Shown piece after piece: positions 1 through 64,000 of a DNA stretch of 64,000 nt. This stretch comes from Octopus sinensis (Eukaryota). Below the pieces are notes generated by a model that was given only the letters and a program-made list of their open reading frames with translations, was not told the DNA's origin and ran no database searches. Made by a program: the position numbers and the translations under genes. The stretch covers positions 128,464,001-128,528,000 of the forward strand of contig NC_043001.1 of the NCBI RefSeq assembly GCF_006345805.1. The letters run 5' to 3'. Within the stretch, counting starts at the first letter, position 1. The number at the start of each line of letters is the position of its first letter.

Positions 1-598
1 ATTCTCAAGCTAACTTCCTGATGAATGTAATCTGCAACTTGGCTTCCCTTATTGCTCTAATTAAATCAATCGGGGAAATGTAACCACAACTTTTCGTTTT
101 CTAGACTCTTAATTATATGACTTTCTGCTTAATTAAATGAAAACCAAATAGTCGCTTATCACACAGGCATGGCAGTGTGATTAAAAAAGTTCACTTTGCA
201 ACTGTATAGTTTCAGGTTCAGTCCCACTGCATGGCATCTTGGGCAAGAATCTTCTATAGCCTCAAGTCAACCGATGCCTTGTCAGTGGAATTGATAGAAA
301 GTGACTGAGAAAGTCCATTGTGTGTGTGTGTGTGTGTGTGCGTGCGTGCGTGCGTATGTTGACATTCTATAGCTTCCCTTGTCATTATCTGAATGAAATG
401 GTGATATACTATTTACATTCCTTGTTGATATTTACACGTTTGCTTTGCACTTTCAATGACTAGTAGGATTTTAAAAAAACATACTTTTGTTGAAAAATAG
501 TTGAAGGTTGGGAAAAGGAAAGGCATCTGGTTGTAAAATATTGCCACAAATAATTCCTCCGCCCAACCCATGTAAAAAAAAAAGGAATGTTCAAACAA

Positions 599-1010
599 AG
601 GCGCAGGAGTGGCTGTGTGGTAAGTAGCTTGCTTACCAACCACATGGTTCTGGGTTCAGTCTCACTGTGTGGCACCTTGGGCAAGTGTCTTCTACTATAG
701 CCTCGGGCTGACCAAAGCCTTGTGAGTGGATTTCATAGACGGTAACTGAAAGAAGCCCGTCATATATATGTATATATATATATATATATATATGTGTGTT
801 TTTGTGTGTCTGTGTCCCCCCTCCCCAACATCGCTTGACAACTGATGCTAGTGTGTTTACATCCCTGTAACTTAGTGGTTTGGCAAAAGTGACCAATAGA
901 ATAAGTACTGGGCTTACAAAGAATAAGTCCTGGGGTCGATGTGCTCGACTAAAGGCGGTGCTCCAACATGGCCGCAGTCAAATGAGTGAAACAAGTAAAA
1001 AAGTAAAGGA
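599..1010 (+). mobile_element. tRNA-derived SINE, family A, near full length
   Basis: Head GGCTGTGTGGTAAG...GGTTCAGT (A/B-box-like), internal (AT)/(GT) tract, tail AAGTAAAAG. The same sequence recurs in the window. Confidence 0.85.
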
Positions 1011-1284
1011 CTGAAATGGTGATTATCAGTTGTATTAGTTAATAACAAATTGACTTTATTGTGTTTAACGAATATTTGAAACTTGTATCTTGCTGTAATT
1101 CTTAACTTATTAACACTGCTCATGTATAGTAACCTATGTATACTGAATTACAAGGTTTGTGACTGGATTCACGGTGTATTTTCAGCAGCAGTATGTGAGG
1201 ATGGTGGGAGAAAACTCATCCTTTCATTAAAATTTTAAACTGATTGTAAAAGACAAATTATTTACCAAAGATCAATAATTGTTA

Positions 1285-1355
1285 ACATCGGTGGTTCAGT
1301 GGTAGAATGCTTTCCTTCCATGCAAGAGACTCTGGTTTGATTCCTGGCTAATACA
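1285..1355 (+). pseudogene. Degenerate tRNA-Gly copy (pseudogene or SINE head)
   Basis: ACATCGGTGGTTCAGTGGTAGAATGC...GGTTTGATTCCTGGCTAATACA aligns to eukaryotic tRNA-Gly. T-loop TTCGA is mutated to TTTGA and the stems are disrupted. Confidence 0.7.
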
Positions 1356-1608
1356 CAGTGGTCTTATTTTGTAATAATGGTGGCCCAGTATGACCTCAAC
1401 TGCTGGCTGAAACCAATAATAGAATAATTATTTTTAGGTTTTAGAGATGGTTGTTGGTCAACACATAGATTTGACATATGTGTAGACTAAAAGTTTTTAT
1501 CTATCTCTTTTGCTACTATGCTCATCTGAGACAATATCTCTGGTTCTCTGGTACAAAGTTTCTCATATTGAATTGTCAAAATATTTAAATTAACACCTTC
1601 CATCATTA

Positions 1609-1942
1609 CGTGAAGGCACATGGCTCAGTGGTTAGAGTGTCGGGCTCACAATCACAAGATTGTGAGTTCAATCTCGGGACTGGATCGTGTGTTGTGTTCT
1701 TGAAGCAAGACACTTTATTTCACATTGCTCCAGTTCACTCAGTTTAGAAATGAGTTGCAACATCACTAGTGCCAAGCTGTGTCAGCCTTTGTTTTTCCCT
1801 TGGATAACACTGGTGGCATGGAGAGTGAGGAGATTGGTATGCATGGGCAAATGCTGGTCTTCCATAAACAATGTGCCACAGAGGAGAACTTTCTAGGTGC
1901 AATCCCATGGTCATTCATTACCAACAGAGATCTTTACCTTTC
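1609..1942 (+). mobile_element. tRNA-derived SINE, family C
   Basis: Head GGCACATGGCTCAGTGGTTAGAG...GAGTTCAAT and core CTTGAAGCAAGACACTT. Related heads at about 17850, 19437, 51255 and 55058. Confidence 0.75.
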
Positions 1943-2743
1943 TCCATCATAACTTAATGAAAGAGCACCATCTGTTAGGTAGGTTTCACCTGTTTAATAA
2001 GAAAAGGTTATATTACTAAATCCTTCCAAATTCTTGGTTATTTTTCAAAATTAAGTGATAGATGTTATGGAGTGTAATTTCATTTGAAATTTGGTCAAAA
2101 AAGAGATTTTATATATTTATATATTTTTACATTACGAGAGTCTTCAATGATGTGATAGTGCTAATATTAAAAGAAAAAAAGTATGAAAAATTACTGAAAC
2201 TGGTAGCTGAGATATACAGTATTTAAAGAAATTTTTTTTTATGACCATGTTTTTAATGAAATAAACTATCTATATCTTTCAATCATAGGACAGCATCACT
2301 ATTCAAACACTAAAAATACCAACTGATCTAACTCTGTCCATATGGGCTGTCTGCTCAAATGAAACTGTTAAACTATTTATTCAATAACTATGAGGATTAC
2401 AAAAGTAAATAAAACTAAAAAACAACATCAGTTATATCATATTTCTTCTCTGTTACTGTTGGTTTGAATAGTTACTGCTATTTCATATGAGTAAAATATA
2501 TATGTAGTTGCTTTAAATTCTTCAGACTGTTGTTTTGATCTGAAATCTAATACCATTAGTACTGTTGTTGGTTTATTATTTTGTTTTGGTAGATTGATGG
2601 AATTGTTAGAACATCTGACAAAATACTTTGCAGCATTTTGTTACAGGTTTTTACTTTCCAAGTTTAAATCTTACTCAGCTTTTCATTTTGAAATCATCAA
2701 CCCCATTTTCAACTTTTGTTCCTCTTTTTAAAATAATAATAAT

Positions 2744-3265
2744 CATCATCATCATCGTTTAATGTCCACTTTCCATGCTAGCATGGGTTGGATGGTTCAA
2801 CTGGGGTCTGGGAAGCCCGAAGGCTGCACCAGGCCAGTCAGATCTGGCAGTTTTTCTACAGCTGGATGCCCTTCCTAACGCCAACCACTCTGTGAGTGTA
2901 GTGGGTGCTTTTTATGTGCCACCGACACAGGCGCCAGATGAGGCTGGCGAACGGCCACGCTCGGATGGTGTTTTTTATGTGCCACCGACACAGGTGCCAG
3001 ACGAGGCTGGCGAACGGCCACGCTCGGATGGTGTTTTTTTTACTTGCCACCGGCACGGAGGCCAGGCGAGGCTGGCACGGTCACGATTGGATGGTGTTTG
3101 TTACGTGCCCACAGCACGGAGGCCAGTCGATGCGGTACTGGCTAAGGCCACGTTCGGATGGTTTTCTTATGTGCCACTGGCACTGGTACCACAAAGATAC
3201 AAATTCCATTGATGTTCATCGATTTTGATTTGGTTTGATTTTCACTTGCCTCAACAGGTCTTCAA
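2744..3265 (-). mobile_element. 5'-truncated RTE-type LINE (3' UTR with minisatellite and (GAT)n tail)
   Basis: (CAT)n tail, GGATGCCCTTCCTAACGCCAACC motif, about 58-61 bp internal repeats. The 5' end reaches GAAGACCTGTTGAGGCAAGTGAA, similar to the RTE ORF2 end seen at about 62150-62172. Confidence 0.75.
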
Positions 3266-4530
3266 TAATAATAATAATAATAATAATAATAAGAGCAATT
3301 ATAATAATAGTTTCAAATTTTGGCACAAGGCCTGCAATTTTGAAAGGTAGGGGTGTTGATTACATCAACCCCCAGTGCTCAACTTGTACTTTGTTACCAA
3401 CCCCCAAAAGTATGAAAGGTAAAGTTGGTCTTGATGGCATTTAAACTCAGGTCATAAAGAGCAAGAAGAAATGAAGCTAAGTGTTTTGTCTGGCATGGTA
3501 TGTCTGCAATGCATGCATCACTCCAGGAGCTCCAACAAAACTTGTGATAAAAAGAAATAATAATAATGATAATAATAATAATCTTATTTTGGCACAAGGC
3601 CAGCAAATTTGAGGGGTAGGGAAGTTCATTACATTGACCTCAGTGCCTAAGTAGTACTTACTTCAACCCCCAAAGGATGGATGGTGAAGTTTACTTCAGT
3701 AGCATTTGAACTCAGAACGTAAAGTTGGAAAAAATGCTAATAAGCATTTTGTCTGGTGCAGTAACGATTCTGCCAGCTTGCTGCCTTTTAATAATAATAA
3801 TAATAATAATAATTTCAAATTTTGGTACAGGGCCAAACAACAACAACAACAACACCGAAAAATACCTTAGGAATGAGAACCCAGGTTCGAAATTTCCCTG
3901 AGACACCTGATGAAGGCTGGAGACTATATCAGTTGAAACGTTGTGTTAACAAACAAAATGAAAACAAATAGCTGTCAAATGTAAATAATGTAGCGTTGGT
4001 ATGTTTATGTCTCTGTAACTTAGCAATTTGACAAAAGAGACCAGTAGAATAAGTATTAGGCTTAAAAAATAAGTCCTGAGGTCAATTAATTCGACTAAAA
4101 TTTTTCAAGAAAGTACCCCAGCATGGCCATAGTCAAATGACAAACACGAAAAGGATAAAAGAAAAAGATCTAGCCATGCTTTGCATTTTTAGTCATTAAT
4201 ATAAAATATTAAAAATGATAGTTAAAGATATTATGACTTGATTATTGACTGAGGTATTTTTAATTCGTTAACCTTATTCTCATCAAACATATTTATCTTA
4301 ATCATTCTATTATTGTAGTCACAGTCTGTGAGGATTATAAATATATGTATAGTACATTTTTGACCACACTGGAGCATGGTCCCATCCCACTAAACGGGAT
4401 GTTACACGTGATTGTTATTGTTGTTCTTTCATCTTGTTTATCTAGAACTACATTCTCCCATGTGTCCTTCCTGTAGGGTGTAATTTGAGGTTATTTGGCT
4501 GTAGTTTCAATCATAACAGGTTCTTTTGTT

Positions 4531-4762
4531 AAGGCGGCAAGCTGGCAGAAATGTTACCACGCCAGGCAAAATGCGTAGCCGTATTTCGTCTGCCCTTACG
4601 TTCTCAGTTCAAATTCCGCCGAGGTCGACTTTGCCTTTCATCCTTTCGGGGTCGATTAAATAAGTACCAGTTACGCACTGGAGTCGATATAATCGACTTA
4701 GTCCGTTTGTCTGCCCTTGTTTGTCCTCTCTGTGTTTAGCCCCTTGTGGGTAGTAAAGAAAT
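4531..4762 (+). mobile_element. tRNA-derived SINE, family B, with 13-bp TSD
   Basis: AAGGCGGCAAGCTGGCAGAA...GAGTTCAAATTCC-like...AAAGAAAT. TSD AGGTTCTTTTGTT at 4518-4530 and 4763-4775. Confidence 0.9.
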
Positions 4763-6839
4763 AGGTTCTTTTGTTGACTTGTTACTGAGTATTCACCCGG
4801 AAATAAATTCAGGCAGCCTGCATGCCTTAGTATCATTCTACCATTATGCCACTGCTTATAATGTGTAGAATCTTAAAGTTTGCTTTTCGGTTTGTAGTAA
4901 TATACAAACAGCTTTGTTCTGGTTTGTATGTGTGAATGAATGAATGAATGAAATTGCCACAAGGCCTTTGCATGTGTAACAAATGTTGTTATTCCTTTTA
5001 CTACTCCTGCAGCCAACTGCACAAACACTACTTCACAATCACATACACACATGTGTGCCCTCTCCTTTTTACAACCAACCTAGTTTTGTGAACATGAGTG
5101 ATTCTACAGAGTTGGGTGATTTGATGTGCATTACAGCTTTATCTCTTTTAACAAACATCTTCCTTGTTCTTAAAATGAGGTCCCCACGAATTTAGGGTTC
5201 TGATTATTAAGAGAAGTATCTCAAACTGAAAGAGGATCCTCATTTCAAGCTCTCGTGACAAACACAGTGTCCATAATTGTGCAAGTCTTTCATGGGTGAA
5301 ACTGTGCAAGTCTTTCGTTGAGTGTTAAAACAGTTGACTGATAAACATTCTTTGTTTCAGTTAGGTATAGTTGTTACTGTTGATGTATTATCAAACTTTC
5401 AAGGTACTTTTCTCTTTTATTCTCCAAGCTCTTACTAATTAATGCTACAATTCATTTACTGGGTCCATTTTGATTACGTGTGCTACAATTATTACTAAAA
5501 CCATTGGATAGTATATTGGTTTTATGGGAACAATCCACTAAACAGAATGTGCAGTTTAAAATCAGAACTAACTAAAAGTATTACATAACTCATATACATA
5601 TAATCACCAAATATTCAATAGGTTATTTTCAGGACATTGATTTCCTAAACCAAAACACTGGAGCTTGTTAACAACATTGTTAAAATTGTTATTGGCTTAT
5701 TGATTCAGTAACAAAATATTCTGTTTACTTTTCCAAATTCCCATTCTATCCCCATGATGTGTTATCTGTGTTCCTATATTGTGAATAAAATTCAGAGTTC
5801 AAAACTAAAGACTTCACTTGCATCAGGATTCTTATCTGATCACAACATATGAATCTCTGAGAAAGTATTTTGGCCCTTTTGATACAAGGATGCTTATGAC
5901 TCTAACTATGGGTCTTTTAATACCCATGATGTGACTCCATCTCATGAGAAAAATCTGATCAGTGTCAGTCATATCAATCATTATTATCTAACAACATTTG
6001 TGGAAATGACTATTTCATTGACTAGGCTATACCAGTTGTGTCTTGCTCTTTCTCTGACACAGATATGGCATTAAATGGGTTGTGGAATCTCAAACAGTCA
6101 GTGAGAAGTTCAGTGGATTGGAAGCAAACAGTCAAGAAGATTTTAAAATGCTAAATTGTTGATGATGTGCTTTCAAGATGCAAGAGGTAAAGCTAAATAC
6201 TGCAAAGCATTTAGTCTGCTGGGAGACTGATTCTGATGGTGCCCAGATGTATTATGGAGTTGGCACATAAACTGAAATGCTTAAAAAACACGAGCAAGGC
6301 ATAAATATGAGTGAATAACCACTCTCATGGAGGTGAGATATTGTGGGTTTGTAGCTAGATCCACAATGTCCTACCTCATTGGCATTGAACTTGGAAAGAA
6401 TAGCAAAGCCCAAGAATGAAGAATAAATCCTCAACAAGTATTAAACCTGTTGGTTGGTTGCAGCTACCTCTGGTTAGCTAAAAGTGGCTGCATGTATGAT
6501 ATGAACATGTGGAGTGTTTGCTATCACATGGGCTGAAAGAACCTGGGATATCCCTCATAGCATTAATGCTGTTTGGTCCTGCTGGAATTATTAAAAAAAA
6601 CATTAAATCAAGTAACATTTATCTATTCTTTCAATTTATAAGATTCCCTAGAAAAGTTATTATATAGAATGGGTAAGAAATATATCTTATAGAAAATATA
6701 ATCATTATTGAATAGGTGTCGTTCACACTGATTACATTCCACGACAGCATAGATGTAACATAGTTAATGGTTAGGAGCAAGTAACCCAGATAGGGAAATA
6801 TGTTGAGCGTATTAGGGTAGAGCAAACGTCTGAGTTTAA

Positions 6840-7059
6840 CCCTTTTGTTACTGTATTTATTTTGAGATGCTCTGTGTTTCTTTCAATTACTTTGATTATA
6901 ACAAAGAATTTAATAAAATAACTTAGTTATCATTAAGCTAGTGTTAGGAACATAAATTGTGACTAAGGTTTGGTGGAAGATTTTAATTCAAAATTTATGA
7001 AAACAAGACCTTTGTACTCAGAGCCAGAGCCGGTTTCAGCCGGGTTGGTAATGAAAGGG
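6840..7059 (+). mobile_element. Non-autonomous MITE, CCCTTT...AAAGGG termini, TTAA TSD (piggyBac-like)
   Basis: TTAA at 6836-6839 and 7060-7063. Same family at 24864-25083 (-), 40196-40416 (-) and 61459-61678 (+). Confidence 0.85.
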
Positions 7060-8869
7060 TTAATCATTATTCTTGTATATCTTTGTCTTGGATATATTAT
7101 TCTAAAGTAGGCATAATTTGGTTGAATGGCTAAGAAGTTTACTTTACAACCTAAAGTTCCCAGGTTCAGTATCACAGCCTGGCAAATGTCACTTTTATAT
7201 CCTTGGTTCAATTCATATTATATGAGTTAAACTGGGCAGATAGAAACTGTATAGAAGATTGTCATGGATTGTACAGATAATTCAAAAGGCACAACCTTGT
7301 TACACACTGTACCACACTGATTCTGCTTGAGAACTTCATCAAGGAGTACATGTGTCTGTGACTGCCTCATGTTAATTCAGGAGCAGATAATTCAGTTGAT
7401 CAAACTGCCGAATCCTCATAATCTCATTAGACAGTAGAGAATGGCCACCATTATTCTTTTGTTATAATATTTCCGTTGAACTAAACTGCCTATGTTTGAG
7501 TTTTGCAAATAATAAAAGTATTAGTTAAATAATTTTGTAGTTATTAAACTGGTTTTTGGTACTGAAATTAACATAAAATTTTGTTGGAGCATTTTAATTT
7601 TAAAACATGAAGTTTGTATCATAGAATTAAGGGCAGCCTTAGGTCACAAAAAAATTTAATGTCTGAACACTATTTTCAAGACTGGAGAATTTATGAGTTT
7701 TGGTTAGCTCTTGTGTTGGACAAGTCAGACAGACATCTACAGATAAGCTTGCTTGCTTGCTGAAGAAGCTCTCTATTTATTCTCTATTAAATAGAGGATA
7801 AATTTACTGTCTCTTCATCTTCCTTTCAATAGTATTGTTTCAATTCTGGTTGGATGACCAATTTTCATAATCTGTGTTTCTGTTGACTAATTTGAAGTTG
7901 AGTAAGATAACTCCAAGGAATAGATGAAGAGAGATTGTGAAATAGGATGTCACTCAGATACCCATAGCAGAAGAGATATCAGATACTACAATGATAATGA
8001 TGATGATTATATTTAAGATGATTTACATATTTAGCTACAAATCTTTTGCTGCATTCATTTAATCTAAGATGTGAATCTGTTGTACAAATAAATATTGCTG
8101 CAGTATATTTAAAAATCTGCTTAAATGATCCTAGCATGATCCATCAATCTAAGTGAAAGAGACTGATTTAACCCAGTTTTAGAGATTATTCTTCAGAATC
8201 ATTGATTTCTTAGTGTTGGAAGTGAGATTTATTTTTAGATGGACTGAAGACATTGCTTTGCTAACATAAATATAATTCAATCCTGGAAGAAGTGAAGTTC
8301 CGTTTTTTGTTTATTTGTTGGGTTTTTTTTAATACCTTCCTGTTCATTGATGATAGTTGTAAAGAAATATATCTCTTCAATCATATTTAGTGAAATGTGT
8401 GTGTGTGTGTGTGTTCATTGCTCTGGATTGGCTTCCTTAGTGCTTTATCTTCTTGCATGGTATATTTTCCTTGTTACTTTTTTTTTTTTTTTTGCTATTT
8501 GATATCTCTTCTCTTAATAAATAATGAGTTACTTCAAAGTCAACTCAAAATGTAATGGGTAGCCAAGTTCTCATTTGACTTTCCATTTCCCAGTTCGATA
8601 CTGAATCTCTTCTCTCTCTCTCTCTCTCATACACACACACACAAGAAGAAACTTTAGAAAATAAATCTGATCTCATGATAGTAGGTTGGTGTGGTGTGGT
8701 GTGGGGTGGGGTGGTGTGGGGCTTAGTTATAATTAATTATTGATTTAACTTACGGTTTTTAAAATCAAAAAAAGGCTTCACTAAATTTGAATTACATTTT
8801 GTGTAAAATAAGCTGGGTGAGGGTGTGAATGTGAGAATGGTAAAAAAAAAATACAAAAAATAGTAAGAT

Positions 8870-8980
8870 ATATATGTATGCACATGTTTATGTATACACA
8901 CACACATACACACGTGTGTATGTATATACATATATAGACAAATACATACACACACATGCACATATATATATATATACTTA

Positions 8981-9035
<55 letters not shown>
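8870..9035. repeat. Compound (CA)/(TA) microsatellite region
   Basis: Long (TA)n at about 8990-9035. It explains the YIYIY ORFs. Other microsatellites include (AAT)n 27648-27696, (TG)n near 320, 9290 and 21395, and (CT)n near 54635 and 60375. Confidence 0.95.
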
Positions 9036-9040
<5 letters not shown>

Positions 9041-9509
9041 CTATAGTTCATATTTACTCAGGTTGTATTGAATGAATGCTCTTGCACTCCTTTAAGAAAC
9101 ATGATCCAAATATAACTTCTCATCTTCCAGTTTCAGTTCTTGCTTTTTTGTTTTTTAATATTTTTTGTTTTATTTATTTAAACAAAAAAAAAAAAACGAA
9201 ACAAAAAAAAATCAGTTAAAATTTCTAGGTTTGAGCTGCTATCTTTCTATACTAACCAAATATGGTGATATGCAGTAGTGTCTCTGTGTGTGTGTGTGTG
9301 TGTGTGTGTATCAAATATACAAACACACACATGCATGTAAATCAGTAAAGATGCATAAATAATGCAATAGTACTTTTCTTAATGAGATTGAGCCATGCAT
9401 TTCCTGCGACTTTTGCAAAACTTGGCAGACGTGTTAAGCATTGCAGTTAGAGAACATTGCCCTGTGTGTGTGTGTGTGTGTTTTGCTACTGACTGCTTGC
9501 CACACAGAA

Positions 9510-9618
9510 AGATATGTAACTTAATGTCTATCAGGCATTATCATATTTCTTCTTTTCATTGAGATATGTAACTTAATGTCTATCAGGCATTATCATATTT
9601 CTTCTTTTCATTGAGATA
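9510..9618. repeat. 2 x 52-bp perfect tandem duplication
   Basis: AGATATGTAACTTAATG...TTTTCATTG twice, then AGATA. Confidence 0.95.
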
Positions 9619-9744
9619 CTATCAAAAACTAAGGCAGATCAACCTGGTGCATTTTTTCAACCGTTATCCGTATTATTAGCTGTACAGTGTAGCTTTCTTA
9701 CACGAGACATTCCATTGGCTTATTGAGAAACTATAGAAGATTGT

Positions 9745-10027
9745 CTTCATTTAGAACAAATAAACAAGGTTATGCTTGTGGCAGGTGGCACGTAAAAATG
9801 CACCAATCCGACCATGGCCGATGCCAGCCTTGCCTGGCACCAGTGCAGGTGGCATGTAAAAAGCACCCACTACACTCTCGGAGTGGTTGGCGTTAGGAAG
9901 GGCATCCAGCTGTAGAAACATTGCCAGATAAGACTGGAGCCTGGTGCAGCCTTCTGGCTTCCGAGATCCCCGGTCGAACCGTCCAACCCATGCTAGCATG
10001 GAGAACGGATGTTAAACGATGATGATG
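9745..10027 (+). mobile_element. RTE 3'-end fragment
   Basis: GGTTGGCGTTAGGAAGGGCATCCAGCTG...AAACGATGATGATG. Confidence 0.8.
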
Positions 10028-10156
10028 CTCATTAAAGAAGTTGAGTTCATCACAGCAAACTGTTAAAACTTGATTCAGTTGATACCATGTTATTACTGCT
10101 CACATCAACAAGTTATACCTTCTTACAGTTTCTATTTGCAGATGGACAAACTGAAC

Positions 10157-10612
10157 CATCATCATCATCATCGTTTAATGTCCATTTTCCGCGCTAGTAC
10201 AGGTTGGACGGTTCGACCGGGGTCTGGGAAGCCAGGGGCTGCACCAGGCTCCAGTCTGATCTGGCAGTGTTTCTACAGCTGGATGCCCTTCCTAACGCCA
10301 ACCACTCCGCGAGTGTAGTGGGTGCTTTTTACGTGCCACCTGCACAGGTGCCAGGGGAGTCTGGCATTGGCCACGATCAGTTGGTGCTTTTAACGTGCCA
10401 CCGGCTCGGAAGCCAGCCAAGGTGGCGCTGGCATCGGCTATGTTCGGATGGTGCTTTTTATGTGCCACCGGCACAGAAGCCAGTCGAGGCGGGGCTGGCA
10501 TCGGCCACGTTCGGATGGTGCTTTTTATGTACCACCGGCACAGAAGCCAGTCGAGGCGGCGCTGGCAACGGCCACGTTCGGATGGTACTTTTTATGTGCC
10601 AATCTTTGCCGA
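10157..10612 (-). mobile_element. RTE 3'-end fragment (tail-to-tail with 9745-10027)
   Basis: Same family, opposite orientation, several minisatellite units. Confidence 0.8.
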
Positions 10613-10950
10613 GTGCACAGTGTAGCTCTACTGGATGCAGTATATATTGATGGATTGATCACTCTCTGCAACGCATCAGTATATCTGTACCCAATAAACT
10701 TGGCAGCTATCACTCTAAAATGTATTGTTTATTATTTACATTTTGGTTTCAAATCTTGACAGTAGAGACTTTATGCAGGTTATTAAAAATAAATAAGCAT
10801 CAGTGAAATACTGACTTAATTCAATCAATATCCATCTTCACAAAATTACCCACAGTGTGTCAGTGTTTAAAAAAAAATCATTGTGGTTATTAGCTTCATC
10901 ATGGGTTTTTGAATTATATTTGTGCTGCATTTCTGATAATAATGTCTATT

Positions 10951-11340
10951 AGGAGTGGCTGTGTGGTAAGTAGCTTGCTAACCAACCACATGGTTCCGGG
11001 TTCAGTCCCACTGCGTGGCACCTTGGGCAAGTGTCTTCTGCTATAGCCCCGGGCCGACCAATGCCTTGTGAGTGGATTTGGTAGACGGAAACTGAAAGAA
11101 GCCCGTCATATATATGTATATATATGTGTGTGTGTTTGTGTGTCTGTCCCCCTAGCATTGCTTGACAACCGATGCTGGTGTGTTTACGTCCCCGTCACTT
11201 AGCGGTTCGGCAAAAGAGACCGATAGAATAAGTACTGGGCTTACAAAGAATAAGTCCCGGGGTCGATTTGCTCGACTAAAGGCGGTGCTCCAGCATGGCC
11301 GCAGTCAAATGACTGAAACAAGTAAAAGAGTAAAGAGTAA
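10951..11340 (+). mobile_element. SINE family A
   Basis: Near-identical to 599-1010. Confidence 0.85.
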
Positions 11341-11455
11341 TTCTCCAGTGATTCCTTTAACTGCTGTTCGTTAAGCCTCCTAAGTTAGAACAGAGATAAT
11401 TTCAAATATAAATATCATGCAGGTTGTCAACCATGTTATCTGACCATAATAGAGT

Positions 11456-11725
11456 GCTCAATATTTTTCTTTTTTCTCAGAGTTTGCTCAATATTTTTCT
11501 TTTTTCTCAGAGTTTGCTCAATATTTTTCTTTTTTCTCAGAGTTTGCTCAATATTTTTCTTTTTTCTCAGAGTTTGCTCAATATTTTTCTTTTTTCTCAG
11601 AGTTTGCTCAATATTTTTCTTTTTTCTCAGAGTTTGCTCAATATTTTTCTTTTTTCTCAGAGTTTGCTCAATATTTTTCTTTTTTCTCAGAGTTTGCTCA
11701 ATATTTTTCTTTTTTCTCAGAGTTT
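11456..11725 (+). repeat. 9 x 30-bp perfect tandem repeat spanning the intron/exon junction
   Basis: Unit GCTCAATATTTTTCTTTTTTCTCAGAGTTT, counted line by line. Confidence 0.97.
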
Positions 11726-11914
11726 ATCACTGTAACTGCTGCAACTTCATTGAGCTCACTGAGTCAACCCCAAGCAACCACAGCTCTATTACACCAGCCA
11801 TCAGCTGGCGTTCCAAAAGCTACTGTCTACTCAATAACAACACCAACCTCAGCACCCATTGCACAACCACAGTATGCACCACAGCAACTCCCTCCAGTTG
11901 GTATGCAAGGACAA
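11721..11914 (+). CDS. CCAR1: CCAR1 coding exon (first identified; N-terminal Q/P/T-rich region), phase 1 in, phase 0 out
   Basis: ttttctcAG|agTTTATCACT...GGACAA|GTAAGT. Reads (x)FITVTAATSLSSLSQPQ...PPVGMQGQ. Phase 0 end fits the next exon. The sequence is low-complexity, so homology is weaker than for later exons. Confidence 0.75.
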
Positions 11915-12015
11915 GTAAGTTAATTTTCATTTATTTTCTCTTACTGTTTTTCTAGGGGTCTGAAATAGAGATCAGGGCATGTTCCTACTTAGAACTTTAT
12001 TGTCAAATACCATTT

Positions 12016-12287
12016 AGTTAGTTAGTTAGTTAGTTAATTTGGCTCAAAAGCAAATAGCAAGGCCATGTAAGGGGACATGGAGTTAAGTACAGGGTGGTGT
12101 TCATGTAAAGAGTTCAGGCCACTTGAGGTCAAGGGAGGCTTTGAACAAAGCGGTCGTCGGCATCTTCACCATCTCGTCTGGCAGCTTGTTCCACGGATCC
12201 GCAACCCGGACGGAGAAAGCTCCTCTCCTTCGATTGAGATGAAATCGTCGCAGGTAGAGCTTTTCGGAATGACCCCGCAGCCGACGC
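12016..12287 (-). mobile_element. 5'-truncated CR1-clade LINE with (TAAC)n tail and 74-bp flanking direct repeat
   Basis: Minus strand RFHLNRRRGAFSVRVADPWNKLPDEMVKMPTTALFKASLDLKWPELFT*. Direct repeats at 11942-12015 and 12288-12361. Confidence 0.85.
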
Positions 12288-14965
12288 TACTGTTTTTCTA
12301 GGGGTCTGAAATAGAGATCAGGGCATGTTCCTACTTAGAACTTTATTTTCAAATACCATTTGTTCTAAAATGTAACTAAGCTCCTACTCTATTATTTTAA
12401 ATACATACGTGTTTGGATCTGTGATGAACATGGTGCAGACAAGGGTACGTCAGCAATGAAGTTGTAAATGTCAAAGAATAGACTGATGAAACAACTGATT
12501 GCTTTATTGATCAAACCAATTGGTCAAGCAATTGATTAGTTAATTGGTTAGTTAGTTAACTCATTGACTTATATACAAAATGAAATAAAATCATTTTGTA
12601 ACAAAAATAAAATAGAATCAGTATGTTTTCTGAGGCAAAAGTGACCTTCCCAAAATTCAAACACCTGCTTCAACACAAAATTTCACATCAAGAATCTTGC
12701 AAAACAAACACAAATAATGAAATATAAATATAGTTGAGCAATTATTTAAGGAAACATCTATGTTTCTGCCTCTTTGTTTTCCAAGTTAGAGAAAGCATTC
12801 TCTATTTATGGGTATCAGTTATAAAACAAATAAAATGTATCTGAGCTAACCTTAGCAAGGAAACCTGTGCACAAAATAGTTTTTTGATTACACAAACTCC
12901 TTCAGAAGTGCCTGCAGTAAAAAAAGGGTTAGTCAACTTGTCATGTGTTGACCTCTGAATAAATAAACTGATCCTATTTTTTGACAACTGTTAGCAGGTG
13001 TCAGTTGAAAGGAGGACATCTAATCACGAAATCATCATCAAACTATTTGTATCATCATCACCGTCATCATCATCGTTTAGCGTCCGCTTTCCATGCTAGC
13101 ATGGGTTGGACGGTTCAACCTGGGAAGCCAGAAGGCTGCACCAGGCCCAGTCTGATCTGGCAATGTTTCTACGGCTGGATGCCCTTCCTAACGGGGGGGG
13201 GGGGGCATCCATTCAATAGAAATTTCAAGCTGAGATACAATTGCTAAGAAATTCCTGTCGCAAGAGGACTGAGACCACAGTAATTTGACAATAAATTCGC
13301 CTGAATACAGGTACAGGTATTGCTGTGTGGTTAAAAAAATTTGCTTTGCAACCACATACTTGCAGGTTCAGTCCCATTGCATGAAACCTTGGACAAGTGT
13401 CTTTGATTTGCCTGGCCAACCCATGCCTTGTGAATGGAATTGGTAGATGGAAACTATACGGAAGTCTTGTGTGTATGTATGCGTACACTGAATGTTGATA
13501 TCCCACAGCTTCAATTGTCACTATCTGGGTAAAACAGTGATATGATGTTTGCCGTCCTTGTCGACATTAGGACCAGTTGTACTTGCATTTTCAAAGACTA
13601 TTGGAATATAAGTCCTTTACTTGAAAAACAAGTAAGGGTTGGCAACTAGAAAGGCATTTACTCATAAAATACTACCTCAAATAGTCCTTGTCCAACTCAC
13701 GCTAGCATTCAAAATCAGCCATTATATATTTTTTTTTAAATGGACGTAGTTATTAGTTTTCAACAAATTATTTCTCTGAACTTATTTAAATTCCTAATTA
13801 AATTCATTCATTTAATATTGAAACTTTAGAAAAGTATCATGGTCACAATTTATCCATTTATTTTTTTCTTCCTCAATAAATCTTAGGCTTTATATTATTT
13901 GAATATTGACAAAGAGAAAGAAAACAGAGTAAGAAAGGCACAGTGGTTGTGAAGTTAAGTAGTTTGTAAGCTTTGCCACTGCATCATAAATTCAAATTTT
14001 ACTGCAGCTTTTGTAGTATGCATATGTGCAGTCTTTTACTATGATTGTCTCATTAAAAATTGAATGTAGTTACTCTCTGTTTGCTTTAGGGATTAGCTCC
14101 AGAAATGATTTTCACATAAAAATATTGGCTTCAACAATTCATGCTCACATATCCATATTTGGTAAAAAGAGTTTAAAAAAGCCATTTCACTTGTTTTGAT
14201 CAGACCCCTGATGAAAATTGATCAAGCAGACTCTAACCAAAAGCATTTCTGAAATGACCAACCCACTTTTATTGAGACATGGTATTTGGCCCCACATTAT
14301 CCAACATGTCTTCTTTTTCCTTTTTTCTTTTTTTCTTAAGAAGCAAGGTGCAATTTGAGGCAGATATGGCTCCTATTTTTAGAAGGATTTGTGACCACAT
14401 ACAGGTTTTCCTTCATTGACTGGTGTTTTCAGAAAGCTGTGAACACCATGCAATCTCATTCCACCATTCTTCACATTTGAGGATTTACATAAAAGATCAT
14501 TATTATTACCTGTATTTTCATTGTAATAAACAACACTAAGTAGCAATATCTTCTTAGTGAGTTGAATCTAAGATTATTTTCAATATCCAAGTGGTGTCAT
14601 TCATTTCACATATGTCACTAAAATCCTTAGGAAAGACAAGAACACCACATTTTCATTTTTCATCTTCCACAAATTCATAACTTCATATGTAAGAAACAAA
14701 TATTAATTTCTTCTTCATGATTGTTATTCATCTCAGATATTAATGTGGTAATTTGGTGGAATCATTACAGCATCAGAATGAAAATTACTGTGCAGCATTT
14801 AAGTTCAAATCCTGCTGTAGTCAACTTTGCTTTTCATCCCTTTGGGACGCTATAATAAAGTACCAAGCAAGCATTTAACCAACTAAAACTTTCCCCAAAA
14901 TCTCAGGCTTTGTTCTTCTATGAGAAACAATTAATTTCAGATACTTCTTGTTGTTATCATTGCAG

Positions 14966-15192
14966 CCACCAACCTTACAGCCTGGTCAAGTTCTATCCCA
15001 GCCTGCTATTGCTATCCCAACAAGCCTGGCCACAACTACTCAAGTTGCCAGTGTCTCCTATCCTCCCCCAGTGGGTAGCACACGGCTAGCTCCAGCTCAG
15101 CAGTCTCTTAAGCAGAGGTTTTTCACAGGAACAGTCACCAAGATTATGGATAATTTTGGTTTTGTTGATGATGATGTCTTTTTTCAAATGAA
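14966..15192 (+). CDS. CCAR1: CCAR1 exon, start of S1-like domain
   Basis: tgcAG|CCACCA...ATGAA|GTAAGT. PPTLQPGQVLSQPAIAIPTSL...KQRFFTGTVTKIMDNFGFVDDDVFFQM matches CCAR1 KQRVFTGVVTKLHDTFGFVDEDVFFQL. Confidence 0.95.
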
Positions 15193-16211
15193 GTAAGTTG
15201 GCTCTTTTTATTATCATATACATATATTTCTCTTTTTTTTTAAAACAGATTCGGGTACCTGGTTTGACCCCAGGTCTTGCCAGTTCCTGTCAAGCCATCC
15301 AACCCATGCCAGCAGGGAAAACAGATATTATATGCTGACAATGACGATGATGATGATGAAATCACTGATCAAAATTTCAATGAAAGTTAAATTTGATAGA
15401 TGTGTATCATTTTGGATTTACTACATAATGATAAATGGCCTTATTTAGAATAAGACACTATCTTAGGGATCAATAATAGTATGCAAACGTATGTTCTCCA
15501 TCAGATAGATTCCAAGTTATTATTTTCAAGACAAAATAAGGCAGCTAGCTAACAGAATCATTAAGCACTCCAGGTAAAATGCTTAGTTGCATTTCATTCA
15601 TCTTCATGTTCTGAGTTCAAATCCTGCTGAGGCCAGCTTTGCTTTTCATCCTCTCAGGGTTAATAAAATAAGTACCAGTTGGGCACTGGGGTATATGTAA
15701 TTGACTAATCCCCTCCCCCAAAATTGCTGGCCTTGTGCAAAAATTTGAAAACCAATATTTTCGAGTTAAAATGTATTCAAGAATCCATTGTGCACTTGCT
15801 GTTGTTAGCTTTCCTTCCACTGGGGAAAAACTGTACACCATAGTGTTTTTTGTACATCATCATTGTTATGCTGGCTTTTTCATGCTTGTCTGGGTCAAAT
15901 GGAATTTATTGAAGTGGATTTTCTACAGCCAGATACCCTTCCTGACACCAACCCTAGCTTGTTTCCAAGTAAGATACTATCTTCCCATGAGCAGACATGT
16001 TTTCATAAAAGGTTGGAAACAAAGGATACTGCTTGCTTGACAGTAACATTCATTTACAACTATTAAGCAATATCCGGGCTAGGAGACTGTAACAGATGCA
16101 CATATTCATACATAAGGGGTGTATACACACACATGCACACATGATTGGCTTCTATCAGTTTTCATCTACCAAAGCCACTCACAAGCCTTTGGTCTGCTTG
16201 GGGTTATTATA

Positions 16212-16579
16212 TCATCATCATCATCATCTTTTAACGTCCGCCTTCCATGCTAGCATGGGTTGGACGGTTCAACTGGGGTCTGGGAAGCCAGAAGGCTGCA
16301 CCAGGCCCAGTCTGATCTGGCAGTGTTTCTACAGCTGGATGCCCTTCCTAACGCCAACCACTCCGTGAGTGTAGTGGGTGGTTTTTACGTGCCACCGGCA
16401 CAGGTGCCAGACGAGGCTGGCAAATGGCCACAATCGGTTGGTGCTTTTTATGTGCCACCGGCACGGAGACCAGTTGGGTGGCGCTGGCTATGGCCACGTT
16501 CGGATGGATCTCTTACGTGCTACCGGCACTGGTATCACAGCTACAAATTCCATTGATGTTGATAGATTACGATTTTGAT
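16212..16579 (-). mobile_element. RTE 3'-end fragment
   Basis: Family motifs and (CAT)n tail. Confidence 0.8.
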
Positions 16580-16778
16580 ATACATATAAATATGATATTA
16601 TAAGACTGCACCTGCTCCTTGTCCCTTTATCATAGTGTCTTATCCCTTCCTCTATACCCTCAGTTGAGGGTGGGGTCTTAATTTGCTGGTACTTGGTGAC
16701 CTCACCAGTGCTGGTTCCACATAAAGAGCATCCAGTACACTGTCAAGTAGTTGCCATTAAGAAGGGCATCCAGCTTGG

Positions 16779-17810
16779 ATTAGGTTGGCAACAAGTTCCC
16801 GCAGTTTTTTTAAATTAAAATTTTTTAAAAGGTTTAATAAAAAAATAACAACTAATTAATCAATAATGTATTCACCCATGTTGTTTACAACTTCTTCCCA
16901 TTGTTCAAGAAGATTTTCAATACCCAGTTGGTAGAAATCACCCGATTTCGACTTGAAAAATTGATCCAACCAAACTCTCAATTCTGCATCAGTATTGAAC
17001 GAAACTCTGCGCATAGCATTTGAAAGAGATCAAAAGAGGTGGAAATCCATTGGTGCCAAATCAGGAAAGTACGGCGGGTGTGGTAGCACTTCCCAGCCAT
17101 GCGTTTGAATGGCTTCCTTGGTCATATTGGCGATACGAGGGTGGGCATTGTCATGCAGCAGAAGAACTCTATGCTGACGATTAGGTCTTTTCTCTTGAAT
17201 AGCCATGTTGAGTCGTTCCATCTGTTGAACATAGATTTCTGCATTGACGATTTGGTTCCATTCAAGCAATTCGTAATGGATAATGCCTTCCCAGTACCAC
17301 CATATATGCACAACATCGTTTTACGTCGATGAAGATCTTGTTTCACGCGCGGTGCACTTGTTTACCGGGGCTAAGCCATTCTTTATATTGCTTCATATTG
17401 ATGTACAGGCACCATTTTTCGGCGCCAGTAACGATTTGGTAAAGAAATCATTGCTTATGTCCATGAGTTGAGTGGTGACGAGCAAGCAAACCAGCGGAGA
17501 TTGTGGCTCATTGATTTTTGTTGTTGTCACTTCAAGCATGTGGAACCCATGCTCCATACTTCTGAAACTTTCCCATTCACTGAATTACTATTTTCTCTCC
17601 TCTCCCTTCACCATTCATTCCTACTGTATGATTTTGGACAAATATATACATATGTAGGGGTCTAGCTTGACCCTGCCTGAGATTTGAAACCAAATCCACC
17701 GGCTTGTTGCTTGTGAAAATGAGTGGGTAATCCTCCACACTAGATGATTGATGAAACATTCCACATCCATCACACATTGTAGGTTGAAAGGCAAAAATTT
17801 AATTCAATGG
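16779..17810 (-). mobile_element. Mariner (DD34D) transposon fossil 1
   Basis: IVTG(A)EKWCLY, LLHDNAHP and WEVLPHPPYFPDLAPMDFHLF motifs with frameshifts. One TIR-like end TTAGGTTGGCAAC at about 16780. The right boundary is approximate. Confidence 0.9.
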
Positions 17811-18677
17811 AAACCCAGCTGAGAAAAGTGAGGTTTGAATTACTTACAGATGTCTGGCCTAGTGGTGGCAGTGTTCAGCTCATGATTGTTAGGTCATAGT
17901 TTCGATTCATGGACTGGACAGCACATTATGTCCTTGAGAAATTGCTACATTTCACAGTGCTCCAGTTCACTCTGTTGAAAATCAACTTGGTAGAAACAAT
18001 AGCATGCTTTTATCTCCTTTATATCATTACTTACTTTTGTGTAACTTTTTGTGAAATCATGAAGTTTATCTTTTTATGCAAGGTATTGAATTGATTTAAT
18101 TGATCCAATATATTACTGGCACTTATTTTATCTACTACTCTAAAAAGAAAAAGGACAAAGTTTACCCTGATAGGATTTATATTTAGGACAAAGATTAGGT
18201 TGAGACTAAAGAAAGAAGAACTGACTATGGGTTGCAGTGTGAGATGTAGTAAACATGCTGCATTGAACCCATGTTACCAGAAAAAATAAGTTTTAAATTG
18301 ATGATAATAAATTTTTCTTGCACTTCAGTCTTGTGCAAATAGCAATCTTATTAACTTGTAATGTGATCTTTTATCTTCTTTTCAATCTGGTTTTCCCATC
18401 ATGTTTAAAAGAAGCATACCATTTTGAATATATTTTCTCAAGAAAATGGTTATTGTGGACAGAGAGAAGCTAACATACTTCTACTTAACAGAATGACTAT
18501 TGCAAACCTTGTTCTGTAATATTTATTTGGCTAATTGACATGAAATGTTGCGTAAAACATATTCAGACACATGAATTTAGATATTTTCTTTCTTCTTTTA
18601 ACTCTTTCATATTTCCAAAAGAATTTTTGCTCCACCTTTGTATTTTGAAAGTAATTTTTCTTTTACTTCTGCTTCAG

Positions 18678-18792
18678 CTGTTGTAAAGGTCCACTACCAA
18701 AAGTAGCCGATAGAGTTTTAGTGGAAGCTACATACAACCCTAATATGCCTTTCAAGTGGAATGCTACTCGAATTCAAGTTCTTCCCAACCAG
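18678..18792 (+). CDS. CCAR1: CCAR1 exon, S1-like domain second half
   Basis: cttcAG|CTGTTGT...AACCAG|GTATTA. CCKGPLPKVADRVLVEATYNPNMPFKWNATRIQVLPNQ. Phase 2 in matches the previous exon. Confidence 0.97.
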
Positions 18793-20870
18793 GTATTATT
18801 TTTGCTTTTTGTTAACTGAATTGCATACAGATGAGATTAATGAACTTTATACAGATAGTAGAGACTTAAATGAAGTTGTCATATTTGAGGCTTGTATTTT
18901 TTAAATTGTCAGGCATAGTGGATTTCTAGATAGAGGCCATATAATCACTTGTTAAAATCTTGATAGGTACAATATGTCTCTAGGTAAAGTGAATATATTT
19001 ACATGCTTTAACCTGCCTTACTAAATGTAACTTCTGTTTCTGCTTAAACTATTGAGGGTTTAGTTGTTACAAGGTCATCCAGCTGATAGTAACAATTACA
19101 ACATTCTGGAGTAGTGACATATACCAAGCTGACTCTGGCTCACCACTCCTTCTCTACTTTGTAGTTAAAATGATCAAGGCAAACTCTTTTCCCACAATAT
19201 GCAATACTTTCAGAGATGCTATCCTTTTTAAAGACAGACTGTCCATTTTGGATTACACAACTGATAAGATCTTTTAAGAGGCTTATGCTTATCTGATTTA
19301 CTGCATTGTGTGCCGTAAATTCAGTAGATTCAGGTTCAGGAATTATTTAAAAAATGGTGATTTGGGAGAGTTGAAACCTCTCATTTGCAATATCATCATA
19401 TTCCAGCATTATTAATTTATTATTGCTAGGTCTGTTAATGTGGAGGTGCATAGCTTAGTGGTTAAGGTGTTGAACTCATGAATAAAAGATTGTAGTTTCA
19501 ATTCCTGGACCAGGCAATGCATTGTGTTCTTGAGCAAAACACTTTTTTTTTCACGTTGCTCCAGCCCATCCACTCAGCTGGTAAAAATGAGTAATCCTGG
19601 GACAGACCAGCATCCTATCCGAGGGGGAATATATATATGCCAGGAAACTGGGAAACCAGCCCTATACTCCCTACGGAGAAATGTGAACTAACCACATAAC
19701 TACAGGTCTGTTAGTAATGATTTCTAAAACATACTTGGCAACAAATCTTTGGGAGAAAGTGCAATCATACTGACTCTGATCATCATCATCATTGTTCGAC
19801 CATGGTCGAGACAATGGAATTTACCATGCTACACCAGACTTCACAGTCCATCATAGCATTACTGAGGTCCTGTTGCTGGATGTCTGTATCCCTGGAGATT
19901 ACATCAGGGTAGGAGAGTGTGTGCCCTCTGGTATTGCGAGTAGATACTTATTTTATCAGCCCTGGAGCAAAGGAAGGTAAAGTTAACATTAACAGGATTT
20001 AAATTTAGAATGTAGATACACATATATAAATACTGCAAGACATTTTGTCAGACTCTTTACTGATTCTACTAATGAAGGTTTAGCTATTATAAATCAGCAT
20101 TGTAGAAGGAAAATGGCTGTGAGATTAAGTTCATGCAGTCAAACCTTACAAACAACACTGTTGTGTCCTTGAGCAAGACCTATAACTCTCCTTATTATTC
20201 TAGTTTATCTGCTTCACATAAAACAAGAAAATAGATTCCACTCCTTACTTTATTGCTGAGCAGATAATGAGAAGGGCATCATCTAGCTCTAAAGAGAATT
20301 GCTACAAAAGTCGTGACATTCATCCAAGCATAGAAAAATGGAATAATAATAATAGTATAATAGTAATACTCTATAATTTAAGCACAAGGCCAGCAATTCT
20401 GAAGGTTTGGGGTTAGTCAGTCACTACAATCAATCTCAGTACTTGGCAGGTACTTTACTTTATTGATCCTGGAAAGATGAGAAGCAAAGTTGACCTCAGC
20501 AGGATTTGAATTCAGAAATTCTATGAGGTCAACTTAGCTTTTCATCCTTCCAAGCTTGATGGTACCAATCAAATATGGGGCTGATATAATCAACTTAATC
20601 TCACTCCTAAATTTAGAAACATTATTGGAAGACAGCGAATTGGCCAAATTATTGGAGTATCAGACAAAATGTCCTGCAGTATTTGTTCTGGTTCTTTATG
20701 CTCTAAATTCAAATCTCATCTAGGCCAGCTTTGTCTTTCATCGTTCTATGGTTGATTTAGTTGATTAACCTCTTCTCCTAAATATCTAGGCATGTGTTTA
20801 TGCTAGAAATGCTAATAATTCTCTTTAATATTTTACTTCAGCCTGTTCTTTTCTTTTTTCTTGTTTCCAG

Positions 20871-21171
20871 AATGTGGCTCCAGCACCAATGGGTCAGATA
20901 GCCAATAGCCAAACTCTGGTCATCTCCAACCCAACAACCCTTGTGGGATCTTCTCCACTTGGAGTGACTGCAACTGTGGTCACTCCAACAATTGCTCAAA
21001 CTCCAGTCATGGCACCAAGCATTGCTCCACCAGTGTCGCCAAACATTACTCCATCCATTCCAACTCCTGTTGCTGCCCCTCCACCTGTACAGCCACCAAC
21101 AATAAACCAGCAGCCACCTCCGTTAATGGGACAGATACGACCTCCTGTTGCAACAGTTGCACCTCCACCAT
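20871..21171 (+). CDS. CCAR1: CCAR1 exon, Pro/Thr-rich linker
   Basis: ttgtttccAG|AATGTG...CCACCAT|GTGAGT. Open frame NVAPAPMGQ...VAPPP. Phase 0 in, phase 1 out. Confidence 0.9.
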
Positions 21172-22117
21172 GTGAGTGGCTTCATTCTTTGTAATCCTCA
21201 CCTTATTTTTTTTCCTCTTTATATCAGATTAACCTCATTTATGATTTATTGTGTAAAAGGTCACAGGCACTAGCATTGCTTTGTGGTTAGATCTCTTCTC
21301 AACCACATTGTTTCAAGTACAGTCCCACTGGACTGCACTTTGGGTAACCAACAGCTTGAGAGTAAATTTGGTAGATGAGAATTTTACAAAGCTTGTGTGT
21401 GTGTGTGTGTGTGTGTAAATATATGTGTGTGTCTGTGTTTGAGTGAACATTTGCATTCTGCACCTCACCTGAAGATGGTCTGAGCTATAAGGGATGATGT
21501 CTGTTGACATTCCCTGTCAGCAGATGCTCTGCTCTGCTAGCTCTGCTCTTTCAAAAACTGGTGGAAATAAAAATTCTTTCCTTGCAAAACAAGGGTTGGT
21601 AACAGAAAGAGCATCTGGCTGTAAAACAGTGTCCTAATAATACATATTCACCTAACCCATTCTAGCATGGGAAAACAAATGTGAAATAAAATGAACATAT
21701 AAATGATTTCTAAGGATCTAAGACTTCGTTAAATCTTCTGAGTATATTTTGTTTCTCTTATAAGCTATAGACTACACAATCAGCAACTATTATGTAAAAG
21801 CAAAAGAAGGCAACGGGCTGGCAGAATCATTAGCTCACTGGACAAAATGCTTAGTGGTATTTCTCCTGTCGCTACGTTGTGAGTTCAAATTCAGCCAAGG
21901 TCAACTTTTCAGGGTCGATAAAATAAGTACAAGTTGAACACTGGGTGGGGTGGTTGATGTAATCAACCCATCCCCTTTCCCAAAATTGTTGCCCTTGTGG
22001 CAAAATTTGAAACCATTATTTAAATAAAAATAAAAATGACAGCTTAAGAGATTTTATGGATATCAATAAGTTTTAAGTTGTCATGAGGACTGGACAAATT
22101 CTGTGGGTCCAACTTAA

Positions 22118-22339
22118 CCCTTTAGCATTTAAACTGGCCATATCCAACCAAAATATTCTACCTGTTTTATGTTCAAACCAGCCAGAACTGGCCTCTCGCA
22201 CCTACCCTATTCATTTGAAAAATAAGCAATCGCATCATTGAAATCTCAAAGCTGCAAGATAATGCATGATTGATTCAAAACAATGTGAAGAAATATTTCA
22301 TTTGAGAGAGGGAGAGAGAGTTATCTGGAAGCTAAAGGG
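22118..22339. mobile_element. MITE family 2, CCCTTTAGC/GCTAAAGGG TIRs, TTAA TSD
   Basis: TIRs and TTAA on both sides. Related copies at about 24706-25203, 39110-39329 and 52320-52520. Confidence 0.8.
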
Positions 22340-23347
22340 TTAAGGCTGTTCAACAGAAGGATCAACTAGTAGCTAGTGGATATGAAGTTGTCCGTTGTTT
22401 GGGACAGGAACTGGATGAAAAGATAATCACAATGAATGAATGATCTAGAAAATAGGATGTAAAAGAGAAGGGCTAAAACAGAAATGGGTGACATAAGAGG
22501 CTGACAGGAGGGCTGAGTGTAGTATGAGTGAAGTTGGGTGGTTTGTTTGAAAAGAGATGGGAGGAAGGTCATGTGATAAGGCTAACAGTGTAGTAGGAGT
22601 TGACCTGTGTTTGGCACACAGGTCACTGGAATGGATACAGAAACTGGAGTGGGCTTCATTTATGCTTAGTGGTTTGTTGGTTTACCTTGAGACACAAATT
22701 TCATGCTCAATGCTTTGCCCCTGAGTTATATGTTTGTTCAGGCACCTCCCGAATTTCTTTTTCATTGATGCTCCATCCACACACCACCTCTATCTTTTAC
22801 AAACTAACCATCTCGCAGTGTGACCTCAAATTTTCTTCCTCTTATATAATTCATACAAAATTTTCGTTCCCTTTTTCAGTTGCTACATCTTCATTATTTC
22901 TGTTGCAAAAGCTCTGACTTCAAGAGTTAGTCCTACTAGTTACTCAACATTTTTCTCACTTGTAAATTTTCCTCAATCTGTCAGGGATGTACCCCCCCAT
23001 CCCCCCGTGACTATGTTATAAACTGAACCACCATCCTACCATCAAACACATTCCTCTTCATTCTGCTAGTCTGTCACTCTTTATACCGTCCTCCATCACT
23101 TCAGCCTTCCCTTCTCCATTCTTACATTGTCACTATCTTCTCAGAAACTTTTGATGTAACATTCTAATCTATAGCTCCTTTATCTCCGTTGCTCCCACCT
23201 GGAACCTCTACCTGCTTCCACATCCACTGCAATTCTTCTCCCTTCACCTGTAATACTACAGCTCTGTCTGGTTCGGTGTCCAAATTTCTAAACACTTCTG
23301 TTTATTTAATTTACTGCATAGCATGCTATCATTGTAGTACTTTGTAT

Positions 23348-23580
23348 GTTAGTTAGTTAAGTTAGTTAATTTTGGCTCAAAAGCAAATAGCAAGGCCATG
23401 TAGGGGGACATGGAGTTAAGTACAGGGTGGTGTTCATGTAAAGAGTTCAGGCCACTTGAGGTCAAGGGAGACTTTGAACAAAGCGGTCGTCGGCATCTTC
23501 ACCATCTTGTCTGGCAGCTTGTTCCACAGATCCGCAGCCCGGACGGAGAAAGCTCCTCTCCTTCGATTGAGATGAAATCG
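23348..23580 (-). mobile_element. Second copy of the same CR1-clade 3' end
   Basis: Near-identical to 12016-12247. No TSD evident. Confidence 0.85.
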
Positions 23581-24863
23581 GAAAGACCAGTTTATATCTG
23601 AATGATTGTTTTCAGGAACACCTACTGGATGTCTTCTATAACCTCCCTGGTTTCTTAAAACTCATGACTTACACATTAGCTACGCTGGCCACTCTACACA
23701 GCACTACTGTCTTTGATGTTTACCAATACCATGGTCCAAAAACCAGTTGCCAAGTCAATGAATAAAGTTCATTCTCTAAGAGATTTTGATCCCTACTACT
23801 GTGAACACTTGCCTCCAATAACTTCAGTTTATCCACCTTAATCCCCCTCAAATACTGCCTTTCTTTGCCTTGCGTATTTATCTGTTTTGGGTTTTTTTTA
23901 TGTGTGCCTGTTGCTAGTTAACCCACCTTACATTACTAGAGTGGCTGCTTAGCCTTTCTCTCATCAACCCTCATACCAGTCATCTCTCTCTAAATCACTC
24001 ATATCACACTTTGCTGTCCTGTCAGCCGCTCACATCTATCACCAATCTTTTAGGTTTCCTTTCTCTCAACTTCACATTCCACTCACTTCATTTACTGTAA
24101 TTATCTACTCGACTACTTCCTGTGTCTACATTCAACCCTTTTTTCACTCTTTTTCCAGTTCCACCAGTCATTAGTTAATCATACAGTCAAAAGATCTCAG
24201 TCCAAAATTTCCAATAAGTTCATTCCTCATAGTAACTAAACTTACTGATACTCAAAAACACTGCTGGTTTTACCAATTACATTGTTGCCAGTATAGACTC
24301 TCACCAGGTTCTTCGGATTCCATACTTTACCCTATTCTGTAAAAAGCATGACCGCTTGCTTGAATAATAGTACCACTCCTACTTGGCTAATTTAGCGGCT
24401 ACTTATAGGAAGAACATTTAAATGTATAAACAAATGATTCAAGTTGTTTGCAAATATTCAAATTTATAAAAAACCATCCCTTCTGTCCTATAAATGAGAA
24501 ATGAACAGGAAATTTTGAAATTGTACTTGTCTAGCAATTGAGGGGGTGCTTTTCTTGATGAGATTGAACAATGCATTTCCTGCAGACATGCTAAGAAAAT
24601 TATTACTAAAAAAAACATACTTGAAAAAACAAAATAGAGATAAAATTATCAAGTGAGCCAACTCAAATATTTCCTTTTTTACTCTGAGTGAAGACCTCTT
24701 AATCTTTTAGCATTCATATTACTATGTCAAATGTAATTGTTTTGAATTAACCATGCATTAATTAGCATTTAAACCAGCCATATCTAGCCAAAATATTCTA
24801 ACTGTTTTATGTTCAAACTGGCCAGATCTGGCCTCTTACACCTACCCTGCAATGTCATTTTAA

Positions 24864-25083
24864 CCCTTTCGCTACCAACCTGGCTGAAACTGGCTCTGGC
24901 TCTAAGTACAAATGTCTAATTTTCATAAGTTTTGGATTAAAATCTTCTACCAAACTTAGACACAATTTATGTTCCTAACACTAGTTGAATGATCACTAAG
25001 TTATTTTACTAAATTCTTGGTTATATTTTAAATTAATTGAAACAAACACAGAGTATCTCAAAATAAATACAGTAATGAAAGGG
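24864..25083 (-). mobile_element. MITE family 1 nested in a family 2 MITE
   Basis: TTAA at 24860-24863 and 25084-25087. The host sequence CCTACCCTGCAATGTCATT|...|AGATAAACAATTGCATCATTG is contiguous across the insertion. Confidence 0.8.
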
Positions 25084-26233
25084 TTAAAGATAAACAATTG
25101 CATCATTGAAATCTTGAAGCTATAAAATTATGCATGATTAATTCAAAACAATGTGAATAAATAAGCAATACATTTGACAGAATAATGTGACTGCTAAAGG
25201 GTTAGTTATCTTAACTTTGAGATTCCGATGGTGTGATCAATTAGTTTTAGAATGACATTTTAGGATAGATGTGAGATGCTGGATCTGGCCAGTTTGAACA
25301 TAAAACAAGTAGAATATTTAAGTTGAATGTGGCTGGTTTAAACGAAGGGTTAATCGTAAGTTCTTTAGTTTAACTTGCTGCATGATGTTTCACTCAAACC
25401 TTCTGGAAATGTTACTTGCAGTAAACTGTTAGCCTGCCCAGGACCCAATTTGTCTCGCATCTTATTTTTGCTTTATGATACAAATCCTGGAGACAAACAA
25501 TAATGCTTGTCCTAGGAACTTACACTGGAGTAAACAGATTAGTGCATTTGATAATTTGAAATGTCTATTTTATGGTTGAGTGGCTTTCATAATACTAACT
25601 ACTGAACTGTGATGAAATACCGAGAACATTAAAAGCTATTAGGATATTATTACAACCTTGTGTAAGAGCACTAAGAGCAATATTATCGGTAGTATTTGAA
25701 GCCAGATCTGTAATACTGGCTTTGCAAAAGTGTTTGTTTTTCTGTTTATTTAAACAATTGTTTTTGTTTAGTTTAAAAATTTTTTCTTATTGCAAACCAA
25801 TTGTGTATAGCATTAGTTTGTTGACTATGGGTGTGTCAATTTGTTTATTGAACATAACGATTAAGTGGAAAATTGAATAATTGTCTTTTCTGTATTGGTG
25901 TGGCTTTATTAACATATAAAAACATAACGGACTCCTGCTAATTTGGTAATAATGTATATTTAAATATGTACACATAATATAAGTATAGCTATATACACAC
26001 ACACACCCTTTTTTTTTTATTAAGCACACTAATATATATATATACGAACTTTTATATGTCAAATAATTTAGACACATTCAGTAGCTATATGCTAACATAT
26101 TGAGGTGAAAATGTTGCTGTACATTTAAATATTCTTGACCATGAGACCTATGTGGTTGTTCAAACTGCAAGAAAAAGGAGCCATTTCTCCCTCAAATCAT
26201 ATTCTGCCTTCGTAAATAAGGAAAGGACATATT

Positions 26234-26730
26234 ATCAGGTCATCCCATCAGTTTTGTCCGAATTTTGAATAGAGAAAACAAGTGATCAAATATTATATTT
26301 GATTGAAATTTAATCATCAATGTACTTTCCCTGATTATCTATGACTTCCTTCCATCTATTTATAAGCTTTTTGATCCCATCAATGTAAAACCCTTTTGGT
26401 TTGAAAGCAAAGAACTCTGAAATGTCAGTTTCGACCTCCTCCTGGCTTGCAAAAGTTATGCCCCCCAAATGATTCTATAAACTACGAAACAAATGGTAGT
26501 CTGAAGGAGCAAGGTCGGGAGAATAAGGTGGATGAGGAATTTTTTCCCAGCCAAGCTCTTCGATCTTCTGTGATGTGATCTTTGCAGTGTATGATTGCGC
26601 ATTGTCCTGATGAAACATCACTCCTTTTCAATTCACTAAAGCGGGTTTTTTTTCTTCAAAGCTTAGTTCAAATACCCTAATTGCTGACAGTAGACTTGAG
26701 CATTGATTGTTGCATTAGGTGGTAACAATT
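26234..26730 (-). mobile_element. Mariner transposon fossil 2 (C-terminal half)
   Basis: Minus strand LLPPNATINAQVYCQQL...FHQDNA...GWEKIPHPPYSPDLAPSDYHLFRSL...FYIDGIKKLINRWKEVIDNQGKYIDD*, with internal stops. Confidence 0.9.
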
Positions 26731-27646
26731 TAAAGTGAATTACTCCTTTGCAATCCTACAAGATAGAGAGAAGAACCTTTTTCCCATGAAGTTCCCTTCC
26801 CTTTTACCAAGCCACTGTTTACGCTGTTTAACATTTCGATAGAAGATCCATTTTTAGTGGCTATGTCAGATGGTATTTTGATGAACTGTTTAAGGATGAT
26901 GAAAAGGAGCATTGTCGGGTCTGGTGACATAGTTACTTTGAAGTTAATGGAGCTGTTATCACACTTAGCATATATGTATACATTGTAATGAAGTTGATGT
27001 AGTTGTTGAGTGTGTGCAATGTGAATAGGCTGTGGGAGTATTGCATGTGAATCCAAAACAAGATTGAGATCCTTTTAGCAAGTAACCAAGAGAGCTTACT
27101 GGTGTGTGATGCACAAAGGTGTCTCTTGCAGAGAATACGTTTGCTTCATGAATGGTTGTCTTGCAGAACTTTAGGTAATGAATAAAAGCCACTTAGAAGA
27201 GAAGAGGTGTGTGACTTCTTTTCCAAGTTTTATAGGCCAGAATATTTCGTTTACTGTAATACTGTTACATGTGAACTACATGGTGTTATGGTTTTTGATG
27301 ATGTGAAAGGATATGCCTAAGAAGAGGTTTAGATCACTTGCTTGGCCCTGAAGCACATTTTCTGTTGAGGATAACTTGTCACTCGTTAACATGCTACAAA
27401 TACTTGCACTAAATTGCTATATCCTCCTCCTAACTCTTCTGTAGCTAATCCTTTGAACTAAAAAGTTGTATACCACCACCATCCAACTCATCTACCTTTT
27501 CTCTCATCATCCTGCCCTCAAAACTGAGCTTTCATTACACTTATCATCCTTATTGAAATTCAAGTTGGTCATCTATTCCATGAACTTTGCCAGTACTGCA
27601 CGAAGGCCTGCAAAGGCCTTGGGTACTGGCTCTCTTCTTGAAATAT

Positions 27647-27696
<50 letters not shown>

Positions 27697-27697
<1 letters not shown>

Positions 27698-27983
27698 CAG
27701 GTAACCAGAATGTGGAATCTAAAAACAGAAACAATTCCTATCATAGTAGGTGCATTAGGCATGATAAAAAAATATTCAGACAAATACATAACAAAAACAC
27801 CAGGACTTACAAACACATATAACATACAGAAAATTGCACTACTAGGCACTGCACACATCCTACGCAGAACACTTTCCATACAATAACCATCAGAGCATCA
27901 CAACAAATCACAGCACATACCCAAGGCACACAGAGCTGCGCTCGGTAGTGAAGTGAAAGCACGCTATAAAAATAAAACTACTG
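27697..27983 (+). mobile_element. 5'-truncated R4/Dong-like non-LTR retrotransposon in an (AAT)n microsatellite
   Basis: TIPIIVGALGMIKK...IQKIALLGTAHILRRTLSIQ* is an RLE-clade C-terminus. Flanked by (AAT)n on both sides. Confidence 0.75.
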
Positions 27984-28361
27984 AATAATAATAATAATAG
28001 TAATAATAATAATAATGATAATAACACTAATTTCAATCAAGCTCAATAAAATATGTATTAACTAATAAATTATGTAACATACTAAAATTGAGTTACTCAA
28101 CCTTCTCTCTGCCCAGTTTTATCCCTCATCAGAAACAAACCTGCTACTCTGCTGATAGGGAAAGGATGTTAAAGGCAGTTGGAAAATTTGTTTCTTTTCT
28201 TTTTAGAAATATTTTCTCACAAAACATGAACTCCCTTTTCACTCTGTAGTTTTAATTTGTACAAAACACCAATGATCTCTTTAAATTTTAATGATGTATT
28301 ATTAATTTTTCCACGCTCTTTTTTTTTCTTTTTTCTTTTTTTTTTTTTTTTAAACATTTAG

Positions 28362-28653
28362 CTCTAATTCAGCAGAGTGGTACAATACGGGTCCCTATGT
28401 CAGCTCGGCGTGGCCCAATGGGAATGAGATTTGATCGTGATAGAGAGCGAGAACAAAGAGATAAAGACAGGGAGATGCGTGAGAGGGAGAGGCGAGAGCA
28501 GAGGCGGGACAAGTCACTGAACAAACGACCACGGTCTCCGAACAATCATCGTTCCCATTCACCATCTCAGAGAGCTCGCAGTCCAAAGAGGAGACGGAAC
28601 CCACGGGTTGTACCCCGATATGTTGTTCAGATACCGAAGTTATCATTAGAAAC
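28362..28653 (+). CDS. CCAR1: CCAR1 exon, RE/RS-rich region
   Basis: Long T tract...tttAG|CTCTAATT...GAAAC|GTAAGG. ...RDRERE...RSPKRRRNPRVVPRYVVQIPKLSLE matches CCAR1 RRVVPRYTVQFSKFSLD. Phase 1 in, phase 2 out. Confidence 0.93.
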
Positions 28654-28763
28654 GTAAGGACTGCTTGATGCATTTCTAAAAGATGTTTTATTTTGTCATT
28701 GAATAACTCTGCTCAGCTCTTCAGCTTATGTTACTGTAGTGGCCAATCAAAATTTATGATCCA

Positions 28764-28826
28764 TGAGCTGAGCATGATATATATTGAGCTGAGCATGATA
28801 TATATTGAGCTGAGCATGATATATAT
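28764..28826. repeat. 3 x 21-bp tandem repeat
   Basis: TGAGCTGAGCATGATATATAT x3. Confidence 0.95.
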
Positions 28827-29414
28827 ATGGTACTGTGGAATCTTATTCAATTGCCTTTGGAATTGTGATCCCTCATGTTTATTATATTATTGTTCTGCTT
28901 CTGAAAATTTGCATTAGTAGTGGATAAATTGAATTCAAAACTTATTGATATTGTTACTGTATTGATATTGTTATTGGCGTTAGGAAGGGCATCCAGCTGT
29001 AGAAACACTGCCAGATCTGACTGGCCTGGTGCAGCCTTCGGGCTTCCCAGACCCCAGTTGAACTGTCCAACCCATGCTAGCATGGAAAGCGGACGTTAAA
29101 CGATGATGATGATGATGATACGTTTCTACTTCATTTATTATACTGCCATCATTTTATATTGTTGTTGAACATCATTGATCTGCTCAGCTTGAGCAGACCT
29201 ATCTCTGTCATGGTGATAAATAATCAATGTGTTTTTGTTTTTTTTTGGTTATCTTTAGCATTTTTTGCCCGACATATAAGTATTACATTTGAAGTAAGGG
29301 AACCTTTATGTGGTTTGCTCAAACAACTACAGCTAGCAGCTATGTCCTTCTCAAACCACACCCCAGTTTTCAAAAGGAACACATTAAATAATGTTGTTTT
29401 GAAGTCTAGTATTC

Positions 29415-29828
29415 ATGAATAGACAGTATGGTCATGGCTGGAATGCCTTTGATCATAGGTCTGTGTGATCAGTACCAACTAGGAATTAGACAACATATAC
29501 TATCATTTTGTTACTTTATTTCTATTAAAATACACTGCTTTTGGTTCAAGTAATGAATAGACAGTATGGTCATGGCTGGAATGCCTTTGATCATAGGTCT
29601 GTGTGATCAGTACCAACTAGGAATTAGACAACATATACTATCATTTTGTTACTTTATTTCTATTAAAATACACTGCTTTTGGTTCAAGTAATGAATAGAC
29701 AGTATGGTCATGGCTGGAATGCCTTTGATCATAGGTCTGCGTGATCAGTACCAACTAGGAATTAGACAACATATACTATCATTTTGTTACTTTATTTCTA
29801 TTAAAATACACTACTTTTGGTTCAAGTA
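29415..29828. repeat. 3 x 138-bp near-perfect tandem repeat
   Basis: Units start at 29415, 29553 and 29691. The third differs at about 2 positions. Confidence 0.95.
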
Positions 29829-30269
29829 AAATTTGAAAATAACAGAAATTAGCAAAATAATTTTTGTCGTTATTTTGCTAGTGTTTAGAACAGAAATTAA
29901 CATGGAATTTTGATAGAAGATTTTAATTTAGACCAGTTTTAAATGAGAAGTTTGTATCACAGAGCTAGGAACAGTCTCAAATAGGTTGGTATCAAAAGGG
30001 TTAATCCTTTAGTTATGCTAATTTATGTTTGAGCTTATCACCTATATCTTTGGAGAAAAAAGTTATCAAATTTGTTATTTTTCATAATTTTTGAAAATGG
30101 CATGACAAGCAGAATTGCTTATTGATACCATCCTGATGACCCCTGTACTTAAGAGATTGAATATATAGTATTTATTTTCCAGAAAGATTGTTATGTTGTA
30201 CCTTTAAAATGTTTAGCTTGTTTCACCATCCATATACTAATAGTAATGTATTTTTCTTTGTCTTTGTAG

Positions 30270-30510
30270 GAAAGAAGCTAATGTCATGGTCCTCAAATCC
30301 CGTTATAGTAACCTCTACATCCCTAGTGACTTTTTCCAAGCAAATTTCACATGGACTTCAGCTTTTCCTTTATATCGTCCATTCCAGCTGGGCACTGATT
30401 GTACTTTTCATGTGATGCCTAAAGACACTGAGCCTGTCAGTCTTAATGGCACTGAGTGTAGCGTACCAGCACTGGAACCTTCTGATGCTGACCATTTATA
30501 CAGTGCTAAA
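30270..30510 (+). CDS. CCAR1: CCAR1 exon (LYIPSDFF motif region)
   Basis: tttgtAG|GAAAGAA...GCTAAA|GTAAAA. KEANVMVLKSRYSNLYIPSDFFQANFTWTSAFPLYRPFQLG...DADHLYSAK. Confidence 0.97.
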
Positions 30511-30895
30511 GTAAAATATTTTTGTTTCTTCCTAGATCTTTTAGCATTAAGATTTTAAAGATTACTGTTTTGATATTATGTGTGTGTTATATATTTATCA
30601 TCATTTTCATTTGACGTTCCTTTTTTCATGCTGGTGGGATCTGGATGATTTGACAGTGGGCTGCACCAGATTATATGCCTACTTTAGCATGGTTTCTACA
30701 GCTGGATGCCCTTCTTAATGGCAACTACTTGACAGTGTACTGGATGCTCTTTATGTGGAACCAGCACTGGTGAGGTCACCAAGTACCAGCAAATTAAAAC
30801 CCCACCCTCAACTGAGGGTATAAAGGAAGGGATAAGACACTATGATAAAGGGACAAGGAGCAGGTGCAGTCTTATAATATCATATTTATATGTAT

Positions 30896-31195
30896 ATCAA
30901 AATCGTAATCTATCGACATCAATGGAATTTGTAGCTGTGATACCAGTGCCGGTGGCACGTAAGAGAACCATCCGAACGTGACCGTAGCCAGCACCGCCCG
31001 ACTGGCCTCCATGCCGGTGGCACGTAAAAAGCACCCACTACACTCACGGAGTGGTTGGCGTTAGGAAGGGCATCCAGCTATAGAAACACTGCCAGATCAG
31101 ACTGGGCCTGGTGCAGCCTTCTGGCTTCCCAGACCCCAGTTGAACCGTCCAACCCATGCCAGCATGGAAAGCGGACGTTAAATGATGATGATGAT
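30896..31195 (+). mobile_element. RTE 3'-end fragment
   Basis: Family motifs and (GAT)n tail. Same 5' truncation point as the 16.2-16.6 kb copy. Confidence 0.8.
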
Positions 31196-33851
31196 ATAGG
31201 CACAGGTATAGTTGTGTAGTTAAAAGTTTGCTTTGCAATCATGTTATCTCAAGCTCAGTTGAACTGTGCAGCATCTTCAGCAAGGGTTTCTGCTGGAATC
31301 CTGGACTAACCAGTGTCTTATGAGTTGGAACATTTCTTAAAATAAGTTCCAAAATGGTTGAAATAATTGGCTATGCACTTTCCTTACAAATTTGTAGCAT
31401 TGTATTAGTGCATTAAAATCATTGCTATTGTTACATTGAGAAGTAATACAAGGTTAGTAGAATTACTTGAGAAACAGACTGAAATTGTCTTGCAGCAATT
31501 AATTATATCTCTTTAAATTCTGAGTTCAAATTCCATCAAGGCGTAGTTTGTCTTTCATTTTTCTGTAGCCAAAAAATTTAAAATGCCTGTCAACTACTGG
31601 TATTTTATCAACTGTGTTGATTATACCCCTTCTCCAAAATGTAGCCTTGAAATTGCTATTAGTTATGTCCCTTTATGCTCTGAGTTCACATGCCATCGAG
31701 TTTGATGATGCCTTTCATCCTTCCAGAGTTGATAAAATAATTAGAATCAAGTCCTGGGGATTGATTAAATCAGTTCTACCCTCTCCCAAAATTGTGCCTT
31801 GGTTAGAAATATTATTATATGCACCATTTCTTCTTTGTGGCTTTTTTTTTGTTCACTTTTCTTTGTGTTTTGTATCCTCAGTATTATATATGTACTTTTG
31901 GCTGTCATCCTCTCTAGCTGCTTTCTGTCCCCTCTTTTACCCTTTTCTTATGGATGGTAGTGGAACTGAGAACTGTATACAATAAGCTTAGTAGAATCAT
32001 TAGCACATTGGACAAAATACTTAGCATTTCTTCTGTCTTTACATTGTTCAAATTCTGCTGAAGTCACCTTTGCCTATCATTTTTTTGAAGGGATCAATAA
32101 AATAAGTATCAATTGAGCACTGGGGAGGGGAACGGGGTCAATGTAATTGGCCAGCCTCCTCTCCCAAAATTGTTATTGTAGAAAGAATTATTATTTGGTA
32201 GGAATTGTATTCAGTGTCATTGAACTGTTCACTACACATCTCTTCATATTCTGTGCTTTTTTAATTTAGTTTTTATACATAACCAAAGGAGGAAGTTCTG
32301 TTTCCACAGCTCCTATTAAGGGCCTTCAAGGTTAGGGAAAGGTAGTGAGGGAGCTTTCTTCAGACAGGAAATCTAGTTCGGTATGAACTTAACTTAAGGC
32401 ACTAAGGGCCAAGTGCTTGTTTAAAGTGAGTGATGGTTTAGGTCTATCACCCAAAAACATCTCATCTGACAGACCACCTCTTAATTTCTACGTATCGAAT
32501 TTCACTCACAAGGTTTTGATCAGCTCAAGGCTATGGGGGAAGACACTTGCCCATGGTACCAATCTGTGGGATTGAATCTGAAACCACATAGTTGTGAAGT
32601 GAACTTAACCTCACAACCACACCTACAGTTGGCTTTGCTTCATTTACTTTGGTCTCTTGTTTAAGAAAAGCTTGATTATCACACAGTGTTTAAGCAAATA
32701 TTGTGGAAAAGAGATGGTTAAAAGATTATGTTTCATAACTTTATTGCCCTTTTAGCATATTGGCTACATTCCAACTCCATTAAATTATCTCTGTTTTAGC
32801 TATGGGCATCATGTTTTCATTTTGGGGTATACTTTCTTAAAACTTAATACTCATGATGCTAATTTAAAGACAATGGAGAATCTGGAAGCTACATGGAGCA
32901 AGTCAAATAACCATGCAGAGGTTTCTGTACTGGCTTTGATTTTTAACATGGTAAATTTCCTGGGTCTTTAATGTTAACTTATGTTTGATTTCTTCTGAAC
33001 AAGGTATGTGCTCTACTAGCACCCTAGTTTGTCTGAAGGCAGTTATCAAGGCTCTCACTATTTCATTGTTCTGTGGCTAGTGAAGAGAAAAGTATTTAAA
33101 AGTTTGTATTTGTAAAAAATATTTGCCCTGAAAAAAAAAATAAAGGAGCCTATAATCCTACAACTGTACCTCTATACAATCATTCAAACTGTCAGAAACA
33201 GCAGCCAAATTTTCCTCAAAATTGTCCTAGATACACTGTAACTAGACCGAATACATTTTTCTTTTTTTTTTAGTGAGGAGTGAAGGCAGTACCCATAACC
33301 CTTTACAGGAGCTCTGTGACTGGTGGGAAAGAGTGAGGAAAATATCTTCAAACCAGAGACCTAGCTTGAATGCTTGCAACAGAGTAGACTCTACTAAAGG
33401 ACCCCAAGGCACTGGGTGGTAGTGTTAAACTTGGCAAAGGATTAAGACTATAACGCTTGTAGGCTGTGGTGAAATTTGAACTCAGGATCCAGAGTTAGAA
33501 CAAATACCACAAGGCATTCACTCTAACATTCTAGCAGTTCTGCCAATTCATTGCCCCGGTACTATTTTATTGTCATCTCTGAAAAGATGAAGGGTAATGT
33601 TGACCTCAGTGGAATTTGAACTCAGTGCTGAGAGTTGGAACAAATACTGTGAGGCATTCCATCTGATGCTGTTCCAACTCTGCCAACGAGTTGCTGTAGT
33701 TGGAATTCTTTTGGTTCATAGATTTTCTCAGTCAGGGTTGACTTGGTGGCTAAGCAACTATAACAACAATTCATGCAGATGTAGTAAAATCGATGTAACA
33801 GCAACTCTTGTTGTAAAAGTAATTCTTATTGATTGAAACTGTTCATTCCAG

Positions 33852-34144
33852 GTGATGTTACTGTCAAGTCCGAAATTAGAAGACATCTTCTCAAAGTGCT
33901 GTGGGTCAGCTGATGATAGTCCAGACAATTCCCGCAATGAACAGATCAATTACCAACACCCAACCCGTCTGATTCAGTTTCTTGTCGGGTTGAAGGGCAA
34001 AAATGAACCCATGTCTATAGGTGGGCCTTGGTCTCCATCGCTAGATGGTCCAAATCCAGCTGAGGACCCAAAAGTACTAATCAAGACTGCTATCCGTTGT
34101 ACTCGTGCCCTAACTAACATAGATCTCAGTATGTGCACACAGTG
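33852..34144 (+). CDS. CCAR1: CCAR1 exon, DBC1/Nudix-like domain
   Basis: ttccAG|GTGATG...CAGTG|GTAAGT. VMLLSSP...HPTRLIQFLVGLKGKNEPMSIGGPWSPSLDGPNPAEDPKVLIKTAIRCTRALTNIDLSMCTQW. Confidence 0.97.
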
Positions 34145-34292
34145 GTAAGTATTAGAATATTATTTTCAGTGTTTTAACTGTTGTGTTTGCTTTTGTTTTC
34201 CTTATTTTTCAGGAACTGTTCAGTTATTTTCCAGATGAACTCGGAAATTCTTGGGATTTGGACACCAGACTGCAGAAACACAAACAAATCAA

Positions 34293-34324
<32 letters not shown>

Positions 34325-35580
34325 TCCTTTTTGATTCCTTTAACGTTTTCAAGATTTTTTTTTTCTTCTTCTTTTGCATTTATCCTCTTGCAGGTAACTT
34401 GATTCTTGTTCCCTGATTTTGTCAATTCTAATTTTAGTTTGACTTCTTGTCTACAAATTAAACTCTAAATTTGATTCAAATATGTTTGTGTCTACTTGTG
34501 CACACACAAGCATCTCATTTCTTCTCTTGTATATGCACCCAAGTTGCTTTGTGTCTGTACAAAAAGCCACAAACCATTTGATATTGTGTTTGGTACTGTT
34601 GTGACAGTGAAGGTGGTGCAGATGCTAGAGAGCTAAATTTTTATGCTTTTTGACCTGTTACTTTACATTTCTGGGTAACTCAAATAAATAGTCACATTGT
34701 ACAGAAAAGGGCTTAAATTGTTTTTCCATGCTAGAGGAAAGATTACCATTGGGTTGGCTTTGCCTTTTATTCTTCATGGGCCAATAAAATGAAGTACTTG
34801 TCAAATACCAAAGTTAATGTAATTGAGTATAAATTCACTCAAAATTTCTCAGTTTATGCCTGTTATAAGTTATTAAATTGTATCAAGACAAACTTTACTT
34901 TTCATCTCTTTGGAAATTGATGAAATATCACTCAAATAACTGGTCCCTCCCCATAAATCTATAGTTTTTTGTCTTTGCTAGAAATCATCATTATTATTAT
35001 TATGAAAGTAAACAAGGTGGTTAGCTGGCAAAACCATTAGTGTGCCAGGCGAAATGCTTAGCAGCATTTTGTCCATTTTTGTGTTCTGAGTTCAAATTCA
35101 GTCAGGATGAAAGTACCAGTTGAGCTCTGGTGCCAATGTTATCGATTTAACTCCTCTCTGAAATTGCTGGCCTTGTGCCAAAATTTGAAATACTTGTTAT
35201 GAAAATAGATTTATCCTGGCAAGCTTGTTCTGCATCCCATTTGAGCTGTTCCACTTTCCTCGTAATGCTAATGGATTGAGAATAAAATAAATGTCGTGCA
35301 TAAGTTTATTGTCTTTAATATGTCTATCTGGTTATATGTATTCACTGCATCCTATTAGACAGTGGATGCAGCATGGCCAAATGGTTAAGAAGTTTGTTTT
35401 CACAACCATGTTTTCACAATCATAAGGTAGGTCTCTGGGATTGATCCCACTGTGAAACATCTTAGGGCAAGTGTTTTCTGATGTTGTTTCAGGACAACCC
35501 AAGCCTTGTGAGTGAGACTGAGTACACAGATGGACTATACCTGTAATTCAAAGGTACACCCTTCTCTCTCTCTCTCTCTC

Positions 35581-35613
<33 letters not shown>

Positions 35614-35768
35614 CACACACATTGTGTCAAGCTGATTCTGTCTGAGAATTACATAAGGGGTATATGTGTCTATGGAATGCTCAACTTGCACAAAAATTCA
35701 ATGAGTAGGCAATTTGGTTGATCTGGTTCAGCAATTGAATCCTTATCATCTAAGCTAACACAAATCTA

Positions 35769-36163
35769 TTTACTCTTTTACTTGTTTCAGTCATTTGACT
35801 GCGGCCATGCTGGAGCACCGCCTTTAATCGAGCAACTCGACCCCGGGACTTATTCTTTTGTAAGCCTAGTACTTATTCTATCGGTCCCTTTTGCCGAACC
35901 GCTAAGTAACGGGGACATAAACACACCAGCATCGGCTGTCAAGCAATGCTAGGGGGACAGACACAGACACACACACGCATACATATATATACATATATAC
36001 GACAGGCTTCTTTCAGTTTCTGTCTACCAAATCCACTCACAAGGCTTTGGTCGGCCCGAGCCTATAGTAGAAGACACTTGCCCAAGGTGCCACGCAGTGG
36101 GACTGAACCCGGAACCATGTGGCTGGTAAACAAGCTACTTACCACACAGCCACGCCTGCGCCT
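35769..36163 (-). mobile_element. SINE family A
   Basis: Reverse complement of the family A consensus. Confidence 0.85.
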
Positions 36164-36676
36164 ATATACTGTATACAGAGACAAAATTTCTGAACAGATA
36201 CATATGATAAACTACCAGCTTGTGGGTTGCATGTTCATATATACTGCAAGTATTTTGTTGCAATGCAGGCATTTGATGCTGCATTCCACAATTCTCCTAG
36301 CTGTCATGAATAAATATCAGTTGGGTTTTTTTTTTTTGTGTGTGTGGGTGTGGAGAATCACTGGAATTTATTCCTAGATATGGGATACATCTGGCTACAA
36401 ATGCTCAGGTAATTGTCTGTATTAGTGTATAGGATAGATATTGTTCTGTTTGTATTGTTTTGTAATTGTTAGTCACTTTGTTGCCATTGTGACAAAATAA
36501 TGAAATTATTATTATTAATGTTATTACTATTATTATTAATATTGTTATTGTTTCTATTGTCAGTGTTGTTTGCTTTTAAAATAATTTCCATGTTTTGATG
36601 TTCATATGGAATGTTGTCAAACAATTTGAAAAAATTAATACCACTAAATTATTTTTTCTTATTAATGTTGTTGATT

Positions 36677-36719
<43 letters not shown>

Positions 36720-36818
36720 TATGTATAGCAATGGCTGTTGTTTGAACAGTCAGATATTCAAAGTTCTCGTCCATCTTTTTAGCAAAATCTTCTTTTTTCA
36801 TTAACACCTTCCTAACAG

Positions 36819-37071
36819 GTATCGATTCGCAGAGATACGGTACATTCGTCCTGAGGAGATGCACAAGGGGCGACTGGTGCCTGCTCGTGTTGAAACTGTC
36901 GTGCTTTTCTTGCCAGATGTCTGGAGCATTCGTCCAACGTGCCTGGAGTGGGAGTCATTGAGGGCTGCCTATAAAAGTCACCTGCAGAAGAAGCTAGCAG
37001 GAAGCAGTAGCAGCAGCGTCAACAGCAGCGGTGGCACTGCCACTGATTCCAAGGATGACACAACTACTCAG
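36819..37071 (+). CDS. CCAR1: CCAR1 exon, end of DBC1 domain; 3' boundary inferred at a GC donor
   Basis: ctaacAG|GTATCGATTC. YRFAEIRYIRPEEMHKGRLVPARVETVVLFLPDVW...DTTTQ. No credible GT donor follows. CAG|GCACTC gives the phase 0 the next exon needs. The 5' end is solid and the 3' end is less certain. Confidence 0.85.
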
Positions 37072-38488
37072 GCACTCAACCCTTCTAATCTTTTTTCTCT
37101 TTTCTTTCATGCTTTTTCTTTTAAATGTTTAGTTTAACAACTACAAATATATATATATATCTGTATACGCATACATATATATATCTTCCCCTTGAATTAA
37201 CAACTACTTCAGGATATATCAAACTGATACAATTTGCCCAGGAAGATTGCTACAGTCCTGTACTTTTCTGTTTCAACTTTCATATCATCCACATATCAAT
37301 GTAATATATCAATACTAGCAAAAGCAAGTCTATTAATATAGACTGAAAATTATGTAAGTCTTGTTCAATGTGCATTTTCTATGTTAGCATTGGTTAGGTG
37401 AAAAATTGAGGTAAGATTGCATTACCAAATGCTCTTCCTCTCACCAACCATTACTTATTTTTCAATTAAGGAAATTTTTGTTCAAGAGGTCTGCACAGAG
37501 TAACTGAGGATGATACCAGCAAAGAACATCGACGTTCATGCATATAAGATATGAGCACATGCACACATATGTATGACAGGTTCTTGCAATTTCTATCTAC
37601 AAAAGTCAGTCACAAGGCATTAGTCAAACCATGGTTATAGTAACAGACACTTAACCCAGGTGCTATGTGGTGGAACTGACCCTGAAATCACTTAACTGTG
37701 CCTATAATTGAAAATTTATAAGTATCACTTATAAAAAAAGGAATTAAAATGTTTAAATTTATTTTCCTCAGTGGGGCCAAAAGAGTGTCCAGCCATAAAA
37801 CACTACTTTAAAATGTCCCATCTGACCCATGCCAACAAAGAAAAAGTAAGTGTAAAGATGATGATGATGATGATGATAAAAGACCTACATAGTATTAGTT
37901 GCTTTGGTTGTGTTCTTAACTGCTGTCTTCGTTATTCTGGTTTTTAGCAGTTTTTAGAAACTTGCATGTACTCTGTTGACACAGTCAGGTCTTTAATATC
38001 AAATATGGTCTTGTTTTAATAAAACAATTCACATTATTCATGGCCATGAACACATTCTCCAAGTATAATTCAAATGTCCAAATTTTGGATGAGCATTCTT
38101 CTCTTGATATGAAAATATACGGTATCAAGTAATAAAGAAAACAGATAAGCTTAGCTTTAAGCTTCCCTACTTAGTTTCTTGTTTCTTCAGAGTTTCTGTA
38201 TTTATTTATTTATGTTATCCCAGGTTGAAGAAAAGATGTATGTATGTATGTATGTATATGTTCCCTCCAGGCTGGATTATAGAGGTTTCAGTTGTGCTCC
38301 TTTTTTACTTGTATTTATATTTTTAATGGCAAAGTAAGAGGAGGAATGATAATGCCTATGAGGTTTTTTTCCATGGCCTTTATATACTGATAGGAGGTAG
38401 TTATCTTCAGGCAAGAGACTTCGTTCATATACTTGCTACAGAATGGACTCCACTTGAGGCACTCAGTCGCCAGGTGTTGATGTTAAAC

Positions 38489-38621
38489 TTTTCCTTTCAT
38501 CCTTTCGGGGTCGATAAATTAAGTACCAGTTACGCACAGGGGTCGATGTAATCGACTTAATACCTATGTCTGTCCTTGTTTGTCCCCTCTGTCTTTAGCC
38601 CCTTGTGGGTAATAAAGAAAT
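38489..38621 (+). mobile_element. 5'-truncated SINE family B with 17-bp TSD
   Basis: TSD AGGTGTTGATGTTAAAC at 38472-38488 and 38622-38638. Confidence 0.9.
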
Positions 38622-40971
38622 AGGTGTTGATGTTAAACCAGGCACAGGATTGAGTCTATCACTGAAATTTCTCATCAGACAAGTTTTAGATTAACCTGCT
38701 AGCATTCAGATTACTCTGTGAAATGTAATGCTTATCTATTCACAATGGTTTAAATTAATTATGCATATTTTCTTCTGGCTTTAAGAATGATATTGTAGGG
38801 TAGGTGCAAGAGGCCAGATCTGTCTAGTTTGAACATAAAACAGGTGGAATATTTGGGCTGGATATGGCCAGATTAAATGCTTTTGGATTAAAGAATAAAT
38901 AAACCAGGGTTTTGGAATAAATATATGTTCAGACTTTGATGAAATAGGAAAAGGAAAACAATAGGTGATTGGTGCTGAAATAACTACTGATATTATCATT
39001 TTTGTCTATTTTCCTATCCTGTAAGATCCCACTCTATGGTGACTGGGGGAGGGGTAGTTTTAGTTTGTTATCAGTGTTCAGATTTGATGCATTTTGAAAT
39101 GTCTATTAATCCTTTAGCGCTCAGATTACTCTGTCAAATGTAATGCTTATTTATTAACATTTTTTTAAACTAATCATATATTATCTTATAGCTTTGAGAG
39201 CTATAAAGATGTAATTGCTTTCTTTAGAATCACATTGCAGAACAAGTGTGAGAGGCTGAATCTGCCCAGTTTAAACATAAAACAGGTAGAATATTTGGGC
39301 CAAATATGGCCAGTTTAAATGCTAAAGGGTTCAAATCTCTTTTCTTCTCTAGAAATCTATACACATATGCCGATGTCAATAATTAATGTTACCTAAACAT
39401 TTCTATTTTCAAACAATGGGATTAATGTAAGTGTTATACGTGAAATGGATGAATGGACAAGTAATTGGATCACCAGCTCATATCTTGGGAGTAATATCCT
39501 TTCAAAGGAGGCATTTTGTTATGCCTCTAAGCGGGATATTTTATATGGCCAGCTCTCAGTTCCTTCAAGCTACACAAAATAGCTGCCAGAATTTTGCACT
39601 ATCTTAAAGGCCTTTGTTTTATTTAGTTTACACTATGGCAAATGAAGTTTAGCACATTCTTATGTATTCTTGGGCTTTGTGAAAGTATTCACTTTTTAGA
39701 AGTTGGTATATGGAATCTAATGCTACTTGAAATTTAACAGCGAAATTGCAATGATTAGAGCTATTATTTTCTTGGACGTTATTCTTCACTTTACTCACTT
39801 GTCAAAACATTAATAGGTGAGTCTTAATGCTTCTAACAATTTTTAATTAGAATAAACTCATTCCTTAAACATCATATGTTAGTGTTTTTCAGTTTTGTTT
39901 ATTTGCATTTTACTTTTTTTTTATCTTATCTTTTTTTCATTGTGTGTCATGCCTTACAGTTGGTAAAATTGACAAGTTGTAGACATATACTTGAACTGAA
40001 AAGAGTTTAGTCTTTTGAGAGAAATAAATTCAATAGGAAAGAAATAGTCCATTTATGCAAGTAGTCAGGCCATCATACTTCATTTGCATAAATTTGTAAG
40101 GCTGTCCTCAAATCTTTGCATGGGCTTGGAAAAGTCATTATGTAAACAATCCTGTATATCAAAGATGACTTGAAATCTGATTAACAAACCTTTAACCTTT
40201 CGTTACCAACCCGACTGAATCTGGCTCTGGCTCTGTAGTACAAATGTCTTGTTTTCATAAGTTTTAAATTAAAATCTTCCACCATACCTTAGTCACAGTT
40301 TATGTTCCTAACACTAGCTTAATGATAACTAAGTTATTTTACTAAATCCTTTGTTATATTTATAATTAATTCAAAGAAACACAGAACATCTCAAAATAAA
40401 TACGGTAACAAAAGGGTTAAATGTTGTCTGATACAGCGTAAGGGAAAATGATAATGTGCATTATATGTTTTGTTATTTCTCTTGAGGGGTCCTATAATAG
40501 AAGTTTGGTGTGTATGAAAGAAAGATGTAGTGAGATGTTTTAGACTTGGGTGTAGTCGACTTAGAAAATTCCATTACATTTTTTAAATCATTTTCTCCCA
40601 GAATAGTTAAAGTTATTTGTGTGGGGTGGTGTATAACACACACACACACAATATGGTAAATTAACATCTACAAGTATCCATTCTCTCCTGTTAATGTTTA
40701 GACAGCATTTTAAGTTCAGGTTTTGTTTTTTGGTAATTATTTATCAAGCTTTTTCTTTCCTTTTCATTTAATTTTTAATTTTCGCTGATATCATCATCAT
40801 CATCGTCATTTAATGTCTGTTTTCCATGCTGGCATGGGTTGGATGGTTTGACAAGAGCCAGCAAGCCAGAAGATTGCACCAGGCTTCACTGTCTGTTTTG
40901 ACATGTTTTTTTATGGCTGGATGCCCTTCCTAACACCATCCACCTTACATAGTGGACATATATATTGAAAA

Positions 40972-41197
40972 GGCGGCGAGGTGGCAGAAACGTTAGCACG
41001 CTGGGCGAAATGCGTTGCCATATTTCGTCTGCCGTTACGTTCCGAGTTCAAATTCCGCCGAGGTCGACTTTGCCTTTCATCCTTCTGGGGTCGATAAATT
41101 AAGTACCAGTTACGCACTGGGGTTGATGTAATCGACTTAATCCCTTTGTCCTTGTTTGTCTCCTCTGTGTTTAGCCCCTTGTGGGTAGTAAAGAAAT
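40972..41197 (+). mobile_element. SINE family B with 14-bp TSD
   Basis: TSD ATATATATTGAAAA at 40958-40971 and 41198-41211. Confidence 0.9.
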
Positions 41198-41298
41198 ATA
41201 TATATTGAAAATTAATTCTAAATCAATTTTTCTGGGCAGATTGTTGACTGTATCTAAATAATAATGTATATTATATCTATCATTTTCTTTAATCTTTT

Positions 41299-41431
41299 GA
41301 AGTTTAATGATGATGCTACATGTGCCAGCCAGAGACCTGTCGTTGTCTCCTATTCCTTTGCTCATTGATTTTTGGGCTGTGGCACTAGATAAAACAGGAT
41401 AATGTTAGACAGTTTTGTCTGATATATCTTT
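41299..41431 (+). ncRNA. Candidate intronic box C/D snoRNA, SNORD98-like (18S rRNA guide)
   Basis: Box C ATGATGA 41307-41313. Guide TCCTATTCCTTTG 41348-41360 followed by D'-like CTCA. Box D CTGA 41419-41422. Flanks can pair (ttttgaag 41295-41302 / ctttaaga 41428-41435). The guide pairs with the conserved 18S motif UAAUGGAAUAGGA with one U-U mismatch. Confidence 0.55.
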
Positions 41432-43039
41432 AAGAACTACAAACAATCTCAGTTTCATTTTTAATTACTATTTTTTATTTACGATTTTTCTAAAGATGAC
41501 AAAGATCTGCCTCTAAGAATGAAGAGGGAGCGGGGTGAATTTTCATTACTTTTTTCCTTTAGTATCCTGGTGTTTTCACTCAATTCCTCTTTTAGGGCAT
41601 TGTATAATGAAGTCTGCACACATCGTTGATGATGAAAAATGGTGAACTGGTGTCATTTTTGCTGCTGCTTCTTCTTCTTCTTCTCTTCTTCTTCTTCTTC
41701 TTCTTTCCTCTGATCTGACCTGTTATGTGTTGTTTTAAAAGTTTACTACTTTTTATTTCAGCTGTAGGCTTCTTTTTTTTTTTTTTTTTTTTTTTTTCCT
41801 TTTCTTCCCATTCGCTAGGAACCATCAATTTCTTGCCTGGAACAACAGTGGGGATAATTTCTAAGTTTTATCTTTGTGTATATGTCAAAGAAAGAAAGAA
41901 GAGAAAGTTAGTGTGTGTATCGTGGTTATCCGTATGTGCATATCTGTGTGTGTGTGTGCATGTACACATGGTTGCCCATGTGTGTGTATGTATGTATGTA
42001 TGTGTGTGTGTATATCGATGTTTTCTTTATAGGCAACCGTGAAATGATTCTGGAATGGTGGCGATGTTAACAGTGTTGCTGGTGAAGTCAGCTGAATATT
42101 CTGTAATGGTGCACTAGAATATTCAATGAATGCATTATAATATATGTATAACATACTAAATATAAAACAATATTTAATTTCCAGAGCCAAGATAAACTAC
42201 ATTCATATCTTGGCTGTTAAATTACCTTAATAATTTGATTGCTTATATTTTTTAAGTTATTTCAACTCTGGATGGCAGTACTTTATAATTGTGTCTAAAA
42301 TTATTAAATTCTTTAAAAAAAAAAAATGTAACATATTCGCTAACTTTTTTTCTAATTAATGTTCAAACTATATTACTTTTCTTATTAACTGCAATACTTC
42401 TAAGTTTCACCTGCTTGTTGAAGGATTTTTTTCCCTTTTTCATTTTCATCATTCTGATTGGTTTATACTAAGAAGCTTTGTCACCGTTCAGCTTATTGAA
42501 GTAAATCAAACTTGTTATTATCATAATCGTATAAATATTTGTAAATAGATTTTCAGAAGAGAGGTTTCAAGTAATGATTGCGGTCTTTTACTAAGTATTT
42601 ATTCTTAACATACTGTTTTAGATTACAAGACTATCTGTGGTTGCCACTGTCAAGAATATGCATCAGTATAGAGAAAATGCTTGTTGTTTATGTTTAACCT
42701 GAGATTAGCCCTGATCCTGGAGACCTTTAACCAGATTTGTTCCAGCATGACTCTACTGTCCTTTATTTAGGCATAGTATTTTTAAGACTTCATCACCCAA
42801 AGAATTCTTTTTGAAAAATAGCAGGAGGGGTGGGAGACTTGCTTGTGACTCAGGATGATTGATACAGCTGACAGCTCAATTGCAATATCTTCATATTATA
42901 GCTGAAAATTAGCCTCTTTGTTTTGCCCCATGAAGCCTAACAGCAGTTAATGGAGCATCACTCTGTAAATTAAGAGATTGTTTTATCAGGAACAGGAGTC
43001 AGACAAATGCAGACATGATCTTTAGTATTATGACATTAT

Positions 43040-43630
43040 CGTCGTCGTCATCATTATTATTTTTCTAAGTCTGTTTTTCTACGCTTGCATGGGTTGAACA
43101 GATCTTCTCCAGCACAACATCTCAGCATTTGTTTCCTTCTTTTGTCATCTCTTTCATGAAGCTCAGCCTCTTGGATTCAGCTTTCCCCACTTCTCGTGTC
43201 TTCCTCTTTCACAGGTTCCTTCCACTTGAACTTTTTTTTTTACCCAACTCTCATCCTCTATATGCATCATGTTCGGATTAGCACAGCCTTTTCTTTTGCA
43301 TGCTACTTCTGATTTCTTTTATATCCATTTTGCTCTCTTCTCAGCTTATTTGTGCTCATCCAGCAGAGCATGCTCACTTCAGTTGTATTCAGCATTAATA
43401 CATCCCCTAAATTGAATACCCATGTTTCACTATCATAACGTATATTGTATTTTTTATACAAATGTTATACAATCTGCCTTTCACTTCTTGCAAAGGAAGT
43501 AGCTCTGAGCTATTTCCATCCTATCTTTATTCTGTTTACTATGCTTTCAGAATACCCATCTCCACTGCTTAGATAATAGAAGCAATCAGTTGCTTCCAAA
43601 CATTTGAAGAGTTTATTTTACCAATGCTCT
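43040..43630 (-). mobile_element. Highly decayed RTE-type LINE 3' region
   Basis: (CAT)-like tail at the left and remnants such as GTGGAAGGAACCTGTGAAAGAGGAAGAC on the minus strand. No intact ORF. Confidence 0.5.
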
Positions 43631-44046
43631 TACTCCTATGCATTTTCTGCATACTCAGTATTCTTTATATTGTTTCCACTATACTTCTTATACACACATA
43701 GCTAACATCGGATACATCATTCAGAATTCTTTTCTACTTATTTTCTGCATATTGAGCATGGTCATGTTCCAGATAGCAATAGAGTTTTGTCTTGTTTCCT
43801 TTTTAACTAAGACTTTTGTCTTAGCTAGATTTAGTGTGAGGCCTCTTCAATATAGGCTTTGCTTATGCTTTTGGAATTTCTTGTGTAAATCTTTGACAAA
43901 TTTAGAGAACTGATGGCCTTGGAAATCTGGTTCAGTGGTTTTCAGTCATATAGTTAATATTTCATATCCTGTTGTTAGTACTGTATTGCATTTTTGACTA
44001 AAAGTCTCTAGATCTCACCGATTGAGGTTATCTGTAAATGGGTACC

Positions 44047-44276
44047 TTTTTCTTTACTACCCACAAGGGGCTAAACACAGAGAGGACAAACAAGGACAGA
44101 CAAACGAATTAAGTCGATTATATCGACCCCAGTGCGTAACTGGTACTTGTTTAATCGCCCCCGAAAGGATGAAAGGCAAAGTCGACCTTGGCGGAATTTG
44201 AACTCAGAACGTAGCAGCAGACGAAATACCGCTAAGCATTTCACCCGGAGTGCTAACGTTTCTGCCAGCTTGCCGC
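44047..44276 (-). mobile_element. SINE family B with 15-bp TSD (1 mismatch)
   Basis: CTGTAAATGGGTACC 44032-44046 and CTGTAAATAGGTACC 44277-44291. Confidence 0.88.
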
Positions 44277-45920
44277 CTGTAAATAGGTACCATTTGAGGT
44301 CCAGCTGCACATTGCTATAAGCAGCTTGAACTCAAGTGTTTCGCGTTTGCACTGTGGAAATCACTCCAGTATATCATAAAAGCCAAGGAGTATCTCAACA
44401 GCCCTAAGACTAAGTATCAGTATCATATTTATCTTTGAAGAGCAAAATCTTTGTTTGGATTTTGTGTAGTGAATTAGGTTTGATGTTCAAGTTCTATGTA
44501 TAAATTACATACAACATGGTGACTGTGAAAATGTGGTGTAATGTAGTGTTGACCAGTTGACTACAGTCATATGTTCATACCTTACTGATATAACCACTTC
44601 GTGCCTCAGAAGAAAGCAAGTAACTCTGCTTTCTCCAGATGTAAAGACAATTGCCTCATCAAAATCCCCTCACCTAGTTAAGCATAGAAATAAACAATGG
44701 AATAATTTAAGTAAAATAATTACTGGAGAGGAACAAAGTATATTCAATATCTTTATCTTTTGAAATAAAATTAGCATTGAACTTGTTTGTCACCATATTA
44801 TTAAGTACCCAAATAAATATCCTTAAAATCCTTAAAAATGTTTTAGCCCGAAGGCTGCGGCCATGCTGGGGCACCACCGCTGTTTATTTTTTATTTAATT
44901 AGAACATATCTAAATGCTACTTTATGGGATTTCTTGTTTCTGAACATTGCCAAATAAAGTTGCACGTTGATGCATGATTATTATTAGTGCCAAATGTTTC
45001 TACAGACTTGGCTATCTGCTTCCAAACTCTCATAATGTTTGCATGTATCTTTTTTACTATCAGATTTTACTGTGGCTCGAATCATTATCGTTTATTTTTA
45101 AATCTTAAGTAAACAACAACAGCAAAATTTACTCTTGAACTAGGAAACTTCAGTCATATTTAGAAAACGCATGAAAATGTTTTTCTTTTTTTTTTTCTGT
45201 TGGGTTTTTAATGCTTATATCATTATTCTTTTTAATCTTATATTCTTCTTTAATATGACGACTGTTGTATGTGCAGCTCCTGTTTGGTGTAATCACCAGT
45301 TAGTTCACCATCATTTAGACAGATGAGAAAACTTGATATTGTGTGTATGTATTGGTGTCCTATAATGTGTAATATGCCAGAGAATGTCAGGTTTTACATG
45401 AATCTGTTTTTGATTCTAGTTTAGTTTATTGTGTAAAATTTGCAACCTATTAAAAAATATATTCAAAATTACATTGTTTTCCTCATTAAATATTGAAGTC
45501 TAGTTGTGAAAAAGAACAAAATCAAATGAAAATTCGTTCACTGCTTATATATTGGTCACCAGTTTACATTGTGTGCTGACTTCACACTTCTTTTTTTTTT
45601 AATATTTTGTCTTATCTTAGCTCATGTCGCCCTTAAGCACCTTAGTATAACTGAGACTGTGAAGGGTTGATCGAAAACCCTAATGGAAACTTGCTTTCCT
45701 CTCTACTTCTTCTAATACTACTACTACTGCAGGTTTTCAGCAACACCTTGGGAATTATATGGCACAATTACTACTACAGTTTACTAACAGTAGCATAGCA
45801 GTTGCCTATAATTCTACTGTTCTTTATTTGTCTTCGTTTTGCTTTCTTCACTGTTAAATTGATATATTTGTGAGTAATGTCCCTTCTCATTTGTTTTTTT
45901 TTTGTTTTGTCACCATTTAG

Positions 45921-45992
45921 GAAGAAGAGGAAGCTATGAATACAGAAAAAGAGCCTACGCATTTTTCTGAATTGGATCCCAAAACAATGAAA
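45921..45992 (+). CDS. CCAR1: CCAR1 exon preceding SAP domain
   Basis: catttAG|GAAGAA...ATGAAA|GTTAGT. EEEEAMNTEKEPTHFSELDPKTMK matches CCAR1 PTHWSKLDPKTMK. Confidence 0.95.
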
Positions 45993-46233
45993 GTTAGTAT
46001 CAATAGGTTCTTATTATTTCAAAACATAATTAAACTTGATATATAATGAAATAGTTCCTTATATTTTATTTTTTTAAATTAGTGTATATTTTTAAACTCG
46101 TATATATAATTTTGTTGCCTAGAGGTACCAGTAGCTGTGAGTCTGGGTCATTGAGAGTTAAATGTCTTTGCCAGATATATAACTCAAAGTGCCACTGGAG
46201 ACAATAGTATTAATTTTTTAATTGGATTCTTAA

Positions 46234-46394
46234 CCCCTTACCCGGCAGAAACGAATATATGCGTTTTGACCTAAATCGTTTTTTTTCTATCTCTGGCGAG
46301 TTAACTCGTCAAAAGATAGACTCGCTAAAATCGACAATTAAAAAATATGTCTGAAAAAATACATTTATTTTCAAAATAATTGTTGGGTAAGGGG
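46234..46394. mobile_element. 161-bp MITE, 10-bp TIR CCCCTTACCC/GGGTAAGGGG, TTAA TSD
   Basis: TTAA at 46230-46233 and 46395-46398, perfect TIR. Confidence 0.85.
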
Positions 46395-46661
46395 TTAATA
46401 AACAATATAATCTTGATTTATTTTTTTAATAGGATACATACTATAGACCCTTTAATTATTAGACCAAATTAAATTGCTAATTAATAAATATATCCATTAG
46501 TGCTATAGAATGTTATTTACCAACAAAGTGACTAAACCAGCAAGATTTTGTCTATATCCATTTGAAATAGAGAATATCATGTTCTTGTCCTTTCTAACTA
46601 TCAGAAATTCTTTCAAGTATCTTTTAACATAATCTGTACATTTGACATAATCTGTTCACAG

Positions 46662-46802
46662 ATTGTTGATCTACGCCGAGAACTGGAAGATCGGAACTTG
46701 AGTTCTAAAGGATTGAAGTCACAGCTAATAGCTCGACTGACAAAAATTCTGAAAAGTGAGAAGGAGGAAGAAGAAGAATTAGAGAATAACAAAGCTGCAG
46801 CA
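46662..46802 (+). CDS. CCAR1: CCAR1 exon, SAP domain
   Basis: ttcacAG|ATTGTT...GCAGCA|GTGGGT. IVDLRRELEDRNLSSKGLKSQLIARLTKILKSE. Confidence 0.95.
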
Positions 46803-47249
46803 GTGGGTTTTCTTTCTTTCTTTTTTTTCTTCTTATTTTAATATTCAGAAAAGAAGGGGATGGTAGAATCTGTAGAGTGTCAGACAAATTATATTGCAAT
46901 ATTTTGCTATCATTATCATCATCATCATCATAATTTAATGTCTGTTTTCCATGCTGGCATGGGTTGGATGGTTTGACAGGAGCTGATCAGCTGAAGGACT
47001 GTTTTGGCATGGTTTCTGCAGCTGGATACCCTTCCTAATGTCAGCCTCTTTACAGAGTGTACTAAGTGCTTTTTATGTAGCACCAGCGTTTACAAACCTG
47101 CAAGATTAGGGATGTCTCTTTTAATGTGAGTTCAAATCTTGCTGAAATAAACATTACTTTTGGACCTTCCAGAATGGATAAAATAAGTCAGATTAATCAA
47201 GTAATCTAAGTGACTTTATCTGGCAGGAAAAATTTGCTTTATTATACCT

Positions 47250-47557
47250 ATTTCTTTATTACCCACAAGGGGCTAAACATAGAGGGGACAAACAAGGACA
47301 GACATAGGTATTAAGTCGATTACATCGACCCCAGTGCGTAACTGGTACTTAATTTATCGACCCCGAAAGGATGAAAGGCAAAGTCAACCTCGGCGGAATT
47401 TGAACTCCCAACGTAATGGCAGATGAAATACCGCAAAGCATTTCGCCCGGCGTGCTAATGCTTCTGCCAGCTCGCCGCCTTTCACAACGTAACGGCAGAC
47501 GAAATACTGCAAAGCATTTCGCCCGGTGTGCTAACGCTTCTGCCAGCTCGCCGCCTT
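47250..47557 (-). mobile_element. SINE family B with internally duplicated head and 19-bp TSD
   Basis: TSD AATTTGCTTTATTATACCT at 47231-47249 and 47560-47578. The segment AACGTAA..GCAGA.GAAATAC..CAAAGCATTTCGCCCGG...GCCGCCTT occurs twice. Confidence 0.88.
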
Positions 47558-49216
47558 ATAATTTGCTTTATTATACCTGTATGGCAATGACTCACAGTGT
47601 GTCAGATAAATTGCCTGACAGTATTTAGATATATTCCATTATGTTTTAAGTTCAGACCCATTGAAGTTGATTTTTATGCATTTTGTGACCTTTTACTGAA
47701 GTTAAATATGATTTTATATTTGTAGTGTATTCTTGTGTGTTGTTAGGTTTTTATTTAGAGGAAGACAGTTTAGATATTCATCATCATCATCATTTAACGT
47801 CTGTTTTCCGTGCTAGCACGGGTTGGACGGTTCGACCGGGGTCTGGGAAGCCAGAAGGCTGCACCAGGCTCCAGTCTGATCTGGCAGTGTTTCTACAGCT
47901 GGATGCCCTTCCTAACGCCAACCACTCCGCGAGTGTAGTGGGTGTTTTTTACGTGCCACCTGCACAGGTGCCAGGGGAGTCTGGCATCGGCCACGATCGG
48001 TTGGTGCTTTTAACGTGCCACCGGCATGGAAGCCAGCCAAGGTGGTTATAGTAACAAAACTTGTATCCCATCATTTCATGTACTTAGTGGAATGTAGTGG
48101 CTTAAGTACCAATCCAGAGTGATGGATTGATAGAACTTTTCGGGGATTGGAGGGGAAGCCTTGCATTATCTGTTCTGACTCTTTGCATTCTGACAGTAAC
48201 ACCTGCAACAAATACTTGGCCATTGGTCTGTCAATGGTATTTCCTTTCAATGAAAAAACATAAACAATGGCATATTCAGAGGAGAGGCTTGCATGCATGA
48301 GCAACTGCTTTTCTTCCTCAAAAATTCTTGCCCAGGCCCACTCACACACAGATGCTGATGCATGGGCAGCACTGACCAAAGGATGCCTTACATGATAACA
48401 TGACTACATCAACATTATCATGATAAAACCAATGTTGAGTAATTCAGTGGCTATTTAGTAGGACTATTGCTTTAATAACTATACTGTCATTACTACTACC
48501 ACTACAACTTCAACTTTCGTAACCTCAACCATTCTGTGAAATGTATATTACAAATTCTATCTAACAATGATAATAATAAGTAGTAGTAAAGTTTTACTGT
48601 CTAGTCCATTGTTTCATTATTTGAAGCTGGTATCATATACCACTGACTTCTTGAACAGTTTCCAGAATACTGTGATGGCAGTAGCTGTGAACTTTTATAT
48701 TTATTTTCTAGTGTCCCCCACTGTTCTTCACCTTGTACTGTTGACCATAATGTTTAACAGGACATTGACGTTACATTGTTATTTTACCATAATTCATGTA
48801 GCTGGTTAGAAGCTGTTTATGTATTTAGGAGAGAGAGTGCATGCAGTAATAGCTGTGTCTCATAATACATTTGGTTCCTGGGACACCATCCTCAACTTTG
48901 GGCTCTTGTGTTAAAACAAAGAAATTTATACCAGGAGTCCTTTTAAATGATTCCGCAAGGTCCTAGCTGTGTAAATTTACTACAGTCTACACCTTCCATA
49001 ATTCATCTTTTGTTATGTAAACTGTTCCATATAAGTTTGAGTATATGTGTTGTGAGAAAGCTATTTCACAGGCCCAGGGATTAAATTTGTGTCCTTTCCT
49101 CATTTGTTAGATAGTGACACTTCTGTAAAATGTAAACACACATACAGACATTTAGGTTTATGAAGCATTGTAGCTAAAATAAGGCTAAGTTTTTGATTTT
49201 TACTCTTTTGAAACAG

Positions 49217-49291
49217 GAAGAAGCTGTCAAAAAACAGGAAGAGTTTCATAAACTGGAAATTGAAGACAAAGATGACAAGAAGAAGAAAGAA
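49217..49291 (+). CDS. CCAR1: CCAR1 exon, charged E/K-rich
   Basis: aaacAG|GAAGAA...AAAGAA|GTATGT. 75 nt, phase 0/0, EEAVKKQEEFHKLEIEDKDDKKKKE. Confidence 0.85.
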
Positions 49292-51954
49292 GTATGTTTT
49301 TGTTGTTTTTTGTTTTGCTTTGTTCGTTTCTTTAGAAATTGTTTTTATATTTGGATACCTTTAAACTCAATTATGAAGCTTTTGTGTGACCCAGGTGTCA
49401 GCCCTGTTGCAACAGTCCAGTGATCAAAGGTGTTTTGATCATACTTATATATCATCATCATCATCATCATCATCGTTTAACGTCCGCTTTCCATGCTAGC
49501 ATGGGTTGGACGATTTTGACTGAGGGCTGGCGAACCAGATGACTGCACCAGGCTCCAGTCTTGATCTGGCAGAGTTTCTACGGCAGGATGCCCTTCCTAA
49601 CGCCGTGAGAGTGTAGTGGTTGCTTTTTACATGCCACCAGCATGGAGCCAGTCAGGTGGTACTGGCAATGACCTCGCTCGAATCTTTTTACACGTGCCAG
49701 TGAAGCGACGTTGGTAACGATCACGCTCGAATGGTGTGATAATGGTTACATCAAGAGGAGTTTCCAACTATAATTTCTGTTGCAAATTCTTCAAATGTTA
49801 ATTGCTGTCACATCAAGACAAATACTGTGTAGCTTTGAGAGAGAGAGAAAGAGAGAGAGTGTGCAGTGAAACAGTTTGTTCAATGCAGAACTCTCTAGCG
49901 TCTTTCATTGTATTTTCATCTACAAATAGCAACCAAATCACTCTCACTTTACACCTTTTCACTTTTAAAAAGAAGGACGCATTAGATAATGCAGTCCTTA
50001 GTACACCATATCTGAAAAAAAAAGACAATATGGCCACAACCTAAACATCTTAAGTTATAAGATTGCTCTATCAGAGCTGATTAGTCAACCTAATTAGAGG
50101 TCAGTGAACTTCCCCGCTGTTTGGTGTCATAACTGACTTGACCTTCCACACTCCCTAAAAGTACAAAAGCTTAGTCTTAATAATTACCTCATTCTTCTGT
50201 TTTTCTGTTCTAGTCTTTGAACAGCAGCTATGCTAGGACACTACCTTGAAAGGTCTTTAGTTGATCAAATTGACCTCAGTACTTTTGTTTTTTAAATCTG
50301 GTACTTATTCTGTTGGTATGTATTTTCCAAATCACTGAGTTATGGGGATGTAAATAAACCAACATTGTTGTCAAGTAGTGATACACAAATATGTGTGTAC
50401 TCACACTTACATTTACGCATAAAGCATTAATTAGCCTGAGGCTGCAATATAAGACACTTGGAATTGAACCTGAAAACATGTGGTTTGAAAGTGAACTTTT
50501 TGACCACACAGCCATATCTGCACCTATTCACAACTACAGTCATGCCTGTACCTGTGCACAAGATAAAATAAAAAGATAAATATGTATAATATCCTGCATA
50601 ATTGTGTGATAAATAGATATTGCTTGATAATCAGGTAATTATAAATGACTGAGCAACCTTGTTGATCTTTTTCATGAAAATTTGGTGCATTTGGCTTACA
50701 GTTGATCTGGCAGAATATTTATTTTATATTCTCTACTTCCCAGAATGACACTGCTTCACTTGTGTGATGGACTCTCCCATCAAAGATAACATAGGAGCAT
50801 TCAGCTTTTGCCAAACGACCTGCACGAATAAGTTGTTTATGGTGATCAAATGTACTAGCAGTATCGCCCAGCGTTGCTTGGGTTTGTTTCGACCCTTTAG
50901 AATTGGAATTTTTGAAAAGTAAAAATTTTGCATTATGTAGCTTGTTATTCTCTTTAAGTGAACATTTTTCTGGTTGAAATACACCGAAAAATAGCAACAC
51001 AGCAGTCAAAAAATCATTAAAAAATAGGGATTTTCGTAGAAAAAAAGCACCTTTTTGATGTAAATAATTTTTGGTGTTAACATGGTCCGATTTGAATTTT
51101 TTCTTCTATGGAAGGAAGAGCAAGCCTTCTAAGAACACGAATATATAAAAATATTTTCAGATAGTCAAGCTTTTAATATTGCTTTCTTTTAGTACTTTTA
51201 GTAATTGTGACCTACCTAATTAATAAGCAACTTTCTCCATTATAGTATAGATTATGTGAGGGCACATTGCCTAGTGGTTAGGAGATTGCACTTACAATCA
51301 TGAGATCGTAGTTTCAATTCCTAGATCGGGTGGTGTGTAGTATTCTTGAGCAGAACACTTCCTCTCACATTGCTCTGCAATCGCTTCGACACCTGACGTG
51401 TGGTACACCATGCACCTGTTCAAATAATGCCAATTTGAAGGAGAGAGTGAGCTAATGTGTGGCACAAACATTTGATCACAAATTATTTATACAGGTGGTT
51501 CAGCAAAAGTTGAATGCTCTCACATTGTCTTTGATGGGAGCATTTGTGAGAGCAGCCAAGTTTATTTCATATATTCTCATTTTAAAAATCATCTCCAGCT
51601 AATCGTTGAGAGGACATTGGTGTTGCCTTGGTGGAGGTTTGCACTGAGTGCTCTTGTTAATATTATTATTATTATTATTATTTATCATTATTAGCAAGCT
51701 ACCAGAAACCTTAACACTCTGGTCAAATTGCTTAGCAGCATTTCATCTGTCTTGGTGTTCTGATTTCAAATTCCACAGAGGTCAATTTTGCCTTTCATCT
51801 TTTTGTGGTCAATAAAACGAGTACCAGTTGAGCACTGGGGTTGATGAAATCAACTAACCCCCTCCCCCAAAATCTCAGACCTTGTGCCTATAGTAGAAAG
51901 GATTGTTGTTGTTGTTGTTGTTAGTGTTAATATTAGTGTTGTTATCTTTCTCAG

Positions 51955-52146
51955 GAAGAGGAGAAAAGGCGACGAGAAGAAAAAGAGCAAGCCATGATGG
52001 AACGCAAGTACAATCTGCCTGATAAACCCTCCATTATAGTCCACCCGTCAACAACTGCAAAGGGCGGCAAGTTTGACTGCACTGTCATGTCGCTTAGTGT
52101 CCTGTTGGATTATCGCCAAGAGGATAATAAAGAACATTCCTTCGAG
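51955..52146 (+). CDS. CCAR1: CCAR1 exon (conserved IIVHP...FDC..MSLSVLLDYR motif)
   Basis: tttctcAG|GAAGAG...TTCGAG|GTAAGC. ERKYNLPDKPSIIVHPSTTAKGGKFDCTVMSLSVLLDYRQEDNKEHSFE. Confidence 0.97.
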
Positions 52147-52769
52147 GTAAGCAAATCCTTCTATCAGTCTTGTTCCTCTTTGCCATAAATTATTTCATGG
52201 TGCTGTTTAGCCCCAGGTCACTCCTGAATAAGTACACCTTTGATTGTGAGCATTCCAGCTTTAACCATCTAATATGACATTATAACTATGTAGTCTTAGA
52301 TTCTTTAAGATGGTTAGGTTGTATTTAAATTGGCCATATCTGGTCCAAAATAGTCTACCAACTCCAGCCTCTCACACCTACCCTACTATGTCATTCTAAA
52401 AATAAATAGTCACATCATTGAAATCTTGAAGCTTTAAGAAAATGCATAATTAATTCAAAACGATGTAAGTAAATAAATAATCATTAGATTTGATAGAGTA
52501 ATCTGAATGTAAAAGAGTTTAGGATAAATTTGGCTGGTGTTTCTAATACATTAAGTGATCTAAGATCACCTACATTTTTTCCCTTGCAGTGTAAAATTAA
52601 TAGCCTTATACTCTTGCTTTGTTGTTGGTTTTTCTGTTTTCTGGATGTCAATATTAAGTGGTCAATGGTTAGGGCCAGGGAATAGAGAGGAGATAAAGAA
52701 CATGCAGAGCTGAACCCTCTACCATATGCCTATATATGGGCATAAAACTGGTTATAGTATAAGGGAGGT

Positions 52770-53120
52770 TAAGTAGCTTGCTTACCAACTACATGGTTCT
52801 GGGTTCAGTCCCACTGTGTGGCACCTTGAGCAAGTGTCTTCTACTATAGCCTCGGGCTAACCAAAGCCTTGTGAGTGGATTTGGTAGACGGAAACTGAAA
52901 GAAGCCTGACATATATATATGTTTGTGTGTCTGTGTTTGTCTTCCTACCATCACTTGACAACTGATACTGGTATGTTTACGTCCCCATAACTTAGTGGTT
53001 CAGCAAAAGAGACCGATAGAATATGTACTAGGCTTACATAAGTTCTAGGGTCTATTTGCTCAACTAAAGGCAGTGCTCCGGCTTGGCCGCAGTCAAATGG
53101 CTGAAACAAGTAAAAGAATA
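52770..53120 (+). mobile_element. SINE family A (head slightly truncated)
   Basis: Matches family A. A second partial 3' copy lies at about 53985-54170. Confidence 0.8.
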
Positions 53121-53334
53121 ACTGAAGTATTAATGCATGAAGCGAAGGCAATAAGAACTCTTAGTTTATGAATATGGATTAAAACAAGTTAGACTGAAAC
53201 CAAAGTAAAACTGGATTAAAATTGGATGAATACAAGTGAAAGAACTTGATAATGGTGACTGGAAAGCTCTAATGATGCAGTCTCATCCAAACCATGTCAA
53301 ATATAGAAATATAGATCTAAAATCTATCTTAGTG

Positions 53335-53930
53335 ATGGGGTTCGTGTCCGTTGCCAGATTCGCCTGGCCCCCGTGCCAGTGGCACGTAAAAGCACCATCC
53401 GTTTGTGTCTGTTGCCAGCCTCGCCTGGCCCCCGTGCCGGTGGCACATAAAAGCACCATCCGTTCGTGTCCGTTGCCAGCCTCGCCTGGCCCCCGTGCCA
53501 GTGGCACGTAAAAGCACCATCCGTTTGTGCCTGTTGCCAGCCTCGCCTGGCCCCCGTGCCGGTGGCACATAAAAGCACCATCCGTTTGTGTCTGTTGCCA
53601 GCCTCGCCTGGGCCCCGTGCTGGTGGCACATAAAAGCACCATCCGTTCGTGTCCGTTGCCAGCCTCGCCTGGGCCCCGTGCCGGTGGCACGTAAAAGCAC
53701 CATCCGTTCGTGGCCGTTTGCCAGCTCCGTCTGGTACCTGTGCAGGTGGCACGTAAAAAGCACCCACTACACTCACGGAGTGGCTGACGTTAGGAAGGGC
53801 ATCCAGCCGTAGAAACCCTGCCAGATCAGACTGGGCCTGATGCAGCCTTCTGGCTTCACAGACCCCAGTTGAACCGTCCAACCCATGCTAGCATGGAAAG
53901 CGGACGCTAAATGGTGATGATGATGATGAT
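53335..53930 (+). mobile_element. RTE 3'-end fragment with expanded 61-bp minisatellite
   Basis: Six 61-bp units at 53341-53706, then the family tail. Other copies at about 13051-13192, 28975-29118, 47778-48046, 49452-49735, 55393-55690 and 60800-61208. Confidence 0.85.
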
Positions 53931-54630
53931 CTCAAGCAGTTTTATTCAGCCCATGCAAACATGGTAAAGTTAATGATGATCTTGTGTATTTTGTGTGTCT
54001 GTGTTTGTCTCCCTATCATCGCTTGACAACTGATATTGGTGTGTTTACGTCCCCATAATTTAGTGGTTCAGCAAAAGAGACCGATAGAATAAGTACTGGA
54101 GTCTATTTGCTCAACTAAAGGCAGTGCTCCGGCTTGGCCGCAGTCAAATGGCTGAAAAAAGTAAAAGAATATATATTGCTTTATCCACAAATAAACATGG
54201 TTTATCAGATAGCATTTTGATGATAGTACAAAGCCATTGCAGCAGATTTGTAGGCATTGTACAACATAAGATCTTGGGGGTAAAATCGATATTGAGAGAG
54301 ACAATTTGAGATGAGACCGAGGCACATAAAAACATACTGTTTTACTAATCTGTCAGTTATGCTAGTAGGAAAAATGATTGTTCATATTTAACCTCTGCTA
54401 AGTCATATCAAGCAAATGTATAATCAAAGGTGTTCCAACCATGACCATCAATTCATTTTTTTTCTTTTATTTTTATTTCTACACTGCAACTAAGAACACA
54501 TTATTCAGCATGTCCTTCATTTTTAAGACAGTTTGGTATAGTTTGGATATTTGGTTACTATTTCTAGCAAACTGATTGACCATGTAGATGCACTATCATT
54601 AATATGTACAGATAGAGATTGAATTATATA

Positions 54631-54669
<39 letters not shown>

Positions 54670-54730
54670 TCCATTTGTAACTACTTTTGTGTTGTGAAAT
54701 TCTGATTTTTGACTCTTTTAACCCTCTCAG

Positions 54731-54874
54731 GTTTCTTTGTTTGCTGAGTTGTTCAATGAAATGTTGATGAGGGATTTTGGCTTCAAGATCTACAAGGCTC
54801 TTGTTCTTGCGCCAGAAAAGAAGGATGAGGAGAAGCTTAAAAAGAAATCTGATGATAAATCTGTAAAAGAAAAG
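54731..54874 (+). CDS. CCAR1: CCAR1 exon
   Basis: ctctcAG|GTTTCT...GAAAAG|GTGAGA. VSLFAELFNEMLMRDFGFKIYKAL. Confidence 0.97.
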
Positions 54875-55728
54875 GTGAGACACCCACACATTTTTCTATG
54901 TTTGTAAACCATTCAATTAGAAACTCAAAAGCCACCTACTGTATAAACTACTCATACTAGCTTGTATAAGAAAGAAGTTTAAATTGACTAACATTAAAAA
55001 TAACTTTTTAATACCTTTTATCACATGTAAAGAATGTTAATATCTACTATCTTATATGTGAAGGTGCATGGCTCAGTGGTTAGAATATCAGGCTCACAAT
55101 CATGTAGTAGTGAGTTCAATTCCTAGACCAGGCTGTGTGTTGTGTTCTCAAGCAAGACACAGTGGCAGCTGTTGTTGTTATCACTGAATGTTTAGCCTTA
55201 TTGATATTGGAACAGAAGTTGTGGTCTAAATCATAAAGCAAAAGTTAATCACAGAGTTCTATAGGGTTAGCTCTTAACTTCAGCTTTCTTAACATTAAAA
55301 ATAAAGGAAAGGCAAATCTCCTCCCTGACAAGACTTTATACAATGTCTATTTAGACCTAAGGGATCATCTATAGACAACAGTAGGAGGATGTCATCATCA
55401 TCATTTAGTGTCCGCTTTCCATGCTAGCATGGGTTGGACGGTTCAACTAGGGTCTGGGAAGCCAGAAGGCTGCATCAGGCCCAGTCTGATCTGGCAGTGT
55501 TTCTACGGCTGGATGCCCTTCCTAACGCCAACCACTCCGTGAGTGTGGTGGGTGCTTTTTATGTGCCACCCACACAGGTGCCAGACAGGGCTAGCAAACG
55601 GCCACGGACGGATGGTGCTTTTTACATGCCACCAGCACGGGGGCCAGGCGAGGCTGGCAACGGCCACGATCGGATGGTGCTTTTTACGTAAACAACCAAA
55701 TTCATAATTAGAACTCTAGGGCCTTATA

Positions 55729-56400
55729 TGTTGGGTTGGAACAAAAGTTTTTACCATTTTTTAAGTAGAATTCAAAAACAGTATCCAGATATTTGCATGT
55801 ATCTTAATTCAACCACATATTCTCATTTTGTTCCACTACCTTTCACTATCTTTGAAGCAGCATCATGATTCCATTTTTCCTATGACATGGTATCTTTCTG
55901 GGCCATTCCGCCGAGGTCGACTTTGCCTTTCATCCTTTCGGGGTCGATAAATTAAGTACCAGTTATGCACTTGGGTCGATATAATCGACTTAATACCTAT
56001 GTCTGTCCTTGTTTGTCTCCTCTATGTTTAGCCCCTTGTGGGTAATAAAGAAATAGGTATCTTTCTGGGCCATGAACTGGTCTAAGTGGTTTTTACAGTC
56101 TTCCAAAGAATTGAAATACTTCCCAGTAAAAGGATTTTGTAAGTATCAAAAGAAATGATAAATCCAGTATTGCAAGGTCTGGTGAGTGTGGTGGGTGTCA
56201 TAGGACATCGCAGTCAAGCTGTACCAATTTCTGCTGGGTCTGCAAGGAAACATGAGGTTAAACATTTTCTTGAAGGGAGACAACACGTTTCCAATTGGCC
56301 AATTCTGGACATTTTTCATCGATTGCCTCCTTTAATCGGTCTAATTGGGAGCAGTATTGTCTGAATTCAGAGTCTGATTTTGCAGAAGCTCGTGACACAC
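55729..56400 (-). mobile_element. Mariner transposon fossil 3, interrupted by a SINE
   Basis: Minus strand NQTLNSD...QLDRLKEAIDEKCPELAN...HPPHSPDLA...GIMMLLQR..KVVEQN. TIR-like TTGGGTTGGAACAAAAG at about 55731. Confidence 0.85.
55907..56055 (+). mobile_element. 5'-truncated SINE family B inserted in a mariner fossil, 18-bp TSD
   Basis: TSD GGTATCTTTCTGGGCCAT at 55889-55906 and 56056-56073. Confidence 0.9.
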
Positions 56401-56659
56401 AGTGCCCTTCCAACCCCACTAGATACAGGACATCACCTTCTTCAGCTGCTGATCAGCTTTTGAAGTGATTAAAGGTGGTTCAGCTCATTTTCACCAGGAC
56501 ATTTTATGGCTTAAATTGTTGTAAACAGTCCATTTTCCATTACTCATGATTGTCCTTTTCAAAAGTAGGTTGTTTACATAGTGTTTGAGCAGAGAATTGC
56601 AGGTGAAAATATAGTCCATTAAATTGTTTTCTATTAGCTATGAGGCACTGAAACATCAT

Positions 56660-57400
56660 AGTAATTCATGTATCCAAATGTTTTTAAATGCCTTATAACA
56701 CTCATATGAGATATGGAGACTCTCTCTATGATGTCTCATGTCATATGACCTGGATTATTTAAAAATAATAATGAAATTATTGTATAGAGTGCTCAGGTGC
56801 ACCACAACTTGTCAAATGTGCGTATAAAGCATATGCAGTAATGTACAAATCTCTGGGAAGTGAACAGTGTTTGAGTCAGATACATGCTTGCATGTGTATG
56901 GAAGAGAGAAAATCAGGTGTAGTGTTGGCGAATCTCAGGAAGCATGGAAGTTTTGAAGGATGCAGTGCTCCGACAACTAACAACTGATGCTGGCAGTTTG
57001 TTCCGTGCTTCAGCAACTCTCAGCGTGAAAAAATGTTTCCGAAAGTCATGGGAGCTGTGCTGTTTTCTGACTTTGCAAACATGTCCACGAGTGTTAGACA
57101 GGTGGAGTTTGAACAGGTGCTCAGAGTTATTGTTAGTAAGATGGTTAGTAATTTTAAGGGTATCTGCCAAGTCAGCTGCCAGATGTCGGAGTTTCAATTT
57201 TATCCATGCCCAGGGAAGTAAGGCATTCAGAATATGGCAAATGCCTGATGGAGGGTATTCTCTTGGTTGCACGTCGCTGAATGGTTTCCAGACGATTAAT
57301 ATCCTGGGCAAGATAGGAGTTAGGGTTAGGGTTACAATTTGTTCATCGTCAACAACTGTAGGCTTGCTGGAGCATTTACAGTCTTTCAGACCAAAATTTT
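56660..57400 (-). mobile_element. CR1-clade LINE 3' fragment (frameshifted ORF2)
   Basis: NTRGHVCKVRKQHSSHDFRKHFFTLRVAEARNKLPASVVSCRSTASFK matches the CR1 C-terminal TRGH...RK.FF..RV...WN.LP motif. Confidence 0.85.
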
Positions 57401-57994
57401 CACTCTCAAACCTAGCTAACAGCTTACAGTCCCCACCCTCCCCAGCTGTGGCATCATCTCCATAAACTGCACTTATCTTTCTTTTCTTTTGTTTTTCTGT
57501 TTGTACAGTGTTTTTCCTTTTCAAGTGTAAAAGAGCATCAAATGATGAAAATGTATCTCATTTTCCTTTATTTTCACTATTAATGTAAAAACAGTAGAAA
57601 TAAAGCATTAATAAATCTGAGCCACATTCAAATGGCTAGTACACTTTACGTTGTCGAGTAGAAATAAACTATCCACATAGTAATTATATAGAGAGATGTA
57701 TTGAAATGGCACTTTTCAGAAGGTGTGTGTCCGTGTGTCCTGCACTTGTGTCATGTGAGAAACAAAATCATATGTTTAGATGCTACCAATTGAAAAACAG
57801 TACAAACTTTTCTTCCAACTCAATATATTGATTCAGCTATCTGTGCTCGTCTCTCTTGTAATACATAAGTAATGTGAAACTTCTAGGTAGTGAGGAATCA
57901 AATCTGGATAGATTCAGCCTAGTGGAAGATCGCCATGTACTTTGACACTAAACAAGAATTGTTCTCTGACTAAAGCCTTACTGGGGCACTATCT

Positions 57995-58402
57995 CTCTCT
58001 CTTTTACTCTTTTCAGTCATTTGACTGCGGCCATGCTGGAGCACCGCCTTAAATCGAGCAACTCGACCCCGGGACTTATTCTTTGTAAGCCCAGTACTTA
58101 TTCTATCGGTCTCTTTTGCCGAACCGCTAAGTGACGGGGACATAAACACACCAGCATCGGTTGTCAAGCAATGCTAGGGGGACAAACACAGACACACAAA
58201 CAAACGCACACACATATATATATATATATACATATATACGACGGGCTTCTTTCAGTTTCCATCTACCAAATCCACTCACAAGGCTTTGGTCGGCCCGAGG
58301 CTATAGTAGAAGACACTTGCCCAAGGTGCCACGAAGTGGGACTGAACCTGGAACCATGTGGTTTGTAAGCAAGCTACTTACCACACATCCACTCCTGCGC
58401 CT
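57995..58402 (-). mobile_element. SINE family A
   Basis: Reverse complement of family A. Confidence 0.85.
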
Positions 58403-58538
58403 ATAAAGCTGAAATTTTTTTTAAAAAGCTGAAATTTTAAAAAAAAACAGCCATTGCTTGTTATTTGTTAATATAACATTTAGAAGTAAGGTTTAAACAC
58501 AAAACAAAAATTAAAACTTTTTGTTCATTCTAATACAG

Positions 58539-58649
58539 GATCTCAAGAAAACAGAAGAAGAAAAATCAGAAAAGAAAAAGGAAGAAGAAACTCCCAAGGA
58601 AGTGAATGGCAATGAAGAAGATATGGAAGAGGATGAACCTGATGATGAG
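58539..58649 (+). CDS. CCAR1: CCAR1 exon, acidic/charged region
   Basis: taatacAG|GATCTC...GATGAG|GTAGTT. 111 nt, phase 0/0, open frame DLKKTEEEKSEKKKEEE...EPDDE. Confidence 0.85.
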
Positions 58650-58741
58650 GTAGTTTGATTAAATTTTTCTTTCCTTTTGTTTTATACTTTTTATTAATTC
58701 ATATAATCTTTCCAACTTTTCTTTTCCCTTGTTTTTCCAAT

Positions 58742-59137
58742 CTCTCTTTACTCTTTTACTTGTTTCAGTCATTTGACTGCGGCAATGCTGGAGCACCGCC
58801 TTTAATCGAGCAACCCGACCCCGGGACTTATTCTTTTGTAAGCCCTGTACTTATTCCATCGGTCTCTTTTGCCGAACCGCTAAGTAACGGGGACACAAAC
58901 ACACCAGCATCGGTTGTCAAGCAATGCTAGGGGGACAAACACACACACGCAAATATATATATATACATATATACGACGGGCTTCTTTCAGTTTCCGTCCA
59001 CCAAATCCACTCACAAGGCTTTGGTCGGGCCGAGGCTACAGTAGAAGACACTTGCCCAAGTTGCCGCGCAGTGGGACTGAACCCGGAATCATGTGGTTGG
59101 TAAACAAGCTACTTACCACACAGCCACTCCTGCGCCT
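58742..59137 (-). mobile_element. SINE family A
   Basis: Reverse complement of family A. Confidence 0.85.
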
Positions 59138-59494
59138 ATTTCTTTTTTATTGGAGTGAAAAAACATGCCTTGCAGAATGTGATAAAAACATCTGTAATCT
59201 CTGTTAAAGCATTGTCACCACCAAAAGTGACTTCTATTTGTTCTGTCACCTCAATTAATTCATTGTAATTAAGAAAGAAAAAGAAAAATGTTTTCCATAA
59301 ATTTTGGAAACATTTCAAATTTGCATGCCATCAAATGCAATTTATCATGATAATTAGTTGTAAAGAAAAAAACATGAAGAAATTACTAAAGGTTACTCCT
59401 AGTCAATATTTTTTTTCGTTATATTTTATAGTATGTTCTGATAATATTCCAGTAAAGCCCAAATCTGGTGGTTTTTTGTAACTTGCTAGGTCTG

Positions 59495-60070
59495 GAGAAA
59501 GAGACAGTGTCAAGGCCCTCCTCAGCCAGTGAGAGTATTGGCATTAATTGTTCCTCTTAGACTTTTGTGTGTCAATGCCTGCAGGAAGGACTTAAGTTCC
59601 AATGGACAACATTCTGGGAAACAAAGAAGTACAGGGCATGGTGATCAGTGCAGAGCTTGATGGAGGGTGGACACAATAAGGATGATGAGAAGCAGAGAGA
59701 GAAGTGCGACAGGAATGTTTGAGCAAAGATGGCCGGAGTCCAACCAGCTCTGAGGAGCAGTAACCACTATAGTAGAGGTAGATGTTGAAAAGAGGCCAGA
59801 GGTTGAAACCTGTTTCTAAATGACTATGCCAGTCAGTTGGGTGGTCCTTTTCTGGATGCAGTCTAGGATGCCCTTGTGGACTCCACCTGAGCCTTGTAGA
59901 GGGTTGCTAATTGTTGGGAGGGACTGAAGTATATTCTGATTGTAAATTAAAAAGAAGAAAAGGATTTACTTACTTTGAACGTCTAAATTAGAGTGACTGT
60001 TAGTTGAGTCTGCTGGATACTGGATTATCATTTGATAAGTTATCCAGTACTTGTCCAAAAACAGAAGGAT
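59495..60070 (-). mobile_element. Decayed CR1/L2/Jockey-type LINE ORF2 C-terminal fragment
   Basis: Minus-strand remnants ...YSGYCSSEL...HHPYCV...SLFPR resemble FYRYYHG.CS.EL...H..CV...SFFPRT..LWN. Confidence 0.5.
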
Positions 60071-60370
60071 AAAAATCCACTTCACTCTCAAAGGCTTCGG
60101 TTACCCAGATGTTAAGTAGTAGGCACATTGCATAAGCGTCAATCAATTCATTTGCCTTTGCTTTCTTTCTGTTGGTGCAGTTTAGAGAGATGAGCTTCCA
60201 CCTGGTATCTTGTTGCACTACAATGCATTAAATCAGCCAGGTGCACTACACTAAGATGAATTTTTACTGTAGATGCACTATATAAGATGAATTTTAACAG
60301 TGAGCCACTGATTTTAAGGACATCATTCACTTCTGAATTGACAATAATTGCTACATTACTACTACTACTA

Positions 60371-60406
<36 letters not shown>

Positions 60407-61308
60407 CCTCACTGTCTGATCTTTCAACATCCTCCCTCTATTTTTTTTCTGTTGGTTTTGATGATGAGGGTTTAATTGTTTGATCCACTGAATTAGCTGC
60501 CTATTGTATTAGTGGTTGAGTATTTCATAGGCATGTGTACCCTTAACATAATCTTCTGGTAGAATCAGCTTGATACAGTGACAAGTCTTGTACCTTTGAA
60601 TTACAGGTAATTTCCATAGGACAGGCTTCCACACAGTTTCTGTTGACCAGGTTTCACTTACAAGGCTTGAGTCAGCCTGAGGCACTTTCCCAGGATGTCC
60701 TGCATTAGGATTGAACCTAGGACTTTGTGACTGTTGCCATGTTGTGTCCAATCAGTACACCGCCTTAGATTAAATTTATGCTATTGATATTCGATGACTG
60801 GCATCCGTGCTAGTGGAGCACTAAGACCACTATCCGAGTGTGATTATTGCCAGAGTAGCTAACTGGTGTTCGTGCCGGTGGCACGTAAAAAGCACCATTC
60901 GAGTGTGATCGTTACCAGTGTCGCCTTACTGGCACTTGTGCCTGTGTGTGGGTGACATGTAAAAAAAAACAAAAAAAAAACGATTTTCCGTGGCCGTTGC
61001 CAGTACCGCCTGACTGGCCCTCGTGCTGGTGGCACGTAAAAGCACCCACTACACTCTCGAAGTGGATGGCATTAGGAAGGGCATCCAGCTGTAGAAACTT
61101 TGCCAAATCAAGATTGGAGCCTGCTGCAGCCATCTGGTTCGCCAGTCCTCAGTCAAATCGTCCAACCCATGCTAGCATGGAAAGCAGATGTTAAACGACG
61201 ATGATGATAGTGATTCATTTGAATTACTTCCCTTAGTTCACTTCTTTTTTTTTTTTTTCTTTAGCTCCTTAATCAGTTGATTTTATTTTTTTCCCCTTTC
61301 TATTGCAG

Positions 61309-61336
61309 GATGATGATGAAGACAAGAAAGATAAAG
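61309..61336 (+). CDS. CCAR1: CCAR1 28-nt microexon
   Basis: cctttctattgcAG|GATGATGATGAAGACAAGAAAGATAAAG|GTAATT. DDDEDKKDK plus G. Supplies the phase 0 to 1 switch the next exon needs. Confidence 0.8.
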
Positions 61337-61458
61337 GTAATTTGTCTTTTCTGGTTTGGTTGCAATAGTTGACATGTTATGCTTGAAATTTCTTAAATGT
61401 TTTTACAGAGCATGAACGGTAGATTAATTTTACCTGTTCAAGGGCCAGTCTCTGTTAA

Positions 61459-61678
61459 CCCTTTCATTACTGTATTTATTTAGAGATGCTCTGTGTTTCT
61501 TTCAATTACTTTAAATATAACAAAGAATTTAATAAAATAACATAGTTATCATTCAGACAGTGTTAGGAACATAAATTGCGACTAAGATTTGGTGGAAGAT
61601 TTTAATTCAAAACTTATGAAAACAAGACATTTGTACCCAGAGCCAGAGCCGGTTTTAGCCGGGTTGGTAACGAAAGGG
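61459..61678 (+). mobile_element. MITE family 1
   Basis: TTAA at 61455-61458 and 61679-61682. Confidence 0.85.
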
Positions 61679-62026
61679 TTAAAGGATAATCTTGATGGAA
61701 TTTATACATTATTGTCAGCAAGTAGGCACATGAATGCACCAAGCCATGATATGGCAATGTATTGGTGTTAATGATGTTAATAATTGTGATTTTTAATTTA
61801 GTCACTAGGCCTTGTATTTTAGGAGAGGGATATAGTTAGTTAATTAAATATATTCCAGTACTAGACTGCTATTATTTTGTTGATACTTGGAATATTAAAA
61901 GGCAGTTTAACTTCAATGAAATTTGAACTAAAGTTATAAAGAGTTGAAACAAATACCACAAGGTATTTTGTCCAATATTAATAATTTCCATTGTCTTAAT
62001 GATGATGATGAAAATTTTTTACATAT

Positions 62027-62290
62027 ACTGTGGAGGGAACCTGTGGTAGAGGTAGACCCAACAAGGTGATGAAGCATGATCTTCAAACATTGGGCCTCAC
62101 AGAAGCGATGACTAGTGACCAAGAATTTTGGCAATATGCCATGCTTGCGAAGACCCGTCAAGCCAAGTGAAATCGTAGTCATGGCTGATGCTGGTGTCAC
62201 ATAACTGGTACCCATGCCAGTTGGTTGTAAAAAGCACTATTCAAGCATTGGGCCTTGTGGAGGCAATGTGGCCAATACCAGTATCCCATA
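62027..62290 (+). mobile_element. RTE LINE ORF2 C-terminal remnant plus start of 3' UTR
   Basis: TVEGTCGRGRP.K...KHDLQTLGLTEAMTSDQEFWQYAMLAKTRQAK*, a typical RTE C-terminus (GRGRP.KTW motif). Confidence 0.75.
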
Positions 62291-62398
62291 ACTGGCACGA
62301 ACTCAGAGTATAAAGGGCTGTAACTAAATACCACAAAGCGTTTTGACCAGCATTCTAATAATCCTTTACTATAGGCACAATTCCTGAAATTGAAGGGT

Positions 62399-62698
62399 AG
62401 GCTCAGTGGTTAGGGCAGCGAACTCGCGGTAGGAGGTTCGCAGTTTCGATTCCCAGACCGGGCATTGTGTGTGTTTATTGAGCAAAAACACCTAAAGCTC
62501 CACGAGGCTCCGGCAGGGGATGGTGGTGACCCCTGTTGTACTCTTTCGCCCCAACTTTCTCTCTTTCTTCCTGTTTCTTGAGTAACGCTGTGATGGACTG
62601 GCATCCCATCTAGCTGGGAGAAACACATACGCCATAGAAACCGGGAAACCGGGCCCATGAGCCTGGCTAGGCTTGAAAAGGGCGCATAAATAAAAAAA
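62399..62698 (+). mobile_element. tRNA-derived SINE (family C-related head, different body)
   Basis: GCTCAGTGGTTAGGG...GTTTCGATTCC head, GATGGACTGGCATCCCATCTAG core, A-rich tail. Confidence 0.7.
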
Positions 62699-63129
62699 GG
62701 GTAGGGGGCTATCCGATTACATCAACTCCAGTACTCAACTAGTACTTATTTCATTGACTCACACCCAAAAGAATAAAAAGCAAAATTGACCTCTACAGTA
62801 TTTGAACTCAGAACATAAAGGTAGATAAAATGCTGTTAAGTATTTTTTCCAGCATGCTAATGATTCTACCAATTTGCCAGCTTTCTAATAATACCGCCAG
62901 TATACCATCCTAATAATGGTTTCAAATTTTGGCACAAGGGTAGCAATTTTGGGGAAGTGGGTAAGTCAGTTACATTGACCCTTGTACTTATTTTATCAAC
63001 CTTCAAAAGGATGGAAGTTAAAATCAACCTCAGCAGAACTTGAAATCAGAACATAACAATGAACAAAATGCCGCTAATCATTTCACCCAGGTTGTTAATG
63101 ATTCTGCCAGCTCTCCATCTTACACCATC

Positions 63130-63165
<36 letters not shown>

Positions 63166-63533
63166 GTTTCTAGCATAGGCACAATGTTTGAGATTTGTTG
63201 GTGAGTGTTTAAACTGGCTCCAATATTTCACTGGTGCTTACTTGGTTTGATCAAACCTGGAGAAGTGAAAGGCTGAGTTGACTGTAACAGAATAAGAATT
63301 GAAAATTTCAAGAGCTGGAACACAAACTGTAAAACAGTTTTTTTTTTTTTCAACATTGTTTTAATTTCGTTTTTTTTTTTTTTTTTTTTTAATCTCTGTT
63401 GTCACCAAGTGATTTAATTACTTGGCTAAAACTCTATTGAGAGTAATGAATTAAGATTATTTTTGAAATTAATGCTTTATGTTTTCCTCAACTTCTTTCT
63501 CTTACAAAATATACATGTGATTCATTTTAGTAG

Positions 63534-63703
63534 GAAAAAGAGACCGGGATGAGAAGAAGAAGGAGAAGAAGAAGTACTACACATTTGATCCTGCTTTGTT
63601 ACTAGCATTTGTATATTTTGATCAGAATCACACAGGCTATCTGTTAGATAAAGACATTGAGGAAATCATGCACACTGTTGGCATGCAGTTGTCAAGAGCT
63701 CAG
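63534..63703 (+). CDS. CCAR1: CCAR1 exon, EF-hand-like region (gene continues past window end)
   Basis: ttttagtAG|GAAAAAGAGAC...GCTCAG|GTAAAC. ...DPALLLAFVYFDQNHTGYLLDKDIEEIMHTVGMQLSRAQ matches CCAR1 LLMAFVYFDQSHCGYLLEKDLEEILYTLGLHLSRAQ. Alternative start at 63531. Confidence 0.95.
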
Positions 63704-64000
63704 GTAAACTATTTCACAATGTTTCTCGTTGGGGTTGTGAGGGCTGCACATTTTTGTAATTACACTTCATGGCTCTTGATATGGCTAAATATTGTCAGGT
63801 TTTGGCCCAAGGCTAGCAAGTTCACGGAAGAGGGCAAGTCGGTCACATCAACCCCAGTGCTGAACTGGTACTTGTTTTATTGACCCCAAAAGGATGAAAG
63901 GCAAAGTTAGTCTTGGCAGAAATTGAACTCAGACCATAAAGATAGTTGAAATGCTGCTAAACAGTTTGATTGACTGTAAAGTGTAATTGTAGATAGAATG

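What the first reader, a model, noticed from the sequence alone, without database searches (positions are those of the whole stretch)
41295..41435. Candidate SNORD98-like C/D snoRNA inside octopus CCAR1
Seen: box C ATGATGA (41307), guide TCCTATTCCTTTG with D'-like CTCA (41348-41364), C'-like TTGATT, box D CTGA (41419-41422), and an 8-bp pairable terminal stem. The guide is complementary to the conserved 18S segment UAAUGGAAUAGGA with one U-U mismatch, and the D'+5 rule points to the first G of GGAAUAGG. Recalled knowledge: human SNORD98 lies in a CCAR1 intron, carries UCCUAUUCCAUUG-CUGA and guides 18S Gm867. Inference: the host-snoRNA pairing may be conserved between vertebrates and cephalopods, here apparently in a different intron. 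The A-to-T change in the guide may mirror a cephalopod 18S substitution. Caveats: the C-to-D span (116 nt) is longer than human SNORD98, and a GTGCCA-GCC/GGC-TGGCAC hairpin could enclose the guide.
Basis: partly seen in the sequence, partly recalled or inferred. Interest (0 to 1): 0.75.

Follow-up and report, generated by a model that had tools for sequence, protein, structure and literature searches.

The report
Divergent SNORD98-like snoRNA in octopus CCAR1
An intron of this invertebrate CCAR1 gene carries an enlarged, somewhat degraded-looking relative of SNORD98, the small RNA that sits in vertebrate CCAR1 and guides one ribosomal RNA methylation; this suggests an ancient gene–guest pairing, but neither expression nor activity has been shown.

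Summary
The host is a CCAR1 gene on the + strand. I recovered real SNORD98 from primate and sturgeon CCAR1. Its five conserved blocks (C, guide, D', C' UGUGGAA, D) all occur in the octopus sequence, in the same order, each with at most one mismatch. The guide plus D' matches at 15 of 17 bases.

This is unlikely to be chance. In 1000 shuffles, 1.3% gave the 17-mer and 0.1% gave a guide flanked by box C and CTGA. It is also the only C..D pair on the + strand with an 8-bp flanking helix.

It still fails the formal family test. Rfam RF00607 gives no hit even at E<=10, the spacers are 2-5 times longer, and the vertebrate host intron does not exist in octopus. Four things argue against activity:
- a U-U mismatch next to the target nucleotide;
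- a G-to-C change in D';
- an A-to-C change in C';
- a stable hairpin that sequesters box D.

The octopus 18S sequence, cephalopod conservation and expression could not be tested.

Verdict: probably a true SNORD98 homologue. Whether it is an active guide or a relic is open. Interest is moderate.

The parts
41295..41302 (+). 5' arm of the flanking (external) helix, TTTTGAAG
   Evidence: It pairs with 41428-41435 (6 Watson-Crick pairs plus 2 G-U), read directly. This is the only C..D pair on the + strand with a helix of >=8 bp.
41307..41313 (+). Box C, ATGATGA (a perfect RUGAUGA)
   Evidence: Vertebrate SNORD98 has AUGAUGU at this place.
41314..41347 (+). Extra 34-nt spacer between box C and the guide; vertebrates have 6-7 nt here. 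It holds GUGCCA (41322-41327) and the hairpin GAGAC/GUCUC (41332-41349).
   Evidence: Inference: the spacer is looped out. Eukaryotic C/D RNAs tolerate long spacers (PMC7229835).
41348..41360 (+). D' guide, TCCTATTCCTTTG. It matches the primate SNORD98 guide at 12 of 13 bases and is complementary to 18S GGAAUAGGA.
   Evidence: The duplex to the SNORD98 target is -14.1 kcal/mol over 9 contiguous bp, against -17.7 for primate.
41361..41364 (+). D'-like box, CTCA (vertebrate CUGA; G to C)
41378..41384 (+). C'-like box, TGTGGCA (vertebrate-conserved UGUGGAA, 6 of 7). It overlaps the UGGCAC arm that can pair with 41322-41327.
   Evidence: The chance of such a match within the 48 available positions is about 0.08.
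41385..41418 (+). Spacer between C' and box D, 34 nt (9-10 nt in vertebrates). No target is assigned. Its 3' part forms the 5' arm of a hairpin with box D.
41419..41422 (+). Box D, CTGA
   Evidence: It is the only CTGA between D' and 41500.
41402..41425 (+). Competing 10-bp hairpin (AUGUUAGACA / UGUCUGAUAU) that sequesters box D
   Evidence: -10.0 kcal/mol, z = -4.84, 0 of 200 shuffles as stable. Two of the pairs are G-U, so the hairpin is stronger on the + strand RNA.
41428..41435 (+). 3' arm of the flanking helix, CTTTAAGA
36814..37002 (+). CCAR1 exon upstream of the host intron (end of the DBC1 domain). The 3' boundary was not mapped exactly.
   Evidence: tblastx to the primate locus, 70% identity.
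45930..45999 (+). Approximate position of the next CCAR1 exon (...EKEPTHFSELDPKTMK), which closes the ~8.9-kb host intron
   Evidence: Translation and motif search. It matches human ...THWSKLDPKTMK, which I recalled from memory. Boundaries are approximate.

Best explanation
The element is an intron-encoded box C/D small nucleolar RNA gene. It is homologous to vertebrate SNORD98 and lies on the sense strand of CCAR1.

Inferred mechanism:
- It is transcribed as part of the CCAR1 pre-mRNA.
- Box C (41307-41313) and box D (41419-41422) are brought together by the 8-bp flanking helix and form a kink-turn. This is bound by Snu13, Nop58, Nop56 and fibrillarin.
- Exonucleases trim the excised or cleaved intron to a mature RNA of about 120-125 nt, roughly 41303-41427.
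- The spacer upstream of D' (41348-41360) pairs with 18S rRNA 5'-GGAAUAGGA-3'. That places the first G, the equivalent of human G867, opposite the fifth nucleotide upstream of D' for 2'-O-methylation.
- The element lies about 4.2-4.5 kb from either splice site. Assembly would therefore depend on the flanking helix rather than on proximity to the branch point.

What is shown: the motifs, their order, their similarity to real SNORD98, and the host gene. What is inferred: expression, RNP assembly and methylation.
For: - Real SNORD98 was recovered from primate CCAR1 (RF00607, 84 bits) and from sturgeon CCAR1. These define five conserved blocks.
- Octopus has all five blocks in the same order, each with <=1 mismatch: C 6/7 (and canonical), guide 12/13, D' 3/4, C' 6/7, D 4/4.
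- Chance estimates: 17-mer with <=2 mismatches on the sense strand in 1.3% of shuffles; guide plus box C plus CTGA in 0.1%. Empirical context rates in the window are 0.024 for box C, 0.278 for CTGA and 0.079 for the C'-like match.
- It is the only + strand C..D pair with a flanking helix of >=8 bp.
- The same simple filter (guide core with <=1 mismatch, box C upstream, CTGA downstream), run over the + strands of the window, the primate locus and five other CCAR1 loci (about 197 kb), returned only the true primate SNORD98 and this element.
- The host is the same gene and the same strand.
- The element is single copy and not part of the adjacent SINE.
- It forms a local GC island: 43% GC against 20-22% in the flanks.
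- Eukaryotic C/D RNAs of 60-300 nt, with imperfect C'/D' boxes and long looped-out spacers, are known to be functional (PMC7229835).
Against: - No RF00607 hit, even at E<=10 on a 321-nt query, nor anywhere in the window.
- The spacers are 34, 13 and 34 nt, against 6-7, 7-8 and 9-10 nt in vertebrates.
- There is a U-U mismatch at spacer position 4, next to the nucleotide that selects the target. This leaves the target G at the end of a 9-bp helix.
- G to C in D' and A to C in C' both remove a partner of the sheared G-A pairs.
- Box D is buried in a significantly stable hairpin (-10 kcal/mol, z = -4.84).
- The vertebrate host intron is absent in octopus and in every invertebrate-type CCAR1 exon call examined. 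Orthology therefore requires movement within the gene.
- Five other non-vertebrate CCAR1 loci show no SNORD98 and no sense-strand guide core within 10 kb of the DBC1 exon.
- There are no data on expression, conservation or octopus 18S.
Confidence: 0.55

Rival explanations
1. It is a decaying relic of a SNORD98-family gene. It is truly homologous but no longer an active guide, either not accumulating as a snoRNP or accumulating without methylating 18S. The function would be lost, or supplied by another copy elsewhere in the genome.
For: - Each of the three internal functional blocks carries one change in a critical place: U-U next to the target, D' CUCA and C' UGUGGCA.
- Box D is locked in a hairpin with z = -4.84.
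- The spacers are greatly expanded.
- The covariance model does not recognise it.
- The site is variable and substoichiometric even in human (PMC8393311).
Against: - Boxes C and D are both perfect, and an 8-bp flanking helix is retained. Neutral decay should have hit these as readily as the internal blocks.
- Imperfect C'/D' boxes are common in active eukaryotic snoRNAs (PMC7229835).
- If octopus 18S has A at the position opposite the mismatch, the duplex is as strong as in primate (-17.6 kcal/mol).
Confidence: 0.25
2. It is a chance assembly of short motifs in AT- and pyrimidine-rich intron DNA, with no relation to SNORD98 and no RNA product.
For: - The 13-mer alone with <=1 mismatch occurs in 8.8% of shuffles.
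- ATGATGA and CTGA are frequent: 40 and 263 copies on the + strand.
- There is no covariance-model hit and no significant global fold.
- A metagenome scan shows that a box C plus 15-mer guide pattern does turn up by chance in unrelated DNA: 27 loci, none resembling SNORD98.
- Some of the features, namely C' and the helix, were noticed after the fact.
Against: - Guide plus box C plus CTGA on the sense strand occurred in only 0.1% of shuffles.
- Multiplying in the C' match (0.079) and the >=8-bp helix (about 2 of 57 C..D pairs) pushes the joint chance below 1e-5.
- All of this occurs in the one gene where SNORD98 was expected beforehand.
Confidence: 0.12
3. It is an expressed box C/D RNA derived from SNORD98 whose role has shifted away from 18S methylation. 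For example, it could be an orphan snoRNA that pairs with nearby intron or host pre-mRNA sequence and influences CCAR1 splicing, or one that targets another RNA.
For: - The 18S guide is weakened.
- There is new internal sequence and structure.
- Intronic snoRNAs that regulate host splicing by pairing with adjacent intron sequence have been reported. I know this only from a title in the reference list of PMC11014333 (Bergeron et al. 2023); I did not read the paper.
Against: No alternative target was identified. No rRNA or other sequence was available to screen the second spacer (41385-41418), so it remains unassigned. There is no direct evidence of any kind.
Confidence: 0.08

Closest known systems
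SNORD98 (HBII-419), Rfam RF00607, the vertebrate box C/D snoRNA in a CCAR1 intron that guides 18S-Gm867
   Same: - Same host gene and same strand.
- Same order of five blocks.
- Guide identical at 12 of 13 bases, and guide plus D' at 15 of 17.
- Same register, so the same target G is selected.
- The unusual C' (UGUGGAA) is recognisable as UGUGGCA.
   Different: - No covariance-model hit.
- 116 nt from box C to box D, against about 57-59 nt.
- Spacers 2-5 times longer.
- A to U in the guide next to the target-selecting position.
- D' is CUCA and C' loses its final-pair A.
- It sits in a different intron, two exons downstream. The vertebrate host intron does not exist in octopus.
- It is deep inside an 8.9-kb intron, whereas in primate SNORD98 ends roughly 130 nt before the start of the tblastx match to the next exon.
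Long eukaryotic box C/D snoRNAs with imperfect C'/D' motifs and looped-out spacers
   Same: The size, the degenerate internal boxes and the extra spacer sequence all fall within the range described for functional eukaryotic C/D RNAs: 60-300 nt, with spacers that can loop out (PMC7229835).
   Different: Those examples have demonstrated expression and activity. Here nothing is shown beyond the sequence, and box D is predicted to be sequestered.
GtNM-R5, a Guillardia theta nucleomorph C/D snoRNA predicted to target the SSU position equivalent to human G867
   Same: Its predicted target, SSU-A1040, is listed as equivalent to human SSU-G867/SNORD98, and it also uses a D' guide (PMC6461891). This suggests the site is targeted in distant eukaryotes.
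   Different: It comes from a different lineage and genome, and the target nucleotide is A rather than G. No host-gene relationship applies, and no sequence comparison was made here.

Membership tests
Box C/D snoRNA (generic) | Box C RUGAUGA near the 5' end | tested here: met
   ATGATGA at 41307-41313.
Box C/D snoRNA (generic) | Box D CUGA near the 3' end | tested here: met
   CTGA at 41419-41422. However, it is predicted to pair within a 10-bp hairpin, z = -4.84.
Box C/D snoRNA (generic) | Terminal or flanking helix that juxtaposes boxes C and D | tested here: met
   8 bp, 41295-41302 with 41428-41435 (6 Watson-Crick plus 2 G-U), offset 4-5 nt from the boxes. It is unique among the 14 + strand C..D pairs. 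The pairs directly next to the boxes are weak (A-U, U-A, U-U, U-A, G-U).
Box C/D snoRNA (generic) | Internal D' and C' boxes able to form a kink-loop | tested here: inconclusive
   D' is CUCA and C' is UGUGGCA. Each loses one residue of the sheared G-A pairs. Imperfect internal boxes are common in eukaryotes (PMC7229835).
Box C/D snoRNA (generic) | Antisense element of about 9-10 bp or more to a target RNA, with the modified nucleotide opposite the fifth position upstream of D or D' | tested here: inconclusive
   There are 9 contiguous pairs (spacer positions 5-13) to GGAAUAGGA, at -14.1 kcal/mol. A U-U mismatch at position 4 puts the target G at the end of the helix. The target sequence was inferred as the complement of the vertebrate guide. 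Octopus 18S was not available.
Box C/D snoRNA (generic) | Accumulates as a discrete RNA bound by fibrillarin, Nop56, Nop58 and Snu13 | not testable with these tools
   No expression or RNP data are reachable.
SNORD98 (Rfam RF00607) | Covariance-model score at or above the gathering score of 50 bits | tested here: not met
   No RF00607 match at gathering, at E<=10 on 41200-41520, or at E<=10 over the whole window. Positive control: 84.4 bits in the primate CCAR1 locus.
SNORD98 (Rfam RF00607) | D' guide UCCUAUUCCAUU(g) placed so that the fifth-nucleotide rule selects the first G of GGAAUAGGA (18S G867) | tested here: met
   12 of 13 bases identical, in the same register relative to D'. The one difference is A to U at spacer position 4.
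SNORD98 (Rfam RF00607) | Conserved C' box UGUGGAA | tested here: inconclusive
   UGUGGCA at 41378-41384, 6 of 7. The chance of such a match in the available interval is about 0.08.
SNORD98 (Rfam RF00607) | Intronic, on the sense strand of CCAR1 | tested here: met
   Exon mapping by tblastx against primate CCAR1. The host intron is bounded by exons at 36814-37002+ and about 45930-45999. Human SNORD98 is assigned to CCAR1 in PMC6466398.
SNORD98 (Rfam RF00607) | Located in the intron that splits the DBC1-domain exons, just before ...FLVGMKGK... | tested here: not met
   That intron is absent. 33852-34148 is a single ORF in octopus, and the same is true of eight other invertebrate-type exon calls.
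SNORD98 (Rfam RF00607) | Compact size of about 65-69 nt | tested here: not met
   116 nt from box C to box D, so about 120-125 nt predicted for the mature RNA.
SNORD98 (Rfam RF00607) | 2'-O-methylation at the G867-equivalent that depends on the snoRNA | not testable with these tools
   This needs RiboMeth-seq plus a knock-out or knock-down.

The most novel reading that the evidence does not exclude
The CCAR1-SNORD98 host-guest association predates the split between protostomes and deuterostomes and has survived in a cephalopod. This would have happened even though the intron that hosts SNORD98 in vertebrates is absent there. The snoRNA would have moved between introns of the same gene, doubled in length, and still be an active guide. 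It would work either on an 18S that co-varied at the U866-equivalent or through a mismatch-tolerant duplex.
Probability: 0.4. Interest if true: 0.5.

Novelty: new member of a known kind. Interest (0 to 1): 0.4.

Why it matters
If real, this would be a SNORD98 homologue outside vertebrates that standard covariance-model annotation misses. It would also be a clear case of a snoRNA staying in its host gene for more than half a billion years while changing introns.

That bears on how snoRNA-host associations are maintained: by selection for co-expression with the host rather than by positional inertia. It also gives a concrete cephalopod locus for testing mismatch tolerance next to a methylation site, which sits beside a pseudouridylated position in human.

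Deep conservation of snoRNA hosts and movement of snoRNAs within genes are already accepted ideas, so the result would extend them rather than overturn anything.

Tried and rejected
1. Rfam in gathering mode and in permissive E-value mode, on the window and on the 321-nt region. No SNORD98 or other C/D family hit at the locus.

2. Reaching the orthologous region in related cephalopods through ORFs that overlap the candidate.
   - An exact look-up of the 64-aa minus-strand ORF found nothing.
   - A homology search with seven concatenated local ORFs found nothing at E<=10.
   - This also shows that no known protein is encoded there.

3. A metagenome scan for box C plus guide. It returned 27 loci, all unrelated chance matches in what look like bacterial contigs. 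None was a vertebrate or cephalopod SNORD98.

4. Five non-vertebrate CCAR1 loci from ENA long contigs. None had SNORD98 or a sense-strand guide core. The species are unknown, so this evidence is weak.

5. A second guide-like site at 28841 (2 mismatches). It has no boxes and lies beside tandem repeats, so I rejected it.

6. Other C..D pairs with flanking helices, at 53914-54030 (+) and 13038-12905 (-). Both lie in ATGATG-rich ends of SINE copies, so I rejected them.

7. It starts only 1 nt after D', and TGTGGCA is the homologous block.

8. Identifying the species from the run accessions of the closest contigs. No paper mentions them.

9. Evidence for the G867-equivalent in Drosophila. No supplement is held and the main text says nothing relevant. 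'Me18S-G962' was a guess from memory and found no paper.

10. Octopus 18S. None of the tools gave a route to it.

Full report
**Observation**

The sequence read confirms every motif at the stated coordinates:
- box C ATGATGA at 41307-41313;
- TCCTATTCCTTTG at 41348-41360, followed directly by CTCA at 41361-41364;
- CTGA at 41419-41422, so box C to box D spans 116 nt;
- GTGCCAGCC at 41322-41330 facing GGCTGTGGCAC at 41375-41385;
- an 8-bp flanking helix, 41295-41302 with 41428-41435 (6 Watson-Crick pairs plus 2 G-U), offset 4-5 nt from the boxes.

The region is single copy in the window. A SINE-like repeat with many copies ends near 41206 and does not include it.

**Host gene**

I ran tblastx between the window and a primate CCAR1 locus (L001). 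It maps + strand exons at:
- 30280-30513;
- 33852-34148;
- 36814-37002;
- 46659-46796 (SAP);
- 52000-52149 (LAIKA);
- 54731-54874.

A further small exon...THFSELDPKTMK, lies near 45930-45999. Homologues of the exon translations carry DBC1 and LAIKA Pfam domains, and one is named CCAR1.

The candidate is therefore on the sense strand, in the middle of an intron of about 8.9 kb. It is roughly 4.2 kb from the donor and 4.5 kb from the acceptor. I could not verify the species name. The closest exon match is an unnamed Logan contig that is 75-87% identical in intron DNA.

**Positive control and direct comparison**

Rfam finds SNORD98 (RF00607, 84.4 bits) in the primate locus at L001 4724-4790:

GAGUUAUGAUGUGUGUAAAUCCUAUUCCAUUGCUGAAAUGCAGUGUGGAACACAGUGAACUGAACUC

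A sturgeon CCAR1 locus holds the same RNA (L034 41813-41881):

CUGUGGAUGAUGUUAAAAAUCCUAUUCCAUUUCUGAAACUAAAAUGUGGAAUAAACUAUACUGACACAG

Between these two, and in the Rfam consensus, five blocks are conserved: box C, the guide, D' CUGA, an unusual C' UGUGGAA, and box D. The octopus sequence has all five in the same order, each with at most one difference.

| Block | Octopus | Match to vertebrate |
|---|---|---|
| Box C | AUGAUGA | 6/7 (octopus is the canonical form) |
| Guide | UCCUAUUCCUUUG | 12/13 |
| D' | CUCA | 3/4 |
| C' | UGUGGCA (41378-41384) | 6/7 |
| Box D | CUGA | 4/4 |

Human SNORD98 is assigned to 18S-G867 and to host gene CCAR1 in PMC6466398 and PMC8393311. Because the guide has the same register relative to D', the fifth-nucleotide rule selects the same G.

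**Chance**

In 1000 dinucleotide-preserving shuffles of the window:
- the 13-mer with <=1 mismatch on the + strand occurred in 8.8%;
- the 17-mer guide plus D' with <=2 mismatches occurred in 1.3%;
- a guide hit with box C within 70 nt upstream and CTGA downstream occurred in 0.1%.

Empirical rates from the real window agree: box C context 0.024, CTGA context 0.278, and a C'-like match in the available interval 0.079.

Among the 14 box C..CTGA pairs on the + strand, only this one has a flanking helix of >=8 bp. A simple guide-plus-boxes filter (guide core with <=1 mismatch, box C upstream, CTGA downstream), run over the + strands of the window, the primate locus and five other CCAR1 loci (about 197 kb), returned only the true primate SNORD98 and this element.

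Some features were noticed after the fact. Even so, the joint probability is far below what the prior expectation of SNORD98 in CCAR1 requires. I put pure chance at about 0.12.

**Evidence against membership and against activity**

- RF00607 does not match at E<=10 on a 321-nt query, nor anywhere in the window.
- The spacers are 34, 13 and 34 nt, against 6-7, 7-8 and 9-10 nt in vertebrates.
- The guide's single change (A to U) sits at spacer position 4, next to the position that selects the target. Against the SNORD98 target the duplex is 9 contiguous pairs at -14.1 kcal/mol, with the target G at the helix end. The primate value is -17.7. If octopus 18S had A there, the value would be -17.6.
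- The opposing rRNA base is U866, which is itself pseudouridylated in human (PMC5733568).
- D' G to C and C' A to C each remove a partner of the sheared G-A pairs.
- Box D lies inside a 10-bp hairpin (41402-41425, -10 kcal/mol, z = -4.84, 0 of 200 shuffles). This would compete with kink-turn formation.
- The whole-element fold is not unusual.

**Mitigating points**

Eukaryotic C/D RNAs range from 60 to 300 nt. They often have imperfect C'/D' boxes, and extra spacer sequence can loop out. Spacer position 1 is not used for pairing, and 9-10 bp duplexes are efficiently used (PMC7229835).

From general knowledge, not tested here: mammalian C/D snoRNAs far from the branch point rely on flanking helices for splicing-independent assembly. 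That fits an element deep in a long intron with an 8-bp external helix.

Perfect boxes C and D and the retained helix are not what neutral decay predicts. The element also forms a local GC island, 43% against 20-22% in the flanks.

**Intron position**

In primate, SNORD98 lies in the intron just before ...FLVGMKGK.... In octopus the two flanking exons are one ORF (33852-34148). The same fusion is seen in eight other invertebrate-type exon calls.

So the vertebrate host intron is absent here, and orthology requires relocation within the gene. Five non-vertebrate CCAR1 loci of unknown species show no SNORD98 and no sense-strand guide core within 10 kb of the DBC1 exon. This lowers the prior for deep conservation but does not test cephalopods.

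**What could not be done**

I found no route to octopus 18S, to the orthologous intron in other cephalopods, or to any expression data. ORF-based look-ups and a metagenome pattern scan all failed.

**Verdict**

- Most likely (0.55): a true but divergent and enlarged SNORD98-family box C/D snoRNA gene that still works as the guide for the G867-equivalent.
- Next (0.25): the same homologue as an inactive relic.
- Chance: 0.12.
- A shifted function: 0.08.

It should not be filed as a member of RF00607 by the model criterion. By anatomy, however, it works like SNORD98 and is best called a new, divergent member of a known kind. Interest is moderate.

Noticed in passing
window 33852-34148 (+); L001 4263-5095: The intron that hosts SNORD98 in primate and sturgeon CCAR1 is absent in octopus, where the two exons form one ORF. 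The same fusion is seen in eight other invertebrate-type exon calls (P0007, P0018, P0042, P0045, P0050, P0063, P0069, P0076). This suggests either a vertebrate-lineage intron gain or a loss in the non-vertebrate lineages these exon calls come from.
   Followed up: partly
window 41402-41425 (+): A 10-bp hairpin (8 Watson-Crick pairs plus 2 G-U) that contains the putative box D. It is far more stable than shuffles (z = -4.84). The two G-U pairs make it specific to the + strand RNA. Its role, if any, is unexplained.
   Followed up: partly
L034 41813-41881; L001 4724-4790: In vertebrate SNORD98 the guide (UUCCAU) is predicted to pair with the RNA's own C' region (AUGUGGAA). In octopus the C'-like block pairs instead with the inserted GUGCCA at 41322-41327. 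The significance is unknown.
   Followed up: no
window 1285-1355 (+): An Rfam tRNA match (33.8 bits, just above gathering) that ARAGORN does not call. It looks like a decayed tRNA-Gly-like pseudogene or the head of a tRNA-derived SINE.
   Followed up: partly
window 40787-40943 and 40969-41206, with many copies elsewhere (e.g. 47243-47482, 4531-4763, 44049-44278, 55905-56063): Two families of SINE-like repeats, 70-90% identical, are scattered through the CCAR1 introns on both strands. Their ATGATG-rich ends create spurious box C motifs, for example at 53914-53930 and 13030-13045.
   Followed up: partly
window 8866-9041, 9278-9353, 41926-41986: Sub-threshold Rfam hits to mir-297, mir-466, mir-3149 and similar families fall on (TG/CA)- and (TA)-rich microsatellites. 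These are low-complexity artefacts, not miRNA genes.
   Followed up: no
window 35510-35628 (+): A weak match to the plant C/D family snoZ178 (28.9 bits against a gathering score of 100) in a microsatellite-rich part of the preceding CCAR1 intron. It is probably chance.
   Followed up: no
window ~45930-45999 (+): A small CCAR1 exon encoding ...EEEEAMNTEKEPTHFSELDPKTMK that tblastx missed. I found it by motif search. It defines the 3' end of the host intron.
   Followed up: partly
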